In this document: piece by piece, positions 1 to 64,000 of the stretch
How positions within the stretch are numbered: the first letter of the stretch is position 1
How the letters are laid out: every line of letters begins with the position of its first letter
NCBI GenBank assembly: GCA_965208625.1
Contig: OZ242348.1
Location: 1,309,567-1,373,566, forward strand
Reading direction: 5' to 3'
Length of the DNA: 64,000 bases
Source of the DNA: Dehalococcoidia bacterium
GTDB taxonomy: Bacteria > Chloroflexota > Dehalococcoidia > Lucifugimonadales > Australimonadaceae
Notes under the pieces: model-generated
What the model was told of the DNA's origin: nothing
Seen by the model: the letters and a program-made list of their open reading frames with translations, nothing else
The model's database searches: none
Program-made: the position numbers and the translations under genes

Positions 1-719
1 CCCTCACGCCAGGAAGTGTCCTCTTCAGAACCGCCCTCCATGACGCGGCGCTTGTAGATGCCGTACTCGTACTCCGTGAACGCGATCTTCTCGTGGTGCC
101 GGATCGTCTTCTGGCGCTCCGGTTCGTCCCGCATCACAGAGATGAAGTTGGACCAGTAGCCGTGGAGCCACTCCAGGTGCACCGGGTCCAGCGAGTTCTC
201 CTGGCACTGCAGCCAGTTGCACGGCAGCACGGCCAGCCCGATGTCCCTGATGACATCGTCTACCGCGAAGACGTCCCAGTTCGGTACGAGCGGCGCGGGT
301 GTGGGGCCGAGGTAGGCGAACAGCAGTCCGGCCTTCTTTTCGACCGGGTACGCCTTCATCTGGATCTTGTCCTTGAACCGCGCCTCCGGGTCTTCCGTCT
401 CTTCGTACGGCTGCTCCGTGCACTGGCCCGTCTCGTCATAGAGCCAGCCGTGGTACGGACAGCGCAGACCGTGCTCCTCGGGGATGCCGTAGATCATGTT
501 CATGCGCCGGTGGGCGCAGTGCGGCTCCATGAGGCCGAATGTTCCGGAGCGGTCCTTGTAGAGGATGAGGTCCTCGCCGAGGAGGCGCACCTTCATCGTC
601 CACTTGTCATTCATCTGGGAGACGGCGGCGATGGGGTGCCAGTAGCGGCGCATCAACTCGCCGGTGGGCGTGCCGGGGCCGACTCGGGTGTAGCGGTCGT
701 TTGCTTCCTGCGTCAGCAT
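1..719 (-). CDS. Rieske non-heme iron oxygenase alpha subunit (phthalate 4,5-dioxygenase-like), 3' end outside the window
   Basis: Not in the ORF track. Read manually from ATG at 719 (AGGAGG RBS): MLTQEANDRYTRVGPGTPTGELMRRYWHP, Rieske motif CAH...CPYH, mononuclear Fe motif ENSLDPVHLEWLH. Confidence 0.9.
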   Translation of the reverse strand, partial: MLTQEANDRYTRVGPGTPTGELMRRYWHPIAAVSQMNDKWTMKVRLLGEDLILYKDRSGTFGLMEPHCAHRRMNMIYGIPEEHGLRCPYHGWLYDETGQCTEQPYEETEDPEARFKDKIQMKAYPVEKKAGLLFAYLGPTPAPLVPNWDVFAVDDVIRDIGLAVLPCNWLQCQENSLDPVHLEWLHGYWSNFISVMRDEPERQKTIRHHEKIAFTEYEYGIYKRRVMEGGSEEDTSWRE

Positions 720-791
720 CGCATCCTCCTTCTATCCTTCTACCTCGTCTCGATTATCGGGCGCATCATACAGCCGCCCCAGTTCGTGCCG

Positions 792-2159
792 CTAGCGTCG
801 GTACGACGGCGAACTGGGGAGCGTCCGCTCCTCGAACGCGCGCTGGACGTCAGCGAGCTTGCGGGGGAACTCCGTCGTCCGACAGTTGTGCCACTCGTCG
901 AGTTCCGCCTCCCAGTCCGCACCTGGCGGCAGCACCGTCGCGCACGAGCGCACGGTGTACTGCTCCGGATGCTCCGACGCGGGCGGCGGCGTGCCGTCCT
1001 CGCGCAACTGTGTCGCTGCCCGCAGCAGCATGCGCCGGGCGCGGATGATACTCACGTCCGTCGTCCCCAAGTGCTCGCGAGTCCTGTCCATGATCGGACC
1101 CATGCTGTGGATGACCGCCGAGTCCTGCAGCCGCACGGTGGGTATGCCTGTCGCGTTGCGCTGTTTCGCCGTCTGGTCCATCAGGAAGTCGCTGTCCGGC
1201 GCGGCCTGCGGCCACCACTTCGCGAAGAAGCGCCCGTGCTGCTCCGGTTTCATCGGCCCGACGCCCGGCACGAGCGTCCCCGGCTCCTCCGGCAACGCCG
1301 AGTGCGGCTTGCCATTGCCCGGCATCTCTCCCGCGGGTTTCCACCAGATGCCCATGTGGACGGTGTGGTAGTCGTCCACCGGCAGGTAGATGGAGAGCGG
1401 CACGACACCGTCCTGCGCAGGGAACATCCCGTAGATGGGGAAGATGAACTGCGTAGTGCGCCAGTAGACGTTGCCGTCCAATTCGTAGCGCTCCGCGCCG
1501 TAGGTGAAGCCGTAGGGCTTCTCGGATATGTGGAAGTTCGCGCGCTGATCGTTGTGGTAGAGGCCGTAGCGCGGCGAGTCGTCCACGTTCAGCCGGCGAT
1601 GCAGGAAGTAGACATGCGTGGAGTCCAGTTCGCCTTCGAGCGCCTGCATCCAGTTGCACTCGTACACGATCTTCTGCGCGTAGCTCACGTTCTCCGGCGG
1701 TATCTGTCCCCACTCGAACAGCGGGATGCCGGGCGGATCATCCTGGTTGGGGCCCATGTAGATCCACGTGACGCCCCCATAGTCCGCGCCCTTGTACGCC
1801 GTTATCCGCACCTTCTGCTTGAAGACGCTCTCAGCGGGCTCGTTCGGCATATCGACGCATTGACCGTCGGCGCCGAACTTCCAGCCGTGGTAGGCGCAGC
1901 GCAGGCCCTCTTCCTCGGTGCGGCCGTAGAAGAAGCCCGCGCCCCGGTGCGGGCAGTTCGCCTGCGTGAACGCGGGCGTCCCATCCAGCGTTCGCCAGAT
2001 GACGAGGTCCTCGCCCAGCACGCGCACGCGCTGCGGCTGCCCTTCCGCTTCGTACTCCCACGAATAGCCGACCGGCAGCCAGTACTGGCGCATCAGGTCG
2101 CCCATCGGCGTGCCGCGGCCTACGCGGCAGAGCAGGTCCGTGTTCTCAGCAGAGAGCAT
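792..2159 (-). CDS. Rieske oxygenase alpha subunit (phthalate 4,5-dioxygenase/PobA-like)
   Basis: Start re-picked at MLSAENTDLL with GGAGG RBS. Motifs CPH...CAYH, EGELDSTHVYFLH and C-terminal QD...EHLGTTD. Confidence 0.9.
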   Translation of the reverse strand: MLSAENTDLLCRVGRGTPMGDLMRQYWLPVGYSWEYEAEGQPQRVRVLGEDLVIWRTLDGTPAFTQANCPHRGAGFFYGRTEEEGLRCAYHGWKFGADGQCVDMPNEPAESVFKQKVRITAYKGADYGGVTWIYMGPNQDDPPGIPLFEWGQIPPENVSYAQKIVYECNWMQALEGELDSTHVYFLHRRLNVDDSPRYGLYHNDQRANFHISEKPYGFTYGAERYELDGNVYWRTTQFIFPIYGMFPAQDGVVPLSIYLPVDDYHTVHMGIWWKPAGEMPGNGKPHSALPEEPGTLVPGVGPMKPEQHGRFFAKWWPQAAPDSDFLMDQTAKQRNATGIPTVRLQDSAVIHSMGPIMDRTREHLGTTDVSIIRARRMLLRAATQLREDGTPPPASEHPEQYTVRSCATVLPPGADWEAELDEWHNCRTTEFPRKLADVQRAFEERTLPSSPSYRR

Positions 2160-2315
2160 GCCGTCCTCCCGTAACGCCCAGCGAGGCGTTGTGCACTCGG
2201 AATCATCCTGCAGGTGCAGCATACGACATAGCGCAAGTCCCCGCACCGAACGATGCGCACGGATGCACGTACTGGCGTATAGTCGCACGCGAGACAACGC
2301 CGGAGGAGCAGCAGC

Positions 2316-3101
2316 ATGGAGATCACCGGGAACGTCCTGCAGAGCGGTATGCGACTCTGGTACGCGCGGCCTGACGACACGACCGAACCACGCCCCCTCA
2401 TGGTGATGCTCCACGAGCGCTACGGCCCCGTCGAACAGAGCTGGAACGTCATCCGGCGCATGGCCAGCTACGGCTACGTCGCCTGCCTCTCCGACCTCTT
2501 CCACCGCTACGAGGGCGACCGCGGCCCCCTCGAACGCTCAGAGGCCCGATGCGACCCCACCGATGAGCAGACGGTGATCGACATCGACGAGTCCATCGCA
2601 TTCATGCGCGGCCTCGACTTCGTGGACGGAAGCAACATCGGCCTCGTCGGCTTCTGCCAGAGCGGACGCACCCCAATGGTTTACTCGGCAGCAGGACGCG
2701 ACGTTGGCGCTCTCGGGGTGTTCCACGGTGGCATATACCCCCGCGACTACGAACCCATCTTCGAGGGTCAGGAGCCCATCGCTGACGTGCTCCCCCGCGT
2801 CACCGCGCCGATCCTTGCAGGCTTCGCCGAGCACGACCAGCTCGTGCCTATGGAGAACGTCCGGCGCTTCCGGGGCGAACTGGAGTCGCTCGGTAAACGC
2901 GCGAGCGTCCGCGTCTTCAGCGGCATCGGCCACGGGTGGTTCAACGTCACACGCCCCAAGGACTACAACGAGGCGGCGAGCAACGAGTCGTGGGACATGA
3001 TGGCCGCCTTCGCCGCCAACGCTTTCGCGGGCGCGCTCGGCGATGCCCCGAAGGTCGAGTTCAACGCGGACGCTTCGATCCCGTTCGACTTCTCGGTCTA
3101 A
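2316..3101 (+). CDS. Dienelactone hydrolase family protein
   Basis: HERYG, nucleophile GFCQSG, and Asp/His (EHD, GHGWFN). Divergent from the two Rieske genes. Confidence 0.85.
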   Translation: MEITGNVLQSGMRLWYARPDDTTEPRPLMVMLHERYGPVEQSWNVIRRMASYGYVACLSDLFHRYEGDRGPLERSEARCDPTDEQTVIDIDESIAFMRGLDFVDGSNIGLVGFCQSGRTPMVYSAAGRDVGALGVFHGGIYPRDYEPIFEGQEPIADVLPRVTAPILAGFAEHDQLVPMENVRRFRGELESLGKRASVRVFSGIGHGWFNVTRPKDYNEAASNESWDMMAAFAANAFAGALGDAPKVEFNADASIPFDFSV

Positions 3102-3149
3102 CGCGTTGGGAGGTAGGCAAAATCGCTATGGCTTAGCGTTAGGTGTCTC

Positions 3150-3932
3150 TCACAGTTTTCTGACAGGTAGACAGTCCAACAACATATTTGTCCTGTTGTC
3201 TGCCACACATACTACGAGGTCAGACAAGTCGTACTCTTCTGCGGTTAACCTGGTCCAGACTCTGAGAACACCGTCCTCGTAACGGTACAGTATTGCACGC
3301 CTCAGGGCCCGTTGTGATTCGAAGTTTCCTTCGGGTGTCGGGTAGACGCCGCCCAGATGATCTCTGCCACTGAACAGATGCACATTGCTTGTCCATGAAT
3401 ACACGTTCGCAGTGCCTCCGGTACTACTGAACCTGTCGCTGATGAAGTCGTCCAGCAGGTAGACGTTCTGTTCGTGTATCGCAACCGCCACTTTGAGCGT
3501 CCTCTGGGAGTCCAGGGTAGGTTCTGATACCCACACGAGATTAGTAGGGGAGATGGTCGGCGTGGGCCTGGGTGTCGCTGTTGCGGTCGGAGTTGCCGTA
3601 GGCCGTGGCGTGGGAGTAGCAGTGGGGCTCGGCCTGGGTGTGGAAGTAGGCCTGGGGGTCGCTGTTGGCGTTGGCGTGGGCGTCGCAGTTGGAGCAGGCG
3701 TCGCTGTCGGCGTAGGTGTGGCGGTGGCTGTTGGAGCAGGCGTCGCCGTTGGCGTAGGCGTAGGCGTAGCAGTTGGAACAGCGGTCGCCTTTGGCGTGGG
3801 TGTGGGCGTTGCCGCTGGCACAGGAGTCGCCGTTGGTACGGGTGTTGCCGTAGGAGTAGGCGTCGGGCTGGAACAGGCTGCAACTAAAGCGATGGACAGC
3901 AGGACAGGAACGAGAGACAACGAACGGGTCAT
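3150..3932 (-). CDS. Lipoprotein with long Pro/Thr/Ala linker and unknown C-terminal domain
   Basis: Signal peptide with lipobox VAAC, about 105 aa of TPTPTA repeats. DNA visibly more AT-rich than the neighbours. Confidence 0.7.
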
Positions 3933-4018
3933 ACCTTCACCTGGGCGGGGATTTTGGATAAAGAGTGGGCGCCAGGCTCAGGCTGGCGCCCACCCATCGC
4001 GAGTCTTGCGGAGTGTCT

Positions 4019-4936
4019 CTACACCTTGGCCCGGACCCCCGCCGCGAGCTCCGCGCTTTCGGAGACGGCAGTGCCGTCCGGGTCCTCCCACGCGATCTGG
4101 CCGCCGAGGCCGTGCTCGATGTTCCACGTGACGACGTCGAAACACTTGCCCGTCACCTCGGTCGCCGCGTTCTGCTTCGCGAGGAAGAGCGCCAGAGGCA
4201 CCATGTGGTCTGCCCGAAGCGGCAGCGGCGCGTTCGGGTTGCCCATGCCCATCTCGCGGCGCGCGATGTTCTGCTCGTCGAAGCCGGTCGTGCGCGTGTG
4301 GCCGGGGATCATCAGGTTCACGGCCACGTTGTCGCTGCGAATCTCGTCCGCCAGGTAGAACATCATCGTGAGCAGCGCGGCCTTCGTAGACTGGTACGGC
4401 ATCTCGCGGCTGTTCGGACGGAACGCCTTGTAGGCGCCACCGTACGAGTGGTGCAGCGCGCCGCTGCTGATGATGGAGATGACGCTGCCGGAGCGCTGCT
4501 GGATCATCGGCTGGATGAAGCGCCGCGTGACCTTGAGCGCGCCGAACACGTTGACGCCGAACGCCCGCTCCCAGTCCTCGTCGCTCGTCTCCAGCGTCGT
4601 GATGCGCCCTGTCGGCGGGAAGAGGATGCGCTGCCGCATGGCGGCGTCGTTGATGACCACGTCGCACGTGCCCCACTTCGCCAATGTCTCCTCGTACGCC
4701 GCGTCGATCTGCGCGCCGTCCGCAACGTCCACTGTCGCCACGAGCACGTCGTCAGGGCGGCCGCGCAGGCTGTCCAGGAACTCGGTGTCCCTGTCGCTGG
4801 AGAAGCCCGACGGCTCCCAGGACAGGTCCATCGCCACCACCTTTGCGCCTTCCGCCAGGAATGCCTGCGTGAACGCCCGGCCCATCCCTCGCGCCGCTCC
4901 GGTTATCGCTACGACTTTGCCAGCAAGTTCGCTCAT
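4019..4936 (-). CDS. Short-chain dehydrogenase/reductase
   Basis: Start [11 protein letters not shown] (GAGGAG RBS). [13 protein letters not shown] and YQSTK catalytic motif. Confidence 0.9.
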
Positions 4937-5074
4937 CTCTTCACTCCTCGGATACCGCCCCAATACGCGCGCCGGGCGGAAGATGCGCCAATCATACTCC
5001 GCCAGCCGATGGGACGCTCGCCCCGCGTGTCCGATAATGGTACGAGTGGGCACACCGCCCGCAGGCGGTTGGAC

Positions 5075-5830
5075 GTGAAGATACTGGGTAAACGCATCGG
5101 GCTCGGGAACGGCACCGCGGCGGACGTTGCCCGCTTCCTGCGAGGGCCGGACCGCCGCAGGCGCGAGCTCCGGCAGGCCGCAAGCGTCTTCCGCGAGATG
5201 ATCGGCGGCTTCCGCGCACTCCACTTCGTCGGCCCATGCGTCACCGTGTTCGGCTCCGCCCGCACGCCGGAGGACAGTCCGTACTACCGCATGGGCATGG
5301 AGGTGGGCGGCGCGCTGGCGGACGCCGGGTTCACCGTGATGACCGGCGGCGGCCCCGGCATCATGGAAGCGGCGAGCAGGGGCGCGAAGGAGGCCGGTGG
5401 GCGCACCGTCGGCTGCACGATCCGCATCGACGAGGAAGAGCAGGCCAACGCCTACCTGGACACCTGCAAGGAGTTCAACTACTTCTTCGTCCGCAAGGTG
5501 ATGCTGGTCAAGTACTCGTACGGCTTCATCGTCATGCCCGGCGGCTACGGCACCCTCGACGAGGTCTTCGAGACCGCGACCCTCGTGCAGACCCGGAAGA
5601 TCGAGGACTTCCCCGTCGTCCTGATGGGTACGGACTTCTGGAAGCCGATGCTCGGGTTCATGGAGGAGACGCTCGTCGCCCAGAATATGATCGACCCCGA
5701 AGACTTCGCTGCCATCACCGTCACCGACGATGCGCAGGAAGCTGCGACGCTCATCCGCAACGCCGCCGTCCGGCGTCACGGCCCACGCTTCACCGACGTC
5801 CTCCACCGCAATCGCCTGCTACTGGAGTAG
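5075..5830 (+). CDS. LOG family (TIGR00730) nucleotide phosphoribohydrolase
   Basis: VTVFGSAR, TGGGPGIMEA, FFVRK and PGGYGTLDE motifs. The GTG start is approximate. Confidence 0.85.
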   Translation: MKILGKRIGLGNGTAADVARFLRGPDRRRRELRQAASVFREMIGGFRALHFVGPCVTVFGSARTPEDSPYYRMGMEVGGALADAGFTVMTGGGPGIMEAASRGAKEAGGRTVGCTIRIDEEEQANAYLDTCKEFNYFFVRKVMLVKYSYGFIVMPGGYGTLDEVFETATLVQTRKIEDFPVVLMGTDFWKPMLGFMEETLVAQNMIDPEDFAAITVTDDAQEAATLIRNAAVRRHGPRFTDVLHRNRLLLE

Positions 5831-5849
5831 CGAACGCCAGCCGCGCTGC

Positions 5850-6995
5850 CTACGCGGGCAGGTAGCTCGGGAAGCCGTACAGCGCGACGCAGTTGTCGTG
5901 CACGATCTTCCGCATGTCCTCCTGCGCCTCCGGCCCGGCGAAATCGCGCTCGATGAACTCGCGGGACTTCGGCCACGTGGACGCCGCGTGTGGGTAGTCC
6001 GACGACCACATCACACGGTCGACGCCGATGTCTCCCCGGTACCGGATCCCCACCTCGTCGTCGATGTAGGTGACGTACACCTGGCGGGCGAAGTACTCCG
6101 TCGGCTTCATGCTGAGCGGCGTCGAGAATCCGCCACGCCTGCTCGAACCGGTCCCCACCGTGCCGTTGATCCGGCCGAGCCAGAACGGCACCCAGCCGAC
6201 GCCGTACTCGGCGGAGATGACGTTGAGCGTGGGGAACCGCTCCAGCACGCCTGAGGCGATGATGACCGCGATCGACTTCTGCACCTCGTGCGCCGCGATG
6301 ATCGGCCGCAGCACGCGGTTCTCGCGCCCGAACTCATACCGGGGCCGCTCCATGCCCGTCGGCGGGTGGAGGCTGAGGGGCATGCCCAACTCCTCCGCCT
6401 TGCTCCAGAAGACGTCGTACGTGTCCAGGTGGTACGGCTGGTCCTCGGGCGGCGACGCCCAGATCATCGCGCCGCTCAGGCCCATCTTCGCGCAGCGTTC
6501 GAGTTCCTCTGCGCCGAGCTTGGGGTCGTACAGCGATATCAGCGCCAGCCCCTTCAGCCGGTCGGGCGCGTAGCTGCAGTACTCGGCCAGCCAGTCGTTG
6601 TAGACGCGGAAGCACTCGCGCTGCAGAGCCGGGTCCAGCAGCCAGAAGAGCCGGAAGCCGAGCGTCGTGTACAGCACCTCGGCGGCGACGCCGTCGACGG
6701 CCATATCCTTCAGCCGCTCGGCCGGGTCCCACCCGCCGGGACGAGCATCCGCGTAGCCGCCGGTCTTCATGAATTCGACCTTCTCTTCGGCGGTGCGGCT
6801 CTGGCCCCCCGCGACCCCGACGGCGAGGTCATGCGGCTGGTAACCCTCGTAGACCCACCACGCTCCCGGTACGCCGTTGTACTCGTCCTCGACGTGCGGC
6901 GCCCTGTCGCGGAACTTTGCGTCCATCCGCGTTGTCCACAGGTCCAACGGCTCGCTCATGTGTGAGTCCGACGATATGTACCACGCATCTGCCAT
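5850..6995 (-). CDS. Amidohydrolase family 2 protein
   Basis: ISSDSH, WDPAERLKDM, LSLHP, WSSDYPH. Start MADAW with AGGA RBS. Confidence 0.9.
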   Translation of the reverse strand: MADAWYISSDSHMSEPLDLWTTRMDAKFRDRAPHVEDEYNGVPGAWWVYEGYQPHDLAVGVAGGQSRTAEEKVEFMKTGGYADARPGGWDPAERLKDMAVDGVAAEVLYTTLGFRLFWLLDPALQRECFRVYNDWLAEYCSYAPDRLKGLALISLYDPKLGAEELERCAKMGLSGAMIWASPPEDQPYHLDTYDVFWSKAEELGMPLSLHPPTGMERPRYEFGRENRVLRPIIAAHEVQKSIAVIIASGVLERFPTLNVISAEYGVGWVPFWLGRINGTVGTGSSRRGGFSTPLSMKPTEYFARQVYVTYIDDEVGIRYRGDIGVDRVMWSSDYPHAASTWPKSREFIERDFAGPEAQEDMRKIVHDNCVALYGFPSYLPA

Positions 6996-7075
6996 CGGTT
7001 TCCTCCCCGCTCCTTTTGAACGCACTATCTCCCCGCCTGCGCTCTCCGTCAATCCTGACATGAACCGTGCCTTGT

Positions 7076-7203
7076 CCCCTCTTCCTACAAGGGGAGAGGG
7101 TTAGGGAGAGGGTACCCCGGGGCGGGGATGCGGCGTGGCTCGAGGGCGAGGTTGCGCTGTGCCTGCTCCCTTCTCCCACTGGGAGAGGGGCCGGGGGTGA
7201 GGG
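7076..7203. repeat. Two REP-like palindromic elements (CCCCTCTCCC..GGGAGAGGG-TTAGGG-GAGGG class)
   Basis: 7076-7112 cccctcttcctacaaggggagagggttagggagaggg and 7168-7203 cccttctcccactgggagaggggccgggggtgaggg, both intergenic. A related copy lies at 25018-25050. Confidence 0.6.
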
Positions 7204-7343
7204 TTGGCGGGAATGACGGGACCCCGTCAACTTGCACCCGCCTGCCATCTGATTGACAATCCGCACTGACTGTAGGAAAACGCCAACCGTCCCCGGTATG
7301 GGAGCGTTCTCGTAAGAAACGAGCGCGGCACAGGAGGACTGCA

Positions 7344-8729
7344 ATGGTCTCGATCATCAGTTCACGCGGCGACCGGTCGCTTCGCAGCCTGGTGAACCTC
7401 GACGAGGGGCTCATCGCCAGAGAGATCTACGTCAACGCGGCGATCTACCAGCAGGAGCTGGAACAGATATTCGCCCGCGCGTGGCTCTTCCTCGGACACG
7501 AGAGCCAGGTGCCCAACCCCGGCGATTTCGTCATCTCCCGCATGGGCGAGGAGGAGATCATCGTCACGCGCGACAGGAAGAACGTTATCCACGCGTTCCT
7601 CAACACCTGCCGCCACCGCGGCATGAAGGTCTGCCGCTATGACGACGGCAACACCCTCGTCTTCACCTGCCCCTTCCACGGCTGGTCGTACGACACCGAC
7701 GGCAGGCTCGTCGGCGTCCCGCACCACAAGCAGGCCTACAACGAGGAGCTCGACAAGGGTAAATGGGGACTGCACGAGGTCGCCCAGCTTGCCAACTACT
7801 ACGGCTCGCTCTGGGCGACGTGGGACCCCAAGGCCCCGTCGTTCGAGGACTACCTCGGCGTCTACGCCCCCACCATCAAGTGGTGCTTCGAGAGCTCCGG
7901 CGGCGAGGACAACGGCGTCGAGCTCTTCAACCCCGCCACCAAGTGGTACATCCCCACCAACTGGAAGTTCCCCGGCTTCTCGTTCGACGGCGACAGCGCC
8001 CATGGCGCGATGACGCACCGCTCCGTGAACGTCGCCGCCATCGGCCCGCAGGGCGATCTGCAGGGCGGCAGCCGCAGCGGCATGAGGGCGCCCTTCCCGT
8101 CCACCTCCTACGAGATGCAGCTGCCCGAGCTCGGCCACGGCGGACACAACTTCATGTTCGAGCAGCCCGGCACGGCCGAGTACATGGACACCTGGCAGAC
8201 CGAGCCGCCCGAGGTCGACGCCTACTACCGCGCGCAGCGTGAGAAGAAGCAGGCGCGTTACAAGGACACCTACCTGCATGCGGGCAACGGCGGCACCGCC
8301 CTCGTCTGGCCGAACGTCAACATCCAGCCGCACCGCATCCTCATCTGGCACCCGCACGGCGTCGGCGTTACCGAGTCCTGGCGGCAGTATCCCGTCGACA
8401 AGGACGCCCCCAAGGTCGTGAAGGACGCCCAGCGGCGCTACATGATGCGCTACGGCGGCCCCACCGGGCTCACCGAGTCCGACGACATGGAGAACTGGAA
8501 CTACGCCTTCCCCGCAAGCCTCGGCACCATCGCCCAGCGCCTCCCCTACAACTTCCAGATGGGCCTCGGCCACGACTTCACGGACGAGCGCTTCCCCGGC
8601 ATGACCTTCACCTTCCGCATCGCCGAGGCGAACCAGCGCGCACGCCTGCGCCGCTGGATCGAGTTCATGGAAGCCTCCAGCTGGGACGACATCTACCCCG
8701 TCCACCCCAAGAAGAACACGGAGCGCTAA
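7344..8729 (+). CDS. Aromatic ring-hydroxylating dioxygenase alpha subunit (HcaE/BphA-like)
   Basis: CRHRG...CPFHGW Rieske motif, NWK...DSAHGAMTH, ESDDMENW. Confidence 0.92.
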   Translation: MVSIISSRGDRSLRSLVNLDEGLIAREIYVNAAIYQQELEQIFARAWLFLGHESQVPNPGDFVISRMGEEEIIVTRDRKNVIHAFLNTCRHRGMKVCRYDDGNTLVFTCPFHGWSYDTDGRLVGVPHHKQAYNEELDKGKWGLHEVAQLANYYGSLWATWDPKAPSFEDYLGVYAPTIKWCFESSGGEDNGVELFNPATKWYIPTNWKFPGFSFDGDSAHGAMTHRSVNVAAIGPQGDLQGGSRSGMRAPFPSTSYEMQLPELGHGGHNFMFEQPGTAEYMDTWQTEPPEVDAYYRAQREKKQARYKDTYLHAGNGGTALVWPNVNIQPHRILIWHPHGVGVTESWRQYPVDKDAPKVVKDAQRRYMMRYGGPTGLTESDDMENWNYAFPASLGTIAQRLPYNFQMGLGHDFTDERFPGMTFTFRIAEANQRARLRRWIEFMEASSWDDIYPVHPKKNTER

Positions 8730-8753
8730 CCCTAAGAAGCACCGGGAGACACC

Positions 8754-9419
8754 GTGTACTCAGCCTCATCGAACAACAGGATCGTCGGGTTCGGCTTCAT
8801 CGCGCTGGGCGTGCTGTTCCTGCTGCCGCTCGTCAGCGGCTTCGAGTTCTCCTTCAGCGACTGGTGGCCCCTCTTCCTCATCCTCATGGGGTTCGGCAGC
8901 CTCTCCAAGGGGAGCACGAAGGGCGGCCTCATCGCCATCGCCATCGGGGTCGTGTTCCTGCTGAGCAACCTGAACATCCTGAGCATCAGCTTCTGGCTGC
9001 TCTGGCCGGTCGCGCTCATCGCCATCGGCCTGGCCATCCTCTTCGGCCACTCCCGCTCCCGCCAGGCCGCGAACGACGCTGCACCTGCGGGCGACGACCT
9101 CGCCGTCACTGCCCTCTTCTCGGGCAGCGAACAGCGCATCGACAGCCAGCGCTTCAACGGCGGCAACGTCTCGGTCACCTTCGGCGGCGCGGAGATAGAC
9201 CTGCGCGGCGCGGCGATGGACGGAGACGCGGCCACCATCAACGTCAACGCGGTCTTCGGCGGCGTCAAGCTCCAGGTCCCGACCGACTGGGCCATCCACG
9301 TCCGCGCCGATTCGACGTTCGGCGGCGTCGAGAAGAAGCGCCCTGACCCCGCCGAACCCAAAGCCACTCTCACCATCACCGGCTCATGCCTCTTCGGCGG
9401 CATCGAGATCACGTCCTGA
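8754..9419 (+). CDS. LiaF/DUF2154-like membrane protein (cell-wall-active antibiotic response family)
   Basis: Four N-terminal TM helices with WPL/WPV motifs, then FGG-repeat beta domain (FGGAEIDLR, FGGVKLQVP, FGGIEI). Confidence 0.75.
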   Translation: MYSASSNNRIVGFGFIALGVLFLLPLVSGFEFSFSDWWPLFLILMGFGSLSKGSTKGGLIAIAIGVVFLLSNLNILSISFWLLWPVALIAIGLAILFGHSRSRQAANDAAPAGDDLAVTALFSGSEQRIDSQRFNGGNVSVTFGGAEIDLRGAAMDGDAATINVNAVFGGVKLQVPTDWAIHVRADSTFGGVEKKRPDPAEPKATLTITGSCLFGGIEITS

Positions 9420-9438
9420 ACCGGACAGGAGGAACGCC

Positions 9439-10290
9439 ATGACGACCGGACGACCGGACCAGAAGGGCGAAGAGCTCATCAACGTCAACAACACCGTCAT
9501 CCTCACCAACCTGCCCATCGGGCAGCAGATGAAGCTCCGCGACGGCTCCACCGCCGAGGTCACCGCCAACCCGCGCGACGGCGGCTGGGTGCGCGCCCGC
9601 TTCCTCGAATCGACCACCAACCCCGCCCTCGTCGGGAACGAGGAGATGGTCTTCGCCACCGACGTCACCGGCCTCATCGACACCGCCGGCCTGACGCCAT
9701 TCGCCCCCGCCGACACCGGCCCCGAGCGCGCTGTCGGCCTCGCCCGGCCCGTCACGATAACGACGCCGGAGCAGAGCCTCGAACGCCTCCTCTTCGAGCG
9801 CGAGATCGAGCGCTTCCTCTACCGCGAGGCCGAGCTCCTCGACGACCGCCGCTATAACGACTGGATCGAGCTCGTCGCCGAGGACATCCACTACCACATG
9901 CCCGTCCGCCGCAACGTCAAGTTCGGCGAGCAGCACCGCGAGAACACCGACCCCGAGTCCGAGATATCGTGGTTCGACGAGGGCAAGCGCACGCTCGCGG
10001 GCCGTGTCCGCCAGATCAACACCGGCCTTCACTGGGCTGAGGAGCCGTTCTCCCGCATCCGACACGTCATCAGCAACATCCAGGTCGGCGAACTGCAGGG
10101 CGACGAGGTCCCCGTCCGCAGCAACTTCTTCGTCTGGTCCAACCGCCTGCACGACGAGGTCAACGTCTTCGTCGGCACCCGACACGACGTGCTCCGCCGC
10201 GACTCCGACACCGGCTGGAAGATCGCCCGCCGCCTCATCCTGCTGGACCAGAACGTCCTCCTCTCCAAGGTCATCACGACCTTCTTCTAG
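9439..10290 (+). CDS. Ring-hydroxylating dioxygenase beta subunit with extra N-terminal domain
   Basis: C-terminal about 170 aa: FLYREAELLDDRRY, WAEEPFSR, LDQNVLLSKVITTFF. About 110 aa N-terminal extension. Confidence 0.88.
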   Translation: MTTGRPDQKGEELINVNNTVILTNLPIGQQMKLRDGSTAEVTANPRDGGWVRARFLESTTNPALVGNEEMVFATDVTGLIDTAGLTPFAPADTGPERAVGLARPVTITTPEQSLERLLFEREIERFLYREAELLDDRRYNDWIELVAEDIHYHMPVRRNVKFGEQHRENTDPESEISWFDEGKRTLAGRVRQINTGLHWAEEPFSRIRHVISNIQVGELQGDEVPVRSNFFVWSNRLHDEVNVFVGTRHDVLRRDSDTGWKIARRLILLDQNVLLSKVITTFF

Positions 10291-10300
10291 GAGCCTTTAC

Positions 10301-10327
10301 CGTCATTCCCGCGAAGGCGGGAATCCA
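10301..10327. repeat. REP-like palindrome CGTCATTCCCGCGAAGGCGGGAATCCA
   Basis: Hairpin TTCCCGC-GAAG-GCGGGAA immediately after the beta-subunit stop. Same family at 10732, 10806 and 13829. Confidence 0.7.
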
Positions 10328-10403
10328 CCCCCTGGAGGGACAAGTCCATGACCAGCCTCCGCATCCACAAACCCTCTCCCGTCCATAGGTAGGAGCAAGG
10401 CGA

Positions 10404-10730
10404 ATGGCACTCACCGCGGAATGGCGCTCCTTCGGAGAGTTCGACGTCGTCCTCGTCGTCGAGGACGACATCGTGCGCGAGGCGATGACCGCGGAGCCCG
10501 CCATCCTCAACAACTTCCTCACCTCCATGAGCGGCCTCCGCTCCTGGCGCAGCGACCACGCCGTCGAGGGCGAGAAGGACCGCCCCGAACCGTGGGGCGC
10601 ACTCGTCATCTCCCGCGCCGAGACCGGCGAGATTATCGACATGGACCCGCAACGCTTCTGGACCGGCGTCCACATCTGGTTCCGCTCCCGCGGCGTCGAC
10701 TACGACACGCCCATCGCAACGGGGGCGTAG
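10404..10730 (+). CDS. Hypothetical protein (108 aa)
   Basis: AGGAG RBS and GC3-rich codon usage like its neighbours. No recognisable motif. Confidence 0.7.
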   Translation: MALTAEWRSFGEFDVVLVVEDDIVREAMTAEPAILNNFLTSMSGLRSWRSDHAVEGEKDRPEPWGALVISRAETGEIIDMDPQRFWTGVHIWFRSRGVDYDTPIATGA

Positions 10731-10731
10731 C

Positions 10732-10848
10732 CCCGTCGTTCCTGCGAAGGCAGGAATCCAGAGTGCCGAGCAAATGTAAGGGCACTCCTTGTGGGTGTTC
10801 ATTCTCGTCGTTCCCGCGCTTAGCACGCCTGAGGCAGGAACCTCGCAG
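10732..10848. repeat. Two REP-like copies (one intact, one interrupted)
   Basis: cccgtcgttcctgcgaaggcaggaatcca at 10732-10760. Second copy cgtcgttcccgcg-[cttagcacgcctg]-aggcaggaacctcgcag at 10806-10848. Confidence 0.65.
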
Positions 10849-10862
10849 AGGAGCCTCCTCGT

Positions 10863-12665
10863 CTATGTAACTTCATTCCAAACTTCCGAATCTGGACCTG
10901 GCCATCTTTCTGACACAAGCCTGGCCATTCTTCGGCCCCTTGACCGTATGCTCTCTTCATTCCAAGTGGATTGCGACAGCAACTCGTTGTTGAGCAACAG
11001 AACGCTGTGCTCCTGAAGCTCGTCACGTTTGCATTCCCACGGATCATTGGACATGGACGAATTGAGCTTCTGAGTCACAAGCGTGAGGTTTCCGATGGAG
11101 TGGATGAGAGTGTTGCGCTGATAGATCGCCGCATCCGTATCGATGTCCTCTGGAAGAGGCCACTCCCCTCCGTTCCAACCTACCGGCATCAGGTGCTCTA
11201 TGGTCAGGTTCGTCGGTACGGCAGGCTGTTCAGACTTTCCTGAAGAACGCAACTGACGCTCGATGCCTTCAAGCACCAATCGTAGCCTGCCCCTTGTCAG
11301 CAGGCGATAGAGAGGGGAAGACCCTAAGGCATCGGCCACAGCTTCATCGCTGGGCCATTCCCTGGCATAAGCTCGCTGCTCCTTCAGGAATGCGGCGGTG
11401 ACTGTGCCGGCATTGTCCAACCCGTTCTCCCGCAGGCGACTGGCCAACTCCAAGACTAGTCTGTTGTAGTCCTTCGTGGTCTGACGGCAGATCATTCGAC
11501 GGACAAGGAAACTCTCCAAGCCATTGAAGGCTGCGATACGTGTTTCTGCTTCAGTTGACAGCAGCAGTAGCAGAACAGGCGTAACCACTCCTGCTTGCAT
11601 GACATCTAGGTGGTAATAGAACGACTCCTCACCGGGGCTTCGGCCTCTGGTGGAATCAAAATCCCGGTAGTTCACCAAGTCCCGCTTGATCTCCGACATT
11701 ACCGCCCGGACATCTCGGTTCTTGACGTACTCGCCGAATTTATCGAAGACCCTTGTTGGCGAGACCTCTGAGCCGGTGCGCATCGCCAGCCAGTAGTTGA
11801 GGAGCATGTCAAGGCGCGGCCTGTGCAGGCGCCCCTGTCTGACCTCTGTCCTCCACCACCCATCATCTAGGTTCCCCCATAGGTCACTCTGTCGGTCACG
11901 CTCCTGGGAGAGGACATAGTTCTTGATGAGGTCGGACTGTTCAAGTGGAGTGCCACGAGCGTTCAGTGTCTCGAATATTAGATTCGGGTCGTCATTAGGG
12001 CCGAGGTCAATCACAACCATCTGGAGCATCGATGTCGCTGCGGCCTCAAGTGCATCGACCCGGTGCTCAAGCGGCCCTGCCGCGTCTTGAAGCCACTTGC
12101 TCGCCTGTAGTTTGAAAAACTCGTGCGCTTGGACAATTAGGGAATCCTCAAAGTCGTTTACGGCAAGTCCATTGTCCATGGCATGCCTGAACGCTTCCCT
12201 GTCACCCCTAGTAGGCCACAGCTTGAAGATGTGAAGCCTATCGTCCGCAATGGGCTCTTCGTCGTTGGTGACAAGCTTCGCCAGACGCTTTCCGACTCTC
12301 TGCAAGTACGGGTGGTCTGACTCCTCGCAAATCTGCTGAATCGCATCCAGAAAAAGTTGAAGTGTCGTGACCCTCTGTTGGCCGTCAATCACCTCACGCT
12401 GGTCGATGTCCTTTGCTGCGGTGGGAACCTGCTTAAGGACGATAGCGCCTAGGAAGTGCGGGCTCGTCCTCTGCTCTGCTTCAATTTCGTCGTTGTCCGA
12501 GTGTTCTAGTTGCTCGATATAGTCCTCGGCCACGTTTCGGACATCTTCCCAGAGCGGTTCCCACTGGTCGTCTTGGGACCACACGTAGGGGCGTTGAAAA
12601 GGCGGAATGGTGTAGCGTACTTCTTTCTTGAAGAGATCCTTAGGGGTAAGAATGTCGGTGTGCAC
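10863..12665 (-). CDS. DUF262 + DUF1524 (HNH) protein, GmrSD/SspE-like modification-dependent nuclease
   Basis: IPPFQRPYVW, VIDGQQRVTT, IFETLNARG, TIEHLMP and IGNLTLV...NS. Lower GC than the flanks. GTG start 6 nt after AGGAGG. Confidence 0.9.
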   Translation of the reverse strand: MHTDILTPKDLFKKEVRYTIPPFQRPYVWSQDDQWEPLWEDVRNVAEDYIEQLEHSDNDEIEAEQRTSPHFLGAIVLKQVPTAAKDIDQREVIDGQQRVTTLQLFLDAIQQICEESDHPYLQRVGKRLAKLVTNDEEPIADDRLHIFKLWPTRGDREAFRHAMDNGLAVNDFEDSLIVQAHEFFKLQASKWLQDAAGPLEHRVDALEAAATSMLQMVVIDLGPNDDPNLIFETLNARGTPLEQSDLIKNYVLSQERDRQSDLWGNLDDGWWRTEVRQGRLHRPRLDMLLNYWLAMRTGSEVSPTRVFDKFGEYVKNRDVRAVMSEIKRDLVNYRDFDSTRGRSPGEESFYYHLDVMQAGVVTPVLLLLLSTEAETRIAAFNGLESFLVRRMICRQTTKDYNRLVLELASRLRENGLDNAGTVTAAFLKEQRAYAREWPSDEAVADALGSSPLYRLLTRGRLRLVLEGIERQLRSSGKSEQPAVPTNLTIEHLMPVGWNGGEWPLPEDIDTDAAIYQRNTLIHSIGNLTLVTQKLNSSMSNDPWECKRDELQEHSVLLLNNELLSQSTWNEESIRSRGRRMARLVSERWPGPDSEVWNEVT

Positions 12666-13038
12666 TAGCAACCTCCTGTACGTCTGGGGCGCGGTATCTT
12701 ACCACGGGGGATGGCAAGACCAGCCTCTAGGCCCACTTGCTGTGCGAGTGGTGCGACTGGTGGCGGGATGACGAAAGCGGGGGCTCATCTTGCGGGAGCC
12801 GCTAGGCATCCCCAATAGCCACTCCGCGTCGTGCCCCCCTCCGCATCACACGGCGATGCATCCTCTCAATCTAGGTACGCGATCTACCTTCCCTCCCCCT
12901 CTCCCTCTTCCGTCACACTTGTGACATCTGCCCGTTGCGCACCCAATCCACTCCTCCCTACCCTGTTCCCAACGGCCCGCGCAGCCCGCGCCATCGCCGG
13001 GATGACGAGCCGATACCACAGAGGAGGAATGGCCAGAA

Positions 13039-13440
13039 ATGGCGCAAAATGGCTCACTTTTCAGAGATGACTCACTCACCCACCGTCAGGCAGTGGCTCT
13101 CCCGCACATCGCGGCCGAACCCAACCTGGAGCGAGCAGCCGAAGCGGCCCAGATAGGCAGGCGGACGCTTACACGTTGGATGAACGACCCCGCCTTCCGA
13201 GCGGAACTTGAGCGCATCAGGCAGAACATCTCCGACCTCGGGTTCAACCTGGTGGAAGGACTCACCCTCAAGAGCGCTATCCGCCTCGACCAGCTGCTCG
13301 ACGACCCGGACCCCAACGTACGGCTCCGCGCCCTGAAGGCCGCGCTCTCCCTTTCCCTCTCCGTGAAGGAGCAGAAGGAGGTCCGGCACAGGATCGAGGT
13401 CATCGAGAACGTTCAGCGGATGATGAAGGAGCAGCGATGA
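13039..13440 (+). CDS. HTH protein (phBC6A51/terminase-small-like HTH) with helical C-terminus
   Basis: RAAEAAQIGRRTLTRWMNDPAFR helix-turn-helix, GAGGAGG RBS upstream, ATGA overlap with the next ORF. Confidence 0.6.
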   Translation: MAQNGSLFRDDSLTHRQAVALPHIAAEPNLERAAEAAQIGRRTLTRWMNDPAFRAELERIRQNISDLGFNLVEGLTLKSAIRLDQLLDDPDPNVRLRALKAALSLSLSVKEQKEVRHRIEVIENVQRMMKEQR

Positions 13441-13811
13441 GAACCCCCCTGAGGGCCTTGGAGCGCTACTACACCTGCCTCGCGGCGCAGGTGAAACTCA
13501 AACCCATCGCCGAGGACTACGTCGACCGTTGGATGGACGCGACAGAGCGCGGCCAGTATCCGCCCGATGTCGCGGAACTCTTCGAAGCCGCTGGCGCGGC
13601 GCGCGTCCCTGTCCTCAGCCCCACGCCCGTGGTCGCGTACCTCCGCCAGTGCTACAAGACCCAGCGCATCCCGGACGAAGACCGCATCGTCCAGGCCATC
13701 GCCCACGCCTACGCGGAAGGCGACCTGATGAAGGTGGGCGATACGTGCCGCTGCCCCGCCCGCCGCCCCCTCTTCCAGCGCCCCAGGCGCGATGGCTTCC
13801 GTGGAGACTAG
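13437..13811 (+). CDS. Hypothetical protein, translationally coupled to the HTH gene
   Basis: ATGA overlap. Cys residues near the C-terminus (TCRCP). No known motif. Confidence 0.5.
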   Translation: MRTPLRALERYYTCLAAQVKLKPIAEDYVDRWMDATERGQYPPDVAELFEAAGAARVPVLSPTPVVAYLRQCYKTQRIPDEDRIVQAIAHAYAEGDLMKVGDTCRCPARRPLFQRPRRDGFRGD

Positions 13812-13828
13812 CGATGAGAACGGGAGCA

Positions 13829-13932
13829 CCCGTCGTTCCTGCGAAGGCAGGAACCTCGCAGCCCTGGGGGGACGTGGCAGGGATGTGTGGGGCTTGTCAT
13901 TCCGAGCGGAGTGCAGCGGAGCCGAGGAATCT
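13829..13932. repeat. REP-like palindromes
   Basis: cccgtcgttcctgcgaaggcaggaacctc (25 bp identical to 10732-10756) and gtcattccgagcggagtgcagcggagccgaggaatct. Confidence 0.65.
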
Positions 13933-14038
13933 CTCGGGGGTTTGGTGATCCGGTGTGGGACGCCTCCCCGTTGACACGAACGCCCGCAGGGCGGGTAGGA
14001 TGGCGGCAGACAAACCCGGCCACCCGCAGGAGGACAAC

Positions 14039-14449
14039 GTGTTGCCAACCAGGATCCGAACAGCCCGCTTCGCCGGATGGTGCGCATCCCTCGCCCTGCC
14101 GCTTGTCCTCGTCATGCTCCTCGGCCTGGCCGTTGCCTGCGCCGAACCCACCCCAACGCCAACACCAACGCCGACCCCAACCCCCACGCCAACCGCCACA
14201 CCCACTCCCGAGCCTCCCCCTGCCGCCGGTGGAGGCGGCATCCTGGGCAAGGACCTCTTCGCTCTCCTCGACGAGGCCGACGTCGCCTGCATCAAGGAGT
14301 CGGCGGGCGAAGCCATGTTCGCCATCGCCGAACAGATGACCATCACCATGGCGCTGGCCGACGACCCCGCCGGGGCCGTCATCTTCCAATGCCTCTCAGA
14401 GGAGACGATCGCGCAGCTCGGCGCCGCCATCATCGCTGCAGGAGGTTGA
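14039..14449 (+). CDS. Small lipoprotein with PT linker and a Cys pair
   Basis: GTG after AGGAGG, lipobox AVAC, (TP)n repeat, ACIKE...FQCLS. Confidence 0.65.
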   Translation: MLPTRIRTARFAGWCASLALPLVLVMLLGLAVACAEPTPTPTPTPTPTPTPTATPTPEPPPAAGGGGILGKDLFALLDEADVACIKESAGEAMFAIAEQMTITMALADDPAGAVIFQCLSEETIAQLGAAIIAAGG

Positions 14450-14453
14450 GGAC

Positions 14454-15545
14454 ATGGACAGAACGACGTTCCGGGCGATAGACGGCGACGGCCACATCCG
14501 CGAACGCGACGCCGAGATATGGCAGTACCTCGATGAGCCCTACGGCTCGTCCGAGATCACGCTCAACTACCCGTTCTTCCCCTCGCTGGACGGCTTCCAG
14601 CGAGGCGCGTTCGGCGCGGCAGCCGGCGTGCACAAGCGCAGGGAGGGCGTCATTGACGTCCCCGCCTGGCAGCGTCTCCTCGACGAGATAGGCCTCGACT
14701 ACGCCGTCCTCTACCCCACCGCCGGGCTGGGCGTCGGCATGATCCAGGACCCGGACTGGGCCATCGCCGTCTGCCGCGGCTACAACAGCTGGCTCGACGC
14801 CGCGTACCGGCAGGTCGACCCCCGCCTCGTGGGCGTCGCGCTGCTTCCGCTGCAGGACGTCGACGCCGCCGTGAAGGAGCTGCGCCGCAGCGTCACCGAA
14901 CTTGGCATGGTCGGCGGTATGCTCCCGGCCAACAGCGCCAACATGGGCGTCCGCAGTCCCCTCGGCGACGAGCAGTTCTGGCCGCTCTACGAGGAGGCAC
15001 AGCGGCTGAACGTGCCCCTCGCCGTCCACGGCGCGCCGTCGGTCGGGCTCGGCATCGACTTCAACCGCAGCGTCACCTTCGCCAACGTGCTGGAGCACCC
15101 GCTCTCCGTCATAATCCAGCTCGCCAGCATGTTCCTGGAGGGCGTGTTCGACGAGTTCCCAGACCTCCGCGTCGCCTACCTGGAGGCCAACACCGGCTGG
15201 ATGCCCTACATGATGGACCGCATGTCCGGCAAGAAGCGGCGCGGACGCACGGACTCAGCCGACCTCATGCACAGCGGGCGCGTGCTCGTCAGCGTCGAGG
15301 GCGCCGACCCCGGCCTCCCCTACGCCGTCGACCGCCTCGGCGAGGACGCCATCATCTACGCGACCGACTACCCGCACGAGACGAAGGAGATGGTCGCGGA
15401 GGAGCTGGACGAGGCGCTCGCCCGCACCGACCTGCCGGAGCGCGTCCTCCGCAAGATCTACCGCGACAACGCCATCCGCCTCTACAACTGGCAGGGCCCC
15501 ACGCGGGAGGCGGCCACACAACCTGCGGCAACCGCAACCGCGTAG
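14454..15545 (+). CDS. Amidohydrolase family 2 protein
   Basis: IDGDGH, VLYPT, LAVHG, YLEAN, YATDYPH. Confidence 0.9.
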   Translation: MDRTTFRAIDGDGHIRERDAEIWQYLDEPYGSSEITLNYPFFPSLDGFQRGAFGAAAGVHKRREGVIDVPAWQRLLDEIGLDYAVLYPTAGLGVGMIQDPDWAIAVCRGYNSWLDAAYRQVDPRLVGVALLPLQDVDAAVKELRRSVTELGMVGGMLPANSANMGVRSPLGDEQFWPLYEEAQRLNVPLAVHGAPSVGLGIDFNRSVTFANVLEHPLSVIIQLASMFLEGVFDEFPDLRVAYLEANTGWMPYMMDRMSGKKRRGRTDSADLMHSGRVLVSVEGADPGLPYAVDRLGEDAIIYATDYPHETKEMVAEELDEALARTDLPERVLRKIYRDNAIRLYNWQGPTREAATQPAATATA

Positions 15546-15560
15546 GCCTGTCGGAGCCCG

Positions 15561-16421
15561 ATGCAACCAGACGCGCTCCGCACCGCCGGCCCGGACGCCG
15601 CAGCCACCGTCCGGTACACCTACTGGGCACTCTACGCCTACGGCCACGAGGTCACGCGCAACGAGAACGAGTTGCGCGTCTTCCCTCGCGTCGACGGCGG
15701 GCAGTCCAACGCCGCCTGGGAGGTGCGCACCACGCCGGACGGTGAGCACGCGGAGCACCACGACGCGTTCGGCAACCGGGTCCTCCGCTCGCTCGTCACG
15801 CAGCCGCATCGGGAGATGCAAATCGAAGCAACCGGCTCCGTGGACGTCCGCCTTGCGCAGGAGCCGGTGACCGACCTTCGGATGGAGGTCTACCGGCAGC
15901 GGCTGCTTCCCACCGACGTCTACCTCGCGAAGTCGGCGCTCGTGGACCCTGCCGCGCTCGCCGGGCAGGCGGAGGTGGCTGCGGGCGGCGCGGTGTCGCT
16001 GCTGGAGACCGTCGAGGCTGTCACCGCCTGGCTGCGCCGCAACATCGTCTACGAGCGCGGCTACACCTCTGTGTTCACCACGGCGGAGGAGGCTGTTGCG
16101 CGGGGTCACGGCGTCTGCCAGGACTACGCCCACGTCGCCATCGGCCTGCTCCGCGCCCTCGGCATCCCCGCGCGCTACGTCTCCGGCCTGCTCTCCACCC
16201 AGGTCGGAGAAACGCACGCATGGATCGAGTTCCAGCACCCGGACCACGGCTGGCTCGCCGCCGACCCTACGAGGGGGCTCATGCTCCCAGGCCCCACGGA
16301 ACTGCTGACGTTCGCCGTAGGCCGCGACTACAACGACGCCCGCCCCAGCATCGGCTCGTTCGAGCCGCCCGGCCAGGGCGGGCTGGTGTCGATAGTGGCC
16401 AGCGTGCAGCTGCCGGCTTAG
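15561..16421 (+). CDS. Transglutaminase-like protein
   Basis: GVCQDYAH, RYVSG, THAWIE, DPT, GRDYND. Confidence 0.88.
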   Translation: MQPDALRTAGPDAAATVRYTYWALYAYGHEVTRNENELRVFPRVDGGQSNAAWEVRTTPDGEHAEHHDAFGNRVLRSLVTQPHREMQIEATGSVDVRLAQEPVTDLRMEVYRQRLLPTDVYLAKSALVDPAALAGQAEVAAGGAVSLLETVEAVTAWLRRNIVYERGYTSVFTTAEEAVARGHGVCQDYAHVAIGLLRALGIPARYVSGLLSTQVGETHAWIEFQHPDHGWLAADPTRGLMLPGPTELLTFAVGRDYNDARPSIGSFEPPGQGGLVSIVASVQLPA

Positions 16422-17044
16422 GCCTGCACGGACTCCTTGCCCTCGATGCGCCGCACGAAGCCGACCAGCGCGTAGATGAGCGGAGTGTCCAGCGCGGCGA
16501 TGCCCAGCTTGATGACGTACTGCACGTAGATGAGCTCCCACAGCACGCCGCCTGGCACGTTCCCCGCGAACGCGATGGAGACGAAGATGGCGGAGTCCAG
16601 CGCCTGCGAGACCATGGTGGAGCCGTTGTTCCGCAGCCAGAGGTGCTTGTCCTTCGTGACCTTCTTCAGGATGTGGAACAGGATGACGTCGTTGTTCTGG
16701 GAGATGAGGTACGCGATCATCGACGCCAACACGATGCGCGGCACCGAGCCGAGGATGTCGTCGTAGGCCCCCTGCCCTTCCCACCACGGAGCGCCGGGGA
16801 TGATGCCGCCCACGTACGTGAGCAGCACGACCATCAGGCTCAGGGCGAACCCCGTCCAGACCACGATGGCGACGGTGCGTCTGCCGTACACCTCGGAGAT
16901 GGTATCGGTGACGAGGAAGGTCAGCGGGTACGCGATAAAGCTGACCGACACCTCCCAACCACCCAGCGTAACGATCTTCGTGGCGATGATGTTCGCCACC
17001 ACCAGGAACGTCGTAAAGGCCATCGCGAGCACAGCCAGCGGCAT
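16418..17044 (-). CDS. yhhQ: Queuosine precursor transporter (YhhQ/Vut_1)
   Basis: ANIIATK, YPLTFLVTDTISEVYG, RIVLAS, LWLRNNGSTMVSQ, DTP. Confidence 0.88.
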   Translation of the reverse strand: MPLAVLAMAFTTFLVVANIIATKIVTLGGWEVSVSFIAYPLTFLVTDTISEVYGRRTVAIVVWTGFALSLMVVLLTYVGGIIPGAPWWEGQGAYDDILGSVPRIVLASMIAYLISQNNDVILFHILKKVTKDKHLWLRNNGSTMVSQALDSAIFVSIAFAGNVPGGVLWELIYVQYVIKLGIAALDTPLIYALVGFVRRIEGKESVQA

Positions 17045-17137
17045 CGGTTCCCTCCCATCAGGACGGGGGCGCACCCGGAAGATTGCGGGAGTATATCCGT
17101 TCCGCAGTTTGGAGAAACCCCTGGGGTTGCGGGCAGT

Positions 17138-17908
17138 TCACGCGCCGGGGATCGGCCCCGGGAAAACCCACTGCGACAGCGCCGGTTCAGCCTCCGAACA
17201 AGGCCGCATGAGCAGGTCCCGCCTGACATGGCTGCGTCCGCCCGCCGGTTCGCCGTCGCCTCCCGCCACCGCCAGGCACATGCCATCGCCGCCCACCCGG
17301 AGCGTCCCATCGCCGCCGTACGTGAACCGCTGTCGCGGCGACTCCGAGCACGCCCGCACGTAGAGGCTGGTCCCATCCGCCTCGACGCAGCGGTCGTGCT
17401 CGACCAGGTACAGCTGCCCCTCGGACGGCCGGTTGAATGCGAACATCTCGTCGTCCGCGCCCGGCTTGCAGGTGTGCGCCTGCAGCGGGCGGTCCAGGCC
17501 GAGGCTGGCCCCGAATCCCGCAACATCGACGCAGTAGAACTCCGGCTCGTCCAGCGGGTCCGCCAGCATCACGAGGGTCTCGGACGGCACGCCATCATCC
17601 GTGGGCGCGGCAGTCGCCGGGGTCGGCCCCGGAGTGGGCGTAGCCACGAACGTGGGAGTGACGGTGGGTTCCGAGGTTGCGGTCGGCGCGGGTAACGGCG
17701 TGGCGGTAGGCTGCGGCGCCGGTGCAGATACCACCGTGGAGGTCAGAGTGGGTTTTGACGTCGGCGCAGGTGCAGCCGTAGGAGTGGCGAGGGGCTGCAG
17801 CGTCGGAGTAGGCGCAACCGTGGGGGTGGGCTCGGTTGAACATGCGGAAAGCGCTAACACAGCCAGACAGACGAGCAGCGCAGCCAGTATCCACACTCGT
17901 CTCGACAC
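17138..17908 (-). CDS. Lipoprotein with PT linker and ricin-B-like (beta-trefoil) lectin domain
   Basis: Lipobox LSAC, TP-rich linker, YCVDV...HTCK, RCVE...RACS...QRF, MCLAV...RPCS...QW repeats. Confidence 0.72.
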   Translation of the reverse strand: MSRRVWILAALLVCLAVLALSACSTEPTPTVAPTPTLQPLATPTAAPAPTSKPTLTSTVVSAPAPQPTATPLPAPTATSEPTVTPTFVATPTPGPTPATAAPTDDGVPSETLVMLADPLDEPEFYCVDVAGFGASLGLDRPLQAHTCKPGADDEMFAFNRPSEGQLYLVEHDRCVEADGTSLYVRACSESPRQRFTYGGDGTLRVGGDGMCLAVAGGDGEPAGGRSHVRRDLLMRPCSEAEPALSQWVFPGPIPGA

Positions 17909-17914
17909 GGGAAC

Positions 17915-17920
17915 ATTATA
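17915..17920 (-). promoter_or_regulatory. Consensus -10 box (TATAAT) 6 nt upstream of the GTG start, possible leaderless transcript
   Basis: Minus strand reads tataatgttcccGTG. No SD sequence between the box and the start. Confidence 0.4.
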
Positions 17921-18118
17921 GAAGCGCTGACCCGAGCCGCCATCCCTGCAGGCGGAAGTATGGAATATCCGGCATTGCGCCATGTGATAGCATCCAAAGC
18001 ACGTATCCGTTCATTGATAGGGGAGTTCGTTCCGAAAACAGGCAGTGTTGAGAAGACTGGCTGCGCCCGCCGGTCGAGCGTGTCCGTGCAGAGGATAGAC
18101 GCTACGAGGAGGTCTCCG

Positions 18119-19387
18119 ATGCGGCTTCTCAGACTCACGACCGTTCTGTCAGTCATATTGGCCACGCTGCTCATGGCCGGAGCGTGCGGTTCCGAAGAAC
18201 CCACGGCCACACCGAGACCGGAGCCTACGCCGACACCGGTTCCCGCAGCACCGCAGCCACAGCCGACGCCCACCACAGAGGCGATGATGACTGACGATCC
18301 CACGGCGACGCCAACGCTCGCGCCGGGTCAGCCGACACCTACTCCCGCTCCTCCTCCGGCAACGCCTACGGCCACGCCCGTTCCGCCCCCGTCGTTCGAT
18401 GCCGGCACCTACCTTGCGGGCAAGACCGTCCGGGTCATCGTCGGCTGGGACCCCGCGACGTCGTCCGACCTGCAGGCGCGGTACATCGCGGGCGAACTGC
18501 CCAGGTTCATGGAGGGAAGCCCTCGGATGATCGTCACGAACAAGCCGGGCGCAAGCTCCATCATCGCCAACAACTTCATGGCGAAGGCAGAGCCGGACGG
18601 CCTCACCATCTTCTGGGGTGTCGGTGGCCAGCCGACCAACCAGCTCACCCGAGCGGACGAGACCGAGTACGAGTTCGACAAGTTCGTGCGTATCGGTACG
18701 TTCGAGAACCGACCCGCCGCCTGGTACATCTCCGGCGACGCTCCGTACAGCCGCATCCAGGACGCCATGGGCGGCACCGAGGAGTTCACGTACGGCACGA
18801 CCACGTTCAGCGCCACCGTCGAACTCATGAAGCAAGCGCTCAACCTGCCGGTGCGCCAGGTGCTCGGAATCCAGGGAGGCACCACCGGATTCCTGCTCGC
18901 TTTCGACCGCTCCGACGTCGACAGCATGATCAGCGGCAGCGGCTGGTACCGCATCGCCCGCGACCGTCCGGGCTGGTTCACCGACGGCTATATCGAGCCT
19001 TTCGCCATCATCGCCGACCCGACCACGCGCCTCCAGTTCAACGGCGAGATCAACCCACCGGACGACCTCGTCAACGTGCGCTCGCTGATGAGCGAGGAGC
19101 ACGTCCGCGACTTCGAGATCCTCACGGCCACCGACGGTGCGCTCTACCGCACCGGCTTCCTGCCGCCAGGCACGCCGCACGAGATCCGCAACCTCTTCTC
19201 CGACGCGCTGGTACGGGCATTCCAGGACGCCGCATTCATAGACGGACTGACCAAGCTCATGGGGAGAGCCCCAGACGAACTGATCCCCGGTCCTGCATTG
19301 GATGACATCGCGCAGTCCTTCAGCGTCGCCGACCTGGACGGCGCCTACAGCAGGTGGGACCCGAACTACGAGTCGCCGCTCAACTAG
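18119..19387 (+). CDS. tctC: Tripartite tricarboxylate transporter substrate-binding lipoprotein (TctC/Bug-like)
   Basis: Lipobox AGAC, PT linker, GKTVRVIVG, SDLQAR, NKPGASS, AEPDGLT, LPPGTP. Confidence 0.8.
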   Translation: MRLLRLTTVLSVILATLLMAGACGSEEPTATPRPEPTPTPVPAAPQPQPTPTTEAMMTDDPTATPTLAPGQPTPTPAPPPATPTATPVPPPSFDAGTYLAGKTVRVIVGWDPATSSDLQARYIAGELPRFMEGSPRMIVTNKPGASSIIANNFMAKAEPDGLTIFWGVGGQPTNQLTRADETEYEFDKFVRIGTFENRPAAWYISGDAPYSRIQDAMGGTEEFTYGTTTFSATVELMKQALNLPVRQVLGIQGGTTGFLLAFDRSDVDSMISGSGWYRIARDRPGWFTDGYIEPFAIIADPTTRLQFNGEINPPDDLVNVRSLMSEEHVRDFEILTATDGALYRTGFLPPGTPHEIRNLFSDALVRAFQDAAFIDGLTKLMGRAPDELIPGPALDDIAQSFSVADLDGAYSRWDPNYESPLN

Positions 19388-19415
19388 CGCGAGCAGCATC
19401 GAAGCGCCCGGACAA

Positions 19416-19441
19416 CGGGGGCGGGATGAATCCCGCCCCCG
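19416..19441. terminator. Hairpin between convergent tctC and tctAB, probable bidirectional terminator
   Basis: Perfect 11-bp stem cgggggcggga-tgaa-tcccgcccccg. No clear U-tract. Confidence 0.55.
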
Positions 19442-19456
19442 CTCACGTTGCGAGAA

Positions 19457-21571
19457 CTACGACAACCCCAGCCAGCCCAGCACGAAGCGATCCGGCCAGA
19501 TGACGTGCAGGAAGCCGTCCAGCACGACGAATGCGACGAACGCCGCGAAGGCGGCGGGGATCAGCGACCAGAGCCGCCTCTTCCCCTGCCAGGGCAGGTT
19601 CAGGTTGATAAACACCAGAGGATAGAGCACCGCCGCGTACTTGAACCCGATCGTCCCGGCAAGCAGCATGAACGCGCCTATCCAGGCGATGATCCGGAGG
19701 AGAGCCCGCGCCGCCTGGAAATCGTTCCCCGTCCGCATGCCGATGTCGAACACCGGCGCGTTGCCACCGCGAGCGCTAAGCAGGGTGGTTGTCGCAATGC
19801 CCAGCAAGACGAGCAGGAACGCCGAACCAGCCCATAGCGGCAAGAGCTTCGCCTCACGTTGGTTGTAACCGATCGCCTCCGGCAACACGACCAGCGCCGT
19901 CCAGCCACCGAGCACCAGCAGCATCGCAAACTCCCACCGCCAATAGCGAGCGAGCGTGCTCCAGACCGTGGAGGGTTGAGCAACCGCTACGCTGCCGTCC
20001 GGAACAACAGGAGCAGATGCGGCTTCTCGGACATCCGTAACCTCAGTACCAAGACCCTGCAAGCCTGCTTCGCCTGCCGCCTCCGAGAATTCGCGGGAAG
20101 CACGGCCCATCACCCACCACAGGTAGGAGGCGAACAAGACCGCCAACACGAGGATGGTGATGGCATATGGGCGCGAGAACACATAAGAGAACCCCCCCAG
20201 CGAGAGCGACGTAAAGACGTTGTGCTCGATGACCGGGCCGAGGATGAAGCCGAGCAGGAACGGCGCTCTCGGCCAGCCGTGCCACTTCATGCTCAGCCCC
20301 AGAGCGCCCACCGCGAGCACCACCATGATGTCGCCCAGGTGGAGCGTTGCCTGGAAAGCCCCGAGGAACATGATGGGGAGCATCATCCCCGCCACGAACG
20401 TGTACGGCACCTGCGTGAGCCGGGCGACCTGGGAGCCTATCGCAAGCGCGATCACCATGCTGAGCACGTTCCCTATCCCGATGGCGAGCACCAGACCCAT
20501 CGTGATGTCGAGGTTCGTGGTCAGCATCGGGACTCCGGGCGCGACGCCATAGGAGATGAGAGCCACGAGCATCATCGCCCAGCCAACACCGCCCGGTATC
20601 CCGAACGCCAGCGTGGGGATGGCCTGCCCTGCTTCCTTCGCAGCCTGCGCCGATTCCGTGAAGAGGACACCGTCCAGGCTGCCCTTACCGAACTGCGACT
20701 TATCTTTGGCGAACATGATGCCGAAGGCGTACGACAGCCACTCCACCACAGCAGATCCGATGCCGGGGACAGCCCCAAGGAACACGCCGAACAGGCTCTG
20801 GCGCGGGATGGTCCGCCAGCGCTTCAGCCCTTCCTTCATGCCGATCCAGATCTCCTTGTTGGAAACCTCTCCCGTCGAGGCGATGGGCCGCCTGCTCGCA
20901 GCGAGGTCGATGATCTCCGGCAGCGCGAATATCCCCAGCACGGTTGGGATGAGCGGGAGTCCGTCTATGAGATACGCCGAGTTGAAGTTGAACCGGTCTA
21001 TGGCGGTAAGCGCAGCCGTCCCGATTGTGGACATGAGCACGCCCAGAATCGCGGCGGCGAGCCCGCGCAAGAGGGAGCCTCGCACGACCATGACTACCAT
21101 CGCGACGCCGAGGAGCGCCATCGCGGCTATCTCGGCGTAGGAGAACCGCACGATGAGGGGTTTGATGAACGGCAACGCGATGATGAGTGCGATAGCCCCA
21201 ATGACGCCGCCTATTGCGGAAACGACGTAGGTCGCGCCGATCACCCGCGCGCCGAACCCGCGCCGCGCCAGCTGGTGCCCCTCCAGGAAGTCAACCGTGG
21301 ACGACGGGCCGGGATAGCCCAGCAGCACCGCGGGAATGATGTCCACCGACTGTCCCAGCGCAATCATGGCTCCGACGAAGATGAGGCCAATCGTGGGGTC
21401 GACGCTGAGGATGAGGAACGGGAGCAGCAGGGCTATGGTCGTCGTGCCCCCTACTCCGGGTATCAGGCCGATCGGGCCTGCTATGAGCATGGCAAGGAGC
21501 AGCGCGCCCCAGAACCCAGGGCTGATCAGCAGATCGCCAACGATTGGGACGGAGTCGGCAAGGATTTCCAA
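19457..21571 (-). CDS. tctA: Tripartite tricarboxylate transporter permease TctA with fused C-terminal TctB-like domain
   Basis: GLIPGVGG, GAVPGIG, FGKGSLDGV, IPTLAFGIPG, LGFILGP, plus about 170 aa of extra TM segments at the C-terminus. Confidence 0.85.
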   Translation of the reverse strand: MEILADSVPIVGDLLISPGFWGALLLAMLIAGPIGLIPGVGGTTTIALLLPFLILSVDPTIGLIFVGAMIALGQSVDIIPAVLLGYPGPSSTVDFLEGHQLARRGFGARVIGATYVVSAIGGVIGAIALIIALPFIKPLIVRFSYAEIAAMALLGVAMVVMVVRGSLLRGLAAAILGVLMSTIGTAALTAIDRFNFNSAYLIDGLPLIPTVLGIFALPEIIDLAASRRPIASTGEVSNKEIWIGMKEGLKRWRTIPRQSLFGVFLGAVPGIGSAVVEWLSYAFGIMFAKDKSQFGKGSLDGVLFTESAQAAKEAGQAIPTLAFGIPGGVGWAMMLVALISYGVAPGVPMLTTNLDITMGLVLAIGIGNVLSMVIALAIGSQVARLTQVPYTFVAGMMLPIMFLGAFQATLHLGDIMVVLAVGALGLSMKWHGWPRAPFLLGFILGPVIEHNVFTSLSLGGFSYVFSRPYAITILVLAVLFASYLWWVMGRASREFSEAAGEAGLQGLGTEVTDVREAASAPVVPDGSVAVAQPSTVWSTLARYWRWEFAMLLVLGGWTALVVLPEAIGYNQREAKLLPLWAGSAFLLVLLGIATTTLLSARGGNAPVFDIGMRTGNDFQAARALLRIIAWIGAFMLLAGTIGFKYAAVLYPLVFINLNLPWQGKRRLWSLIPAAFAAFVAFVVLDGFLHVIWPDRFVLGWLGLS

Positions 21572-21596
21572 GGATCGCCCTCCCGTGCCTCAACCT

Positions 21597-21633
21597 GAAA
21601 GAAGGCCGCGCCCGGATCGACGGCGCGGCCTTC
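21597..21633 (-). terminator. Rho-independent terminator after the dioxygenase beta gene
   Basis: 12-bp stem gaaggccgcgcc/ggcgcggccttc, ending in TTCTTTC on the minus strand. Confidence 0.6.
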
Positions 21634-21648
21634 TCATCCGCGTTCCGA

Positions 21649-22191
21649 TCAAAAGAAGTTGGTCAGGTTCTTGGAGAGCAGTACGTTCTGGTCGAGATAT
21701 ATCTCCCGACGCGATATCTTCCATTCACCGTCCACCCTGCGCAGGGTGTCTATCCTGTTCCCTATCCAGGTGTTGTCCTCGTCCTCCAGGCGGTTGCGGT
21801 GCACGAGGAACCGGGATTTCACCCGGATCTCGCCGGCGCCGACCTTGTCGGAGCCGGAGTCCAGCAGGCGAACGTTCGAGACAAAGTGGGTAACGCGAGA
21901 GAGAGGCTCTTCCGCCCAGTGCACGCCCGTGCGGATCTGCGCGACGCGCTTCTCGAGCGTGTCCTTGCCTTCGTCGAACCAGGACATCTCGACCGCCTCG
22001 CGCGTCAGTTCCTTATCCATCTCCCTGGACGAGACGTTGCGCTTCATGGGCGCGTGGTAACGGACATCGTGCGTGAACAGGTCCAGCCATTCCTCGTAGC
22101 GATGCTCGTCCAGCAGGTCGGCCTCCATGTAGAGGAAGTCCTCGATCTCTAGCCGCAGCACCAGTTCCTCGTGTGACAGCAGGTCAGCCAC
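21649..22191 (-). CDS. Ring-hydroxylating dioxygenase beta subunit (HcaF-like)
   Basis: FLYMEADLLDE, WAEEPLSR, LDQNVLLSKNLTNFF. Confidence 0.92.
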   Translation of the reverse strand: MADLLSHEELVLRLEIEDFLYMEADLLDEHRYEEWLDLFTHDVRYHAPMKRNVSSREMDKELTREAVEMSWFDEGKDTLEKRVAQIRTGVHWAEEPLSRVTHFVSNVRLLDSGSDKVGAGEIRVKSRFLVHRNRLEDEDNTWIGNRIDTLRRVDGEWKISRREIYLDQNVLLSKNLTNFF

Positions 22192-22200
22192 TGCGCCCTC

Positions 22201-23586
22201 CTACCTTCCGTTTCCGTTCTTCATCCAGTCATCCTTCGCAGCGGCGGCCTTGGTAGGAGCCATCTCGCCCCAGTCCTTCGCCTGCATCACCTCGGCCCAG
22301 CGCTGGTAGTAGCGCCGGTGGTTCTCGTCGCTGTAGTTGTGCGCGAACAAGCCGGGCATGCCGAACTCCGTCGGCCCATGGAGGGGCGGCTCGGAAAGCC
22401 GCATCTGGTAGTTGAGGTCCAGCTTCTGCGCGACCGGCCCCTTGCTCGCGATGGTCAGCGCGTACCAGTTCTCCATGTCGTCCTGCTGGGTGACGCCACC
22501 GGGGCCGTAGTAGAGCTCGTAGTAGTTGGCAAGCTCGGTCTTCACTTCCTGTGGAGCGTCCTTGTCCACGAAGAAGTACGTCCATATCTCGGTCATCGCC
22601 GGGCCCTGCGGGTGCATGATGCGGACGACGCGCCCGAGCCAGCCCTCGTTGGGGAAGATCGCCGGGCCGACGGAGAGGTGCGCCATCAGGCCCAGGCGCT
22701 TCTTGCGCTCCTCGAACTTCTCGCGCAGGTACTCGCGGACGGCGGGCCGCTCGTTCCAGGTGCCGGACTCCTCCCAGCCGGGGTCGCCCTCCTCGGGAAT
22801 CGTCACGCCCATCGTGTGGCCCTCCGGGAAGGAGACGGTGTAGCGGCTCCGCGTCTGCCCGACGGAGATCGAGCGGTCCTCCCGCGGGCGCACCGGGTTG
22901 CCCGTTGCCCCGACGCCGAGCGCGAGAGCGGTCGAGCGGTGGGTTATCCAACCGTGCGTGGTGTCGGTGTCCGGGCAGGGCACCTTCCAGTTGCATCCGA
23001 GCCGCCACTTGACGACGCCGCCGAGCACCTCAGCGCCGTTGTCCGAACCGTCCGTGTGCAACAGCCCGGTGGCGAGGTAGAAATCTGACCCGCCGAGATA
23101 CTCGTGGAAGCTGGGCGCCGACTTGTCCCACGTGGCCCAGATGGAGCCGTGGAAGACCTCCACGCGCGCCTGCAGCAACCCCCACTGCGACTTGTCCATG
23201 AGGTCATAGCCGTTCTCGTGGTACGGCAGCGCGACCAGCGCGCCCGTGGCATCGTACGTCCAGCCGTGGAACGAGCAGACGTGGGTGAATGAGTTGCCCT
23301 GGTCGTAGCGGCAGACGCGGTTGCCCCGGTGCCTGCAGGAGTTCAGGAATACGTGCACCTTCTCGTCGCGCCCACGGCTGACGATGACCGCCTCTTCTCC
23401 CATCCGCCCGAGGATGTAGTCCCCGGCATTCGGTATCTGCGATTCGTGGCCGACGAACAGCCACGAGCGCTTGAATACCTGCTCCATCTCCTGGTCGTAG
23501 AGATCCTGATTCCAGAAGATCTCCCTGCTGACGGTGCCGCTCTCGGAGTCAACGAGCCTCTTCATCTCTGACGTAAGCTGGACCAT
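22201..23586 (-). CDS. Ring-hydroxylating dioxygenase alpha subunit
   Basis: Start MVQLT (AGGAGG). CRHRG...CSFHGW, NWK...DTTHGWITH, QDDMENW. Confidence 0.92.
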   Translation of the reverse strand: MVQLTSEMKRLVDSESGTVSREIFWNQDLYDQEMEQVFKRSWLFVGHESQIPNAGDYILGRMGEEAVIVSRGRDEKVHVFLNSCRHRGNRVCRYDQGNSFTHVCSFHGWTYDATGALVALPYHENGYDLMDKSQWGLLQARVEVFHGSIWATWDKSAPSFHEYLGGSDFYLATGLLHTDGSDNGAEVLGGVVKWRLGCNWKVPCPDTDTTHGWITHRSTALALGVGATGNPVRPREDRSISVGQTRSRYTVSFPEGHTMGVTIPEEGDPGWEESGTWNERPAVREYLREKFEERKKRLGLMAHLSVGPAIFPNEGWLGRVVRIMHPQGPAMTEIWTYFFVDKDAPQEVKTELANYYELYYGPGGVTQQDDMENWYALTIASKGPVAQKLDLNYQMRLSEPPLHGPTEFGMPGLFAHNYSDENHRRYYQRWAEVMQAKDWGEMAPTKAAAAKDDWMKNGNGR

Positions 23587-23770
23587 GATCTCCTCCTGGT
23601 ATACCCGCGACTCAAATCTGGCGCTATTCAATCACATGGCTGGCGAAATTGGAAAGAAGCGCAGCCACTGACAGCCCCGTGGTGTACGGATTTCGTTGCC
23701 GCCGGCGGGCCACCACTCTGCCGGACGAGTGGGAGCGGCTGCTAGAATGGCTGCCGGAGAGGCTGTACGA

Positions 23771-24094
23771 ATGTTGACCGAGTTCACCAAGCTCGCAGAG
23801 GTCGGGGACCTCGCTCCCGGCCAGATGCGCACGGTCAAGGCGGGCGCCGAGTACGTCCTTCTGGCGCGCCTCGGCGACGAGTACTTCGCGCTCGACGGAT
23901 TCTGCTCCCATGCTGACGGGTTCCTGGCGGACGGATACCTGCACGAGGACTACTGCGAGGTCGAGTGCCCCATCCACGAAGGCGCCTTCGACCTGCGCAC
24001 CGGCGAGGTGACGAACCCGCCCGCAGAGGTGCCCGTCGTTGCGTACGAGATACGCATCGAGGGCGGCGACATCCTGGCCGGGCCGCGCGCCTAG
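23771..24094 (+). CDS. Rieske-type [2Fe-2S] ferredoxin
   Basis: CSH...ECPIHEGAFDLRTG, 107 aa. Divergent from the alpha/beta pair. Confidence 0.9.
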   Translation: MLTEFTKLAEVGDLAPGQMRTVKAGAEYVLLARLGDEYFALDGFCSHADGFLADGYLHEDYCEVECPIHEGAFDLRTGEVTNPPAEVPVVAYEIRIEGGDILAGPRA

Positions 24095-24993
24095 CCCTCC
24101 TTCGCGACCGCAGCCATGACCCGTTCGCGGATCAGCGCGTGCAAGTCATCGTCCAGGGGCCCCGCCTCAGCCGCGGCGATGTTCGCCTTCAGGTGGTCCA
24201 GGTCCTTGGTGCCGTTTATGAACGTGTGCGCCGAGGGGTGCGCGAGGGAGTAGCGGAACATCGTCGAGACGAGGTCCATGCCTTCGAGCACGTCTTCGAG
24301 CCCGGACTCCACCCAGCGCCTGCGCACGATGGGGAACTCCCCTCCCCGTCCCTGCTCGCGCAACGGAGCGCCCTTGACCGACCCTCCCCTGATGATGGTG
24401 CCAGCCCCGGCGGCCTCTGCCGCAGTGATGGTCTCCTCGTGCTCCGGTTCCAATGCCGAGTAGACGATCTGGAACGCGTCGAACACGCCCCATTCCACGA
24501 ACGTCGCCAAGTCAGGGAGGATGGCGGACACACCGATGAAGCGCGCCTTACCCGACGCACGCACTTCCTCCAGCGCGGCGACGCAGTCGTGCGCCTCGAT
24601 GTCTTCGACCCTCGGCCCGTGCAGTTGCAGGAGGTCAACGTGGTCGGTCTTCAGGCGGGCGAGGCTCTCATCCATGGTGCGCAGGATGTCCTTGCGCGAC
24701 CACTCGGACTCGGCGTGGGGCACGCCGGTCTGCGGACGGCCGCACTTCGTCGCGAGGTAGTACTCGTCGCGCCGGAGGGAGATGAAGCGGCCGATGAACT
24801 CCTCGCTTCTCCCGTAGCCAGGTGCGGTGTCGATAAAGTTGATGCCGGAATCCAGCACAGCGTTCAGCACGACACCCGCGTGCTCCTCGCTCGGCAGGCG
24901 CCCTCCGTTCTCCACGGTGTCGCGCATCTCGAGCGCGCCGAACCCGAGCTTCGTGACCTCCAACCCCGTCCGTCCGAGCACGACCTTCTGCAT
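24091..24993 (-). CDS. Aldo/keto reductase
   Basis: LGRTGLEV, IDTAPGYG, LATKCG, SLARLKTDHVDLLQLH, IGVS. Confidence 0.9.
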   Translation of the reverse strand: MQKVVLGRTGLEVTKLGFGALEMRDTVENGGRLPSEEHAGVVLNAVLDSGINFIDTAPGYGRSEEFIGRFISLRRDEYYLATKCGRPQTGVPHAESEWSRKDILRTMDESLARLKTDHVDLLQLHGPRVEDIEAHDCVAALEEVRASGKARFIGVSAILPDLATFVEWGVFDAFQIVYSALEPEHEETITAAEAAGAGTIIRGGSVKGAPLREQGRGGEFPIVRRRWVESGLEDVLEGMDLVSTMFRYSLAHPSAHTFINGTKDLDHLKANIAAAEAGPLDDDLHALIRERVMAAVAKEG

Positions 24994-25017
24994 AGGCTCA
25001 CTCCCCTATCCCCTGGT

Positions 25018-25050
25018 TCACCCTGACCCCCTTCCATCGAGGGAGAGGGG
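25018..25050. repeat. REP-like element related to 7076-7203 (opposite orientation)
   Basis: tcaccctgacccccttccatcgagggagagggg, intergenic. Confidence 0.5.
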
Positions 25051-25063
25051 CCAGACGGCCACA

Positions 25064-26107
25064 TTAGATGCCGTAGAAGCGGCGCGGGTTGTCGTCGATG
25101 ATCTTGCGCGCCACGCCTTCAGGTATCTCTCCTTCTGCTTCGCGGCGTTCGATGACGTCGAGCGCGTGCAGTTCAGCAGACTGGTCGGCGTGCGTGTAGT
25201 CAGTGCCGATCATGAGGCTGTCTTCAGTGCCGAACGACAGGATGTAGGGGAGGTCGTCGGTGGTGTCGCACGCCACGTAGAAGCGGCAGTTGCGGAAGAG
25301 GTCCGAGCGGTAGTCGAATGGGTGGAACGTCAGCTTCTGCGCCTTGGCTATGAGGTCTGCCATGAGGAACGGCACCCATGACGCGCCGGTCTCTATCCAG
25401 CCGACCCGCAGCTCCGGGAACCTGTCGGGAACGTCGCTCATGGCGAGGTCAGTGAATGCAGCGATGGCGTTGAAGCGCCCGCCGATGTCAGCGCCGGAGG
25501 TCGGCGGATTGCCGGTGCCGGTGTGGATGCAGATGGGTATGTCCAGCCGGCTCGCCTCCTCATACAGGGGGAAGAAGTAGGGATCGCTGGCGCTCCGCCC
25601 GCACTCGATACCCTTCTTCATGAGGCCACACGCGCCGTTCTCCTTCGCCCAGCGTAGCTGGTTAATGGCCTCGTCGATGTCGAGCGTCGGCATGAGGGCC
25701 ACCCAGCGCAGGCGTCCGCCGGAGGTGTGCGTGGCGTCGGCCATCCAGCGGTTGTAGGCGCCAGTGAGGGCACGGTCCACCTCAGCACGAGCAGTGAAGC
25801 CGCCGAGGAAGAGTGTGGGATAGAGCACCTGCACATCGACGTTCAGCTCGTCCATATGCGCGAGCCGAGCGGGGATGTCGGTCAGCTCGCGCGTCGACTG
25901 CACCGTTCCGGTTCGGACGTCGTCGCGCCAGCGCCGGAGGCGGGTGCCGCCGTCGATGAGCCAGAGCCGATGGGGTCTGCGGTCGCCGGGGACCGTCGGT
26001 ACACCGGGGTCGGTGCAGACCGGTGCGTACCGGCGTTCCGATTCGGTGAGGAAACTCCAGGTGGCTTCCGTCTCGTCCACGTGTGCGTCAACGTCGATAC
26101 GCGCCAT
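25064..26107 (-). CDS. Amidohydrolase family 2 protein
   Basis: IDVDAH, VLYPT, ICIHTG, WIETG, GTDYTH. Confidence 0.9.
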   Translation of the reverse strand: MARIDVDAHVDETEATWSFLTESERRYAPVCTDPGVPTVPGDRRPHRLWLIDGGTRLRRWRDDVRTGTVQSTRELTDIPARLAHMDELNVDVQVLYPTLFLGGFTARAEVDRALTGAYNRWMADATHTSGGRLRWVALMPTLDIDEAINQLRWAKENGACGLMKKGIECGRSASDPYFFPLYEEASRLDIPICIHTGTGNPPTSGADIGGRFNAIAAFTDLAMSDVPDRFPELRVGWIETGASWVPFLMADLIAKAQKLTFHPFDYRSDLFRNCRFYVACDTTDDLPYILSFGTEDSLMIGTDYTHADQSAELHALDVIERREAEGEIPEGVARKIIDDNPRRFYGI

Positions 26108-26191
26108 CTGCCACCTCCAACGGGGCGCCGTCTCGTATAGCGCGGAGTATAGCCCTACCGGAGCAGGGAGGGAGAGAAAAACGCGTTTTCC

Positions 26192-26385
26192 GGCTCATTA
26201 AGGCTCATCCATCGTCGATCCACCTCTGAAATCGGCCTCACGGCGAGGGCTCACCGGGGGCTCGACAAGGCTCACGGCACCTCTGCGCAGGGGCTCATCC
26301 AAGGGCTCAAAAGGGCTCATCCTCCTTCGGAGCGGAAGGGGAAGGGAGTAAGCCGCCAACGCCGCCTCAACCAACGCCGCCTCAA
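26192..26385. repeat. Intergenic GGCTCA/GCCTCA short-repeat array plus tandem AACGCCGCCTCAA x2
   Basis: GGCTCA at 26192, 26202, 26248, 26269, 26292, 26304 and 26314. Variants at 26235 and 26259. aacgccgcctcaa duplicated at 26358 and 26373. Confidence 0.6.
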
Positions 26386-26454
26386 GCAGGGTACGCGAGC
26401 ATGAGTCGACGGCGTAAGGGGCAGATGTCACAGGCCAGGGAGCCCGCTCAAGAC

Positions 26455-28197
26455 TCAGCGATGCCACTCCGCGATGTTCCAGAGTTCGCTGTCCCAGCCG
26501 TTGATGCGGACGCCCTTCAGCGTGTTCAGGTGCGCGGAGACCAGGCCGCGATTCACCAGCGGTATCTCGAAGTAGCTCTGCACGTGCAGGTCGTTCAGGC
26601 GCTTGATGAGCGCCGCACGCTCCGGCCCGGCCTGTGCATCGGCGAGTTGGGCGTAGACCGCGTCGTACTCGGGGTCGCAGGAGCGGGCGTTGTTGCCGTC
26701 GGCCCAGTTATTCTCCCGCGCCTGGATGTGGTCGCAGAGCCGACTGAACAGGTATTGCTGCGGATCGATGCCGGAATCGGTCGCGTACATCTGCACGTCG
26801 GCGAAGAACCTGCGATACGACTCTTCAGCGTTCTCCACCGGGTCGCCGCCGAAGAAGAGCGCCGCGTCGTGGTGCACCACCCCGGTCTCGATGCCTATCC
26901 GGCTCCACCAATCGCGGATGAGCGCCTGCGTATCCTGCCGGATAGCATTCGTCGAGGTCTGGTAGGCGATGCGCAGAGGAACGCCGTTGTGTTCGCGGAT
27001 GCCGTCGCCATCGGTGTCGAGGACGTCGTTCTCATCGAGCAGGCGGTTCGCGCCGTCGATGTCCTGCTCGAGGCAGCCCTCATTGGCGGTTGAAGCGTAG
27101 GCAGCGGGGCCCGTGACGATGTTGCACGCAGGTTGTCCTGCGAACCCGTAGAGCCGCTCCGAGATGAGCGTGCGGTCTATGGCCATTGACATAGCTTGCG
27201 CGATGGGTGTGAAGGTGAGGAACGGGTGCGGGTTCTGCCCGTCGAGGTACTCGGAGCGGTCGTCTCCCAGCGCAGGGCCGGGGTTTGTCTGGTTGACGAC
27301 GATGCGCTCGACCAGACTGGCAAACGCCGAGACCACCGTGCCGTTGCCTCCCGCCTCCATGATGGCGAGGACTTCCGGATCTATCTGCAGGTTCCAAGCG
27401 TAGTCGGCTTCGCTGGTCTCCAGCGCGGCGCGAGCAGCCGACAGGGCATCGCCGCCGCCCACGAGCACGACGCGGTCGAAGTAGGGCTCCGGGCCCCGAT
27501 AGAACGGGTTGCGTTCGTATTCGGCTTGCTCGTTGGGCTCGAACGCGGTGATGCGGTACGGGCCGGTGCCGAGCGGAGCGTTGTTCTGAGCATCGCAGGT
27601 CGTGGCGGCTGCGCCGACGCAACCGGCGAACTGCGCCTCGCTGATGATGGGAGCGCTCGTGCTGACGAACGCGTTGTAGGGGTATGGCGTGGGAGCCTCG
27701 AACGTGATCTCGACGGTGAGTGTATCGACGGCTTCCACCGAGGCGATGCCTTCGAATGCGTCTGCCCCTGTGCAGCCCGTCTCGTGGTCAGTGCAGTAGC
27801 GCCACGTGAAGACCGCGTCGCCGGCTGTCACGGGGCTGCCATCCGACCACTGCAGTCCTTCTCTCAGCGTCCACGTGATGGACATCAGGTCATCCGAGAC
27901 GCTGCCGTTCTCCAGCGTGGGTATCCCCGTTGCCAGCGACGGCACCAGGTTGCCATCGGGGTCGTACACGGCCAACGGCTCGAGCGTGACCGCGCCCGCG
28001 TCACGGTCCTTGTAGCCGCCGGAGAGATAGGGGTTCGGTATCGACGGCGCCTGCCAGTAGAGGAGCGTCAGGACTTCCGCACCGTCAACAGGTTCGGGAG
28101 GATCGGTGGGTCTGGGTTCATCCTCAGACCCGCAAGCGGCGAGGAGGAGGAGGACAAGGGACACGAGGGCCGGGAAGAACTTCGCTGAACTACGCAT
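26455..28197 (-). CDS. Peptide/nickel ABC transporter substrate-binding lipoprotein (SBP family 5)
   Basis: Lipobox LAAC, LREGLQWSDGSPVTAGDAVFTW family-5 signature, GTGPY. Confidence 0.9.
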   Translation of the reverse strand: MRSSAKFFPALVSLVLLLLAACGSEDEPRPTDPPEPVDGAEVLTLLYWQAPSIPNPYLSGGYKDRDAGAVTLEPLAVYDPDGNLVPSLATGIPTLENGSVSDDLMSITWTLREGLQWSDGSPVTAGDAVFTWRYCTDHETGCTGADAFEGIASVEAVDTLTVEITFEAPTPYPYNAFVSTSAPIISEAQFAGCVGAAATTCDAQNNAPLGTGPYRITAFEPNEQAEYERNPFYRGPEPYFDRVVLVGGGDALSAARAALETSEADYAWNLQIDPEVLAIMEAGGNGTVVSAFASLVERIVVNQTNPGPALGDDRSEYLDGQNPHPFLTFTPIAQAMSMAIDRTLISERLYGFAGQPACNIVTGPAAYASTANEGCLEQDIDGANRLLDENDVLDTDGDGIREHNGVPLRIAYQTSTNAIRQDTQALIRDWWSRIGIETGVVHHDAALFFGGDPVENAEESYRRFFADVQMYATDSGIDPQQYLFSRLCDHIQARENNWADGNNARSCDPEYDAVYAQLADAQAGPERAALIKRLNDLHVQSYFEIPLVNRGLVSAHLNTLKGVRINGWDSELWNIAEWHR

Positions 28198-28356
28198 GCA
28201 GAGGATGGGGTCCTTTCCCTAGAGGTATCGCTCTGGGGACTGAGGATACCGTACTCCAGGTCTGAGGCTGGAATAGCGCGCAGTTCGCAGGACGGTCATG
28301 CCACACTGTAGACTCCGCGCATCACATCAGGGCAGATGCCGGATCAGGAGGCTGCT

Positions 28357-28740
28357 ATGGGACGCCGTCAGGTCATCGATCTACCAGGAATGGGCCACCG
28401 CGCGCCGATCTCGCTCGGCGTACGGATCGACAACGTCCTGTACACGTCGGGCATCAGTGGACGGGACGCGGAGACCGACTCGATGCCGGAGGACGCCGCA
28501 GGCCAGGCGAAGTGCATGTTCCGCAACATCGAGCGGATGATGGAGGCGGCCGGCGGGTCCACCAGCGACATCATCTACATGCAGTTGCGCCTGCAGGACC
28601 GCGCGCTACGGGAGTTCGTGGACCCGGAGTGGCTGGCAATGTTCCCCGACCCGGAGGACCGCCCCGCACGCCACGCGGAGAATGCTGACCTGGGCGGTGG
28701 GATGCTCATGCAGTGCCAGATCATGGCAGTGCTTCAGTAG
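28357..28740 (+). CDS. RidA/YjgF family protein
   Basis: LYTSGISG, QAKCMFRNI, RPARH (conserved Arg). AGGAGG RBS. Confidence 0.85.
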   Translation: MGRRQVIDLPGMGHRAPISLGVRIDNVLYTSGISGRDAETDSMPEDAAGQAKCMFRNIERMMEAAGGSTSDIIYMQLRLQDRALREFVDPEWLAMFPDPEDRPARHAENADLGGGMLMQCQIMAVLQ

Positions 28741-28765
28741 TAGGACTACCCGCAAACCGGCGTTC

Positions 28766-30286
28766 TCAATCAGCGGCAGTGCGGTTCCGCCACGGAACGC
28801 CAACCGCGACCAGGAAGGTAACGGCAGCGCCCGGCCCTGCGCCGAGCGCCTCGACGACCTCGTCGTCGTAGAACGTGAGGCCGGTCGCGCCGAGTCCAAG
28901 CGCGTACGCCGCAAGGTAGACGCGGCCAGCCCTGATGCTGGCGTCGAGGTGGGCCGTCCGGTAACCACGGGCGCCCCACCTGCTGACGACGGCGGGCATA
29001 TCGGCGATGAAGTACAAGTTCGCCGCCGCGTCTCCGCCCAGCGGCTGGTCCAGGTCCAGGTGCTCGGCCAATTCTCGCGTCTCGGATACGCTGACCGGCT
29101 CCAGGGCGCTCAGCGACGACCGGTAGCGGTAGATGCCCGCCGCCAAGCCATCGACGGCGTTGGCGATGACGTACAGGTCGTTGAACGCTTCATCTGCGCC
29201 GGTGCCGTCCGGTTCTGTGGGACGCCCGGCGGCATTGAGCATCGCAGCCAGCGCCGGAAGGCTGATGGGTTCCCGGGCGAACCGGCGCGACGAGCCTCGC
29301 TGCAGGATGACGTCTTCCAGCGTTCTTGTGAGCGGCGCGCCTTCTCCAAGAGAGACTAGACCACCGTCTGACGAAGTGGACCCTGGGGCTGGTATCCGTG
29401 CACCCCTGACAGGAGCAGGAGCATCGAGCACGGTTGCTGCCTGCGCCTCGCGGATCAGCGGGTAGTCGATGGGATTGCGGGAGAGCGGCACGACGGGTAA
29501 ATCCAGCCGTGTCGGAACGTCGACTGTGGACGTCTCGGGGCCAGTGCCCAAGGGCAACAGGGCAACTGACACCTCAGTCTCCTCATCGACATCGATGAGG
29601 TCGTTTATCGGTGCATCCGCGTATCTCGTGACGAGGTCGGCCTTCACGCCGTTGGCGCGCGCCGCAGCCGTACTGTGCGCCAGGACCGTTCCGCAGTCCC
29701 AGAAGGCGTGGCGGTAGGTCCTGCTGCCGTACTTCCATGAGTTACGCCAGAACGTGGATGTGTAGACGACGATGGCGGCGGGGGTATGCGCCAATTCCGC
29801 CGCCTTCACGGCTACCTCACGGAAGTCTCCGTCGCGGAGCATGCGCAGGGTGTTGTCCTGCGCGCCGTACTGATAGACACCGGCAGGCAGATCGGCGAGC
29901 GGCCCGGCGATGACATACAACTCGATGTGATAGAGCGCGCCGGTGCACGCGGCGGCGCGGAAGAACATGTACCCGTTGCCCGCGCGCAGCCGCTTCGTGA
30001 TCCCGGCAGAAAGCTGCAGGACGCTCGCCAGACTCGACAACGTCAACTCGGCATCGCCCACGACTGGGGAACCTTCGTCCGGAAGTGAATCGCCGACCGA
30101 CACGCCGGTCCGAGTCAGCTCGGACGGCAGCGGGGTCTCCGGAAGCGGAGCGTCGTAGAGTTTCCAGGGGCGGGGCATGTTCGTGAAATCGAGCATGTGC
30201 CCGCCGCGACGAACGCTCTCCACGGAGTGCTTGGTGGCCTCGTGGTAGGCGAGGATGGCCTCGGCCTCGGAACGACTCTGCGTCAC
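28766..30286 (-). CDS. SagB/ThcOx-like FMN dehydrogenase with two nitroreductase domains
   Basis: YHEATKHS, RAAACTGALY, WKYGSRTYRHAFWDCG, then a second domain RGSSRRF...YLAAYALGLGATGLTFYDDEV. Confidence 0.85.
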   Translation of the reverse strand: MTQSRSEAEAILAYHEATKHSVESVRRGGHMLDFTNMPRPWKLYDAPLPETPLPSELTRTGVSVGDSLPDEGSPVVGDAELTLSSLASVLQLSAGITKRLRAGNGYMFFRAAACTGALYHIELYVIAGPLADLPAGVYQYGAQDNTLRMLRDGDFREVAVKAAELAHTPAAIVVYTSTFWRNSWKYGSRTYRHAFWDCGTVLAHSTAAARANGVKADLVTRYADAPINDLIDVDEETEVSVALLPLGTGPETSTVDVPTRLDLPVVPLSRNPIDYPLIREAQAATVLDAPAPVRGARIPAPGSTSSDGGLVSLGEGAPLTRTLEDVILQRGSSRRFAREPISLPALAAMLNAAGRPTEPDGTGADEAFNDLYVIANAVDGLAAGIYRYRSSLSALEPVSVSETRELAEHLDLDQPLGGDAAANLYFIADMPAVVSRWGARGYRTAHLDASIRAGRVYLAAYALGLGATGLTFYDDEVVEALGAGPGAAVTFLVAVGVPWRNRTAAD

Positions 30287-30297
30287 CTGTTCATCCG

Positions 30298-31179
30298 CTA
30301 GTGAACGACCGCGGCCTCGTAGTCGAGGGCACCGGCCTGATCCGCCGTGAAGAGGTCGTGCAACATCATCCAACGGTGCGTCCGCTCGAAGACCTCGACG
30401 GTGTACGGCTCGAACACGAGCCGCTCGCCGATGCCGCACCGGCGGATGTCCAGCATGGAGTGGTACTTCTCCGGGAGCTCGTCCAGCAGGTAGTGCTTGT
30501 AGCGCTCGGGTTCTACGTCGATGTCGCGCTGGGCGCGTTGCAGAGCGCGGAAGTACTTCGCAGCGTCTTCGTCCGTCGCCGTGTCCTGGATGAGGAAGCC
30601 TATCATGAACGAGGTGTCGACCACCTTCCTGAAGCCCTGCTGTTCCAGCACGTAGGACGGCGTGCCGAAGACGTTGCCCGCCTGCACGCGACGGTCCAGC
30701 AGCAGTTGCAGTCTGTCCAGCGGTCCGCCCACGAACTGCAACTCGACGTGCTCTGGCCCCAGCAGCGGTTCAAGCGCCTGGAGCGCGGAGAAGTGGCTGC
30801 CCGAGTGGTAGCCAACCGCGACCGGCACACCGGCGAGGTGCTCCGGTTCAGTGAAGGGAGACTCGGGCGGCACCCATACGCCCGAGGGAGTGACCGAGTA
30901 GGCGTGTCCCCACATGCGGCCGTGCTGAGCGCTGGCGGCCATTCCCACCGCCCAGTGACACGCGGAACTGACGTCGCAGGCCCGGCCTGCTGACATCGAT
31001 TCGAAGGCGCCGCGCTTCACTTCGTCGGGCGCGCCCTCAGCCGAGTTGACGGAGGGGTTGCGCGACCCTTCGCCTGAATGCCTGAACTCGTAGTCCAGAC
31101 CCTCATCTGTGAAGTAGTCGTTCTCCTCGGCTACCCACTCCTGAAGCCGGGAGTGAGGCTGGATGATGAACGTGCCCAT
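30298..31179 (-). CDS. NMT1/THI5/SsuA-like periplasmic-binding-fold protein without signal peptide
   Basis: WVAEENDYFTDEGLDYEF, LAGVPVAVGYHSGSH. N-terminus MGTFIIQPH is not hydrophobic. AAGGAG RBS. Confidence 0.75.
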   Translation of the reverse strand: MGTFIIQPHSRLQEWVAEENDYFTDEGLDYEFRHSGEGSRNPSVNSAEGAPDEVKRGAFESMSAGRACDVSSACHWAVGMAASAQHGRMWGHAYSVTPSGVWVPPESPFTEPEHLAGVPVAVGYHSGSHFSALQALEPLLGPEHVELQFVGGPLDRLQLLLDRRVQAGNVFGTPSYVLEQQGFRKVVDTSFMIGFLIQDTATDEDAAKYFRALQRAQRDIDVEPERYKHYLLDELPEKYHSMLDIRRCGIGERLVFEPYTVEVFERTHRWMMLHDLFTADQAGALDYEAAVVH

Positions 31180-31266
31180 AGCGCTCCTTCTGCGTGCTCC
31201 GAGCCTGCGGTCGGCTGCGGTGCCATAGTACGACCGGGGCAATGCCTCCGCAAACGACGTCATTCC

Positions 31267-32313
31267 TGTAGATGTCAGCTAATTTGCTGACAGATTCTGC
31301 ATGGTTTCGAGGGGTGTCTTGCCACCCAAGCCTTGGTGGGGCCGCTCCGTGTTGTAGTAGAGGAGGTACTGGACGAGCTCGTCCTTCAACTCCTCCGATG
31401 ACTCAAACGTTGTCCCTTCGATGAGGTCCTCGTTCAGTGTCCGCCAGAACCGTTCGACCTTCCCGTTCGTCTGCGGGCGGTAGGGCCGGGTGTAGCGGTG
31501 CTGGATGCCCAGTTCCTGCAGCATCCGCTCCATCGGATGGTGCGCCTTGTTGGTTGGTGAGGCCATCTCCGGGCCGTTGTCCGTGATGATCTCCTCGAAG
31601 CGGACTCCATACTCCGCGTTCAGCATGTTGATGCTCTTGAGCGCGGCGAACATCACGCTCAGGCTCTTTACGTCCTCTACCACCTCTGCCCAGGCGAGAC
31701 GGGTGCAGGCGTCCACCACCGAGACCAGGTAGTAGCGCTGCTTGGCGCCGACGATGAGGTCCTTGCTCAGGTGGTGAGCGTCAAGGTGCCCCAACTCCCC
31801 TGCGCGGGTCTTGATGATGCGGCGTTTGGACTGTTGCATCGCTTTGGTCATCTTGTTCAGGCCGTGGCGCCTGCTAATGGCATAGATGGTGGACGGCGCA
31901 GGGGTATGTCCCTTCAGCTTCGGTTTGAGTATGGCATAGATCTCGTAGCGGTTGTTGCCCTTGCGCCGCTGCTCCAGCACTTGCTGCTCGATGTAGGGGA
32001 TGGTGCGGCGGCTCTTCCACCGGGGTCCTCGCTTGCGGGGCAGCAGGGCGGCGGAGTCGCCGGACTGCCGGTAGCGGTTGTAGTACTTGGCGAAGGTCTG
32101 CCGGTTCGTCCCATGGTGGGCGTAGAAGTCCTGGAGGAAGCGGAACCGGTGGTGGCGCTTGGCCTTGACCAGCTCGTATTCCCGGATCAGGAACCGATAC
32201 TTCTGGACGTAGTTCCGCTCCACCGTGCGGTCATTGCTGTTGTCTCGCATCGTCGTCTCCAGAATGAACTGCGTTCTCAGACCATTCTGTCAACGAATTA
32301 CCTAACACCTACA
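31267..32313 (-). mobile_element. IS481-family insertion sequence, complete (1047 bp)
   Basis: Ends TGT...ACA. 28-bp imperfect inverted repeats TGTAGATGTCAGCTAATTTGCTGACAGA / TGTAGGTGTTAGGTAATTCGTTGACAGA (23/28). 5-bp direct repeat ATTCC at 31262-31266 and 32314-32318. Confidence 0.9.
31279..32250 (-). CDS. IS481-family DDE transposase
   Basis: GELGHLD, VVDACTR, TDNGPE, RPYRPQTNGKVERF, YNTERPHQGLGGKTP. Confidence 0.93.
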   Translation of the reverse strand: MRDNSNDRTVERNYVQKYRFLIREYELVKAKRHHRFRFLQDFYAHHGTNRQTFAKYYNRYRQSGDSAALLPRKRGPRWKSRRTIPYIEQQVLEQRRKGNNRYEIYAILKPKLKGHTPAPSTIYAISRRHGLNKMTKAMQQSKRRIIKTRAGELGHLDAHHLSKDLIVGAKQRYYLVSVVDACTRLAWAEVVEDVKSLSVMFAALKSINMLNAEYGVRFEEIITDNGPEMASPTNKAHHPMERMLQELGIQHRYTRPYRPQTNGKVERFWRTLNEDLIEGTTFESSEELKDELVQYLLYYNTERPHQGLGGKTPLETMQNLSAN

Positions 32314-32400
32314 ATTCCCCATCGTCGGCGATAGGGCACACGGTAGCGCAGCCCCTGCATTTGCGGTACGCTCGCGCCGAACGAACGAGGAGGAACGGCC

Positions 32401-33438
32401 ATGGGAACAGTCCTCTACCTGGGAACGCGGAACGGTGTACTGACGGTCATCGAGGACGGCAAGAGCTGGGCCATTGCCAACCACGACCTCAAGGGCTGGG
32501 AGGTCCCGGAGGTCGAGCCTTCGCCGGATGACCCCCGATGCGTTTTCGCAGGGACACGCGGAGACGGCGTGTGGCGCAGCGAGGATGCAGGCGCCCACTG
32601 GACCAAGCCCTCCTACGGCAAGGTCGCACCGGGGAAGGTGCGCTGCGTCACTATCGACCCGCACAACCCCCAGACGGTCTACGCGGGGTGTGAACCCATC
32701 GGCATATGGAAGAGCGCCGACGGCGGAGCGTCATGGGCCGAGGTCGAGTCCGTCCGGAACTTCCCGAGCGTCGCGGGCATGGGCTACCCGGTCCCGACCG
32801 TCGAGCCCCACGTGCGCGACATCACCGTCGACCCTGACGACCCGAACACCATCTACGCCGCCCTCCAGGTGGGCTACATGCTCAAGACGACAGACGGCGG
32901 CGCGACGTGGCGGCTGCTCGACAACGGCCTCGACGAGGACGTGCACGCCATCATCACCGACCCGCGCGACACCAGCCACCTCTACATCTCGAGCGGCGGC
33001 GAGGGGATGCGATCAGGCAAAGCGCCGGGGCGCAGCCTTTACCGGAGCCTCGACGGCGGGGACAACTGGCTGCCTATAGCGCTGGAGTTCCAGAACGAGT
33101 ACTCGGTCGCCTTCGCCTACGACCCGTCCGACCCCTCCGTCATGTACTCGGCAGTGGCGAACGGCAATCCCGGCCAGTGGCGCGCCCGCGAGTCCGGCGC
33201 TGAAGCGAACCTCATCCGCTCCCGCGATGGAGGCGAGACCTGGCACGAGTTGAACGCGGGCGACGAAGCGGTGCGCGGTTTCCCGGAGGCCATAGCCGTC
33301 GACCCTCAGACACCCGGTCGCGTCTTCCTCGCCACGCGCTCAGGCCGCCTCTTCACGAGCGACGACGGCGGCGACAGTTGGGCTGACCTCGGCGTTACGA
33401 CGCCGGACGTCGCCAACATGAAGATTGCGCACGTTTAG
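32401..33438 (+). CDS. BNR/Asp-box beta-propeller protein (YCF48/VPS10-like)
   Basis: Repeated SxDGGxxW Asp-boxes (six copies). No signal peptide. Confidence 0.8.
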   Translation: MGTVLYLGTRNGVLTVIEDGKSWAIANHDLKGWEVPEVEPSPDDPRCVFAGTRGDGVWRSEDAGAHWTKPSYGKVAPGKVRCVTIDPHNPQTVYAGCEPIGIWKSADGGASWAEVESVRNFPSVAGMGYPVPTVEPHVRDITVDPDDPNTIYAALQVGYMLKTTDGGATWRLLDNGLDEDVHAIITDPRDTSHLYISSGGEGMRSGKAPGRSLYRSLDGGDNWLPIALEFQNEYSVAFAYDPSDPSVMYSAVANGNPGQWRARESGAEANLIRSRDGGETWHELNAGDEAVRGFPEAIAVDPQTPGRVFLATRSGRLFTSDDGGDSWADLGVTTPDVANMKIAHV

Positions 33439-35501
33439 CCTGGCGGCGGTACGGCAAGCTCCGGCGACAGGTAGTTGCGCGACGCAACGAATGCGCCGCA
33501 CGCTCTGCAGACGCCCGCGAGCAGACGGAACCCCGTGCCCGTGAACGGGGCATAGGGCGCACCCAGGTCCGCCCAGTCGACCTCGATGACCTTGACGCCG
33601 TCCGCGAGGCTCTGCTCACACCGACCGCACGCGGCGGGGAGAGCGCCGATGGCCTGCGCCACCTGCGGGTCGACCTCGGGTGCGTCCAGGCGTTGTCGCC
33701 GCATCCCGGTGCGGCGCTCATCTGTTGCAGCGTCGTCCACGCTCCCAACAGGACCGAGTGTCACGCCGTACAGTTGCTGCGCCGCGTCGACCGACAGCAG
33801 CCCCGACGCCACGTCAGCGGCGACCGCGTCCGCCGCTCTTTCGAGTGGGTCGCCCCAGCCACTGCCCCCTGCCCCGCTGCAGTACAGCACGTCACCGTTG
33901 TGGAGCGCGGTTCGTCCGAAGGACGGCGGAACCTCCGCGTCAGATGCCGAGGTCACGTCCGTGTCCGTGGAACCTGCCGCACGCGCCTGCCTGAAGACTT
34001 GCAGGACGTTGGCGCTGCCAGGGTAGCCGCCATCGAAGGGAGGACTGCTCGGACAGTCCAGTCCGTGGCTGTGGAAAACGAGCGAGCCGATCTCGTCGAC
34101 GCCGTGAGGGGTGAGGCCGACCTCGATGCCGACTCCACCGCGCCGCAGACCGGCCCCGGCTGAATCGCGGCCCTGCCGCCGGAACAGGTAGAGCCACGGG
34201 TAGCGCAGTTCGTTCGTCTCGACGTTCGGCACCGTGACCTCGGGCTCGCTGCCCGAGCCGGTGTCGATGCCATCCTGAGAACCGCGAGCGCCGCTGCCCT
34301 GCCCCAGTCCGCAGTCCGTGAACACGCCTGCGAACCGGTTGCCCTGGGCGTCGAACGCGGCGAAGTCGAACAATGGCATGTGCGAGCGCCACGTCGTGAT
34401 GGCGCGGTCGGGCATGCCACCATCGGCAAGCATCCTGCTGATACAGCTCGTAACCGCGTGGAAGACAGCGTACGTGCCGGACGTGGTCCCTTTGCAGACG
34501 CCTGCCGGCCAATCGCAATCGACGAACGAGCCGCGCTCGGCCTGTACGTCGCAGACGCGCGCGACGCCCGCCGGGCAGAGCGGCACTGCGTAGCCGAACG
34601 TGGCCATCACCGCCCGGACAACGTATCCCTCGAGCGCAGGACGTGTGACGTTGATCACGCCGGGCGCCTGCCGGGAGGAGCCGGAGAAGTCGAAAACGAG
34701 CGAGTCCCCTTGCTTGGTGAGCGTCAGGCGGCATGTGTATATCTCGACCTGACCGCGGTCGTAGTAATCGAGGTAGGTCTCCTCCGACCATGCCCCGTCG
34801 GGGATCTCGCGGAGGATGCCACGCAGCCGGGCCTCGACCGAATCGATGATGCGCTCCATCGTCGCCGTGACCGTCTCGGGCCCGTAGCGCTCGACCAGTT
34901 CCATGACGCGCTGCTGCATCACGGTATTGGCCGCGATCTTGGCTCGCAGGTCTATGGCGTTCTGGGCAGCCGTGCGGGAGCGGCGCAGCCAGTCGGCCTC
35001 GATGTCGCTGCGGAGCACGCCCGCCTCCACCATGCGCACAGGGGGCATGGGCAAACCTTCGTCCCAGATAGACTGCGCGCCCAGCGAAACCTGACCCGGC
35101 GTCGAGCCGCCGGCGTCGGCCACGTGGATGCCAGCGCCGGTCCACCCGAGCCGCTGCCCGCCCGCAAACATGGGCGCGACCACAACCGTGCAGGTCTGGT
35201 GCGGCGTCGCGACGTACGGGTCATTGGTGAAGAACATGTCGCCGGAGTTGATGCCAGGGTTCGTCGCACAATGCTCGTCCACGTAGTTGCAGGCGTAGCT
35301 GCAGGCGAGGGCATGCGTCACGATGGTCGGGCCAACGACGACAGCCTCACCCCTGCCATTCAGCAGCGCCACGTTGCAGTCATTCGACAGCGCGACGGTC
35401 GGCGAACCGGAGACGTTGCGCAGCGATATGGCCCCCTCGTTCACGATGGTGACCAGACGGTGGCGGAGGATTTCGAACGTAACCGGATCGAGTGAGGTCA
35501 T
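33435..35501 (-). CDS. Hydantoinase B/oxoprolinase family subunit with C-terminal Cys4 domain
   Basis: LDPVTFEIL, NDPY, HVADAGG, VETNELRYP, GGSGWGDPLER, then CGRC...CRACG tail. Confidence 0.88.
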   Translation of the reverse strand: MTSLDPVTFEILRHRLVTIVNEGAISLRNVSGSPTVALSNDCNVALLNGRGEAVVVGPTIVTHALACSYACNYVDEHCATNPGINSGDMFFTNDPYVATPHQTCTVVVAPMFAGGQRLGWTGAGIHVADAGGSTPGQVSLGAQSIWDEGLPMPPVRMVEAGVLRSDIEADWLRRSRTAAQNAIDLRAKIAANTVMQQRVMELVERYGPETVTATMERIIDSVEARLRGILREIPDGAWSEETYLDYYDRGQVEIYTCRLTLTKQGDSLVFDFSGSSRQAPGVINVTRPALEGYVVRAVMATFGYAVPLCPAGVARVCDVQAERGSFVDCDWPAGVCKGTTSGTYAVFHAVTSCISRMLADGGMPDRAITTWRSHMPLFDFAAFDAQGNRFAGVFTDCGLGQGSGARGSQDGIDTGSGSEPEVTVPNVETNELRYPWLYLFRRQGRDSAGAGLRRGGVGIEVGLTPHGVDEIGSLVFHSHGLDCPSSPPFDGGYPGSANVLQVFRQARAAGSTDTDVTSASDAEVPPSFGRTALHNGDVLYCSGAGGSGWGDPLERAADAVAADVASGLLSVDAAQQLYGVTLGPVGSVDDAATDERRTGMRRQRLDAPEVDPQVAQAIGALPAACGRCEQSLADGVKVIEVDWADLGAPYAPFTGTGFRLLAGVCRACGAFVASRNYLSPELAVPPPG

Positions 35502-35510
35502 GCCTTGCTC

Positions 35511-37577
35511 CTACACCGTTATCTCGAGATTGGAGTATCCATCGACCTCGACCGCCTGCCCCGCATGCACGACGACCGTTGTGTTCGGCGATTCGACGAT
35601 CAGCGGACCCTCGATCTTCGCGCCTGGCGCCAGGTCGGCCAACGCGAACACCGGAGTCGAAGTAGGCTGCTCTTCGAAATAGATGTCGCGCGTTGCGTTA
35701 GGCGCAGGCGTCGAACCCCTTGCATGAGAGCTGCGCGTGAGCGCGTGGGCGGCGGCAGGGAGCGTCGAGATGAGGTGGAAGGTCACGATCTCTGTTGGGG
35801 AACCCACGACCGCGCTCCCCTTGCCGAATGCCTGCTCGTAGCTCGTAAAGAACCGCTGGACGAGAGTCTCCGCCGTATCGTCCGGCGATAGCGGCACGCG
35901 TATCTCGTGCACCTGGTGGCGGAAGCGCATGTCCACGAAACGCTGATAGCGGGCGGCATCCGGGTCCAGCGCGGCGGCCTGCCAATCAGCCTGCATCGAC
36001 GCCTCCATAACCGCGCACGTCTCCTGTACGGCCTCGGTCCGGTACGGCTCCCGCATCGGCGCGGCCCTGGTCTGGTGACGGCGGAACTCTCCGGTGGCGA
36101 TGCCGAATGCGGACTGCACCGGCGCGTAAAGCGGCACGTAGACCTTCGAAACTCCCAGCTGGCGCGCGTACGCGCCCACGTGGACCGGCCCCGCGCCACC
36201 GTAAGCGAACAAGGTGAAATCGCGGGGGTCGTAGCCGGTCGAGATCGTCATGGTCCGCAGCAGGTCGGCCATGCGAGCGTCGACGATGTCGATGATGCCG
36301 AGCGCGGCGCGCACCGGGTCCATGCCGAGTGGGCGTGCCACCCGCTCGGTGATCGCGGCAAGCGCAGCCTCCCGGTCAAGTTTCTGCCTGCCGCTCCAGA
36401 ACGAGTCGGGGCCAATCCGTCCAAGCACGACGTTCGCATCGGTGACCGTCGGTTCCGTGCCTCCCGCGCCGTAGCAGACGGGGCCGGGCGTGGAACCGGC
36501 GCTGTGCGGGCCTACGTGCAGTTCACCGAACCCGTCCACGGCGGCGATGCTGCCGCCCCCCGCCCCTATCGATGTCACTTCGACCGTGGGAACGCGCAAC
36601 CGGTGTCGCTCGACAACGCTCTCGCCGGAGAAGCGCGGCTGGCCGTTCACGATGAGGCCAACGTCGAAGCTCGTGCCTCCCATGTCCGTGCAGATGGCGT
36701 TCTGCACACCCAGGGCAGCCGCTAGCCGCTGCACGCCCATGACACCACCTACCGGTCCCGCGGCCAGGCCAGTAACGGGCCTGCGCCGCAATTCCTCGCT
36801 AGCCGCGAGGCCGCCATTGGACTGCATCAGCAGCAGCGGCTGGCGCAGACCGCGTTCGCGCAGGCGTGCGTCAATCTCGGCGAAGTCGCGTTCGGCCCCG
36901 GGGGCGAGGTAGGCGTTCATCAGCGTCGTGTTCGCGCGCTCGAACTCGCCCAACGTCGGCGCGATATCGCTGGAGAGGTTCACGGGAAGACCGGGCGCCG
37001 CCCGCTCAATCAGCTCTCGCGCCTTCTGTTCATGTGTGGGGTTGAGGAACGACCAGAGGAACATCACCGCTATGGAGTCCACGCCCCGATCGTGAAGGTC
37101 ATTCACTGCCTGCAGCAGTCCCGCCTCATCGAGCGGCGCGACGACTACTCCGGTGGAATCGACACGCTCAGAGACGCCGCACACGCCGCCTTCCACGAAC
37201 AGCGGCTCCGGCTTGTTCCAGGCGGCCACGTCGTAGTGCAACTGCTCGGGCAGTCCTTCCGAGCGCGAGAGGACGCGGCCTATCCGCACCGCGTCCTCGT
37301 GACCCTGCGTCGTGATGAAGCCCACCCTGGCCCCACGCCGGGACACGACACGGTTGATGAGGCTCGTCGTGCCCAGCGCGAACACGCTCGCTTCCGAAAG
37401 CACGGCATCGACATCCGTGCCCAGCCGGTCGCAGACGTTGGAAAGGGCTGCAACGATGCCCTCCGCGAGGTTGGATGGCGTCGTGAAGGCCTTGTCCATC
37501 CAGACGCGGCCCTGGTCGTCCACGACCACGCAATCGGTGAACGTACCTCCCACGTCTATGCCAACGACACTCCCCAC
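35511..37577 (-). CDS. Hydantoinase A/oxoprolinase family ATP-binding subunit
   Basis: GIDVGGTFTD, EFERANTT, DMGGTSFDV, IGAGGGS, SAGSTPGPVCY. Confidence 0.92.
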   Translation of the reverse strand: MGSVVGIDVGGTFTDCVVVDDQGRVWMDKAFTTPSNLAEGIVAALSNVCDRLGTDVDAVLSEASVFALGTTSLINRVVSRRGARVGFITTQGHEDAVRIGRVLSRSEGLPEQLHYDVAAWNKPEPLFVEGGVCGVSERVDSTGVVVAPLDEAGLLQAVNDLHDRGVDSIAVMFLWSFLNPTHEQKARELIERAAPGLPVNLSSDIAPTLGEFERANTTLMNAYLAPGAERDFAEIDARLRERGLRQPLLLMQSNGGLAASEELRRRPVTGLAAGPVGGVMGVQRLAAALGVQNAICTDMGGTSFDVGLIVNGQPRFSGESVVERHRLRVPTVEVTSIGAGGGSIAAVDGFGELHVGPHSAGSTPGPVCYGAGGTEPTVTDANVVLGRIGPDSFWSGRQKLDREAALAAITERVARPLGMDPVRAALGIIDIVDARMADLLRTMTISTGYDPRDFTLFAYGGAGPVHVGAYARQLGVSKVYVPLYAPVQSAFGIATGEFRRHQTRAAPMREPYRTEAVQETCAVMEASMQADWQAAALDPDAARYQRFVDMRFRHQVHEIRVPLSPDDTAETLVQRFFTSYEQAFGKGSAVVGSPTEIVTFHLISTLPAAAHALTRSSHARGSTPAPNATRDIYFEEQPTSTPVFALADLAPGAKIEGPLIVESPNTTVVVHAGQAVEVDGYSNLEITV

Positions 37578-37584
37578 GAGGCTG

Positions 37585-38238
37585 CTATCCGCTCCACACG
37601 GCAAGGATGTCGTCGAGCGCCACGAGGTCCGACGCCAGCAGCGTCATGGCAGCCTCGTGCTGCGCCGGGTTCATGCCCGCCACGCACTCGCGGGGGATGA
37701 CCGTGAAGTAGTCGAGCGTGAGCGCGAAACGGGCGGTCGTCAGGATGCCAGAGTGGCTGGCCACGCCGGCCAACACAAGTGTTCGCGCTGAGAACGACCG
37801 CAGGAGCTTGTCCAGCGGCGTGCCCTGGAACGCGCTGAACGCGTACTTGTCGACTTCGGCGTCGCCCGATTGAGGGGCAAGCTCGTCGACGACGGCGTGC
37901 CCCCAACTGCCCAGCACGACGTTGGGCTCGGCTCCCCGCTGGCCGTTGGCAAGCAGGTGCCGCAGGTGGACGGGCGATTCGTCCGAAGCGTCCGGCAGGT
38001 GGCTCGCCCTCGTGTAGATGACGCGTACGCCCGCTGCGCGGGCAGCCTGGGCCAGTACGCCGATACGCTCGACGGCCTGTCGCGTGGAGGCTGCGAGCGA
38101 CTCGTCGAGCTTCGAGAAGAGCTTGCCGCCCGGTGCGCAGTAGTCGTTCTGCACGTCGTGGATGAGGAGGCACGTCCACGACGGGTCGATCAGTTCGTCG
38201 AGAGTCTCCGGTATCTGCTTGCCGCCGACACTCAGCAT
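37585..38238 (-). CDS. Isochorismatase/cysteine-hydrolase family protein
   Basis: IHDVQNDY, DKYAFSAF, GVASHSGI (usual nucleophilic Cys position is Gly). Confidence 0.82.
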   Translation of the reverse strand: MLSVGGKQIPETLDELIDPSWTCLLIHDVQNDYCAPGGKLFSKLDESLAASTRQAVERIGVLAQAARAAGVRVIYTRASHLPDASDESPVHLRHLLANGQRGAEPNVVLGSWGHAVVDELAPQSGDAEVDKYAFSAFQGTPLDKLLRSFSARTLVLAGVASHSGILTTARFALTLDYFTVIPRECVAGMNPAQHEAAMTLLASDLVALDDILAVWSG

Positions 38239-38239
38239 C

Positions 38240-38977
38240 TCATCGCCCCGGCCTCGTCCGGCCCGCCGTCGCGCCGCCGTCCAGTACGATGACCGCGCCG
38301 TTGAGGTACGACGCCTCGTCCGACGCGAGGTACGAGACGAGCGACGCCACGTCATGAGGGGTTCCCGCACGCCCGATCGGGATGTGGGACGAGGACATCT
38401 CGCCTGTGCCGTTGCGGTCGATCGAACCCGGAGCGATGCAGTTCACCCTGACGCCGAGCGGCCCGAACTCCATCGCCATCACCCTTGTAAGTGCGATGAG
38501 AGCCGCCTTGGAAGCCCCATAAGCACCGCCTTCCGCATAAGGGGCGGTGCCGCTGATGGAGCCGATGTTGACGATGACGCCGCTGCCCTGCTCGCGCATC
38601 GCGGGCAGCACGGCACGGGCGCCCAGCAAAGCAGCGTCGACGTTCACGCGAAACGATTCCCGCCAATCGGTGATGGAGATGTCGGCGAGCGGCGCAATGT
38701 GGCGGACGCCTGCGTTGTTGCAGAGCAGGTCGATGCGTCCGAAGTGCACGAGCGCCTCGTCCATGACCTCGCGGACCTGCTCCTCGTCTGCCATGTCCGC
38801 CTCCATGACGTGGGCAGACCGTCCTTCGAGCAGGCGCCGGGCGGCATCACAGGCGTCGGGGTTGCGGTCGGCTGCGAGGACGTTCATCCCGTCATCGAGA
38901 AGTCCCTGGACGATGCCCAACCCTATCCCTGCCGCCCCTCCGGTGACGATGGCGGCGCGCGGACGCTCAGCGGCCAC
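38240..38977 (-). CDS. Short-chain dehydrogenase/reductase
   Basis: TGGAAGIG, NNAG, YGASK, VNCIAPG. Confidence 0.92.
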   Translation of the reverse strand: MAAERPRAAIVTGGAAGIGLGIVQGLLDDGMNVLAADRNPDACDAARRLLEGRSAHVMEADMADEEQVREVMDEALVHFGRIDLLCNNAGVRHIAPLADISITDWRESFRVNVDAALLGARAVLPAMREQGSGVIVNIGSISGTAPYAEGGAYGASKAALIALTRVMAMEFGPLGVRVNCIAPGSIDRNGTGEMSSSHIPIGRAGTPHDVASLVSYLASDEASYLNGAVIVLDGGATAGRTRPGR

Positions 38978-38983
38978 GGTGGC

Positions 38984-39736
38984 CTACCGTCCCACGCTGG
39001 CGGGATCGACGCCGGACGCGACGAGCGCGTCCCGACCTATTTGGTCGAAGTGGAACCAGCGAATCTGCATCGTCTCGCGGAGCAGGCCCAGCACTGTCTC
39101 CTGCTTGGAAGCGTCGTCGGCGTACTTCGCAAGTATCTTGAGCGTCATGTCACCGTGCCCGCCCTCCGGGAAATCGGCCTTCTCGCCGGCCGACCAGTGG
39201 GACAGCGCCTCGTCGGGCAGGCCGAGAGGCTCCCACACCTTGCGGTTGAGCGAGGCGATGTTGCCGAGTTTCGCCACGGCGGGTCCTCGTGCCGCCTCCA
39301 GCCCGGCGACCGCGGCGAACGCCTCAAGCCACGGCCACGCCCGGCTGGCGCGTTCCCAGTACGCCAGCGCCATCTTGGTGTACGGACGGCCCTTGTAGGC
39401 GTAGACGTAGTCCCGCTCGAAACCGAGCGCGACGGAGAAGTCCACCATGCTCTCGTAGTGGCCGGTGTCGATGGTGGGGTCGGTCACTTCCTCGACGTAC
39501 ATGTTTTCGATCATGTACTGCCGTACGTCGAGCGCCGGGCAGTTGCCTATGATGCTGCCGAACCAGCGAGGGAACTCGTCGGCGAAGACGGTGTGTTCCA
39601 GCGCGAAGACGGCAGCGCCCTCGCGGCACATGTGCGTCTGCAGCCACACGTCGAAGGAGTTGTGCTCCTTCCATCGCGTCTCCCAGATGAGACGGGCCAT
39701 CTGGTCTTCGAACTGTTCAGGCAACGCTATCGCCAT
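38984..39736 (-). CDS. Heme-oxygenase-like fold (PqqC/TenA/CADD-type) iron redox protein
   Basis: ENMYVEE...GHYE, AGLE, D...GGH pattern of HDO helices. Confidence 0.7.
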   Translation of the reverse strand: MAIALPEQFEDQMARLIWETRWKEHNSFDVWLQTHMCREGAAVFALEHTVFADEFPRWFGSIIGNCPALDVRQYMIENMYVEEVTDPTIDTGHYESMVDFSVALGFERDYVYAYKGRPYTKMALAYWERASRAWPWLEAFAAVAGLEAARGPAVAKLGNIASLNRKVWEPLGLPDEALSHWSAGEKADFPEGGHGDMTLKILAKYADDASKQETVLGLLRETMQIRWFHFDQIGRDALVASGVDPASVGR

Positions 39737-39791
39737 AAGCCCCACCCCGGTCGTTTCTCTCCTGTCAGCGCGGCGGATTCTAGCAGTGCGG

Positions 39792-41078
39792 CTAGTTCGG
39801 CGCAGCGTCCTTCTGCCAGATGGAAGACCACTCCTCCGTCTTGGGAACGATTGCCTCATAGACACGCAAGTGTTCCATACGATTCTGCGCAGGGTCGCGC
39901 ACGACGTGGGGCGCTTCTCCGCCCTCCTCCACCTCACGGATGGCCCGAAGCAACAAGCGCCGCGAGAGCGCAACGGGTTTGTCCGCGTAGCCGAGGTGCT
40001 CGACCGTCCTGTCCTGAATGTCGCCCTGCGCCTCGACGGCGAATTTGTCCTGCAGTGCGAAACTCGCCCCCATGCCGAGGAACGTCGTCCGTTTCATCTC
40101 AGCGCGGTCCTGGCGGTAGCGATTGGAGCGGTCGCGCACGTGGGCATAGCCGGGGCCCATGTCAGAAAGGATGACCGGCCCGATGCGCTCCTTCGCGAGC
40201 GGAGCGCCCGGCGACACCAGCAGCATGTACTTCCAGTGGTGGGTGTCGTCGATGGGCACCTGCCAGTTGACGCCGTAGAAGCCTGCGCCGACGGCGGTCC
40301 CTATCGGCGCACCCGTGATGTCCGGTGGACGCAGGGCAGGGAAAGCAACTGCGGCTGGGTAGACGTAGTTGGTGATGCGCACGTAGTCGTGGTTGTCGTC
40401 GAGGTCGCGCCCGGAGTAGATGCGGATGCCATAGTCGGTCTCCTCGACCTCGATACGGGGCGCGACGTCGATGCCTGTCGCGTCCCACCGTACCCCGGCG
40501 TCGGCCACCTCGTCAGGCAATACGTAGTGGAGGGTCGCGAGGTGCTGCGGGTCGATGTTGCCCTCGTGCCCGTGCAGGTAGTTGCACTCGTGGTAGAACT
40601 TGGTGACGAGAACGTTCTCCTCGGGAAGCCCCAGACACTCGTAGTCTGGCAGCTCCGGAGGCTCTCCCGGCCCCATGTAGGCGAACACCAGCCCTCCGCG
40701 CTCGATGCACGGGTAAGAGCGGTGCTGCACCTTCCCCGCGAACTTGCTCCACTCCGGTTCACCCGGCTGGTCGAGGCAGTTGCCATGAATGTCGAACAGC
40801 CACCCGTGGTACACACACCGCAGGCCGCCGTCCTCGACCCGCCCATAGCTCAGGTCGGTCCCGCGGTGCGGGCAACGGAGTCCGAGCAGCCCCAGGCGTC
40901 CGAACTCGTCGCGGAAGAGCGTCAGGTCTTCGCCCATGACCCGTAACGGCAGAGGCGGCCCATCCTCGGTTAGTTCCTCTGACAGCGCGACCGGCTGCCA
41001 GTAGCGCCGAAGCAGATTCCCCGCAGGCGTCCCAGGCCCTGTCCGCGTCAGCAGTTCGTTGTCTTCCTGAGAGAGCAT
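39792..41078 (-). CDS. Rieske oxygenase alpha subunit (phthalate 4,5-dioxygenase-like)
   Basis: CPHRG...CVYHGW, EGNIDPQHLATLH, QDKFAVEAQG, EHLGYAD. Confidence 0.92.
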   Translation of the reverse strand: MLSQEDNELLTRTGPGTPAGNLLRRYWQPVALSEELTEDGPPLPLRVMGEDLTLFRDEFGRLGLLGLRCPHRGTDLSYGRVEDGGLRCVYHGWLFDIHGNCLDQPGEPEWSKFAGKVQHRSYPCIERGGLVFAYMGPGEPPELPDYECLGLPEENVLVTKFYHECNYLHGHEGNIDPQHLATLHYVLPDEVADAGVRWDATGIDVAPRIEVEETDYGIRIYSGRDLDDNHDYVRITNYVYPAAVAFPALRPPDITGAPIGTAVGAGFYGVNWQVPIDDTHHWKYMLLVSPGAPLAKERIGPVILSDMGPGYAHVRDRSNRYRQDRAEMKRTTFLGMGASFALQDKFAVEAQGDIQDRTVEHLGYADKPVALSRRLLLRAIREVEEGGEAPHVVRDPAQNRMEHLRVYEAIVPKTEEWSSIWQKDAAPN

Positions 41079-41218
41079 TGAGCGCCTCCTGTGGGAAGGT
41101 CTTGCCAGCAGAGTCTAGTTCATCTTCTCGCTCTCAGGCAGCCGTGGCCTGCCTGAACGAAGGAAACGTTGGGCAACGCAGCCCTCACAGACAGGAGTCC
41201 TCCACCTCTAAGCCGATG

Positions 41219-41248
41219 CTTGACGTTTCTCGTAGTCAAGTGTACCGT
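41219..41248 (+). promoter_or_regulatory. Putative sigma70 promoter of the UbiD-family gene with overlapping dyad operator
   Basis: TTGACG-17 nt-TACCGT. Dyad CTTGAC-N10-GTCAAG (41219-41240) in the divergent intergenic region. Confidence 0.45.
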
Positions 41249-41305
41249 CGCCGCGCAGAAACCTCCCCGAAGGCCCGGTCTAGCTCGGTCATCCAAGGAG
41301 CGCAG

Positions 41306-42733
41306 ATGGCAACGCGGAACAGACAGGTTGGCTACAAGGACCTGCGCGAGTACATGGACCTCCTCGAGCAGAAGGGGCTGTTGGTACATGTAACCGCGCC
41401 GGTAGAACTGGAGCATGAGATCGGGGCCATCCTCACCCGCTCGCTGGAACGCAAGGGCCCTGCCATCGTCTTCGACAACGTCAAGGGATACGAGGGCAAG
41501 CCGCTCGTGAGCAACATCATCTCGACCGTCGACCAGCTCGCAGTTGCGTTCAACTGCGAACCGGAGCCGGACACGATGTACGCGATCATCGTCGACGGCC
41601 ATAACAACCGCGTCCCTTCCGTCAATGTCGAGAGCGGGCCCTGCAAGGAAGTGATCGCCACCGGCGACGACATCGATCTCTACGAGATGCCGACTCCCTA
41701 TTGGCATGAACTGGACGGCGGGCAGTACATCGGCACTGCGGCAGGCGTTGTCACGCGTGACCCGGACACGGGAATCATAAACATGGGCACATACCGCGCC
41801 ATGATCGTGGACAGGAACCACCTGACCATCTCCGGGCAACTCCGGAACCACGTCATGAGGAACGACGCCCAAGGCAAGCCAACCCCTGTCGCCATAGCGG
41901 TAGGGATGGACCCCCTGCTCTGCCTCGCCTCTGGCAGTCCGGTTCCAGTCGACGAGAACGGGCACATGGAGTACGAAGCTGCCGGCGCGTGGCGTGGCGC
42001 TCCAACCGAGCTCATCCGCTGCGAGACGAACGACCTTATGGTGCCGGCGCAGTCGGAGTACATCATCGAAGGCGAGATTCCGGCCAATACGACCCACGTG
42101 GAGGGTCCGCACGGCGAGGCCGGCGGCTTCTATGGCCAGAATCTGGAAGCGCCATTCATGACGGTCCACTGCATCACCCACCGGCAGAACCCGATCAACT
42201 ACGGCGTGATCTGCCTTCTTGAAGAGGACTACCCGCGCTGGCTCTTCCGTTCGGGCTCGTTCGAGGCCCGGATCAAGAACGAGAGCGGGCTCACCAGCAT
42301 CAGGCACGCCCACTTCCCTGAGATAGGCGGCCGCAGTTGGGGCGCCGCCATCATCGCGGCGGAGATCACCGACCCCGAGGAGCCTCTCCGCATCATCGAC
42401 GCCGCCTGGAAGATCGTTCCGAACCGCTGGGTGATCGTGGTCGACGAGGACTGCGACGTACGGAACTGGAACGACGTGACGTGGCGGATCGTCACTAACG
42501 TCCGCTGGGAGCAGGACTTCGTCAAGGGCAAGGCACACCACCCGAACCTGGGCCAGACCCAGGGCCGCCGCGGGCGGAATATCGAGTACGACATCGACTC
42601 CGACGTCCCCGACCCAACGGGCATCAACGCCTCATTCAAGTTCAAGTTCGACAGTCTGCCGCCAATCAACAAATCGAGCAGGGAGTACATGGCCAAGATC
42701 GCGGCCCGCTGGCAGGAGCTAGGTCTGCCGTAG
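41306..42733 (+). CDS. UbiD-family prFMN-dependent (de)carboxylase
   Basis: DLREY, GGQYIGT, NMGTYR, EGPHGEAGGFY, VIVVDED. AAGGAG RBS. Confidence 0.88.
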   Translation: MATRNRQVGYKDLREYMDLLEQKGLLVHVTAPVELEHEIGAILTRSLERKGPAIVFDNVKGYEGKPLVSNIISTVDQLAVAFNCEPEPDTMYAIIVDGHNNRVPSVNVESGPCKEVIATGDDIDLYEMPTPYWHELDGGQYIGTAAGVVTRDPDTGIINMGTYRAMIVDRNHLTISGQLRNHVMRNDAQGKPTPVAIAVGMDPLLCLASGSPVPVDENGHMEYEAAGAWRGAPTELIRCETNDLMVPAQSEYIIEGEIPANTTHVEGPHGEAGGFYGQNLEAPFMTVHCITHRQNPINYGVICLLEEDYPRWLFRSGSFEARIKNESGLTSIRHAHFPEIGGRSWGAAIIAAEITDPEEPLRIIDAAWKIVPNRWVIVVDEDCDVRNWNDVTWRIVTNVRWEQDFVKGKAHHPNLGQTQGRRGRNIEYDIDSDVPDPTGINASFKFKFDSLPPINKSSREYMAKIAARWQELGLP

Positions 42734-42799
42734 CCGGTCGTTCAGAACCGAGGCGCGCCTGAGAGGCACGCCCAATCCGAATCAAGGGAGGGATCCAAG

Positions 42800-44047
42800 A
42801 TGAAGTGGACCAAGCTAAGCATGGTATTGATAGCAGGCATCGCGGGTGCGCTGTTGCTCGTGGCGTGCGGGAGCGACCCCACGGCAACGCCAACGCCGGC
42901 ACCACAGCCCACCGCGACGCCAACGCCGGCACCGGTGGCGCAACCCACCGAAGCGCCCGCGCCCGACCCGACAGCGACCCCGACGCCCGACGCCATGGCG
43001 GCGATCGAGGCGGAGAAGGCAGAGTTGATCGCGGCAGCCCAGGAAGAGGGCGAGTTGCAGGCATTCTTCTGCTGCGACCTGGGCGACGGGACCGCGGACC
43101 ACATCCAGGGATTCGAGGACGAGTACCGGATCAGGGTGGTCTTCTCCGGCGGCTCCTCCCGTGAGCAGGCGCCAAAGGTGCTCGCCGAGCGCGAGGCAGG
43201 GCAGTACACGCTGGACGTCTGGTCAGGTGGATTGAACCCCGCGATCCCCACGTTGATCCCCGCAGGTGTTCTCCAGCCGCTCAAGCCGCTGCTCTTCTTC
43301 CCTGAAGTGCTGGACGAGTCGGCGTGGTACGACAACCGGCTCCACTGGTTCGACCAGCCCGGCAACGAGTACGTGGTCGGCTGGAACGGCTCCGGAAGCA
43401 CAGCCGGCATCGCGTACAACACCGACCTCGTGGATCCGATGGAGATACAGTCGTTCTGGGACCTGCTCGACCCGAAGTGGAAGGGGAAGATCATCGCGCG
43501 CGACCCGCGTGAGGTCGGGAGCTCGGGCACCACAGCCTTCTACTACATGAACGAACAGATGGGTGGAGAGTGGCTCCAGCGGATGATGACGGAGATGGAC
43601 ATCACACTGACAAGCAACGCCCGGCAGGCTGCGGAGCAGTTGGCGCTCGGCAAGTTCCACCTCTGCATGTGGGCGTGCGGCAGGGAAGTGCGAGCACTGG
43701 AGGGTGAGGGACAGCCGGTCGACGACGTGTTCCCGCACATCCTCGAGGAGGGGGCGAGCATCAGCCCCGGCGGCGGCGCCTTCTACGTGCTGGACAGCCC
43801 ACCGAACCCGAACGCCCAGAAGCTCTTCGCGAACTGGTTCCTGAGCCGCGAAGGGCAGATCTTCGCGCAGAAGGCGAGCGGTTCGCAGTCGCTCCGCACG
43901 GACATCCCGCTGGACGGCGTTAACGAAGCGAGTATCCGCAACCCTGACGTCGACTACTTCATCCTGGGGAGCCAGACCGACTACCAGGACCAACTCGAAG
44001 CGGCGCTCACGGTCGTCCGGGATGCGCTGGCCTCGGTAGGCAAGTAA
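42800..44047 (+). CDS. ABC substrate-binding lipoprotein (AfuA/FbpA-like)
   Basis: Lipobox LVAC, PT linker, AAAQEEGEL, YNTDLV, WDLLDPKWKGKI, PNAQKLFANWFLSREGQ. Confidence 0.85.
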   Translation: MKWTKLSMVLIAGIAGALLLVACGSDPTATPTPAPQPTATPTPAPVAQPTEAPAPDPTATPTPDAMAAIEAEKAELIAAAQEEGELQAFFCCDLGDGTADHIQGFEDEYRIRVVFSGGSSREQAPKVLAEREAGQYTLDVWSGGLNPAIPTLIPAGVLQPLKPLLFFPEVLDESAWYDNRLHWFDQPGNEYVVGWNGSGSTAGIAYNTDLVDPMEIQSFWDLLDPKWKGKIIARDPREVGSSGTTAFYYMNEQMGGEWLQRMMTEMDITLTSNARQAAEQLALGKFHLCMWACGREVRALEGEGQPVDDVFPHILEEGASISPGGGAFYVLDSPPNPNAQKLFANWFLSREGQIFAQKASGSQSLRTDIPLDGVNEASIRNPDVDYFILGSQTDYQDQLEAALTVVRDALASVGK

Positions 44048-44095
44048 ACAGCCCCGCTCCGGGAGGAGCGGCTGCGGGCTGTGCAGGGCAAATAG

Positions 44096-45904
44096 ATGGC
44101 CGTGCCAACGCGTACAGGCGTGATGGGTACCCGGCGGACCCCTTGGGTCCGTCCGGGTACCGGCACGTTTGTGATGGCCCTGCTGCTCATCGTATTCGGG
44201 TTCTGGGTATTCGCGCCCATCGCGGTGATCCTGGTCAACAGCTTCAACGTCGCCGGCATCAACCAGCCGACCGAGTGGTCACTCGATAACTGGCGTATCG
44301 CATTCTCCGAACCCGGCATCTTCGAGGCCCTCAGGAATACGTTCGTCGTGTATATCGGTTACAAGGCGATCGGATTCCCCATCGCCATCCTCATCGCCTG
44401 GACGCTGGCCCGCACCAATATCCATTGGAGCTACGGGCTGGAGTTCATGTTCTGGGTCTCGTTCATGCTTCCGGGCATCTCCACCACCATAGGGTGGGTG
44501 TTCATGCTGGACCCGGACTTCGGGCTGTTCAACGTCGCGCTGGGCTATCTGCCCTTCATCGAGCATGGTCCGTTCAACATCTACAGCGTGCCCGGCATCA
44601 TCTGGGTGCACCTGATGGGCAACACGATATCCAGCGCCGTGATGCTGCTGACGCCGGCGTTCCGGAACATGAACCTCTCGCTGGAAGAGGCCTCACGGGT
44701 TTCGGGAGCGTCGAACCTGCGCACGATGATGCGTGTGACCATTCCGGTGATGATCCCTGCCATCACCGTCGTGTTCATGCTGAATCTCGTCCGCATCTTC
44801 CAGTCGTTCGAGACCGAGCTCATCCTGGGCACGCCCATCGACTTCTACGTCTATTCCACCAAGATATTCCAGTTCGTCCGGTTCTATGACCCACCGCTCT
44901 ACGGATCGGCGACGGCCCTTGCGAGCGTGGTGCTGGTCATCATCGCGTTCATCGTCCCCCTGCAGCGCTGGCTGACCACACGGCGGAACTACGCCACCAT
45001 CACGGGCAGCTTCAAGCCGGGACTCATCGACCTCGGCAGGATGCGGCCTGTGGTCTTCGGGCTCATTCTCTTCCTCATCCTCCTCCTCACGGCGATCCCG
45101 GTGTTGATCCTGGTGGGCGGCAGCTTCATGACGCGCGTGGGCTGGTTCTCGAGCACACCCACCTACACGCTCAGCCACTGGCAGGACGTCTTCGCCAACC
45201 GCTTCTTCCTCACCGCGTTGAAGAACACGCTGGTCATCAGCCTGTCCACGGCCATCGTCAGCCCGATACTGTTCTCGATGGTCGCTTACGTGCTCGTCAG
45301 GACGCGATGGAAGTGGAGGTCTATCCTCGATGCGATCTTCTGGATGTCCACGGCCATGCCGGGCATCCTGTCCGGGCTGGGGTTGCTGTGGCTATTCCTC
45401 GGCACCCCTATCCTCACCCCGCTGTACGGCACGCTCTACGCCCTCGTGCTGGTCGTCATCATGCAGGGCAAGCTGACCAGCACCCAGCTCATCAAGGGCG
45501 TATTCCTGCAGATGGGAGCGGATATGGAGGAGGCCGCCCGCGTGGCCGGAGCGGGCTGGTGGCGCACCTACTTCCGCATCTGGATACCGCTGCTGATGCC
45601 CACGCTCATCCTCATCGGCACGTTCAACTTCGTGATTGCCGCCGGCACCACCAGCAGCATCATCCTGATCGCCGACCGGGGGACGTACACCCTGTCTCTG
45701 CTGGCACTGGACATGATGACCAGCAGCGTGAGGCAAGACCTCGAGGGCGCCGGGATCGTGAGCCTCTTCATGGTGGCCCAAACGGCGGGTATCGCCCTGA
45801 TCGCCCGCAGGTTCGGGCTGCAGCTCGGCGTCAGTCACACCCGGACAGCGCGGGAAGCGGACCGCCCCACGGGATCCACGGCTCCTGCAGGAGCTATCCA
45901 CTAA
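44096..45904 (+). CDS. ABC permease with duplicated TM domains (FbpB/ThiP-like)
   Basis: Two EAA loops (LEEASRVSGA, MEEAARVAGA) and about 12 TM segments. Confidence 0.88.
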   Translation: MAVPTRTGVMGTRRTPWVRPGTGTFVMALLLIVFGFWVFAPIAVILVNSFNVAGINQPTEWSLDNWRIAFSEPGIFEALRNTFVVYIGYKAIGFPIAILIAWTLARTNIHWSYGLEFMFWVSFMLPGISTTIGWVFMLDPDFGLFNVALGYLPFIEHGPFNIYSVPGIIWVHLMGNTISSAVMLLTPAFRNMNLSLEEASRVSGASNLRTMMRVTIPVMIPAITVVFMLNLVRIFQSFETELILGTPIDFYVYSTKIFQFVRFYDPPLYGSATALASVVLVIIAFIVPLQRWLTTRRNYATITGSFKPGLIDLGRMRPVVFGLILFLILLLTAIPVLILVGGSFMTRVGWFSSTPTYTLSHWQDVFANRFFLTALKNTLVISLSTAIVSPILFSMVAYVLVRTRWKWRSILDAIFWMSTAMPGILSGLGLLWLFLGTPILTPLYGTLYALVLVVIMQGKLTSTQLIKGVFLQMGADMEEAARVAGAGWWRTYFRIWIPLLMPTLILIGTFNFVIAAGTTSSIILIADRGTYTLSLLALDMMTSSVRQDLEGAGIVSLFMVAQTAGIALIARRFGLQLGVSHTRTAREADRPTGSTAPAGAIH

Positions 45905-45925
45905 GCTGAGCGAAGGGCCGATCGA

Positions 45926-47398
45926 TCACAGGTTCGGGAACGGCAGGATGTCCCCGTATTTCTTCATCACGCGCTGCCTGAGCTCTTTGGGGCTTCGGCT
46001 TACTCCCGGGAATTGGTCCCTGCGATGGAACGGTCTGACCGCGTAGTAGACCGCGAGGCTGTTGGTGTGGTCGCCGGACTCCTTCTTGTCGGGCCGCGCT
46101 GAGACCAGCGGGTCCAGTGGCGTGCTCCACATCCCTCTCAGGATCTCGATGTCGGTCTCCGGGTCGCAGCGCGTCGTCATGGCCCAGAGCACCTCTTTCA
46201 GGTCCTCCGGATCGATGTCCTCGTCAACGACGACGATCCAGCGTCCGTTGCGCGTGTTCGCCGCGGCGGCCATGGCGGCCTGCTTCGCATGACCGGGGTA
46301 CTGCTGCTTGATGGCGATAACCCGCATGTACGCGAAAGGCGTGCCCACTGCCACGACGTGCGAGACACCCGCGCGGGCAAGGTCGGCCGCGCCGCCGCGG
46401 CCGGCGCCCATGGGAAGACCTGTTTGTCGCGCGCCGGGCCACATCGGGGCCTGGCTCAGGATGATGGGGTTGTTGCGGAAGTAGACCGCCTTCACGCGGA
46501 TGACCGGCTGCGGTTCGCCGGTGCCGAGCGTGCCGCCGGAGTAGTAGCCGGGCCACTCCCCGAAGGGACCTTCATCCCGCGCCTCCTCCCACGGCGGAGG
46601 GACTTCGCCTTCGATGGCGATCTCCGCATGAGCAGGGATGGGCAGACCGGTGATGGGACCCTTGATGACGTCGACCGGCCTTCCGCGCAGGCCACCAGCG
46701 TGGTCCAACTCCGATTCTCCCCAGGGAGAGCGTCCGTGGGACGCCATCCACGTGAGCGGGTCGGTGCCGAAGGTAGCGACCACCGGACAGGCCTCGCCCT
46801 TCTCCCAGTAGCTGTTGCAGATAAGCCGGCCCTGCTGGCCGGGGCTCATCCAGAGCCCCAGTGTGTTCTTGTCGTGGACCTCCATCCGATAGGTGCCCAT
46901 GTTGACGTAGCCGCTCTCCGGGTCCTGGTTGATGAGCGAGTCGCCCGTGCCGATGTAGCGCCCGCCATCCGAGGCGTGGTACCGGGGAACGGGGAAGCGC
47001 CAGAGGTCGACTTCCTCGCCCTCCATCACGTTCTCCATCACGGGGCCGGCAGGAACCTCGTTCGGGGGAATCGGCTTGATCGCCCTGAGCCGCTGAGAGG
47101 CCAGCTCCGCCAGTTCGTCGCGGCTCTTGTCGACCGGTAACCCGAGCGCCAGCGCAGCCCGTTTGTACGACGCACCGACCAGCGACACCAGGCGGTAGCC
47201 CTCCGGGTACCCCTTCACCTTGTCGAAGATGAGCATGGGGGCATTCGGTATGGTTTCGGCTACCGCCTCAACGAGTGCCCCGAGCTCCTCATCCCAGTCG
47301 ACTCCTTCGATGACGTGGTAGTCATCGATCTCCTGACAAGCGGCCACGTACTCCTGCAGGCCGTCGAAGATCGGCCCGGTCGGTTCTGATGTCGTCAC
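45926..47398 (-). CDS. UbiD-family prFMN-dependent (de)carboxylase
   Basis: GGRYIGTG, NMGTYR, EGPFGEWPGYY, YPGHAKQA, VVVDEDID, WAMTTRCDP. Confidence 0.9.
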   Translation of the reverse strand: MTTSEPTGPIFDGLQEYVAACQEIDDYHVIEGVDWDEELGALVEAVAETIPNAPMLIFDKVKGYPEGYRLVSLVGASYKRAALALGLPVDKSRDELAELASQRLRAIKPIPPNEVPAGPVMENVMEGEEVDLWRFPVPRYHASDGGRYIGTGDSLINQDPESGYVNMGTYRMEVHDKNTLGLWMSPGQQGRLICNSYWEKGEACPVVATFGTDPLTWMASHGRSPWGESELDHAGGLRGRPVDVIKGPITGLPIPAHAEIAIEGEVPPPWEEARDEGPFGEWPGYYSGGTLGTGEPQPVIRVKAVYFRNNPIILSQAPMWPGARQTGLPMGAGRGGAADLARAGVSHVVAVGTPFAYMRVIAIKQQYPGHAKQAAMAAAANTRNGRWIVVVDEDIDPEDLKEVLWAMTTRCDPETDIEILRGMWSTPLDPLVSARPDKKESGDHTNSLAVYYAVRPFHRRDQFPGVSRSPKELRQRVMKKYGDILPFPNL

Positions 47399-47432
47399 GA
47401 GGTGCTCCTTTCAGCACTGGTGGTGCGAACAC

Positions 47433-48683
47433 TTACCGGTGGGTGCTGGTCGCCAGCTCGCGGGCCGCGTCGTTCTCCCAGTAGCGATGCCAGTCGACGG
47501 AAGAGGGGAGCACGATATCGTTCCGGACGTAGATGCCCAGGTTCTCGGAACGCTTCTCTGGGTCACGGATGACGTGGACCGGGTCCTGCCCCTCCTGTAC
47601 GTCGCGCACAGCCTTCAGCAGCATCCGTCTAGCCGCCGCGATGGCCATGTCCGTGTATCCAAGGTGCTCCGTGGTGCGGTTCTGGATGGCGCCTTCGCCC
47701 TGGGTGGCCCACGTATCGTGGACGACGAAGTTCTGCCCCATCCCGATGAACTCCCTGTTCTTCATGGACTCGCGGTCCTGCCGGTAGCGGTTCGACTCGT
47801 TGCGGATGAGGCGGAAGTCTTCACCGATCTCTTCGGAGCGGGCATTCTGCTGCGGACGTATGGGCTGCGTACGGTTGAACCGGATGCCGTAGCGCCAATG
47901 GTGCGTGTCGTCGATGGGAACGTGCCAGTTGATGCTGTACCCCTCGGCGTCGCCCGCCACCGCCGCCAGGTTGGGCATGACGAAATTCGTGACCCTTACG
48001 TAGCTGTTCTCCTCGTCCACTTTCCGCACCGCGTAGATGCGGATGCCGAAGTCCGTGTCCTCCAGTTCGAGGTGAGGCGCGGTAACACGGGCGTTCAGGG
48101 TCTGATTAAGATCGCCCGAGCGGCTCAGGCGGTGGAGGAACGAGAGGTGCTGGGGGTCGATGTTGCCTTCGTTGCCCTGGAGATAGTTGCAGTCCTGGAA
48201 CACCTTGTAGACGGAGCGCTGCCCAGGCGGCACGTCGAACGCTTCGTAGGGAGGCAACGACGGCGGTTCGCCGCCACCGAGGTAGGCGAAAACCAGATCG
48301 CCACGCTCAGCTACCGGGTAGGCCAGGTGCAGCACCTTGTCCTTGAAAGTGCTGCCTTCCGGTTCGCCGGGTTGCTCCAGACAGTTGCCGTGGATGTCGT
48401 AGAGCCAGCCATGGTAGAGGCACCTCAACCCTCCGTCCTCTATCCGGGCGTAGCTGAGGTCGGCTGCACGATGGGCGCAATGGATGCCAAGCAGGCCGAT
48501 GCGGTCGAACTGATCGCGGAAGAGTACGAGGTCTTCGCCGAGAAGGCGCACTGGAAGGGGGGCGCTACCCGGAAGAATCTCAGAGCTGAGCGCAACGGGC
48601 TGCCAGTAGCGGCGTATGAGCGCACCGCCGGGCGTCCCGGGACCAACCTGGGTCAGAAGGTCGTTCTCCTCGCGGGTCAGCAT
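47433..48683 (-). CDS. Rieske oxygenase alpha subunit (paralog of 39792-41078)
   Basis: Start MLTREENDLL. CAHRA...CLYHGW, EGNIDPQHLSFLH, EHLGYTD. Confidence 0.92.
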   Translation of the reverse strand: MLTREENDLLTQVGPGTPGGALIRRYWQPVALSSEILPGSAPLPVRLLGEDLVLFRDQFDRIGLLGIHCAHRAADLSYARIEDGGLRCLYHGWLYDIHGNCLEQPGEPEGSTFKDKVLHLAYPVAERGDLVFAYLGGGEPPSLPPYEAFDVPPGQRSVYKVFQDCNYLQGNEGNIDPQHLSFLHRLSRSGDLNQTLNARVTAPHLELEDTDFGIRIYAVRKVDEENSYVRVTNFVMPNLAAVAGDAEGYSINWHVPIDDTHHWRYGIRFNRTQPIRPQQNARSEEIGEDFRLIRNESNRYRQDRESMKNREFIGMGQNFVVHDTWATQGEGAIQNRTTEHLGYTDMAIAAARRMLLKAVRDVQEGQDPVHVIRDPEKRSENLGIYVRNDIVLPSSVDWHRYWENDAARELATSTHR

Positions 48684-48842
48684 GCTCCACCCCCAACGAC
48701 ATCGTGAGGTTACCCAGCGAAAGAAGCGCAAGCAAGTCGAGCCAGCGCATGGCGCTGCGAGAGGACTCCTGTCTCGCGCAGTTGTTACCGACTCTCTCGC
48801 GGCTTATGATGACGCCAACCTGGGTACCTTTGGAGTTGTCCT

Positions 48843-49958
48843 GTGAGCAGTGAGGGGTCCTCGCTCCAAGAGCTCCGTATCTCCGCCGACTCCCACATGG
48901 GCGAGCCGCCCGATCTCTGGGAGAAGGAACTTCCCCTGAAGTTCCGTTCGCGAGCCTTGCGCACCCACGAAAGGCCCTTCGAGACCAATCACCTTCTGCG
49001 CGCGGGTTGCTGGGACCCCTATGAGCGGCTGAAGGACCTCGCGCTGGATGGCGTCAGCGCCGAGGTGCTCTACCCGACCCTCGCCGTCCCGGCATGGCTC
49101 ATCGACGACCAGGAACTCCAGGAAGCACATCTGCGCGTCTACAACGACTGGCTGATCGACTTCTGCAGGGTAGCTCCACACCGCTACTGGGGATTGGGCA
49201 TGGTCTCGTTGTGGAACGTGGATCATGCCATCCAGGAGATGCAACGGTTCATCGATGCCGGGCTGCGGGGCGTCGACATCTGGATCGCGCCGCCGGAGAG
49301 CTTGCCATACAGCGACCAACACTACGAGCCCTTCTGGGCCGCCGCCGAGGAGCTTGGCGCGACGGTCAATATGCACATCAACGGACGCGCCGAGTCCCGC
49401 GAGCGCGACCCCGCAGGCATCCCCATACACTCGATCAATGGGCACAAGAACGACGCGATGAACTCGCTGCTGCACATCATCGCCTCCGGGGTGCTCGAGC
49501 GTCACCCGCGCCTGAACGTCGCGGTGGCGGAGGCAGGCGCGGGCTGGGTCCCCTTCTGGCTTCAGGAGGCCGACCACTACACGATGAGCCGCCGCAGCAC
49601 CCTGTCCATGCCGCCCAGCGAGTACTTTAAGCGGCAGGTCTACTGCACCTTCATCAGCGACGCCGTCGGCGCATATCTCCTGCAGGACTTCGGCCAGGAC
49701 AACTTCATGTGGTCCAACGACTATCCTCACCCCGCATGCACGTGGCCCGACTCCAATATCCTCATCCCCGAGGAGTTAGGAGGACTCCCTGCCGAGGTGC
49801 AAGAGAAGGTTGTCTGGCGCACGGCGGCCAGGGTCTACAACAATGGCGAGCCTCCTGCTCCGCCCGACCCGTCCGAGGACCGCACCGAAGTCGAGAACTG
49901 GCTGGAGCACCACCGGGACTTCGGAGCCAGCGCGCGTCCGAAACACCGCACCGCCTGA
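48843..49958 (+). CDS. Amidohydrolase family 2 protein
   Basis: ISADSH, WDPYERLKD, VNMHI, AEAGAGW, WSNDYPH. Confidence 0.9.
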   Translation: MSSEGSSLQELRISADSHMGEPPDLWEKELPLKFRSRALRTHERPFETNHLLRAGCWDPYERLKDLALDGVSAEVLYPTLAVPAWLIDDQELQEAHLRVYNDWLIDFCRVAPHRYWGLGMVSLWNVDHAIQEMQRFIDAGLRGVDIWIAPPESLPYSDQHYEPFWAAAEELGATVNMHINGRAESRERDPAGIPIHSINGHKNDAMNSLLHIIASGVLERHPRLNVAVAEAGAGWVPFWLQEADHYTMSRRSTLSMPPSEYFKRQVYCTFISDAVGAYLLQDFGQDNFMWSNDYPHPACTWPDSNILIPEELGGLPAEVQEKVVWRTAARVYNNGEPPAPPDPSEDRTEVENWLEHHRDFGASARPKHRTA

Positions 49959-50022
49959 ATGTTGAGGAACCGGTAAACGTGGAGTAATCTGCCGCTAACG
50001 TCGCGCAAGAAGGAGTAGAGAT

Positions 50023-50736
50023 ATGGCAACCACGAAGCGATGGGGCCGTGACCAGCTCTCCCCCGACGAACTGATGGACGGGCTCGAGGACATCCGGGCC
50101 GAATGGAAGCAGGGGCACCCTGCACGATCGAAAGCAACCACGATCGAGATGATTGCCGAGCGCAAACGCCGCGCCCACCAGGGCGGCGACGGCAACCACC
50201 GCTTCGAAGGCGAGCGCTACATCAACACCACCAACAAGGATGTGCGCCGCTTCCAGCTCCGCAAGCTCATCGACGAGGGTGGTCAGGACACCGTCGGCGG
50301 GCCTGTGCCCAGCCACCCCACGCTGAGCCGCTGGCACTCCGAGGAGTTCGGTCTTCCCAAGGAAGAGATCGACGCGCTGGAGAAGAGCGACTGGGCGCCC
50401 GAGGAACTCGTATCCAACGGCTGGTACTACTGGATGCACCGCACCGAGCCCTGGCCCGTCCTCCTGGGCAGCGCGCTGGTGGGCGAGGGCGAGAAGCGGC
50501 TCCCTGAGGTGCGAGAGCAGATGGTCCAGGACCTCGAGGAGACCAGGCAGCTCTACGAGAAGCTTGGCATCAAGGACATCGATCGGGCCATGCTCAATCA
50601 GCATGAGCACTCGCCTATCGGGGCAGACGCAGACCACGTCGTCTTCGGTGAAGACGTTACCCGAGCCTTCGTGGACACACCGGACCTGCAGGAGCGGCTG
50701 CGGCGGGTGTTCATCTTCAGGCTGCAACGCCGGTAG
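50023..50736 (+). CDS. Heme-oxygenase-like (PqqC/CADD-type) protein with candidate diiron ligands
   Basis: LIDEGG...PSHPTL, VGEGE, HEH...DADH. AAGGAG RBS. Confidence 0.6.
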   Translation: MATTKRWGRDQLSPDELMDGLEDIRAEWKQGHPARSKATTIEMIAERKRRAHQGGDGNHRFEGERYINTTNKDVRRFQLRKLIDEGGQDTVGGPVPSHPTLSRWHSEEFGLPKEEIDALEKSDWAPEELVSNGWYYWMHRTEPWPVLLGSALVGEGEKRLPEVREQMVQDLEETRQLYEKLGIKDIDRAMLNQHEHSPIGADADHVVFGEDVTRAFVDTPDLQERLRRVFIFRLQRR

Positions 50737-50838
50737 CCGGGGTCTCGTCTCACGGCGTATCTCGATGCGCCCCATCGTCAGCATGCGCTCACGCGTCATG
50801 CAGGCTCGCCGTCAACATAGCCACGCGAGGGTATAGCG

Positions 50839-51654
50839 ATGCTGAACCACCCCCCTTACAGCGCCGACGACCTGAAGGACCCACCCCTCCCGGGGCCTGA
50901 GTTCATCGAACTGCTCCACCGGCAGCGGGCGGAGCGGTACCCCGAACCGCCGCCGTTCTACCAGCTCCTCTACGACGGTTCTCTGACCCGGGACGACCTC
51001 CAGTTGTGGGCGAAGAACCATTACTACTATCTGGACCACGGCCTGCAGTTCAGCACCGCCGCGCTCTACGTCAAGAACAACGACGAGGCATCGCGCACGC
51101 ATGAACTGAGGAAACTCGTCAAGATCGAGGGTCGGGACATCGTGAACGACCTCGTCGGCTGGACAACGCCCGCCTACGAGGAGTTGTGGATGCGCTTCTG
51201 CGAGGGTCTGGGCCTCGAACGTGAGGAGGTTACGGCGTGGCGCAACTTCACCCGCTCCTACTTCGCCGTGTCCACGCTCTCCCTGTGCACGCGGTGGTGG
51301 GAGTGGTCATGGCTCGACGGCATCGCGGGGTTGTTCGCAAGCGACCTGCTGGCCAGGGACACCATGGGCAAGGCGGGCGAAGCCCTGCAGACACAGTACG
51401 GCATCCCGGCAGAGCACCTGGAGTTCTTCGACCGCTTCACCCAGGATGCGGAAGAAGACCTGGGCTGGGAGGAGTCGACGCTCGTGGAGTGGGCCTTTAC
51501 GACAGAGCGGCAACTCACCGCGGCCCGAGCATTCCGCTACCGGCTGGACATCGACTATCAGTACGTTCAGCCTGTCCACGCCGCGATCACCACGGGCGAA
51601 CTCCCCGTCCAGGTGCCCGTCTCTCTCTACGAAGAGGAGCCTCCCTCGGCCTAG
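50839..51654 (+). CDS. PqqC/TenA-like helical protein with degenerate metal ligands
   Basis: PFYQLLYDGSLTRDDLQLWAKNHYYY, ELWMRFCEGLGL, WLDGIAGL, YGIPAEHLEFF (PqqC-like). His ligands absent. Confidence 0.72.
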   Translation: MLNHPPYSADDLKDPPLPGPEFIELLHRQRAERYPEPPPFYQLLYDGSLTRDDLQLWAKNHYYYLDHGLQFSTAALYVKNNDEASRTHELRKLVKIEGRDIVNDLVGWTTPAYEELWMRFCEGLGLEREEVTAWRNFTRSYFAVSTLSLCTRWWEWSWLDGIAGLFASDLLARDTMGKAGEALQTQYGIPAEHLEFFDRFTQDAEEDLGWEESTLVEWAFTTERQLTAARAFRYRLDIDYQYVQPVHAAITTGELPVQVPVSLYEEEPPSA

Positions 51655-51759
51655 CGGAACCACGCGAGTGCTGCGTTCCCAGTTCTGTGGAACGAGACAC
51701 TCCTTCGCTTGCTCCCAACTACTACCGCCGGAGCGGGATGTGGTGGTCTCGATATGGCG

Positions 51760-51789
51760 TTGACACCCTCCAGTTTGGAGAGTCATACT
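51760..51789 (+). promoter_or_regulatory. Putative sigma70 promoter of the GPP34-P450 gene with dyad in the spacer
   Basis: TTGACA-18 nt-CATACT. Imperfect dyad TGAC..CTCCA-GTT-TGGAG.GTCA. Confidence 0.5.
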
Positions 51790-51854
51790 GGCTACAAGTG
51801 CAGCAGGCGTAAGTGGCCCTAGAGTATCGCGATGGTGCACAGGAACAGGGGCTG

Positions 51855-53897
51855 ATGACTCTTTCCACAGAGGGTGTGACGACCCAGACGCTGAGCTTGC
51901 CTGAAGAGCTCATCCTGATGCTCCTCAACGAGGAGAGCGGCTACTTCCACCAGGTGCCCGGCTGGGACCTGAACTGCACTGTCGCCGGCGCCGTACTCGC
52001 GGAACTCTCCCTCATGGGCCGCATCGACACGGACGTGGAATCCCTGTTCATCGTCGACCGGAGTGAGACGGGCGACCCCGCACTGGACCCTATCCTCAAG
52101 GAGATCGCGGACGAACCCGTCCGGCACAACACCCAGTACTGGATCGAACGACTCGCGCCCCGCGCAGAGGCCATCGTCGATCTGACGCTGGACCGCCTCG
52201 TTGACCTGAACATCCTGGAACACCATGACGGCGAGTTCTGGACGTTGTCCCGCACCGTCGTGCAGGCAGAACTCTCCAACACCTCCTCAACAGGCACAGC
52301 GGCCCAATTCGTCAGGACGCGCATCAGCAAGGTAATCCTCAACAACGAGATTCCCGATCCGCGAGACGTCATCATCATCGCCCTCATCGATACATGCGAC
52401 GTCTTCCGCTTCATGTTCCAACTCGACGACGAGATAGAGCAGCGCATCCAGGCCATCTGCAGGATGGACCTGATCGGCCGGTCCATCGCCGAGGCAGTCT
52501 CTCAGAACATCGCCGGTCCGCTGCTTCAACGTTCCGCCTTCACCAAGAAGATCCCGACCGTTTCGCTGCGCAAGATGCTGTTCAGTCCTCACCTTCGCAG
52601 TGGGAATATCGCCGCGCTCTTTGCGAACCTCGCAAAGGAGTACGGGCCGGTGTTCAAGATACATCCACCATTCAGGAAGCCGATGATCTTCCTCGCCGGG
52701 ACGGACACGAACCACTGGGTGCACCGGCACGGGCGCATGTACCTGAGAGCGAAGGACTACTTCTCCGACTTCGAGAAGGTCTACGGCGCGAACGGAGTGA
52801 TGCCTTCGATGGACGGCGCCGATCATTTCCGGCTTCGTAAGTCCATGTCACCGGCGTACTCCCGCGGGAGACTGGAAGGACAGTTGAACATCCTCTACCG
52901 CCATGCCCGGAACCACATGGCCGGCTGGAATGTTGGAGACGCCTACCCTGCGACGAGCATGAGCAGGCGGATGATCAACGCGCAACTCTCGCCGCTCTTC
53001 GTCAGCGTCGATTCCCAGGACATCTTCGACGACCTGGCGAAGTACAAGGAGCGGGCGCTCCTCACGCACATCATGAAGGCTCTCCCCAAGTTCATGCTCC
53101 GCACTCCGGGCATGAAACGCCGGGCAAAGGCCGTGGATACCCTCTTGGAACGGGTCCAGAGCGTCCATACACCAGCGCAACGGGCCGGTTCCCCGCGGGA
53201 CCTCGCGGACGACTGGCTCAGCCTGCACGCAAGCGATCCGCAGTTCGTGCCGGAGACGACCCTGCGCTTCCAGCTGTCGGCGGCGTTGATCGCCAGCGTG
53301 TACCTTGGCGACGCGTTCAGTTTCGCGCTCTACGCCATGGCGTCGCAGCCCGATCTCTACCGGGAGATTCAGCGTGAAGCCGATGCTCTCTTCGATAACG
53401 GCGACCCCGACGGCGAGGAATTCACCCTGCAGGCGATAGACGTCACGCACCGCTTCCTTATGGAGACCGTGCGCATATACCCCATCGTCCCGATGTCCAT
53501 ACGGAACGTGATGAATACGTGCGTGGTGGAGGACTACGAACTGCCGGTGGGGTCACAGGTCTTCATCGCCACGACCGCGACGCACTACATGAGCGACATC
53601 TTCCCCGAACCTTTCTCCTTCGACATCGATCGCTACAAGGCGCCACGCAACGAGCACCTCAGTCCCGGGTACGCCCCCTACGGGCTGGGCACGCACACCT
53701 GTCTCGGCACCCGGTGGATGGAGCTGCAGTTGGCCATCAACGTGCTGATGATCGCGCACTATTTCAACATCGAAGTGTTCCCCTCGAACTACAAGCTCAA
53801 GTTCAACCCGATCCCGTCGATGAAGCCGAGCAAGAAGCTGAAGTTCCGCATCGCCGAGCGGCGGCGTGAGATACCCCTGGTCGCCTGGCAACACTGA
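51855..53897 (+). CDS. GPP34 (GOLPH3/Vps74)-domain cytochrome P450 fusion
   Basis: N-terminal LSLPEELILMLL, AGAVLAEL..GRI, TGDPALD (GPP34). C-terminal ETVR (ExxR), FDIDRY and heme loop PYGLGTHTCLG. Confidence 0.88.
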   Translation: MTLSTEGVTTQTLSLPEELILMLLNEESGYFHQVPGWDLNCTVAGAVLAELSLMGRIDTDVESLFIVDRSETGDPALDPILKEIADEPVRHNTQYWIERLAPRAEAIVDLTLDRLVDLNILEHHDGEFWTLSRTVVQAELSNTSSTGTAAQFVRTRISKVILNNEIPDPRDVIIIALIDTCDVFRFMFQLDDEIEQRIQAICRMDLIGRSIAEAVSQNIAGPLLQRSAFTKKIPTVSLRKMLFSPHLRSGNIAALFANLAKEYGPVFKIHPPFRKPMIFLAGTDTNHWVHRHGRMYLRAKDYFSDFEKVYGANGVMPSMDGADHFRLRKSMSPAYSRGRLEGQLNILYRHARNHMAGWNVGDAYPATSMSRRMINAQLSPLFVSVDSQDIFDDLAKYKERALLTHIMKALPKFMLRTPGMKRRAKAVDTLLERVQSVHTPAQRAGSPRDLADDWLSLHASDPQFVPETTLRFQLSAALIASVYLGDAFSFALYAMASQPDLYREIQREADALFDNGDPDGEEFTLQAIDVTHRFLMETVRIYPIVPMSIRNVMNTCVVEDYELPVGSQVFIATTATHYMSDIFPEPFSFDIDRYKAPRNEHLSPGYAPYGLGTHTCLGTRWMELQLAINVLMIAHYFNIEVFPSNYKLKFNPIPSMKPSKKLKFRIAERRREIPLVAWQH

Positions 53898-53917
53898 GGA
53901 GTACGGAAGACGAAGGT

Positions 53918-54961
53918 TTACAGGGGCTTGCGCGCCAGAAAGCAGTACAACGGCGTGAAGACCCCGGCCCTGCCTCCTGCGACATAGGCATTGGCCGTAC
54001 CGTCCATCAGTCTGACGACGTCGGCGGACCCCTTCGGGAACACGCCCAGCGCCTCGGCCAACCGGGATACCCCGGTGTACGCCTTGCGGCCCAGCGGAGT
54101 CCTGCGCAGGGTGTTGCCCAGCGTGCCGCCCCTGGTCTCCATAGGCCGGTACCACGGGGGGGAGGAGTGTGACCCTCCTCCATCGAGAGCACGGTCCACG
54201 CCTTCGATGACCTGGAACCCCGCCGATTCGAGCGCCCGGTTCACCTCGTTCATCGTTGCGATGTCCTTGAGCGCGATGCCCTGCATCAGGTCGTTCTTCA
54301 TGGACTGATGCCGACTGTCGCTGGGATCGAACCTGTCCGTCATGCACATCTCCTGGCCCCAGAAAAGGGCGCCAGGTTTCAGCACGCGGTAGATCTCCGC
54401 AAACGCGCCCGCCTTGTCCGGCGCATGGCACGTCGATTCGATCGCGTAGCCCCGGTCGAACGCGTCGTCAGGGACAACGCTCATGTCCATGAAACTGCAC
54501 GCGATGTAGTCGACCATGTGATCGAGTCCCGCCTCAGCAGTCAACGACCTCGCCCTCTCCAACTGGACTTCGCTGCTATTGATCCCGACGACCCTGACTC
54601 CCGCCTCCGCTGCGACGCGGCGCATGGGGCCACCGACCCCGCAACCGACGTCGACCACCGTCATGCCTTCCTGCAATTCCAGTTTGGCGATCATGAGCCG
54701 CTGGTGCCGCGCCTGGGAGTGCTCCAGGCTCTCGCGAGACGACAGCGGCGCGAAGTGGAGGGACTCGCTCCAACCGAACACCATGAACTCATTGCAGAGG
54801 TCGTAGTATTCCCTGACAGTTTCGACGTGGTCGTAGCCCGCCGGACCGGCGTCCTCCACGTTCGCTCTGTCCATCCACCTGTCGAAGTGCTTGACGCGGT
54901 GGCGGACGTCCGACCCGCGGTACGCGGCCTTCAGCCTGTTGGGTAGTTCGCGAAGTTGCAT
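53918..54961 (-). CDS. Sterol 24-C-methyltransferase-like SAM methyltransferase (ERG6/SMT family)
   Basis: SMT regions: YYDL...GWSESLHFA, VDVGCGVGGP, YAIESTCHAP, YRVLKPG..., WYRPM and C-terminal FTPLY..LARKP. Confidence 0.88.
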   Translation of the reverse strand: MQLRELPNRLKAAYRGSDVRHRVKHFDRWMDRANVEDAGPAGYDHVETVREYYDLCNEFMVFGWSESLHFAPLSSRESLEHSQARHQRLMIAKLELQEGMTVVDVGCGVGGPMRRVAAEAGVRVVGINSSEVQLERARSLTAEAGLDHMVDYIACSFMDMSVVPDDAFDRGYAIESTCHAPDKAGAFAEIYRVLKPGALFWGQEMCMTDRFDPSDSRHQSMKNDLMQGIALKDIATMNEVNRALESAGFQVIEGVDRALDGGGSHSSPPWYRPMETRGGTLGNTLRRTPLGRKAYTGVSRLAEALGVFPKGSADVVRLMDGTANAYVAGGRAGVFTPLYCFLARKPL

Positions 54962-54972
54962 GAGCATTCCTT

Positions 54973-57456
54973 CTACGACGAGCCCTGTCCCCGCTCGTGG
55001 CTCTGATGTATGCCCTCTATCGCCACGTCGAGCTCGGCCCACTGGCGCTCGACCATGGAGCGCAACCGCATGTTCTGGTACGCGCCCCAGACCACCATCG
55101 CTGGCAGCACCAGCAGCACGGAGACGACCAGGGAGTATACGATGGTGATGGTCGCCGTGATGCCGAACTGTTGAGAAGCAAGCAGCGGCGAGGCGATCAG
55201 CACTCCGAATCCCAGCGCGGTCGTCATCGCGGAACCCAGCAGCGCCGAACCCGTGGTCGCGAGCGTCCGTATCGCCGCACTCTCCGGGTTGCGCGAGCGG
55301 GTGAATTCCTCACGGTATCGATGGATCACGTGGATGGTGTAGTCCACGCCAATCCCTATCGAGAGCGCCGTGATGATCGACGTGACGAGTGAGTACGGGA
55401 TACCCAGCAGCGCCATCGTGCCCAGCACTGAGATCAGGACGAGCACGATGGGCCCGACCGCGACGACCGCCAGCGCCGGTTGGCGCGCCGTCAGCCAGAA
55501 GAAGACAGCGAGGACGGTGAGGGCCGCCGCGATAGTGGTGCTGATCGCCTCCGTCTGACGATCTGTGATCGCGTCCGTAACCCCGATCGAGACGACGGTC
55601 TCCGAAAGCACCGTGAGGGCGGAATCGTCTCCAGGCCAGAGCGCTTCAAGGTCGCCCTGCAGCATCTTGGTTGCTCCCGGATCGTTCGAGTAGGTTGGAA
55701 ACTGCAACAGGATGGTGTCGATGCCGTTCGGATCGTTGACCAGGCCGTGGGTGACTGCGGGTTCCCTCTCTCCGAGCTTGTCCAGGATCTCCTGCATCAA
55801 GGCCGGATCGAGCTGCACTCCCGAGGAAGCTTCGCCGAAGAGCGCCGCAAGCTCACGGTCGTAGTTGTCGCCGGGCTGCCCGCTGTCGGTGGTCCAATCG
55901 TTGAGGAGCGACTCGTACGACGCCAGGAGCGGCCCTGCTGCTGCATCCGGACGGCGCTGCTCGTCCTGGAACGCGACCCTGAGGTCTTGCAGGTTAAGGA
56001 GGGTGCGGGTCTCCGTAGCCTCGGCCTTCACCAGCACACTGGCCATCTCCGTCGAACCGCCGACGGTTGCGTCCAGCGTCTTCATGTCAGCCACGATGGT
56101 CCCGCCCCTGGGAAGAACGTCCCGGATGCTGAACTCCGACTTGAGGTCGGTAGCCGCGAATCCCAGCCCAACCGTGATTGCAACGACGACGATGATGTAC
56201 GGCGCCGGCTGACGCGTAACTCTCCTTCCGAGCACCTCTGCTAGCCGCGGGATGCCGGGCAGCGCATTCGAAAGTGGGCGAGGCTGCCGCAACGTGCCGC
56301 GTGCCTCGCGACGCCGGTCGAGGATGGTCCGCGCAGCGGGGACCAGCGTCAGCATCACGATCAGGCTCAACCCCACACCCATCCCTGCGACAACGCCGAA
56401 GTCTCCGATCACACCTATCGGCGAAAACAGGGTCGCCAACAGGCTCACAATCGTGGTGACTGCGGCGAGCATCAGCGGGACCGCGACGTTCCGCAGACCG
56501 ATCTGCACCGCTCGGGCGACGGGTTCGCCTTCGAGCCGCTGCTCCCGGTAGTGAGAGATTGCCTGGATCGCATAGTCCACCGTGAGGCCGATGATGATGA
56601 CGGGCACCATCGCAGTGAGCGAGCTGGGAGGGCCTATCACGCCGAGTCCGTCCGGGCCAAGCCAGCCCTCGGCGCCGACAACCCACATGATCACGACGAT
56701 CAGACCCAGCAGCGTCAGCAACATGTCCGACAGGGTGCGTGTGAAGAGCAGGAGCAGACCGGCGATCAGCAAGAGCGCCAGCCCGATCAGTGGCCCCATC
56801 CCCTCCTCAGTGGCTTTCTTGTAAGCATCCTCGATGACCGCCGACGACAGGCTGCTCACACGCGACGCACCCTCGTCCGCTGCAGCCAACTCGCTGATCC
56901 TCCGTTCGGCATCGTCAACGCGCTCGTCTCCCGTGTCGCGCAGGCGCACGATGGCAATCGCAACGAGCGTGCCGTCGGTGTCGGTGCCAGTCATCTCAGC
57001 GAGCGCCTCCCCTACTCCGGGGATGTCGCGTGCAGAGTCGATCTGTTCCTGCGTGACCGACTCGAAACTGTCCACTTGGAGCACGGCGCCGATCAGCGAC
57101 GAGGGTGCAACGACAGAGGTTCCAGGCGCCAACAATTCACTGACGCCCGGGGCCCGGACAATCTCATCGAGCAGGCTATCCATCTGGGAGAGGCCGCCGG
57201 GTGTGAGCGCCTCCCCGCGAAAGAGGAGTGTGACAACAATCACTTCGCCGGAGTCCCCGAACCGGTCATCTATCTCTTGTGTTGCCTCAGCGATGGGATG
57301 GCCAGGAGGGAGGAAGGCAACACTTGCGCCTTCCGTCGGCGGCAGACGTCTATCCGCCCCCGAAACCATTACGACGGTAACGATGAGGAGGACGAGGAGC
57401 GTGAACCACGGGCGAACCGTGACCAGCCAACTCAGCCTGCCGAGTATGTTGCTCAT
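54973..57456 (-). CDS. MMPL/RND-family lipid (sterol/hopanoid-type) transporter
   Basis: Two RND halves with GLTVDYAIQ and GIGVDYTIH motifs and two large extracytoplasmic loops. Confidence 0.88.
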   Translation of the reverse strand: MSNILGRLSWLVTVRPWFTLLVLLIVTVVMVSGADRRLPPTEGASVAFLPPGHPIAEATQEIDDRFGDSGEVIVVTLLFRGEALTPGGLSQMDSLLDEIVRAPGVSELLAPGTSVVAPSSLIGAVLQVDSFESVTQEQIDSARDIPGVGEALAEMTGTDTDGTLVAIAIVRLRDTGDERVDDAERRISELAAADEGASRVSSLSSAVIEDAYKKATEEGMGPLIGLALLLIAGLLLLFTRTLSDMLLTLLGLIVVIMWVVGAEGWLGPDGLGVIGPPSSLTAMVPVIIIGLTVDYAIQAISHYREQRLEGEPVARAVQIGLRNVAVPLMLAAVTTIVSLLATLFSPIGVIGDFGVVAGMGVGLSLIVMLTLVPAARTILDRRREARGTLRQPRPLSNALPGIPRLAEVLGRRVTRQPAPYIIVVVAITVGLGFAATDLKSEFSIRDVLPRGGTIVADMKTLDATVGGSTEMASVLVKAEATETRTLLNLQDLRVAFQDEQRRPDAAAGPLLASYESLLNDWTTDSGQPGDNYDRELAALFGEASSGVQLDPALMQEILDKLGEREPAVTHGLVNDPNGIDTILLQFPTYSNDPGATKMLQGDLEALWPGDDSALTVLSETVVSIGVTDAITDRQTEAISTTIAAALTVLAVFFWLTARQPALAVVAVGPIVLVLISVLGTMALLGIPYSLVTSIITALSIGIGVDYTIHVIHRYREEFTRSRNPESAAIRTLATTGSALLGSAMTTALGFGVLIASPLLASQQFGITATITIVYSLVVSVLLVLPAMVVWGAYQNMRLRSMVERQWAELDVAIEGIHQSHERGQGSS

Positions 57457-57508
57457 GGTATGTACCCCAGTGCTGCATGGTGGAGGTCGTCGAAGCCGGT
57501 TCGAGTGG

Positions 57509-58585
57509 TCATTCTACAGTCTCGCCAGATGTGACCGGGAGTGCCATATCAGGAGCGCACGGCTCGGGATAGAACTGGGTGCAGTAGGCGCGAAAGGTCA
57601 TGATCTCGCCGTCGGAGCGAGCGAGGCGTGGCAGGGAGCGGTACCGCTTGCGGCTCCAGATGATCACATCCCGGCGAACGTCCTGCTCCTGCTGCGGCGA
57701 GATGAACCTGTTCATCATCGGGGCGCGCCACCCAACCGGGAGGAACCCCAAGCCCGATATCCAGCGCTTCGGGTTGCGGATCTCCCGCACCTGCGAGGCC
57801 AGCGACAGATCGATAAGCGTGCCGTCGACAGGCGTCGCCAGCACCCACAGGCGCATATCCATGCCGATGGACTTCTCACGGATCTCCACGAACGAATATC
57901 CCAGCCCGAAGATATGAGTGTTGGTGGAGATGTCCAGGTTGAAGGGTAAGGCTCCGGCTATCTTGTAGTTGCGCCTGAAGTCGAAGTCGCTCCTGAGGTA
58001 AGCCCCGTCCACCGATACGTCCCCGGCGCGGTCCACGCTGCCGTACCCGTGGACGTAGCGCAGGTGGGCCAGGTCCACCGAGTTCTCCGTCGTCTCCTGG
58101 GGATGGCCGGGAAAGCGGAGGGTGCGTATCGAGATGGCGCTCCAGCCGGTCTGGTCTGCAAGGTCAGTGGGCAGGTGCCAATGAGCCGCCCGTCCCTCGA
58201 TCCCCCACCAGCCGAAGATGAGGCCGGCTATCTCCTGTGTCTCGAAGACGCGCAACCGCGCAGCCCTGGGCGGGGGAGCAAAGGGAGTGGCGACGCACTG
58301 GCCGGTTGCATCGTACTCGAAGCCGTGGAAGGGGCAGACGAGCCGACCGTCACGCACGCGCCCTCCGGCGTCGGGCCCCAGGTCGGAGCCGAGGTGCGGG
58401 CAGTAGGCCTCGGCAACGCAGACGCGCTCGTTCTCATCGCACCAAACAACGATGTTCTCCCCCATCCAGGTCTTCCAGATGAGCCTCGCCTTTTGCATGG
58501 CCTTGCGGCTTCCGATGAAGTACCAGCCCTCGGGAAACGGGGAAGGCAACGGGACGTTGTCTGGCTCTACTTGCCTGGTTGTCAT
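57509..58585 (-). CDS. Steroid-type Rieske oxygenase (Neverland/DAF-36 cholesterol 7-desaturase or KshA-like)
   Basis: PFPEGWY, AYCPHLG, CPFHG, ENSVDLAHLRYVH, and C-terminal DVIIWSRKRY..PRL...DGEI..FR.YC.QFY typical of the KshA/Neverland clade. Confidence 0.82.
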   Translation of the reverse strand: MTTRQVEPDNVPLPSPFPEGWYFIGSRKAMQKARLIWKTWMGENIVVWCDENERVCVAEAYCPHLGSDLGPDAGGRVRDGRLVCPFHGFEYDATGQCVATPFAPPPRAARLRVFETQEIAGLIFGWWGIEGRAAHWHLPTDLADQTGWSAISIRTLRFPGHPQETTENSVDLAHLRYVHGYGSVDRAGDVSVDGAYLRSDFDFRRNYKIAGALPFNLDISTNTHIFGLGYSFVEIREKSIGMDMRLWVLATPVDGTLIDLSLASQVREIRNPKRWISGLGFLPVGWRAPMMNRFISPQQEQDVRRDVIIWSRKRYRSLPRLARSDGEIMTFRAYCTQFYPEPCAPDMALPVTSGETVE

Positions 58586-58701
58586 CGAGCGGCACTCCCT
58601 GTCCGGACCGCTCGGTGTGGACAGTTCTCTCCAGCAGTCCGGACACTACTAGGATACGAGATTCGTTCCCGAATCCCACCCTCGTGCGCGCACCGGACAC
58701 T

Positions 58702-60198
58702 TCATGTTTCAGGCAGGGATGTTGGCCAGCGGCTGCCTTCAGGCGAAGCCTCCTCTTCGGCGTCTTCCACTCTCATCAACAGGGCCGGCAGGATGGCGAC
58801 CAGAGCAAGGAACCCCGAGATCATGAAGAGGTTCTGGAACACAGTCACTCCCGCTTCGATCAGGGGAGCCTCGGTCTCCTCGAACGTCGAGCCGATCGTC
58901 ACGTCAGCGGTCAAGCTGTAGAAGCGCTCGATACCCCAGGCGGACAAGGCCGCGAGCCCCAGCGCCATCCCCACCATGCGCGACGCGGTGATCAGTGACG
59001 CCGCCGCGCCCCAATAGTGACTGGGTGCTGCGCTCAACGCGCTGACGCCGATGGGCGGGATGACCAGCCCGAACCCCAGACCTGCCATGACCAGGGGCAT
59101 AGTCAGCCTGAGTTCCTCCACTTCCGTCTCCCAGCCGCTCATGAACAGCAGACCCGTTCCTATGAACGCAAGGCCGGTTATGCACACCGTCCTTACTCCC
59201 GTCCAGCGTAGGATGTAGCCGCCAACCACCGCCCCCACCGGAATAGCGGCCGTAAGGCGGACCAGGTGAAGGGCGCTCTCCCAGGCCCTCTTCTCCATGA
59301 CAGTGCCGGCCATGAGCGGCACAGCCACCAGCGAGATGATCAGGGCAACCCCCACCAGGAACTGGGTGATGTTGGAGGACAGGAACGCCCTGGACGTGTA
59401 CAGGAAGGATGCCAGTAGAGGCTGGACGGTGCGTCGCTCCAACAGGACCAGCAGGAGAACCAGGCCGACCCCCAGGGCTATCAGGACAAACGGGAAGAGG
59501 GACTCTCCGGAGAAGATGGCTCTCTGAGACAGGCCGATACTGAGAACGGTGAGGGCCGCCCCGAGCACAAGCGCTCCGAAGTAGTCCATCTTCGCAGCAG
59601 GATTGGCACGGTTCGGCAGGACGGCCAGGAGCGCTATCAGGAAGAGGCTCTGCGGTATGTCGAGCCAGAATATCCACCGCCAGCCCAGCAACTCGATGAT
59701 GGCTCCCCCATAGAGGGGCCCCAGCACCGACCCGGCTTCAGCCGAGGCTGCCACAAGTCCAATCGCCAGTCCCCTTTTCTCCGGCGATACAGCGGCCACA
59801 GCCATGGCGAGGCCTATGGGGACCGTGGCGCCGCCTCCGAAAGCCTGGACCACCCTAGCGGATACCACCCACTCGAAGTTTGGCGCAAGCGCCACGAACG
59901 CCGACCCGATGGAGAAGACGATCAGCGCTGCGTGGAACATCCTGACGCGGCCGTAGACGTCGGACAGACGCCCCGCCAGCGGCATCGCCACGGTGTAGCT
60001 GATCAGGTACCCCGTTACGATCCAGGACGCCCTGTCCAGGTCCGTAAGGGGGATCTCCAGGTCCACCATCACGGCAGGCAGGGCGGCGACCACCACTGTC
60101 TGGTCAAGGGCAGTCGAAAACACCCCCAGGCAGATGATCCCCAGCACAACCGACTGGGAAGATCTCAGCGATTGGAGGCGAGACCCGGCAGTGTTCAC
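58702..60198 (-). CDS. MFS transporter, 14-TM DHA2 type (P55/Rv1410c-like)
   Basis: LDQTVVVAALP, WIVTGYL.SY...MPL.GRLSDVYGR, GSVLGPLYG, WRWIFW. Confidence 0.85.
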   Translation of the reverse strand: MNTAGSRLQSLRSSQSVVLGIICLGVFSTALDQTVVVAALPAVMVDLEIPLTDLDRASWIVTGYLISYTVAMPLAGRLSDVYGRVRMFHAALIVFSIGSAFVALAPNFEWVVSARVVQAFGGGATVPIGLAMAVAAVSPEKRGLAIGLVAASAEAGSVLGPLYGGAIIELLGWRWIFWLDIPQSLFLIALLAVLPNRANPAAKMDYFGALVLGAALTVLSIGLSQRAIFSGESLFPFVLIALGVGLVLLLVLLERRTVQPLLASFLYTSRAFLSSNITQFLVGVALIISLVAVPLMAGTVMEKRAWESALHLVRLTAAIPVGAVVGGYILRWTGVRTVCITGLAFIGTGLLFMSGWETEVEELRLTMPLVMAGLGFGLVIPPIGVSALSAAPSHYWGAAASLITASRMVGMALGLAALSAWGIERFYSLTADVTIGSTFEETEAPLIEAGVTVFQNLFMISGFLALVAILPALLMRVEDAEEEASPEGSRWPTSLPET

Positions 60199-60947
60199 GA
60201 CCCTGAGGCTGTCTCTGGAAGTTGGATGTCGACAGGGGCGTTGATCTCACTGATGGTTACCAGCCGCGTCGTTTCCGGGGCGTCCTCGTCGTAGAGCCTG
60301 CCGTCTATCCTGAGCTGCCGCAGGTCATACGAGACCTCGTCGACCCAAACGGATAACGTGATCGCATGACCGGGGTCCACATCCGTGATGAGGCCCGACA
60401 TATCCTCGGAAACGATATCCCCATCTACACGGATAGCCTGGCCGCCTCCTACGGACTCCCGCCCGGTGATGGCGACGTTCTCGATGATGGGCAGTATCTC
60501 GCTCAACGTGACGCCTATCCCTCCGAAGTTGAAGGGGACCTGGTCCAGCGGCAGGGGAAGCCACAACGCGTCTGAGGAGAACTGTATGTACGCCTGCTCT
60601 CCCACCGCCAGCATGCCGACCTCCACGAATCCAAGGCCGGGGTTCACCAGCTCCACCACCATCCTGAAGCTGTCGGGTGTTTTGACCTCTCCTTCCACAC
60701 TCTTCAGGGCCATCTCGAAGAATTTCGCGCCCGATTCCGTCTCGTCGATCATCTGGAACTTCGCCGTCGACAGTGCAGCCAGCTGTTCCGCCGCACCGGA
60801 GAGCACCTCATCCACCGACAACTCGGGGGTCGGCGTGGGTTCTGACTCACACGCAGCTGCCAGGAAGAGGAACCCAAACGCCAGCACGGTGATCGAGATT
60901 CCGCGACCCACGGCCATTCGGATGGATGGAGCGAAAGCAATCATCAT
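60195..60947 (-). CDS. LppX/LprAFG-family lipoprotein
   Basis: Lipobox LAAAC, beta-sheet lipid-carrier pattern (EGEVKTPD, GRESVGG, VWVDE, INAPVDIQLP). ATGA-type overlap with the MFS gene. Start is approximate. Confidence 0.75.
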   Translation of the reverse strand: MMIAFAPSIRMAVGRGISITVLAFGFLFLAAACESEPTPTPELSVDEVLSGAAEQLAALSTAKFQMIDETESGAKFFEMALKSVEGEVKTPDSFRMVVELVNPGLGFVEVGMLAVGEQAYIQFSSDALWLPLPLDQVPFNFGGIGVTLSEILPIIENVAITGRESVGGGQAIRVDGDIVSEDMSGLITDVDPGHAITLSVWVDEVSYDLRQLRIDGRLYDEDAPETTRLVTISEINAPVDIQLPETASGS

Positions 60948-61006
60948 GTGAGGCACGGTACCACCCGCAAAAGACGCCGGGCAAGCACCCTCAGGAGCAT
61001 TCAGCG

Positions 61007-62389
61007 CTACGCCTTTCTGAACCGCCAGCCGTACATGATGCTCCCGTAGTAGTTGAACGACCGCCTCGCCGCAGGGTCGTCGAAGGGATAGTCGGCGCCC
61101 ATCTGTCTCGCAGTGGCGAGCCCGGAGACGAAGCAGGTCTCCTGGCTGTTGACCAGGGTGTGAGCACCGCAGTGCCACGTTCGGCTCTTGCCCTGGATGC
61201 AGCGGAACAGATTGACGAGCACTACGACGTGGCGCACGTCATGGACGATGTGCTGGAACCACCAGCGCTTCACAATCTTCCGCTCATCGATGGGACTGAT
61301 CGGGTTGTAGGTCACCAGGCACGGTTTGTCAGACCGGTTAGCCCATGGCTGCTGGTTGTGCATGATGTACGTGATCTCGTAGTTGTCCGGTCTCGCGCCG
61401 TACTGCTCGATGTGATTGCTCCGAGTGGTCAGGGCCTTCACCTCGTTGTCGGGAAGCACAGAGGAATCTGAGTGGACGACCGTGTGGTTGTGCAGTTCGC
61501 TCTCGTAACGTATCGAGGAGAGGATGTAGCGTTCGAGGAACGTGGGTTTGTCGAGGATCATCAGCGTCTGGTTCGCGTTGCATGCGAAGATCACGTCGTC
61601 GAACGCCTCCTGCACACCGTCGTGGTCCTCGACAACGACGCCATCCGTCTGCCGGTACACCTTGCGGACAGGTCGGCTCAGGTAGATCTTGTCCCGGAAG
61701 TCTGCCGACAGGTTCTCGTAGATGCGGCGCGTTCCCTGGTCCCACGTCTGCATGGGCGTAGCGGTCTCGATATCGAAGAACTCGAGATACCTCGAGAAGA
61801 GCGCCGCAGGCATATCGAAGACGTTCGTCGCCATCAGGAAGTTGACGAACATCGGCTTCAGTACCTTGTACCTGAAGTCTCCCGAGAACCCTCCCAGGTT
61901 CAATACCGTCCCCATGCTGACGTAGTTGAACGGGTTGAGCGCGTTCAGACACTTGGACTGCGTACGCGTCAGCCAGCCGAACCAGCGCAGACGCTTCAGC
62001 AGCCGTTGGAACTTCGCGATCTCTTGTTGCAGCTGTTCCCTGATGTCGGAATCGAAATCGTGGGCGTAGACCTGGTCGCCGTACTTCACGCTGTAGCTGA
62101 ACCTGGTATCGACCAGTTCGATGCCGAACTTCTGCATCAGCAACAGGATGTGGTCATATACGGATGGGATGCAGGCGGTGACGGAGATGTCGAACGGGAT
62201 CGAGCTCCCGTCATCCTGCGGCATATCGGCTGTGACCGCGTTGCCGCCGATCTGTGCCTGGGCCTCGAACAGCCGGAAGTCGAAGCGGTCCGGGTGATGG
62301 TGCAGCGCCCACGCGGCGCCCAGTCCTGAAACACCTCCACCCACGATGGCGATACGCCGCGGCGTTGTCCCTGTCACCCCGGTTGCCAT
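61007..62389 (-). CDS. FAD-dependent oxidoreductase (COG2907-like; lipid desaturase/amine oxidase superfamily)
   Basis: IAIVGGGVSG, FEAQAQIGGNA, FDDVIFAC, IQGKSRTWHCGA..NSQE..FVSG. Confidence 0.8.
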   Translation of the reverse strand: MATGVTGTTPRRIAIVGGGVSGLGAAWALHHHPDRFDFRLFEAQAQIGGNAVTADMPQDDGSSIPFDISVTACIPSVYDHILLLMQKFGIELVDTRFSYSVKYGDQVYAHDFDSDIREQLQQEIAKFQRLLKRLRWFGWLTRTQSKCLNALNPFNYVSMGTVLNLGGFSGDFRYKVLKPMFVNFLMATNVFDMPAALFSRYLEFFDIETATPMQTWDQGTRRIYENLSADFRDKIYLSRPVRKVYRQTDGVVVEDHDGVQEAFDDVIFACNANQTLMILDKPTFLERYILSSIRYESELHNHTVVHSDSSVLPDNEVKALTTRSNHIEQYGARPDNYEITYIMHNQQPWANRSDKPCLVTYNPISPIDERKIVKRWWFQHIVHDVRHVVVLVNLFRCIQGKSRTWHCGAHTLVNSQETCFVSGLATARQMGADYPFDDPAARRSFNYYGSIMYGWRFRKA

Positions 62390-62407
62390 GGCCTTCGTGC
62401 GGCTCGA

Positions 62408-63301
62408 CTAGCGTGTCCGGACGAACTTCTGGAGCCGCGCCCCCTGCAGGACCTCGGAGACATACATCGCACCCTGAGAGTCGACGTAGATCCCGTGTGG
62501 CGCCGTGAACTTCCCCGGGTCGTGGCTGGCCTCGCCTCCCCACCGCCAGAGCACGTTCCCCTGGAGATCGAGGATGCTCACCCGGGCGCCGAGCTCGGCC
62601 ACGTACATGACGTCCTCGTTATCGATGTAGATCTTGCAAGGCTGCAGGAAGCCCGGCCAGGTATCGAGGTGTTCACCGTTGGAAGTGAAGAGCTGGATGC
62701 GGTTGTTGGCCCGGTCGCATACGTAGACCCTGCCCTTGTGCTCCCAAACGGCGTGGACCAGATTGAACTGGCCGGGGCCGTTGCCCGGCTCGCCCCACGA
62801 GAACAGCAGCGTGCCGTCTGCGCTGTACTTGTGAACGCGGGAGTTGCGGTAGCCGTCCGAAACATAGAACTCCCCGTTGGGAGACAGGCCAACATTGGTT
62901 GGATGGTGGAACGGAGGCCCCGCATACTTCACGGTCGGGCTCTCCGCGGTGTAGCCCGTGTCGGAATGCTTCCCGCGATTCCCTAGAGTGAACACGTGCC
63001 GTCCATCCCCGGTGAACTTGAGCACGAGTTGGGAGCCCCGGTCGGTCAGGTAGACCATGTCGTCGGGGCCGATGCAGATGCCGTGGGCATCCTCGAAGAT
63101 ACCGTAGCCCCACGAGTGCAGCAGCCTCCCGGAGCTGTCATAGATCCGATAGGGCGGATTGGCGCTGCGGGTGAACACGTGGACACGGTCCTGCGAATCG
63201 ACCGCAACGTCGCCGACCAAGCCCCAGATCCAGTCCGGTTTGAACTCCCCCCAATCCGGGACCAGCTCATAGGTACGCTCGCCCGCATCGATGCTGACCA
63301 T
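62408..63301 (-). CDS. NHL-repeat beta-propeller (peptidyl-alpha-hydroxyglycine lyase-like)
   Basis: DVAVDSQDRV, HGICIG, YVSDGYRNSRV, YVCDRANNRIQ, PHGIYVDS. Confidence 0.85.
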   Translation of the reverse strand: MVSIDAGERTYELVPDWGEFKPDWIWGLVGDVAVDSQDRVHVFTRSANPPYRIYDSSGRLLHSWGYGIFEDAHGICIGPDDMVYLTDRGSQLVLKFTGDGRHVFTLGNRGKHSDTGYTAESPTVKYAGPPFHHPTNVGLSPNGEFYVSDGYRNSRVHKYSADGTLLFSWGEPGNGPGQFNLVHAVWEHKGRVYVCDRANNRIQLFTSNGEHLDTWPGFLQPCKIYIDNEDVMYVAELGARVSILDLQGNVLWRWGGEASHDPGKFTAPHGIYVDSQGAMYVSEVLQGARLQKFVRTR

Positions 63302-63382
63302 TGGCTCCTCCACCGGACCTGCTGCCGCGAGTATACGGGCTCCTCGACAGCTCCGATAAGTCGAGAGCCCCGCGTTGGCCGG

Positions 63383-64000
63383 TCAGGCCACCGCTGCTGC
63401 GCGCTGCGCGTCCACCTTTGCCAGGAAGGCGAGGACTTCCCTGTTGAAGACTTCTGTCTGGTCGAGGTTGGTGAAGTGGCCCGCATCTGGCACGACGACC
63501 AGCTCCGAGCCCTCGATCTGGCTGTGGATGAACTTGACGTCCTCCAGGGCCGGGTCCTCGTTCCCGGCGATGCACAGCGTCGGCGCCGTAATCTCGCACA
63601 GGCGGTAGTCGAAGGCTGGAGCCTGGTCGAGGGCCTCGAGGGAGTAGACGTAGCCGTGGGGCGTCAGCGCCCTGATCATCTCCAGCATGCCCTCGGCCTC
63701 CTCGAGGCCTCTGGCCGCTCTCAGCGCGAAGCTGTCGACCTCCCGGATGGAGTACTGCGCAACGGCCTCCATGCCTTCGGTGAAGGCCAGCTCCCGCACC
63801 TGGGTTGTCCTCGACCTCACCTCTTCCGCGTGAGCGTGGCCCGATGCCGAACCCGAGTCGATGACCACCAGGCCCGCCACCCGGTCCGGGTGCAGCAGCG
63901 TGAATCGCGTGGTGATGCCTCCGCCCATCGAGAGCCCGCCGACGTAGGCCTTCTCGATGCCCAGGTGGTCCAGCAGACCCAGCAGGTCCTCGACCGACGT
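63383..64000 (-). CDS. Alpha/beta hydrolase, 5' end outside the window
   Basis: Frame open to the window edge. AYVGGLSMGG nucleophile elbow, AGNED, AGHFTN. Confidence 0.85.
   Translation of the reverse strand, partial: TSVEDLLGLLDHLGIEKAYVGGLSMGGGITTRFTLLHPDRVAGLVVIDSGSASGHAHAEEVRSRTTQVRELAFTEGMEAVAQYSIREVDSFALRAARGLEEAEGMLEMIRALTPHGYVYSLEALDQAPAFDYRLCEITAPTLCIAGNEDPALEDVKFIHSQIEGSELVVVPDAGHFTNLDQTEVFNREVLAFLAKVDAQRAAAVA

Follow-up and report, generated by a model that had tools for sequence, protein, structure and literature searches.

We have found a cluster of seven genes in a Dehalococcoidia genome that we tentatively regard as a conserved, mobile module of SAR202-type sponge-associated Dehalococcoidia, one that may tailor a sterol-type triterpenoid and move lipid across the cell envelope. 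If this is true, sponge symbionts without sterol synthesis could reshape sterols made by others. No description of the cluster was found in the literature; its methyltransferase and its GPP34-P450 fusion have each been published already. The cluster lies within a stretch of 64,000 nucleotides (hereafter the window; C1:1309567-1373566) of a genome that consists of one contig of 3.30 Mb and is 95.8% complete. The closest locus (L005) belongs to a SAR202 cluster bacterium and shows 92-100% identity over the cluster proteins. Part of the stretch is held by 20 sequencing runs from 12 studies, six of which are labelled sponge metagenome, in support of the sponge association proposed in a preliminary description of this DNA.

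Open reading frame positions and a Pfam scan confirmed that the seven genes, all of lipid- or sterol-handling families, are contiguous as first described. A GPP34-cytochrome P450 fusion of the published GPP34_L architecture (51813..53897, plus strand; 694 aa) is convergent with the other six genes, which lie on the minus strand; the start given earlier for the fusion, 51855, corresponds to codon 15 of the 51813 reading frame, an in-frame ATG. GPP34 (106.7 bits) covers residues 29-230 and p450 (124.2 bits) residues 262-675. The P450 retains the heme Cys loop and the ExxR motif, while the I-helix acid-alcohol pair is replaced, as it is missing throughout the fusion's P450 clade. The best solved relative is a taxadiene hydroxylase (78 bits, with CYP51 at ~60); no sterol P450 is close to it, and the delta-22 role once suggested for this enzyme is not supported. 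The sterol-methyltransferase-like (SMT) class I SAM methyltransferase (53918..54958, minus strand; 346 aa) has methyltransferase and Sterol_MT_C domains (the latter 58.7 bits against a cut-off of 21.7), is the sole Sterol_MT_C match in the genome, and has a start fixed by homologues of 343-348 aa. The Rieske non-heme iron oxygenase (57509..58585, minus strand; 358 aa) matches Rieske (60.8 bits) and KshA_C (71.2 bits), displays the CxH...CxxH and DxxHxxxxH motifs, and gives the genome's sole KshA_C match; its nearest solved relative is KshA (82 bits), and the delta-7 assignment is not supported. The minus-strand run begins with an FAD-dependent oxidoreductase of amine-oxidase fold (61007..62389; 460 aa), scoring 54 bits against Amino_oxidase and 41 bits against NAD_binding_8. 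Among solved structures, the amine oxidase LkcE (108 bits) alone matches it over the full length; it is not close to any characterised sterol enzyme, and the side-chain reaction suggested for it finds no support.

The remaining three genes encode transport components. The MMPL/HAE3-type RND transporter (54973..57456, minus strand; 827 aa) has sterol-sensing-type transmembrane domains and matches Pfam MMPL (146.4 bits), Sterol-sensing (46.4 bits) and Patched (44.7 bits); its NCBIfam scores for HAE3 (205 bits), HpnN (74-102), BstA (34) and MmpL3 (37) all fall below the cut-offs. The DHA2-type MFS transporter (58702..60198, minus strand; 498 aa) scores 148.5 bits against MFS_1 and 184 bits against EmrB-type DHA2 (cut-off 230), and its start overlaps by 4 nt the stop of the gene for an LprG/LppX-like lipid-binding lipoprotein (60195..60917, minus strand; ~240 aa) with a signal peptide and lipobox. 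The longest lipoprotein reading frame, reaching 61178, is over-extended. The lipoprotein scores 26.6 bits against LppX_LprAFG (cut-off 24), its lipobox Cys is kept by all 15 of 15 homologous sequences, and its AlphaFold model (pLDDT 81.9) has LprG, LprF and LppX as top Foldseek matches. Against LprG, Foldseek gave a TM of 0.79 (E 2.7e-13) at an identity of only 15-17%, and the model can be superposed on PIM- or triacylglyceride-bound LprG. Known lipid trafficking systems of this kind are HpnN for hopanoids, BstABC for the sterols of Methylococcus, and LprG-P55 for glycolipids and triacylglycerides in mycobacteria. The window cluster resembles these systems in having an RND pump of MMPL/HAE3 kind, and a lipoprotein with an MFS pump, beside lipid-modifying genes, but its MMPL protein lies far below the HpnN, BstA and MmpL3 equivalog cut-offs. 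Since all three components appear from their homology to belong to exporter-type families, uptake, as originally proposed, is not supported.

Conservation was assessed in 80 related loci from SAR202/Dehalococcoidia metagenome-assembled genomes (MAGs), retrieved via the methyltransferase, which is 73-92% identical over these 80 species-level genomes. Its neighbors include the fusion in 67 loci, MMPL in 62, the Rieske gene in 57, the FAD gene in 43, the MFS gene in 26 (never without the lipoprotein gene) and the LprG-like gene in 25. Clustering of all reading frames in the 80 loci yielded exactly seven recurrent families, the same seven as in the window (76, 64, 59, 49, 34, 22 and 21 loci); the eighth commonest family reached 9 loci. 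Sixty of the 80 loci combine methyltransferase, fusion and MMPL; 37 have the five core genes and 17 all seven. Gene order and orientation vary, with 27 arrangements, and flanking genes are rarely kept (NHL 7/80, TenA 6/80, orf345 6/80). The genes do co-occur in other genomes, a point that the preliminary description had proposed to check, and the data support the view that they are a genuine functional unit, conserved among sponge-associated Dehalococcoidia.

A link of this unit to sterol genes was seen across the class, in 251 genomes of which 39 carry the SMT gene (SMT+) and 212 do not (SMT-). KshA_C proteins of the 55-93-bit type were present in 35/39 SMT+ and 0/212 SMT- genomes; the eight KshA_C matches in SMT- genomes are of a different, 104-149-bit type from family f56, one of them in the unpublished genome G244. 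Full-length ERG4/ERG24 genes were found in 23/39 SMT+ genomes, including this one (where the reductase gene lies elsewhere, beside an IS30-like transposase gene), versus 1/212 SMT- genomes, and GPP34 was found in all 39 SMT+ genomes. ERG4/24, SHC, OSC and FA-hydroxylase genes were found within 10 kb of the SMT gene in 0/80 loci. A second, independent sterol link is given by paralogues of the MMPL and fusion pair. In G148 (L088), genes for SMO, oxidosqualene cyclase (OSC), MMPL and GPP34-P450 lie head to tail, and in G214 (L087) the MMPL and GPP34-P450 genes come after an SMO-OSC fusion. The two cyclases score 708-755 bits as oxidosqualene cyclase versus 276-290 as hopene cyclase. The paralogues are 49-60% (MMPL) and 55% (fusion) identical to those of the window, and the fusion paralogues form the sister clade of the window fusion. 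The original reading as sterol uptake and remodelling is partly supported: the conserved unit, the co-occurring sterol genes and the OSC-linked paralogues speak for it, while uptake and the delta-7 and delta-22 assignments are not sustained.

The window itself holds no cyclase gene, as described at first: both cyclase matches of the genome, at C1:2217402-2219345 and a 94-aa fragment at C1:491956-492120, fall outside it. The proposed whole-genome check returned one cyclase, a squalene-hopene cyclase by its equivalog score (755 bits against a cut-off of 431; 240 bits as OSC). No match to oxidosqualene cyclase or squalene epoxidase was obtained in a profile search of the whole genome, and CYP51 is absent from it, which supports the view that this genome probably cannot make sterols by the known route. 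The statement that the window lacks KstD/Hsa genes held for the 20 of its ~52 reading frames scanned with general Pfam. As the genome has neither oxidosqualene cyclase nor squalene epoxidase, a sterol produced by the sponge host or neighboring symbionts is the most likely substrate; it would partition into the bacterial membrane. We infer the reactions and the direction of transport as follows. The SMT-like enzyme would methylate the double bond of a terminal isopropylidene group (delta-24 in a sterol); the KshA-type Rieske enzyme, the membrane-tethered GPP34-P450 and the LkcE-type flavoenzyme would carry out oxidative tailoring. The MMPL/HAE3 RND pump may then extract the lipid from the cytoplasmic membrane and pass it outward, a role that the LprG-like lipoprotein coupled to the DHA2 MFS pump could share in a subset of genomes.

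One sterol desaturase of Tetrahymena is a Rieske-type C-7 desaturase. This ciliate, which makes the hopanoid-like tetrahymanol and is described as taking up available sterols and modifying them with desaturases (PMC8079401, PMC9485055), is functionally the nearest parallel to a bacterium that makes hopene and carries genes for sterol tailoring. However, it is eukaryotic, its enzymes are no orthologues (the C-22 desaturase belongs to the fatty-acid hydroxylase family), and its bioconversion, as described there, proceeds without a methyltransferase, gene cluster or dedicated pumps. Bacterial SMTs from sponge metagenomes were reported to methylate desmosterol in vitro, and 11 of the 24 tested had no link to OSC (Brown et al. 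2023, PMC10070321); for a Chlamydiae MAG that lacks other sterol genes, the authors raised the possibility that sterols acquired from the host are methylated. Those enzymes, from uncultured demosponge-metagenome bacteria, share the class I SAM fold and Sterol_MT_C domain with the window methyltransferase, but the clusters described are de novo ones (OSC, sdmAB, erg homologues), unlike that of the window, and the main text of that paper mentions no Chloroflex* taxon, Rieske enzyme, P450 or transporter. Likewise, the ERG24-CYP51-LSS steroid clusters of Ircinia symbionts (Kelly et al. 2022, PMC9531527) and the msb cluster of Melophlus (PMC7074536), as presented in those reports, are built round OSC and CYP51 and read as de novo synthesis, whereas this genome has neither; the seven-gene set shares only SMT with them. 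Sponge-symbiont MAGs, including Dehalococcoidia, are described in the same reports as having more SMT1/ERG6, ERG24 and squalene synthase genes, which in many cases are scattered or form doublets, for example ERG24 with FDFT1; this doublet was also seen here in genomes of genus g17.

SMT-like enzymes of Botryococcus methylate squalene and botryococcene, so that a Sterol_MT_C domain alone is no proof of a sterol substrate. Less likely than tailoring of an acquired sterol, yet the foremost of the alternatives, is that the lipid which the module modifies and exports is endogenous and derived from squalene: either an acyclic squalene, methylated or partly reduced, or a hopanoid in genomes with a hopene cyclase. 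The methyltransferase would act on squalene at its terminal double bond or on hopene at its isopropenyl group, the oxygenases would then functionalise what it makes, and transport to the outer envelope would fall to the HpnN-like HAE3 pump and the LprG-MFS pair. Squalene-synthase (SQS_PSY) genes occur in 39/39 SMT+ genomes, all of which can thus make squalene, versus 69/212 SMT- genomes, which, with the hopene cyclase found here (hopene's isopropenyl group being a substrate in principle), makes an endogenous triterpenoid substrate possible. An HpnC-HpnD-HpnE-type squalene-synthesis operon is present in this genome and in the cyclase-less G181. In the cyclase-less genus g17, an ERG4/ERG24-like gene adjoins the HpnCDE-type operon in four genomes (G005, G181, G196, G239) and lies 13-16 kb from it in four more, which hints at an endogenous squalene-derived substrate. 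HpnN, at 102 bits, is also the best named relative of the MMPL protein after generic HAE3, albeit far under the equivalog cut-offs. Cross-tabulation, however, gave no cyclase match in 17/39 SMT+ genomes, most of them one-contig and 92-100% complete; a cyclase is not required by SMT+ genomes, and hopanoids cannot be the general substrate. Moreover, SQS and SHC genes are common in free-living relatives without the cluster (cyclase 4/5, SMT 0/5 in family f1), no SQS, SHC or HpnE gene was found within 10 kb of SMT in the 80 loci save one SQS-like gene in one locus, and the sister MMPL and fusion pair is linked to oxidosqualene cyclase, not to SHC or HpnCDE.

An improbable alternative to a sterol-tailoring module is detoxification, in which the oxygenases and methyltransferase would modify lipophilic metabolites of the host or its neighbors, not necessarily sterols (terpenoids, saponins, membrane-active sponge compounds), and the two pumps would expel them. 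The exporter-type transporters, an MFS protein that scores best against DHA2 drug-efflux models, and a P450 unrelated to any biosynthetic sterol P450 are consistent with this, as is the modify-then-export layout of a distant GPP34-P450 clade, whose conserved neighbors are an EcKL/APH-type small-molecule kinase in 9 and an MFS pump in 10 of 20 full-length metagenome loci (some duplicates). Those 20 loci hold no MMPL, Rieske or FAD gene and an SMT-like gene once (1/20), so that the sterol link holds for one clade only. A methyltransferase with a sterol-MT C-terminal domain, conserved as described over 80 genomes, would be unusual for a detoxification enzyme; its co-occurrence with ERG4/ERG24 and KshA_C genes and the OSC-linked sister pair also argue against detoxification.

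Ferreira et al. 2025 (PMC11706023) reported that GPP34 proteins occur in sponge and coral symbionts only, being absent from free-living relatives, and GPP34-P450 fusions in sponge symbionts only, with GPP34_L, identical in domain architecture to the window fusion, in 80% of sponge-associated Dehalococcoidia genomes; binding of phosphatidylinositol-4-phosphate (PI4P) and control of phagocytosis were proposed. Two genomes of that study have a GPP34-Rieske fusion, echoing the Rieske gene of the window cluster, and its main text does not mention sterol, methyltransferase or MMPL, whereas the clade of the window fusion goes with SMT, MMPL and Rieske genes and is linked to OSC in relatives. Under our preferred sterol-tailoring reading, the GPP34 domain would be a membrane- or lipid-binding anchor of the P450, not a secreted effector. 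That the fusion is instead a host-directed effector, binding PI4P and disturbing phagosome maturation beside an unrelated lipid operon, fits its opposite strand and the restriction of GPP34 proteins to symbionts but is very improbable, given that it stays beside the methyltransferase in 67 of the 80 loci despite the 27 layouts, that its paralogue shares an operon and orientation with SMO, OSC and MMPL, that no N-terminal signal peptide is visible on it, and that Ala takes the place of the Arg nine residues past the pocket Trp, an Arg with a role in PI4P binding in GOLPH3/Vps74, in the only alignment to Vps74, a weak one (E 0.0045).

The methyltransferase is absent from sister genera, both in the same family (0/5) and in the same order (0/8). 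A second SMT type, 42% identical, occurs in 4 of the 80 loci, and in one locus (L089) this type occupies the same cluster.

All seven open reading frames (ORFs) named in the preliminary description were found with the domains first given to them, at positions 51813-62389 of the window. By ORF and Pfam reading, a fusion of GPP34 and cytochrome P450 domains lies on the plus strand, convergent with a minus-strand run of six genes in the order FAD enzyme of amine-oxidase fold, LppX/LprG-like lipoprotein, DHA2-type MFS transporter, KshA_C Rieske protein, MMPL/RND protein and Sterol_MT_C methyltransferase (SMT). The starts of two genes were corrected, giving a methyltransferase of 346 aa and a lipoprotein that begins near 60917; with these starts the intergenic gaps along the minus-strand run are small (89, -4, 116, 52 and 14 nt).

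The cluster is real and strongly conserved. With one genome taken per species, the methyltransferase has at least 575 relatives, and the neighborhoods of the best 80 loci (73-92% identical) were compared by counting genes within 10 kb of the methyltransferase. The fusion was present in 67 of these 80 loci, MMPL in 62, the Rieske gene in 57, the FAD enzyme in 43, MFS in 26 and the lipoprotein in 25; the genes that flank the cluster in the window were found in seven (NHL), six (TenA) and six (orf345). Unsupervised clustering of the ORFs from the 80 loci returned these seven families as the only recurrent ones, and the next family occurred in 9 loci. Co-occurrence in other genomes, on which the sterol interpretation had been made to depend, therefore holds, as the seven families recur around the best 80 SMT loci. 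They do so in 27 arrangements of order and orientation, with SMT, fusion and MMPL together in 60/80 loci, the five core genes (these three plus Rieske and FAD) in 37/80 and all seven in 17/80. Candidates for further membership were rejected, since ERG4/24, fatty acid hydroxylase, squalene-hopene cyclase (SHC), oxidosqualene cyclase (OSC), squalene monooxygenase (SMO), HpnE and EcKL kinase genes were each found within 10 kb of the SMT in 0/80 loci; an HpnC/D-like gene was found in one. The methyltransferase stood alone in 10/80 loci, some of them second copies within one genome. A second methyltransferase type, 42% identical to that of the window and with a stronger Sterol_MT_C match, was seen in 4/80 loci, and it occupies the same cluster at locus L089, from a cyclase-less genus. 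Two loci titled as Alphaproteobacteria MAGs (L034 and L077) have the fusion, Rieske and FAD genes together with a methyltransferase sharing 75-76% identity with that of the window; either the bins are mislabelled or the genes were transferred recently. Upstream of the cluster, window positions 33435-49958 hold a SAR202-style catabolic stretch comprising hydantoinase A and B, two UbiD-family decarboxylases, an ABC solute-binding protein and permease, a LigXa-type Rieske protein and an Amidohydro_2 protein, none of which is conserved with the cluster in the 80 loci.

The methyltransferase matches Methyltransf_11 at 66.5 bits and Sterol_MT_C at 58.7 bits against a cut-off of 21.7. It carries FGW(S/G)ESLHFAP and YAIESTCHAP, invariant or nearly so in 14 sequences, which agree with the reference motifs of the SMT substrate region, YEYGWGxSFHF and IEATCHAP. 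For comparison, Brown et al. 2023 set the SMT criterion at 30% identity or more to yeast ERG6, with E <= 1e-50 (PMC10070321). The Rieske protein (Rieske, 60.8 bits; KshA_C, 71.2 bits) has the 2Fe-2S and mononuclear iron motifs, and KshA is its best solved relative at 82 bits; its score on the SdmA equivalog model is 31 bits (cut-off 600). It is the sole KshA_C match in G000, the genome to which the window belongs. No reductase partner for it was found among the seven recurrent families of the 80 loci, and no KstD-, KshB- or HsaA-D-type gene was seen among the 20 window ORFs scanned with Pfam. For the FAD enzyme, the amine oxidase LkcE is the sole full-length solved relative.

The delta-7 and delta-22 reactions specifically proposed for the cluster are unsupported, and the P450 has no near relative among sterol P450s. 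Among solved structures it comes closest to taxadiene 5-alpha-hydroxylase (78 bits) and CYP102-type enzymes, with CYP51 near 60 bits, and a search of the ESM Atlas with the P450 part returned generic P450 clusters only. It shows neither family-level similarity to CYP51 and CYP61/CYP710 nor the canonical acid-alcohol pair of the I-helix, where ASV-YLG (window 53200-53330) stands instead of AG(L/I)(D/E)T. An I-helix alignment gave (A/T)(S/G)x-Y(L/G)G, one residue being deleted, in the window's fusion clade and an OSC-linked sister clade (L087 15934-17952; L088 8411-10552), both of which preserve the heme Cys loop and ExxR; distant fusion clades retain AG(L/I)(D/E)T. To judge from these residues, loss of the acid-alcohol pair suggests unusual chemistry with non-standard oxygen activation. 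The GPP34 domain matches PF05719 at 106.7 bits, spanning profile positions 1-199 of 201. The PI4P pocket of GPP34/GOLPH3/Vps74 proteins contains a Trp and basic residues; the fusion gives only a weak alignment to Vps74, in the N-terminal half (E 0.0045), with the Trp offset by two residues and the Arg nine residues after it aligned to Ala.

With its start near 60917, the lipoprotein has a signal peptide and a lipobox whose Cys is invariant in 15/15 homologues. Although its LppX_LprAFG Pfam match is weak (26.6 bits; cut-off 24), the LprG/LppX-like identity is confirmed by a predicted model (pLDDT 81.9, pTM 0.76), for which LprG, LprF and LppX were the best matches in a Foldseek search of solved structures (E 2.7e-13, TM 0.68-0.79). 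The features of an LprG/LppX protein paired with a P55-type MFS are thus all present: lipobox, fold and an adjacent MFS gene that overlaps by 4 nt, the two never being separated. The MFS protein scores 184 bits against the DHA2 model, below the cut-off of 230. The MMPL protein exceeds the cut-offs of the Pfam MMPL, Sterol-sensing and Patched domains and falls below those of the HpnN equivalogs (102 and 74 bits vs 752 and 1100), BstA (34 vs 1400) and HAE3 (205 vs 352), and its MmpL3 score is also far below cut-off. MMPL/HAE3, DHA2 MFS and LprG-like proteins are known outward movers of lipids. Since all three families move lipids outward and the HpnN, BstA and MmpL3 scores lie far under their cut-offs, the "uptake" of the preliminary description finds no support in homology. 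Export of a tailored lipid, or its insertion into the envelope, would fit these families better, and would also fit symbionts that return modified sterols to their host.

G000 is a single contig of 3.30 Mb and is 95.8% complete. The closest public locus bears the title SAR202 cluster bacterium, while the titles of the rest name Dehalococcoidia or Chloroflexota MAGs. Parts of the window are present in 20 sequencing runs from 12 studies, six of which are labelled sponge metagenome; none of the 24 runs listed is RNA data holding the stretch. A whole-genome search for osc and shc genes found an SHC and no OSC, the one full cyclase scoring 755 bits as SHC (equivalog cut-off 431) and 240 bits as OSC. 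The genome has a squalene operon of HpnC-HpnD-HpnE type, and no squalene epoxidase match was obtained among 5 scored candidates. With SHC as its only full cyclase and no epoxidase match, G000 does not encode the known route for making sterols de novo. It does carry an ERG4/ERG24-family reductase gene (L145 8920-10059, corresponding to C1:2767919-2769058 on the G000 contig, minus strand; 379 aa, 129.8 bits), a family with matches in 0/14 control genomes. An adjoining IS30-like transposase (HTH_38 and rve; L145 7658-8662, minus strand) suggests that this gene was horizontally acquired. There is also a fatty-acid-hydroxylase-family gene (L146 8326-9327, or C1:88325-89326, plus strand; 104.7 bits), whose neighbors have no informative Pfam annotation; sterol C-5 desaturases and C-4 methyl oxidases belong to this family.

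In a fixed sample of 251 genomes of the class, the Sterol_MT_C methyltransferase was present in 39 (SMT+) and missing from 212 (SMT-), the latter including the other five from the window's family and the other eight from its order. GPP34 was found in 39/39 SMT+ and 22/212 SMT- genomes, a KshA_C Rieske protein in the score range of the cluster in 35/39 and 0/212, full-length ERG4/ERG24 in 23/39 and 1/212, and SQS_PSY in 39/39 and 69/212, counts that overstate independence because the sampled genomes are related. A different, higher-scoring type of KshA_C Rieske protein occurred in 0/39 SMT+ and 8/212 SMT- genomes (family f56, including the unpublished G244). A cyclase match was missing in 17 of the 39 SMT+ genomes, or in 15/37 when G059 (87% complete) and G063 (in which the SMT is a fragment) are set aside; ERG4/ERG24 was present in 10 of the 17.

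The evidence that most favors sterols comes from two genomes in which the MMPL and fusion genes are linked to an OSC. In G148 (L088 8411-16377), genes for an SMO-like flavoprotein, OSC, MMPL (split into two ORFs) and the GPP34-P450 fusion run head to tail, and in G214 (L087 9339-17952) an SMO-OSC fusion is followed by MMPL and GPP34-P450. From its gene content this operon looks like a minimal sterol-type cluster. The MMPL proteins of the two genomes are 49-60% and the fusions 55% identical to those of the window, and in a tree of 50 fusion proteins their fusions form the sister clade of the window's. Eleven genomes from the genus of G148 carry the methyltransferase cluster without any cyclase. 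The link is not general to the GPP34-P450 family. Among 20 full-length distant fusion loci from metagenomes (some of them mutual duplicates; 30-36% identical to the window's, with L110 an outlier at 45%), MMPL, Rieske and FAD genes were each found in 0/20 and an SMT-like gene in 1/20. These fusions are flanked instead by an ecdysteroid-kinase-like (EcKL)/APH phosphotransferase of about 415 aa in 9/20 loci and by a large MFS pump in 10/20, again counting some duplicates (L094, L096, L098-L100 and L102-L106, all metagenome contigs).

Taken together, the cluster likely handles a sterol-type triterpenoid, whether acquired or endogenous. The best single reading, on which we would place about even chances, is a sterol substrate produced by the host or neighboring symbionts. 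The fuller scheme, in which cyclase-less sponge symbionts take such sterols, alkylate the side chain, oxidize or desaturate the sterol further and pump the products out, is possible but doubtful. Several observations count against an outside sterol. SMT-like enzymes of Botryococcus methylate squalene, and squalene-synthase-family genes are present in every SMT+ genome, so a lack of squalene synthesis failed as proof of an outside substrate. The P450 with its altered I-helix, the LkcE-like flavoenzyme and the confinement of the fusion link to one clade (as judged from the 20 distant loci) weigh in the same direction. Furthermore, in four cyclase-less genomes of genus g17 an ERG4/ERG24-like gene lies directly beside the HpnCDE operon, and in four more it lies within 16 kb; the arrangement with an HpnE-HpnD-HpnC-type operon is found at L148 5716-10629 (G181), with matching sites in G005, G196 and G239. 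Kelly et al. 2022 described the same pairing, as an ERG24-FDFT1 doublet, from Ircinia symbionts (PMC9531527). Hopanoids are ruled out as the general substrate by the 17/39 SMT+ genomes that have no cyclase match.

We regard the cluster as a variant of the systems by which bacteria are known to modify sterols. Brown et al. 2023 demonstrated in vitro activity for bacterial SMTs from sponge metagenomes; their text deals with clusters for de novo synthesis and, in the case of Chlamydiae, with the modification of host sterols (PMC10070321). Kelly et al. 2022 describe OSC-centered clusters with scattered SMT and ERG24 genes (PMC9531527). Ferreira et al. 2025 report the GPP34-P450 fusion, named GPP34_L, as exclusive to sponge symbionts and propose PI4P binding; their main text does not mention sterols, methyltransferases or MMPL (PMC11706023). 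No published description was found of the seven-gene cluster, of the OSC-MMPL-GPP34-P450 operon or of a link between GPP34-P450 and sterol genes, although supplements (Table 4 and Data 1 of Brown et al., Fig. S11 of Ferreira et al.) may bear on this. Two separate findings on sponge symbionts, that of working SMTs and that of fusions found in symbionts alone, meet in one conserved cluster of one clade.

Should sterols be what the cluster acts on, the "symbiosis gene" that is most widespread in sponge bacteria gains an alternative role that can be tested, candidate bacterial sterol transporters are at hand, and cyclase-less bacteria would shape sterol profiles, which bears on the use of 24-alkyl steranes as animal or algal biomarkers. 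Should the more tentative scheme of acquisition, tailoring and export prove true, part of the "unusual sponge sterol" pool would be made by bacteria that lack their own sterol pathway, and side-chain-alkylated steranes attributed to sponges would come partly from such bacteria. GPP34-P450 and MMPL would then form a previously unrecognized bacterial sterol-handling unit, and the hallmark symbiosis gene GPP34_L would encode a lipid enzyme rather than a phagosome effector. If squalene or hopanoids are acted on instead, the products would make up a new lipid family, that of methylated triterpenoids, in an abundant marine group. As a target for heterologous expression, the seven genes are in either case compact and well delimited.

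Elsewhere in G000, a second, short GPP34 gene (C1:2384677-2385270, minus strand, in L147; 234-aa ORF, 151.8 bits) has no paralogue of a cluster gene within 8 kb. A cyclase fragment of 94 aa with an in-frame TAG (C1:491956-492120, plus strand, in L002; 62 bits to SQHop_cyclase_C) is probably what remains of another cyclase gene. The second MMPL paralogue of the genome shares 69% identity with that of the cluster and lies at C1:1024441-1026912 on the minus strand (L150 8439-10919); no sterol-related gene was seen beside it, its neighbors being two 4Fe-4S proteins, one with an HbpS-like domain, and a cupin. A second pair of MFS and LprG-like genes is located at C1:931371-933493.

Follow-up and report, generated by a model that had tools for sequence, protein, structure and literature searches.

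Why a bacterial cytochrome P450 should carry a domain of the GOLPH3/Vps74 (GPP34) fold, and what such a protein does, is the question raised by a locus in a Dehalococcoidia genome (contig OZ242348.1), of which a stretch of 64,000 nucleotides, here termed the window, was analysed. An uninterrupted forward-strand frame at 51813..53897 encodes 694 amino acids counted from GTG, within which the GPP34-P450 fusion gene (GPP34_L type) probably occupies 51855..53897, from the ATG of M15 to the stop (680 amino acids). This ATG is the likelier true start because homologues of the fusion are 675–677 amino acids long and mostly align from residue 15 of the 694-residue frame, because a purine-rich AGGGG lies immediately upstream, and because a promoter-like site, TTGACA-18 nt-CATACT (51760..51789, forward strand), is located in the gap of 200 nt that precedes the gene; with 10 of 12 hexamer positions matching, this site is a consensus match only and does not imply function. 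The sequence-only reading of this DNA had placed the GPP34 part at 51855–52560, beginning with the same ATG.

That reading described one ORF holding a GPP34-like N-terminus and a full P450, and the HMM scan it proposed bears the description out. PF05719 (GPP34) is matched with an E-value of 2.1e-30 and 106.7 bits (cut-off 29.1) over profile positions 1–199 of 201, and PF00067 (p450) with 8e-36 and 124.2 bits (cut-off 22.8). Both Pfam domains are also present in all 120 protein clusters among the matches listed (74–93% identical), and all 76 genome loci carrying the fusion are matched across the two. The domains are not separated by a stop or frameshift, and one contig of a public DNA run, which may be the source sample itself, covers 51929–53063 across the junction with no differences and no indels reported. 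An artefact of assembly or annotation is thus ruled out by the two-domain homologues, the 76 loci and the junction-spanning contig. Short stretches of both domains are matched by contigs from RNA libraries, with 1–7 differences in X15 and identically in X16 and X17 (these two are probably one data set filed twice); the matches are not counted as evidence of transcription because DNA carry-over is possible and the contigs leave most of the gene without coverage.

The architecture is already known. According to the available text of Ferreira et al. (Microbiome 2025;13:4, PMC11706023), it constitutes GPP34_L, a family of 656 proteins that is reported from sponge symbionts only, is expressed in an Aplysina metatranscriptome and, as its authors propose, binds PI4P and prevents phagocytosis. 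The same text describes rare GPP34-Rieske fusions and P450 genes adjoining short GPP34 genes, a Rosetta-stone hint (PMC11706023). The window protein is a member of this family, since its architecture is identical (N-terminal GPP34, C-terminal P450, ca. 675 amino acids) and sponge habitat and multi-phylum spread match too; the accounts differ only in interpretation, PI4P and phagocytosis there versus a sterol-type cassette with a lost PI4P pocket here. The earlier statement that no characterised example exists therefore holds biochemically but not for the architecture, which was published in 2025. A term search of the available text of Ferreira et al. returned neither the word "sterol" nor a residue or signal-peptide analysis (PMC11706023), and a search of the open-access literature and bioRxiv found no paper linking GPP34 or GPP34_L to sterols.

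The GPP34 domain (51897..52502, forward strand) spans residues 29–230 of the 694-residue frame. Its N-terminal placement and fold agree with the earlier assignment, the model matching 2zih_A and 3kn1_A with a Z-score of 17.1 (next chain 3.9) and GOLPH3 in Foldseek with an E-value of 2.8e-8. Compared with GOLPH3/Vps74 (PDB 3KN1, 9QPQ, 2ZIH) the fold is alike, with an rmsd of 2.5–2.7 over 187–193 residues, and the projecting beta-hairpin of GOLPH3 (ca. 186–197) is aligned to residues 135–145 of the fusion model (strands 135–138 and 142–145), whereas sequence identity is just 18–22%. GOLPH3, furthermore, is free of an enzyme partner, while the GPP34 domain of the fusion is joined to an enzyme in a bacterium without Golgi or COPI context.

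Mutation of W81, R90, R171 and R174 abolishes PI4P binding by GOLPH3 (PMC2806290). A profile alignment in native numbering was needed to place these residues, as a single-sequence PDB search of the GPP34 part aligned its first 100 residues only, and it gives V, A, E and V, respectively, in the window protein. Across 23 fusions, W81 is replaced by V in 22, while R90 (by A, V, I, C or M), R171 (by E or D) and R174 (by I or V) are replaced in all 23, with the alignment posterior moderate at R171–R174 (6–8 of 10) and a Trp sitting three residues past the W81 column. In addition, ten residues ahead of R171 are deleted relative to GOLPH3. Judged by this alignment, the PI4P pocket of GOLPH3 is not kept in the fusions. 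The domain is also acidic (pI 4.4), a poor fit with electrostatic docking on anionic membranes.

A helical linker (52503..52595, forward strand; residues 231–261) composed of short helices with pLDDT 68–95 connects the domains, and its mean column conservation (0.78) comes close to that of GPP34 (0.80) and the P450 (0.83). The full-length model is confident overall (pLDDT 90.7, pTM 0.87). As the sequence-only reading had it, the fusion has neither a membrane anchor nor a fused reductase: the best 19-residue Kyte-Doolittle mean, 1.73, lies in a helix buried within the core of the confident model, and no reductase or ferredoxin domain is found by Pfam or NCBIfam. Neither hydropathy nor the model shows an N-terminal signal-like segment, residues 1–23 being polar and disordered, and a hidden anchor or signal peptide was rejected by the same two means. 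A short GPP34 protein is kept alongside the fusion in all 30 other carrier genomes checked. The short GPP34 gene of this genome has only housekeeping and unnamed neighbours, for which reason its context is uninformative. Two long frames of locus L086, an earlier site of GPP34 matches, gave no Pfam match, possibly because of the coordinates used.

The cytochrome P450 domain (52596..53837, forward strand; residues 262–675) has as its top Foldseek matches BM3, whose haem domain comes first, CYP184A1 and CYP51, with TM-scores normalised to the target of about 0.8. E551, R554 and C630 are invariant among 69 sequences, and C630 is the thiolate of the haem-binding loop YGLGTHTCLG (53679..53708, forward strand), in which G624, G626, H628 and G632 are kept at 90% or more. 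The I-helix (481–511) is atypical. Oxygen-activating P450 monooxygenases carry an acid-alcohol pair here, in the pattern A/G-G-x-D/E-T. The centre of this helix in the window protein, A494-S-V-Y497-L498-G-D500 (53292..53312, forward strand), has a one-residue deletion and Tyr-Leu in place of the usual Asp/Glu-Thr; ASVYLG aligns with ASYDTT of taxadiene hydroxylase, and YLGD is invariant across 71 close homologues. When the window protein was aligned with 48 full-length fusions, leaving out stand-alone relatives (14 of which are present in alignment A2), the deletion without Asp-Thr was found in 8 of the 49, i.e. in the window protein and seven others, and most of the remainder read AG(L/I)DT. 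With the acid-threonine pair missing, ordinary monooxygenation is not assured.

The closest solved relatives by sequence, among them taxadiene hydroxylase, CYP120 and CYP51, are isoprenoid or sterol enzymes, and of the named stand-alone relatives the nearest bears the label CYP120, a retinoic acid hydroxylase; the fusion is the sole P450 in this genome. A His two residues before the haem Cys, a trait of the CYP51 and CYP120 families, is likewise present in the fusion. In a sequence search with the window protein both families rank near the top of the solved structures (E-values of 1e-15 to 1e-12), but identity by structural alignment is below 20%, the fusion has an extra N-terminal domain of 250 amino acids, and the I-helix His-Thr of CYP51 contrasts with Tyr-Leu and a one-residue deletion. 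CYP51 orthology was rejected because the match covers a partial span, with an E-value of 1e-15 at best, and because of the I-helix. Moreover, 29 of 30 carrier genomes lack a plausible oxidosqualene cyclase, so that no 14-methyl sterol would be available to demethylate. P450 BM3 (CYP102A1) is, like the fusion, a soluble bacterial P450 with a second domain in the same chain; the partner in the fusion is instead N-terminal and without flavin, iron-sulfur or other redox motif, and cannot supply electrons.

The genes beside the fusion, all on the reverse strand, give its context. Convergent with it lies a sterol C-24 methyltransferase-like gene (SMT; 53918..55042; Sterol_MT_C E-value 6e-16, CMAS 5e-19), whose true start is probably later, given a homologue median of 345 amino acids. 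An MMPL/HAE3-type RND transporter with a sterol-sensing domain follows (54973..57456; MMPL 1e-42, sterol-sensing 5e-12, Patched 1.5e-11); its NCBIfam matches, HAE3 (1.5e-60), HpnN (2e-29) and BstA (8e-9), are all under their cut-offs, the last two far under. Next is a KshA-like Rieske steroid oxygenase (57509..58585; KshA_C 1.6e-19, Rieske 1.2e-16), for which 3-ketosteroid 9alpha-hydroxylase is the best PDB match (2.7e-22) and the SdmA model of NCBIfam is matched far under cut-off (9.5e-8). The Sterol_MT_C, sterol-sensing and KshA_C domains each score above their Pfam cut-offs. A DHA2-type MFS efflux permease (58702..60198) and an LppX/LprAFG-like lipoprotein of a lipid-carrier fold family (60195..61178; 1.5e-5, 25.4 bits, cut-off 24) are local neighbours, each at 12 of 76 loci, the permease in close relatives only. 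The fifth core cassette gene encodes an FAD amine-oxidase-family oxidoreductase of LkcE-like type (61007..62389; Amino_oxidase 2e-14, LkcE 5e-30). The earlier inference of an anchorless P450 acting on a lipid or sterol gains support from the methyltransferase, the sterol-sensing pump and the Rieske oxygenase, together with the kinship to CYP51, CYP120 and taxadiene hydroxylase.

The methyltransferase is divergent. Functional SMTs share Region I GWGxxFHF, Region II DxGxGxxGP and a Glu in Region III (10.64898/2025.12.19.695621). In the SMT beside the fusion Regions II (DVGCGVGGP) and III (YAIESTCHA) are kept, while Region I reads GWSESLHF, with G86 and F89 replaced; Leu occupies the F89 position in 44 of 49 SMTs of the module. 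Since the enzyme departs from residues that all SMTs shown to work have in common, its substrate may be something other than the usual side chain of a sterol.

Clustering of the genes up to 10 kb away from the fusion at the 76 loci recovers the pump at 52, the Rieske oxygenase at 50, the SMT at 48 and the FAD oxidase at 39, and any other gene family at no more than 13; these counts rest on crude gene calls, in which 5–6 of the 76 fusions fail to appear as a single ORF (70 loci). Using tblastn with the window proteins, the corresponding numbers are 53, 60, 51 and 45. The cassette genes are adjacent despite varying order (ArFsm 9, Fsmr..a 8, Fmr 7, Fsm 5). The cassette is, on the other hand, incomplete at many loci, which counts against a sterol cassette, and the 76 loci examined show no conserved ferredoxin or reductase next to it. 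By label, 55 loci belong to Chloroflexota and 21 to other groups (Binatia 6, Thermodesulfobacteriota/Deltaproteobacteria 4, Acidimicrobiia 3, Latescibacterota 2, Arenicellales 1, Thermoanaerobaculia 1, unlabelled 4), at 66–99% identity; the fusion of a MAG labelled SAR202 (L042) is 99% identical. The search that gave these loci recovered 198 carrier genomes. A link to sponges is seen in four DNA data sets labelled sponge metagenome, which contain 0.59–0.63 of the sampled words, and in near-identical fusion genes from MAGs with sponge-study isolate names, in both cases a matter of labels only.

Paralogues of the fusion adjoin sterol genes. At L083 a 57%-identical paralogue is flanked on one side by an MMPL/SSD pump and on the other by a squalene epoxidase together with an oxidosqualene-cyclase-like gene, and CYP51 is its top solved match (6e-21); at L085 a 34%-identical fusion adjoins an ERG4/ERG24 reductase. 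The genome studied here has as its only cyclase a squalene-hopene cyclase (755 bits with TIGR01507; 240 with the oxidosqualene cyclase model, cut-off 851) and, at 95.8% completeness, no match to squalene epoxidase PF08491. Lacking both sterol-synthesis enzymes, it probably obtains the lipid from the host. Of 30 other carrier genomes, none scores as high as the cut-off of the oxidosqualene cyclase model: one scores 702.7 bits, 14 are at hopene-cyclase level and 15 have no cyclase match, absence from a MAG not being proof; the substrate is thus probably a host sterol.

Sterol clusters of sponge symbionts containing OSC/SMO, ERG11, ERG24, sdmA and sdmB have been described, in Supplementary Data 1, by Brown et al. 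(2023, Nat Commun, PMC10070321), in the text of which no P450 is mentioned. The cassette shares with them a sterol-type methyltransferase and a Rieske oxygenase, but OSC, ERG24 and sdmB are all missing, the Rieske protein is closer to KshA than to SdmA, and the SMT belongs to a divergent clade. Membership in these full synthesis clusters was ruled out, there being no oxidosqualene cyclase or squalene epoxidase in the genome and no carrier at the cyclase cut-off.

Taken as a whole, the evidence favours sterol chemistry as the predicted task of the fusion and its cassette. We consider it moderately probable that GPP34_L supplies the P450 step of a cassette that oxidises, methylates and moves a probably host-derived, sterol-like lipid, with GPP34 as a probable adaptor. 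The fusion, in which a domain of the GOLPH3/Vps74 fold precedes a soluble haem-thiolate P450, would be one enzyme among partners comprising the divergent methyltransferase, the Rieske oxygenase, the FAD oxidase and the sterol-sensing pump. Together these would take a sterol-like lipid, oxidise and methylate it and transport it across the membrane, the P450 domain performing one oxidative step. GPP34 is probably a non-catalytic adaptor that would tether the P450, which has no anchor of its own, to the membrane or to the transport machinery, or else present the lipid, in either case by a route other than the PI4P pocket. The architecture, both folds, the conserved neighbours, the lack of sterol synthesis genes, the lost PI4P pocket and the unusual I-helix are results of the analysis, while the class of substrate, the way in which it is transported and the part of GPP34 as an adaptor are inferred. 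As part of the same explanation, the cassette most likely spread horizontally among sponge symbionts. A bolder version, possible yet rather unlikely, is that a mobile, multi-phylum cassette remodels host sterols and returns or keeps them, that GPP34 is a lipid-handling or docking module whose former phosphoinositide pocket has turned hydrophobic, and that the Tyr-Leu subfamily has moved beyond ordinary hydroxylation, for example to a redox-partner-free step on an already oxygenated sterol.

These proposals have to be weighed against other accounts. Following Ferreira et al., as far as their available text goes, GPP34 proteins including the P450 form would be released into sponge cells, bind phagosome PI4P and stop maturation, with the P450 as an unspecified helper. 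The restriction to sponge symbionts, the reported expression and a fold that is truly that of GOLPH3/Vps74 agree with this, as does the short GPP34 kept by all 30 carriers checked, a form that could have its own role. The loss of the four pocket residues and of the segment before R171, the acidic domain and the missing signal-like segment argue the other way, the conserved methyltransferase, Rieske and pump neighbours are left unexplained, and the available text contains no residue or signal-peptide analysis that bears on these points; we regard this account as distinctly unlikely.

An unlikely alternative of another kind is that the substrate is a non-sterol isoprenoid or a lipid of the bacterium's own, such as a hopanoid, a carotenoid- or retinoid-like compound or a polyprenol, the sterol labels reflecting family resemblance. 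It draws on the hopene cyclase of this genome, on the hopanoid transporter HpnN as the best named NCBIfam relative of the pump after HAE3, on the retinoic acid hydroxylase CYP120 and on the deviation of the SMT within its sterol-binding Region I. Yet in half of the carriers (15 of 30) neither a hopene cyclase nor an oxidosqualene cyclase is matched, with the reservation on MAGs given above, three neighbours carry sterol-related domains above Pfam cut-offs, and the paralogues adjoin cyclase-like, epoxidase and ERG4/24 reductase genes. The same paralogue neighbours, being synthesis genes, weigh against sterol catabolism, in which a CYP125-like P450 and the KshA-like oxygenase would open host sterols for carbon and the MMPL protein would import them. 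Actinobacterial sterol side-chain degradation does begin with P450s, the solved structure closest to the Rieske protein is that of KshA, and the genome makes no sterol of its own. Nevertheless, the most tightly linked neighbour is a methyltransferase of biosynthetic type, and beta-oxidation, KstD or ring-cleavage genes do not recur in the 76 loci, which makes catabolism highly unlikely.

The fusion is among the few gene families reported, in the available text of Ferreira et al., as specific to sponge symbionts, and PI4P-based host manipulation is its sole published interpretation. If it is a sterol enzyme, two published signatures of sponge symbiosis, GPP34_L and bacterial sterol methyltransferases, would come together in one cassette, and symbionts without sterol synthesis would edit the sterols of their host. 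The proposal also gives a bacterial GPP34 domain, for the first time, a role that can be put to the test. Should host-sterol remodelling prove true, bacteria that make no sterols could produce part of the side-chain-methylated or oxidised sterols that are credited to sponges and used as animal biomarkers, and the attribution of sponge sterols and of "sponge biomarker" steranes would be affected.

The fusion gene occupies a single open frame on the forward strand (51813..53897, 694 amino acids from a GTG), encoding a GPP34 domain (PF05719, residues 29-230, E 2.1e-30, 106.7 bits against a cut-off of 29.1) followed by a full P450 domain (PF00067, residues 262-675, E 8e-36, 124.2 bits against a cut-off of 22.8), which bears out the uninterrupted two-domain frame described in the sequence-only reading. 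The ATG at 51855, the position from which the sequence-only coordinates run, is the likelier start, because homologues contain 675-677 amino acids and most align from residue 15; AGGGG stands just 5' of this ATG and a promoter-like TTGACA-18-CATACT lies at 51760-51789. That the protein has neither a transmembrane anchor nor a fused reductase also holds, as hydropathy gives no sign of a membrane helix (the highest mean over 19 residues, 1.73, falls on a helix buried inside a globular domain) and Pfam and NCBIfam searches returned no reductase, ferredoxin or any further domain. A DNA contig from a public run, possibly of the source sample itself, spans the domain junction and covers 51929-53063 with 0 differences and 0 indels. 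This contig and the homologues described next show the fusion to be genuine and no artefact. A scan of one genome per species yielded 198 relatives, all 76 loci that were kept match the fusion across both domains, and both Pfam domains are present in all of the at least 120 protein clusters (74-93% identity) among the matches listed. In a library of 1.84 billion representatives, distant full-length fusions of 650-690 amino acids were found, many only 25-44% identical, and the closest stand-alone P450s share about 30-34% identity, one of the nearest of these clusters bearing the label CYP120 of Herpetosiphon.

From an alignment of 69 sequences, AlphaFold2 gave a confident full-length model (mean pLDDT 90.7, pTM 0.87), in which residues 1-23 are disordered and the I-helix spans 481-511. 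Foldseek relates the C-terminal part to P450 BM3, CYP184A1, CYP51 and CYP3A4 (E about 1e-17; TM about 0.8 when normalised to the target). The GPP34 part, modelled by itself (pLDDT 79.1), retrieves GOLPH3 (9qpq_B, E 2.8e-8; 3kn1, E 1.3e-7) and Vps74 before the next entry at E 0.086. A structural search of all against representatives agrees, giving Z 17.1 for both 2zih_A (rmsd 2.7, 193 residues) and 3kn1_A (rmsd 2.5, 187 residues) and only 3.9 for the next chain; the N-terminus therefore has the GPP34 fold, and the earlier observation stands. The pTM of the full-length model suggests a fixed mutual arrangement of the two domains. When residues 251-694 and 24-250 were modelled as two chains, the score was 0.57 against 0.00 for the best of 3 controls, weakly supporting their packing: of the solved complexes, 116 of 157 pass the mark used, as do 2 of 215 mismatched pairs, yet passing scores of 0.60 or less include just 18 of the 157 complexes and both mismatches. 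Between runs, at least 84% of contacts are the same, the partner's pLDDT is 73 or higher, and no interface is reported.

The architecture is already published under the name GPP34_L, the long GPP34 form of sponge symbionts (Ferreira et al., Microbiome 2025, PMC11706023). Of the 663 long forms described there, 656 combine GPP34 with P450; the article reports the long form solely from sponge symbionts, which belong to many phyla, and as expressed in an Aplysina metatranscriptome. Its authors propose that symbiont GPP34 binds PI4P and lets symbionts escape phagocytosis. Within the searchable text of that article the terms 'sterol', 'pocket', 'R90', 'W81', 'R171' and 'signal peptide' do not occur, and its main text gives flanking genes for the short form only; open-access papers and bioRxiv likewise yielded no link between GPP34_L and sterols.

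The PI4P pocket of GOLPH3 is lined by W81/R90 and R171/R174, and mutants at these positions lose PI4P binding (Wood et al. 2009, PMC2806290). A profile built from 24 GPP34 domains was aligned to GOLPH3 residues 54-274 (E 5.5e-5 to 9.6e-5) in native numbering, verified at W81, R90, R171, N172, V173 and R174. The W81 column holds Val in 22 of 23 fusions, with a conserved Trp three residues further on, and the R90 column holds Ala, Val, Ile, Cys or Met in all 23. At R171-R174, where the alignment posterior is moderate, every fusion carries Glu or Asp for R171 and Ile or Val for R174, and the ten residues preceding R171 are missing. The domain is acidic (pI 4.4, 18 Lys + Arg versus 37 Asp + Glu), the P450 domain basic (pI 9.4). 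Judged by these residues, the fused domain is not a GOLPH3-type PI4P reader. It does contain the hairpin that mediates GOLPH3/Vps74 oligomers, and pairing of long and short GPP34 is conceivable, since every one of 30 other carrier genomes also holds a short stand-alone GPP34. Such co-occurrence in every carrier checked is striking. The short frames are mostly 217-246 amino acids, up to 311, and score 132-166 bits on PF05719, above the fused domain; that of the window's own genome (C1:2384677-2385270) keeps only the R174 equivalent among the pocket residues and is surrounded by housekeeping or unnamed genes.

Haem binding by the P450 domain is expected, because E551 and R554 of the ExxR motif and the thiolate C630 are invariant in 69 aligned sequences. 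At the unusual I-helix centre, one residue is deleted and the window protein has A494-S-V-Y-L-G-D500; an alignment with taxadiene hydroxylase pairs ASVYLG with ASYDTT, and YLGD is invariant in 71 close homologues. Among 48 full-length fusions drawn from 50%-identity representatives and aligned with the window protein, most have AG(L/I)DT, the usual acid-alcohol pair. The deletion, with Tyr or Asn for Asp and without the usual Thr, is shared by the window protein and the fusions P0122, P0125, P0127, P0129, P0130, P0133 and P0156. P450s lacking the acid-alcohol pair often perform chemistry beyond plain hydroxylation or borrow a substrate group; with no conserved redox partner in the cassette either, more than one reaction type is conceivable for the fusion.

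Neighbour families were defined by clustering crude gene calls in the 76 loci, in 70 of which the fusion was called as a single ORF. Four families recur, all on the reverse strand in the window: an RND/MMPL pump with MMPL, sterol-sensing and Patched domains (54973-57456; 52 loci by clustering, 53 by tblastn with the window protein), a KshA-like Rieske oxygenase with a KshA_C domain (57509-58585; 50 and 60), a sterol-type methyltransferase with Sterol_MT_C above cut-off (53918-55042; 48 and 51) and an FAD amine-oxidase-family enzyme nearest to LkcE, E 5e-30 (61007-62389; 39 and 45). No other family exceeds 13 of 76 in the clustering, and no conserved redox partner is found among these neighbour families. 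Writing F for the fusion, s for the methyltransferase, m for the pump, r for the Rieske protein and a/A for the FAD enzyme, adjacency survives rearrangement (ArFsm in 9 loci, Fsmr..a, the window's order, in 8, Fmr in 7, Fsm and Fm in 5 each, and others). Going by record titles, Chloroflexota (Dehalococcoidia, SAR202) account for 55 loci, the other 21 being Binatia (6), Thermodesulfobacteriota/Deltaproteobacteria (4), Acidimicrobiia (3), Latescibacterota (2), Arenicellales (1), Thermoanaerobaculia (1) and unlabelled (4); this phylum range, with fusion identities of 66-99%, fits horizontal spread. One locus (L020:10040-13565) carries two GPP34-P450 genes on the same strand, about 2.8 kb apart with one called gene between. 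Directly upstream of the window's fusion, 50023-51654 encodes a 237-amino-acid protein that neither Pfam nor NCBIfam recognises, followed in the description by a TenA/PqqC-like protein; the two are found in only 7 of the 76 loci. Further upstream (41078-49958), two UbiD-family decarboxylases flank an ABC solute-binding protein and permease, a LigXa-like Rieske oxygenase and an amidohydrolase_2; the block looks like aromatic-compound catabolism, is unrelated to the cassette and is common to the closest relatives only.

The methyltransferase of the window's cassette, METHYLTRANSFERASE, is divergent. All sterol methyltransferases shown to work keep Region I GWGxxFHF, Region II DxGxGxxGP and the Region III Glu, according to a December 2025 preprint (10.64898/2025.12.19.695621). 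Regions II and III are kept here and Region I is GWSESLHF; F89 is replaced by Leu in 44 of 49 cassette enzymes, and the canonical GWGQSFHF is present in 4. This raises the possibility of a substrate or methylated position other than C-24 of desmosterol-type sterols.

The window's own genome, one contig of 3.30 Mb and 95.8% complete, has the fusion as its only P450 and shows no squalene epoxidase match. The single full-length cyclase there is of the squalene-hopene type, passing the cut-off of TIGR01507 with 755 bits and scoring 240 bits on the oxidosqualene cyclase model, whose cut-off is 851. A further, short stretch (C1:491956-492120) matches the C-terminal domain of squalene-hopene cyclase, contains an in-frame TAG and may be a gene remnant. 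None of the 30 other carriers reaches the oxidosqualene cyclase cut-off: one scores 702.7 bits, 14 fall in the range of hopene cyclases (225-275 bits) and the remaining 15 give no cyclase match, absence from a MAG not being proof. The lack of this cyclase among carriers argues that the cassette acts on a lipid the cell does not synthesise, most simply a host sterol. A gene set different from the cassette makes up the complete sterol-synthesis clusters of Brown et al. 2023 (OSC/SMO, ERG11, ERG24, SMT, sdmA, sdmB; Supplementary Data 1), and the text of that paper does not mention P450.

Some of the 30 carriers hold extra long GPP34 genes, two of which provide independent links to sterol genes. 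In G003 (L083:6500-14365), the only plausible sterol synthesis locus among the carriers, a second fusion is flanked by an MMPL/sterol-sensing pump on one side and on the other by the 702.7-bit cyclase, which is followed by squalene epoxidase; this fusion shares with the window protein 57% identity and the Tyr-Leu I-helix, and finds its best solved relatives in CYP51 (E 6e-21). In G017 (L085:7511-14373), a fusion of 34% identity, whose I-helix has the canonical Asp-Thr, adjoins an ERG4/ERG24-family sterol reductase, with a PhyH dioxygenase, an acyltransferase_3 and an EryCIII-like glycosyltransferase nearby; together they may serve sterol acylation or glycosylation. At L084 nothing but a luciferase-like monooxygenase lies close by, and the two long frames at earlier GPP34 matches in G026 (L086:3053-5194 and L086:14721-17048) give no Pfam hit at E 1e-5, their coordinates or frames possibly being off.

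The idea put forward in the sequence-only reading is partly supported: conserved gene linkage gives good support to a sterol or lipid context for the P450, and docking through PI4P, given the pocket residues, is unlikely. The published model of GPP34 as a PI4P effector is, for this fusion, quite improbable. Action of the cassette on a non-sterol lipid is unlikely; the methyltransferase's departure from the canonical Region I speaks for it, the pump's sterol-sensing domain against it. Sterol catabolism is considered very unlikely; in its favour, the best solved relative of the Rieske protein is 3-ketosteroid 9alpha-hydroxylase (E 2.7e-22), and against it stands the linked methyltransferase of biosynthetic type. 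That the GPP34 domain may dock the P450 or hand it a lipid is plausible. The gene set is rather likely to be a host-sterol cassette, which would tailor and transport sterol of the host, with the GPP34 domain serving as adaptor for an anchorless P450.
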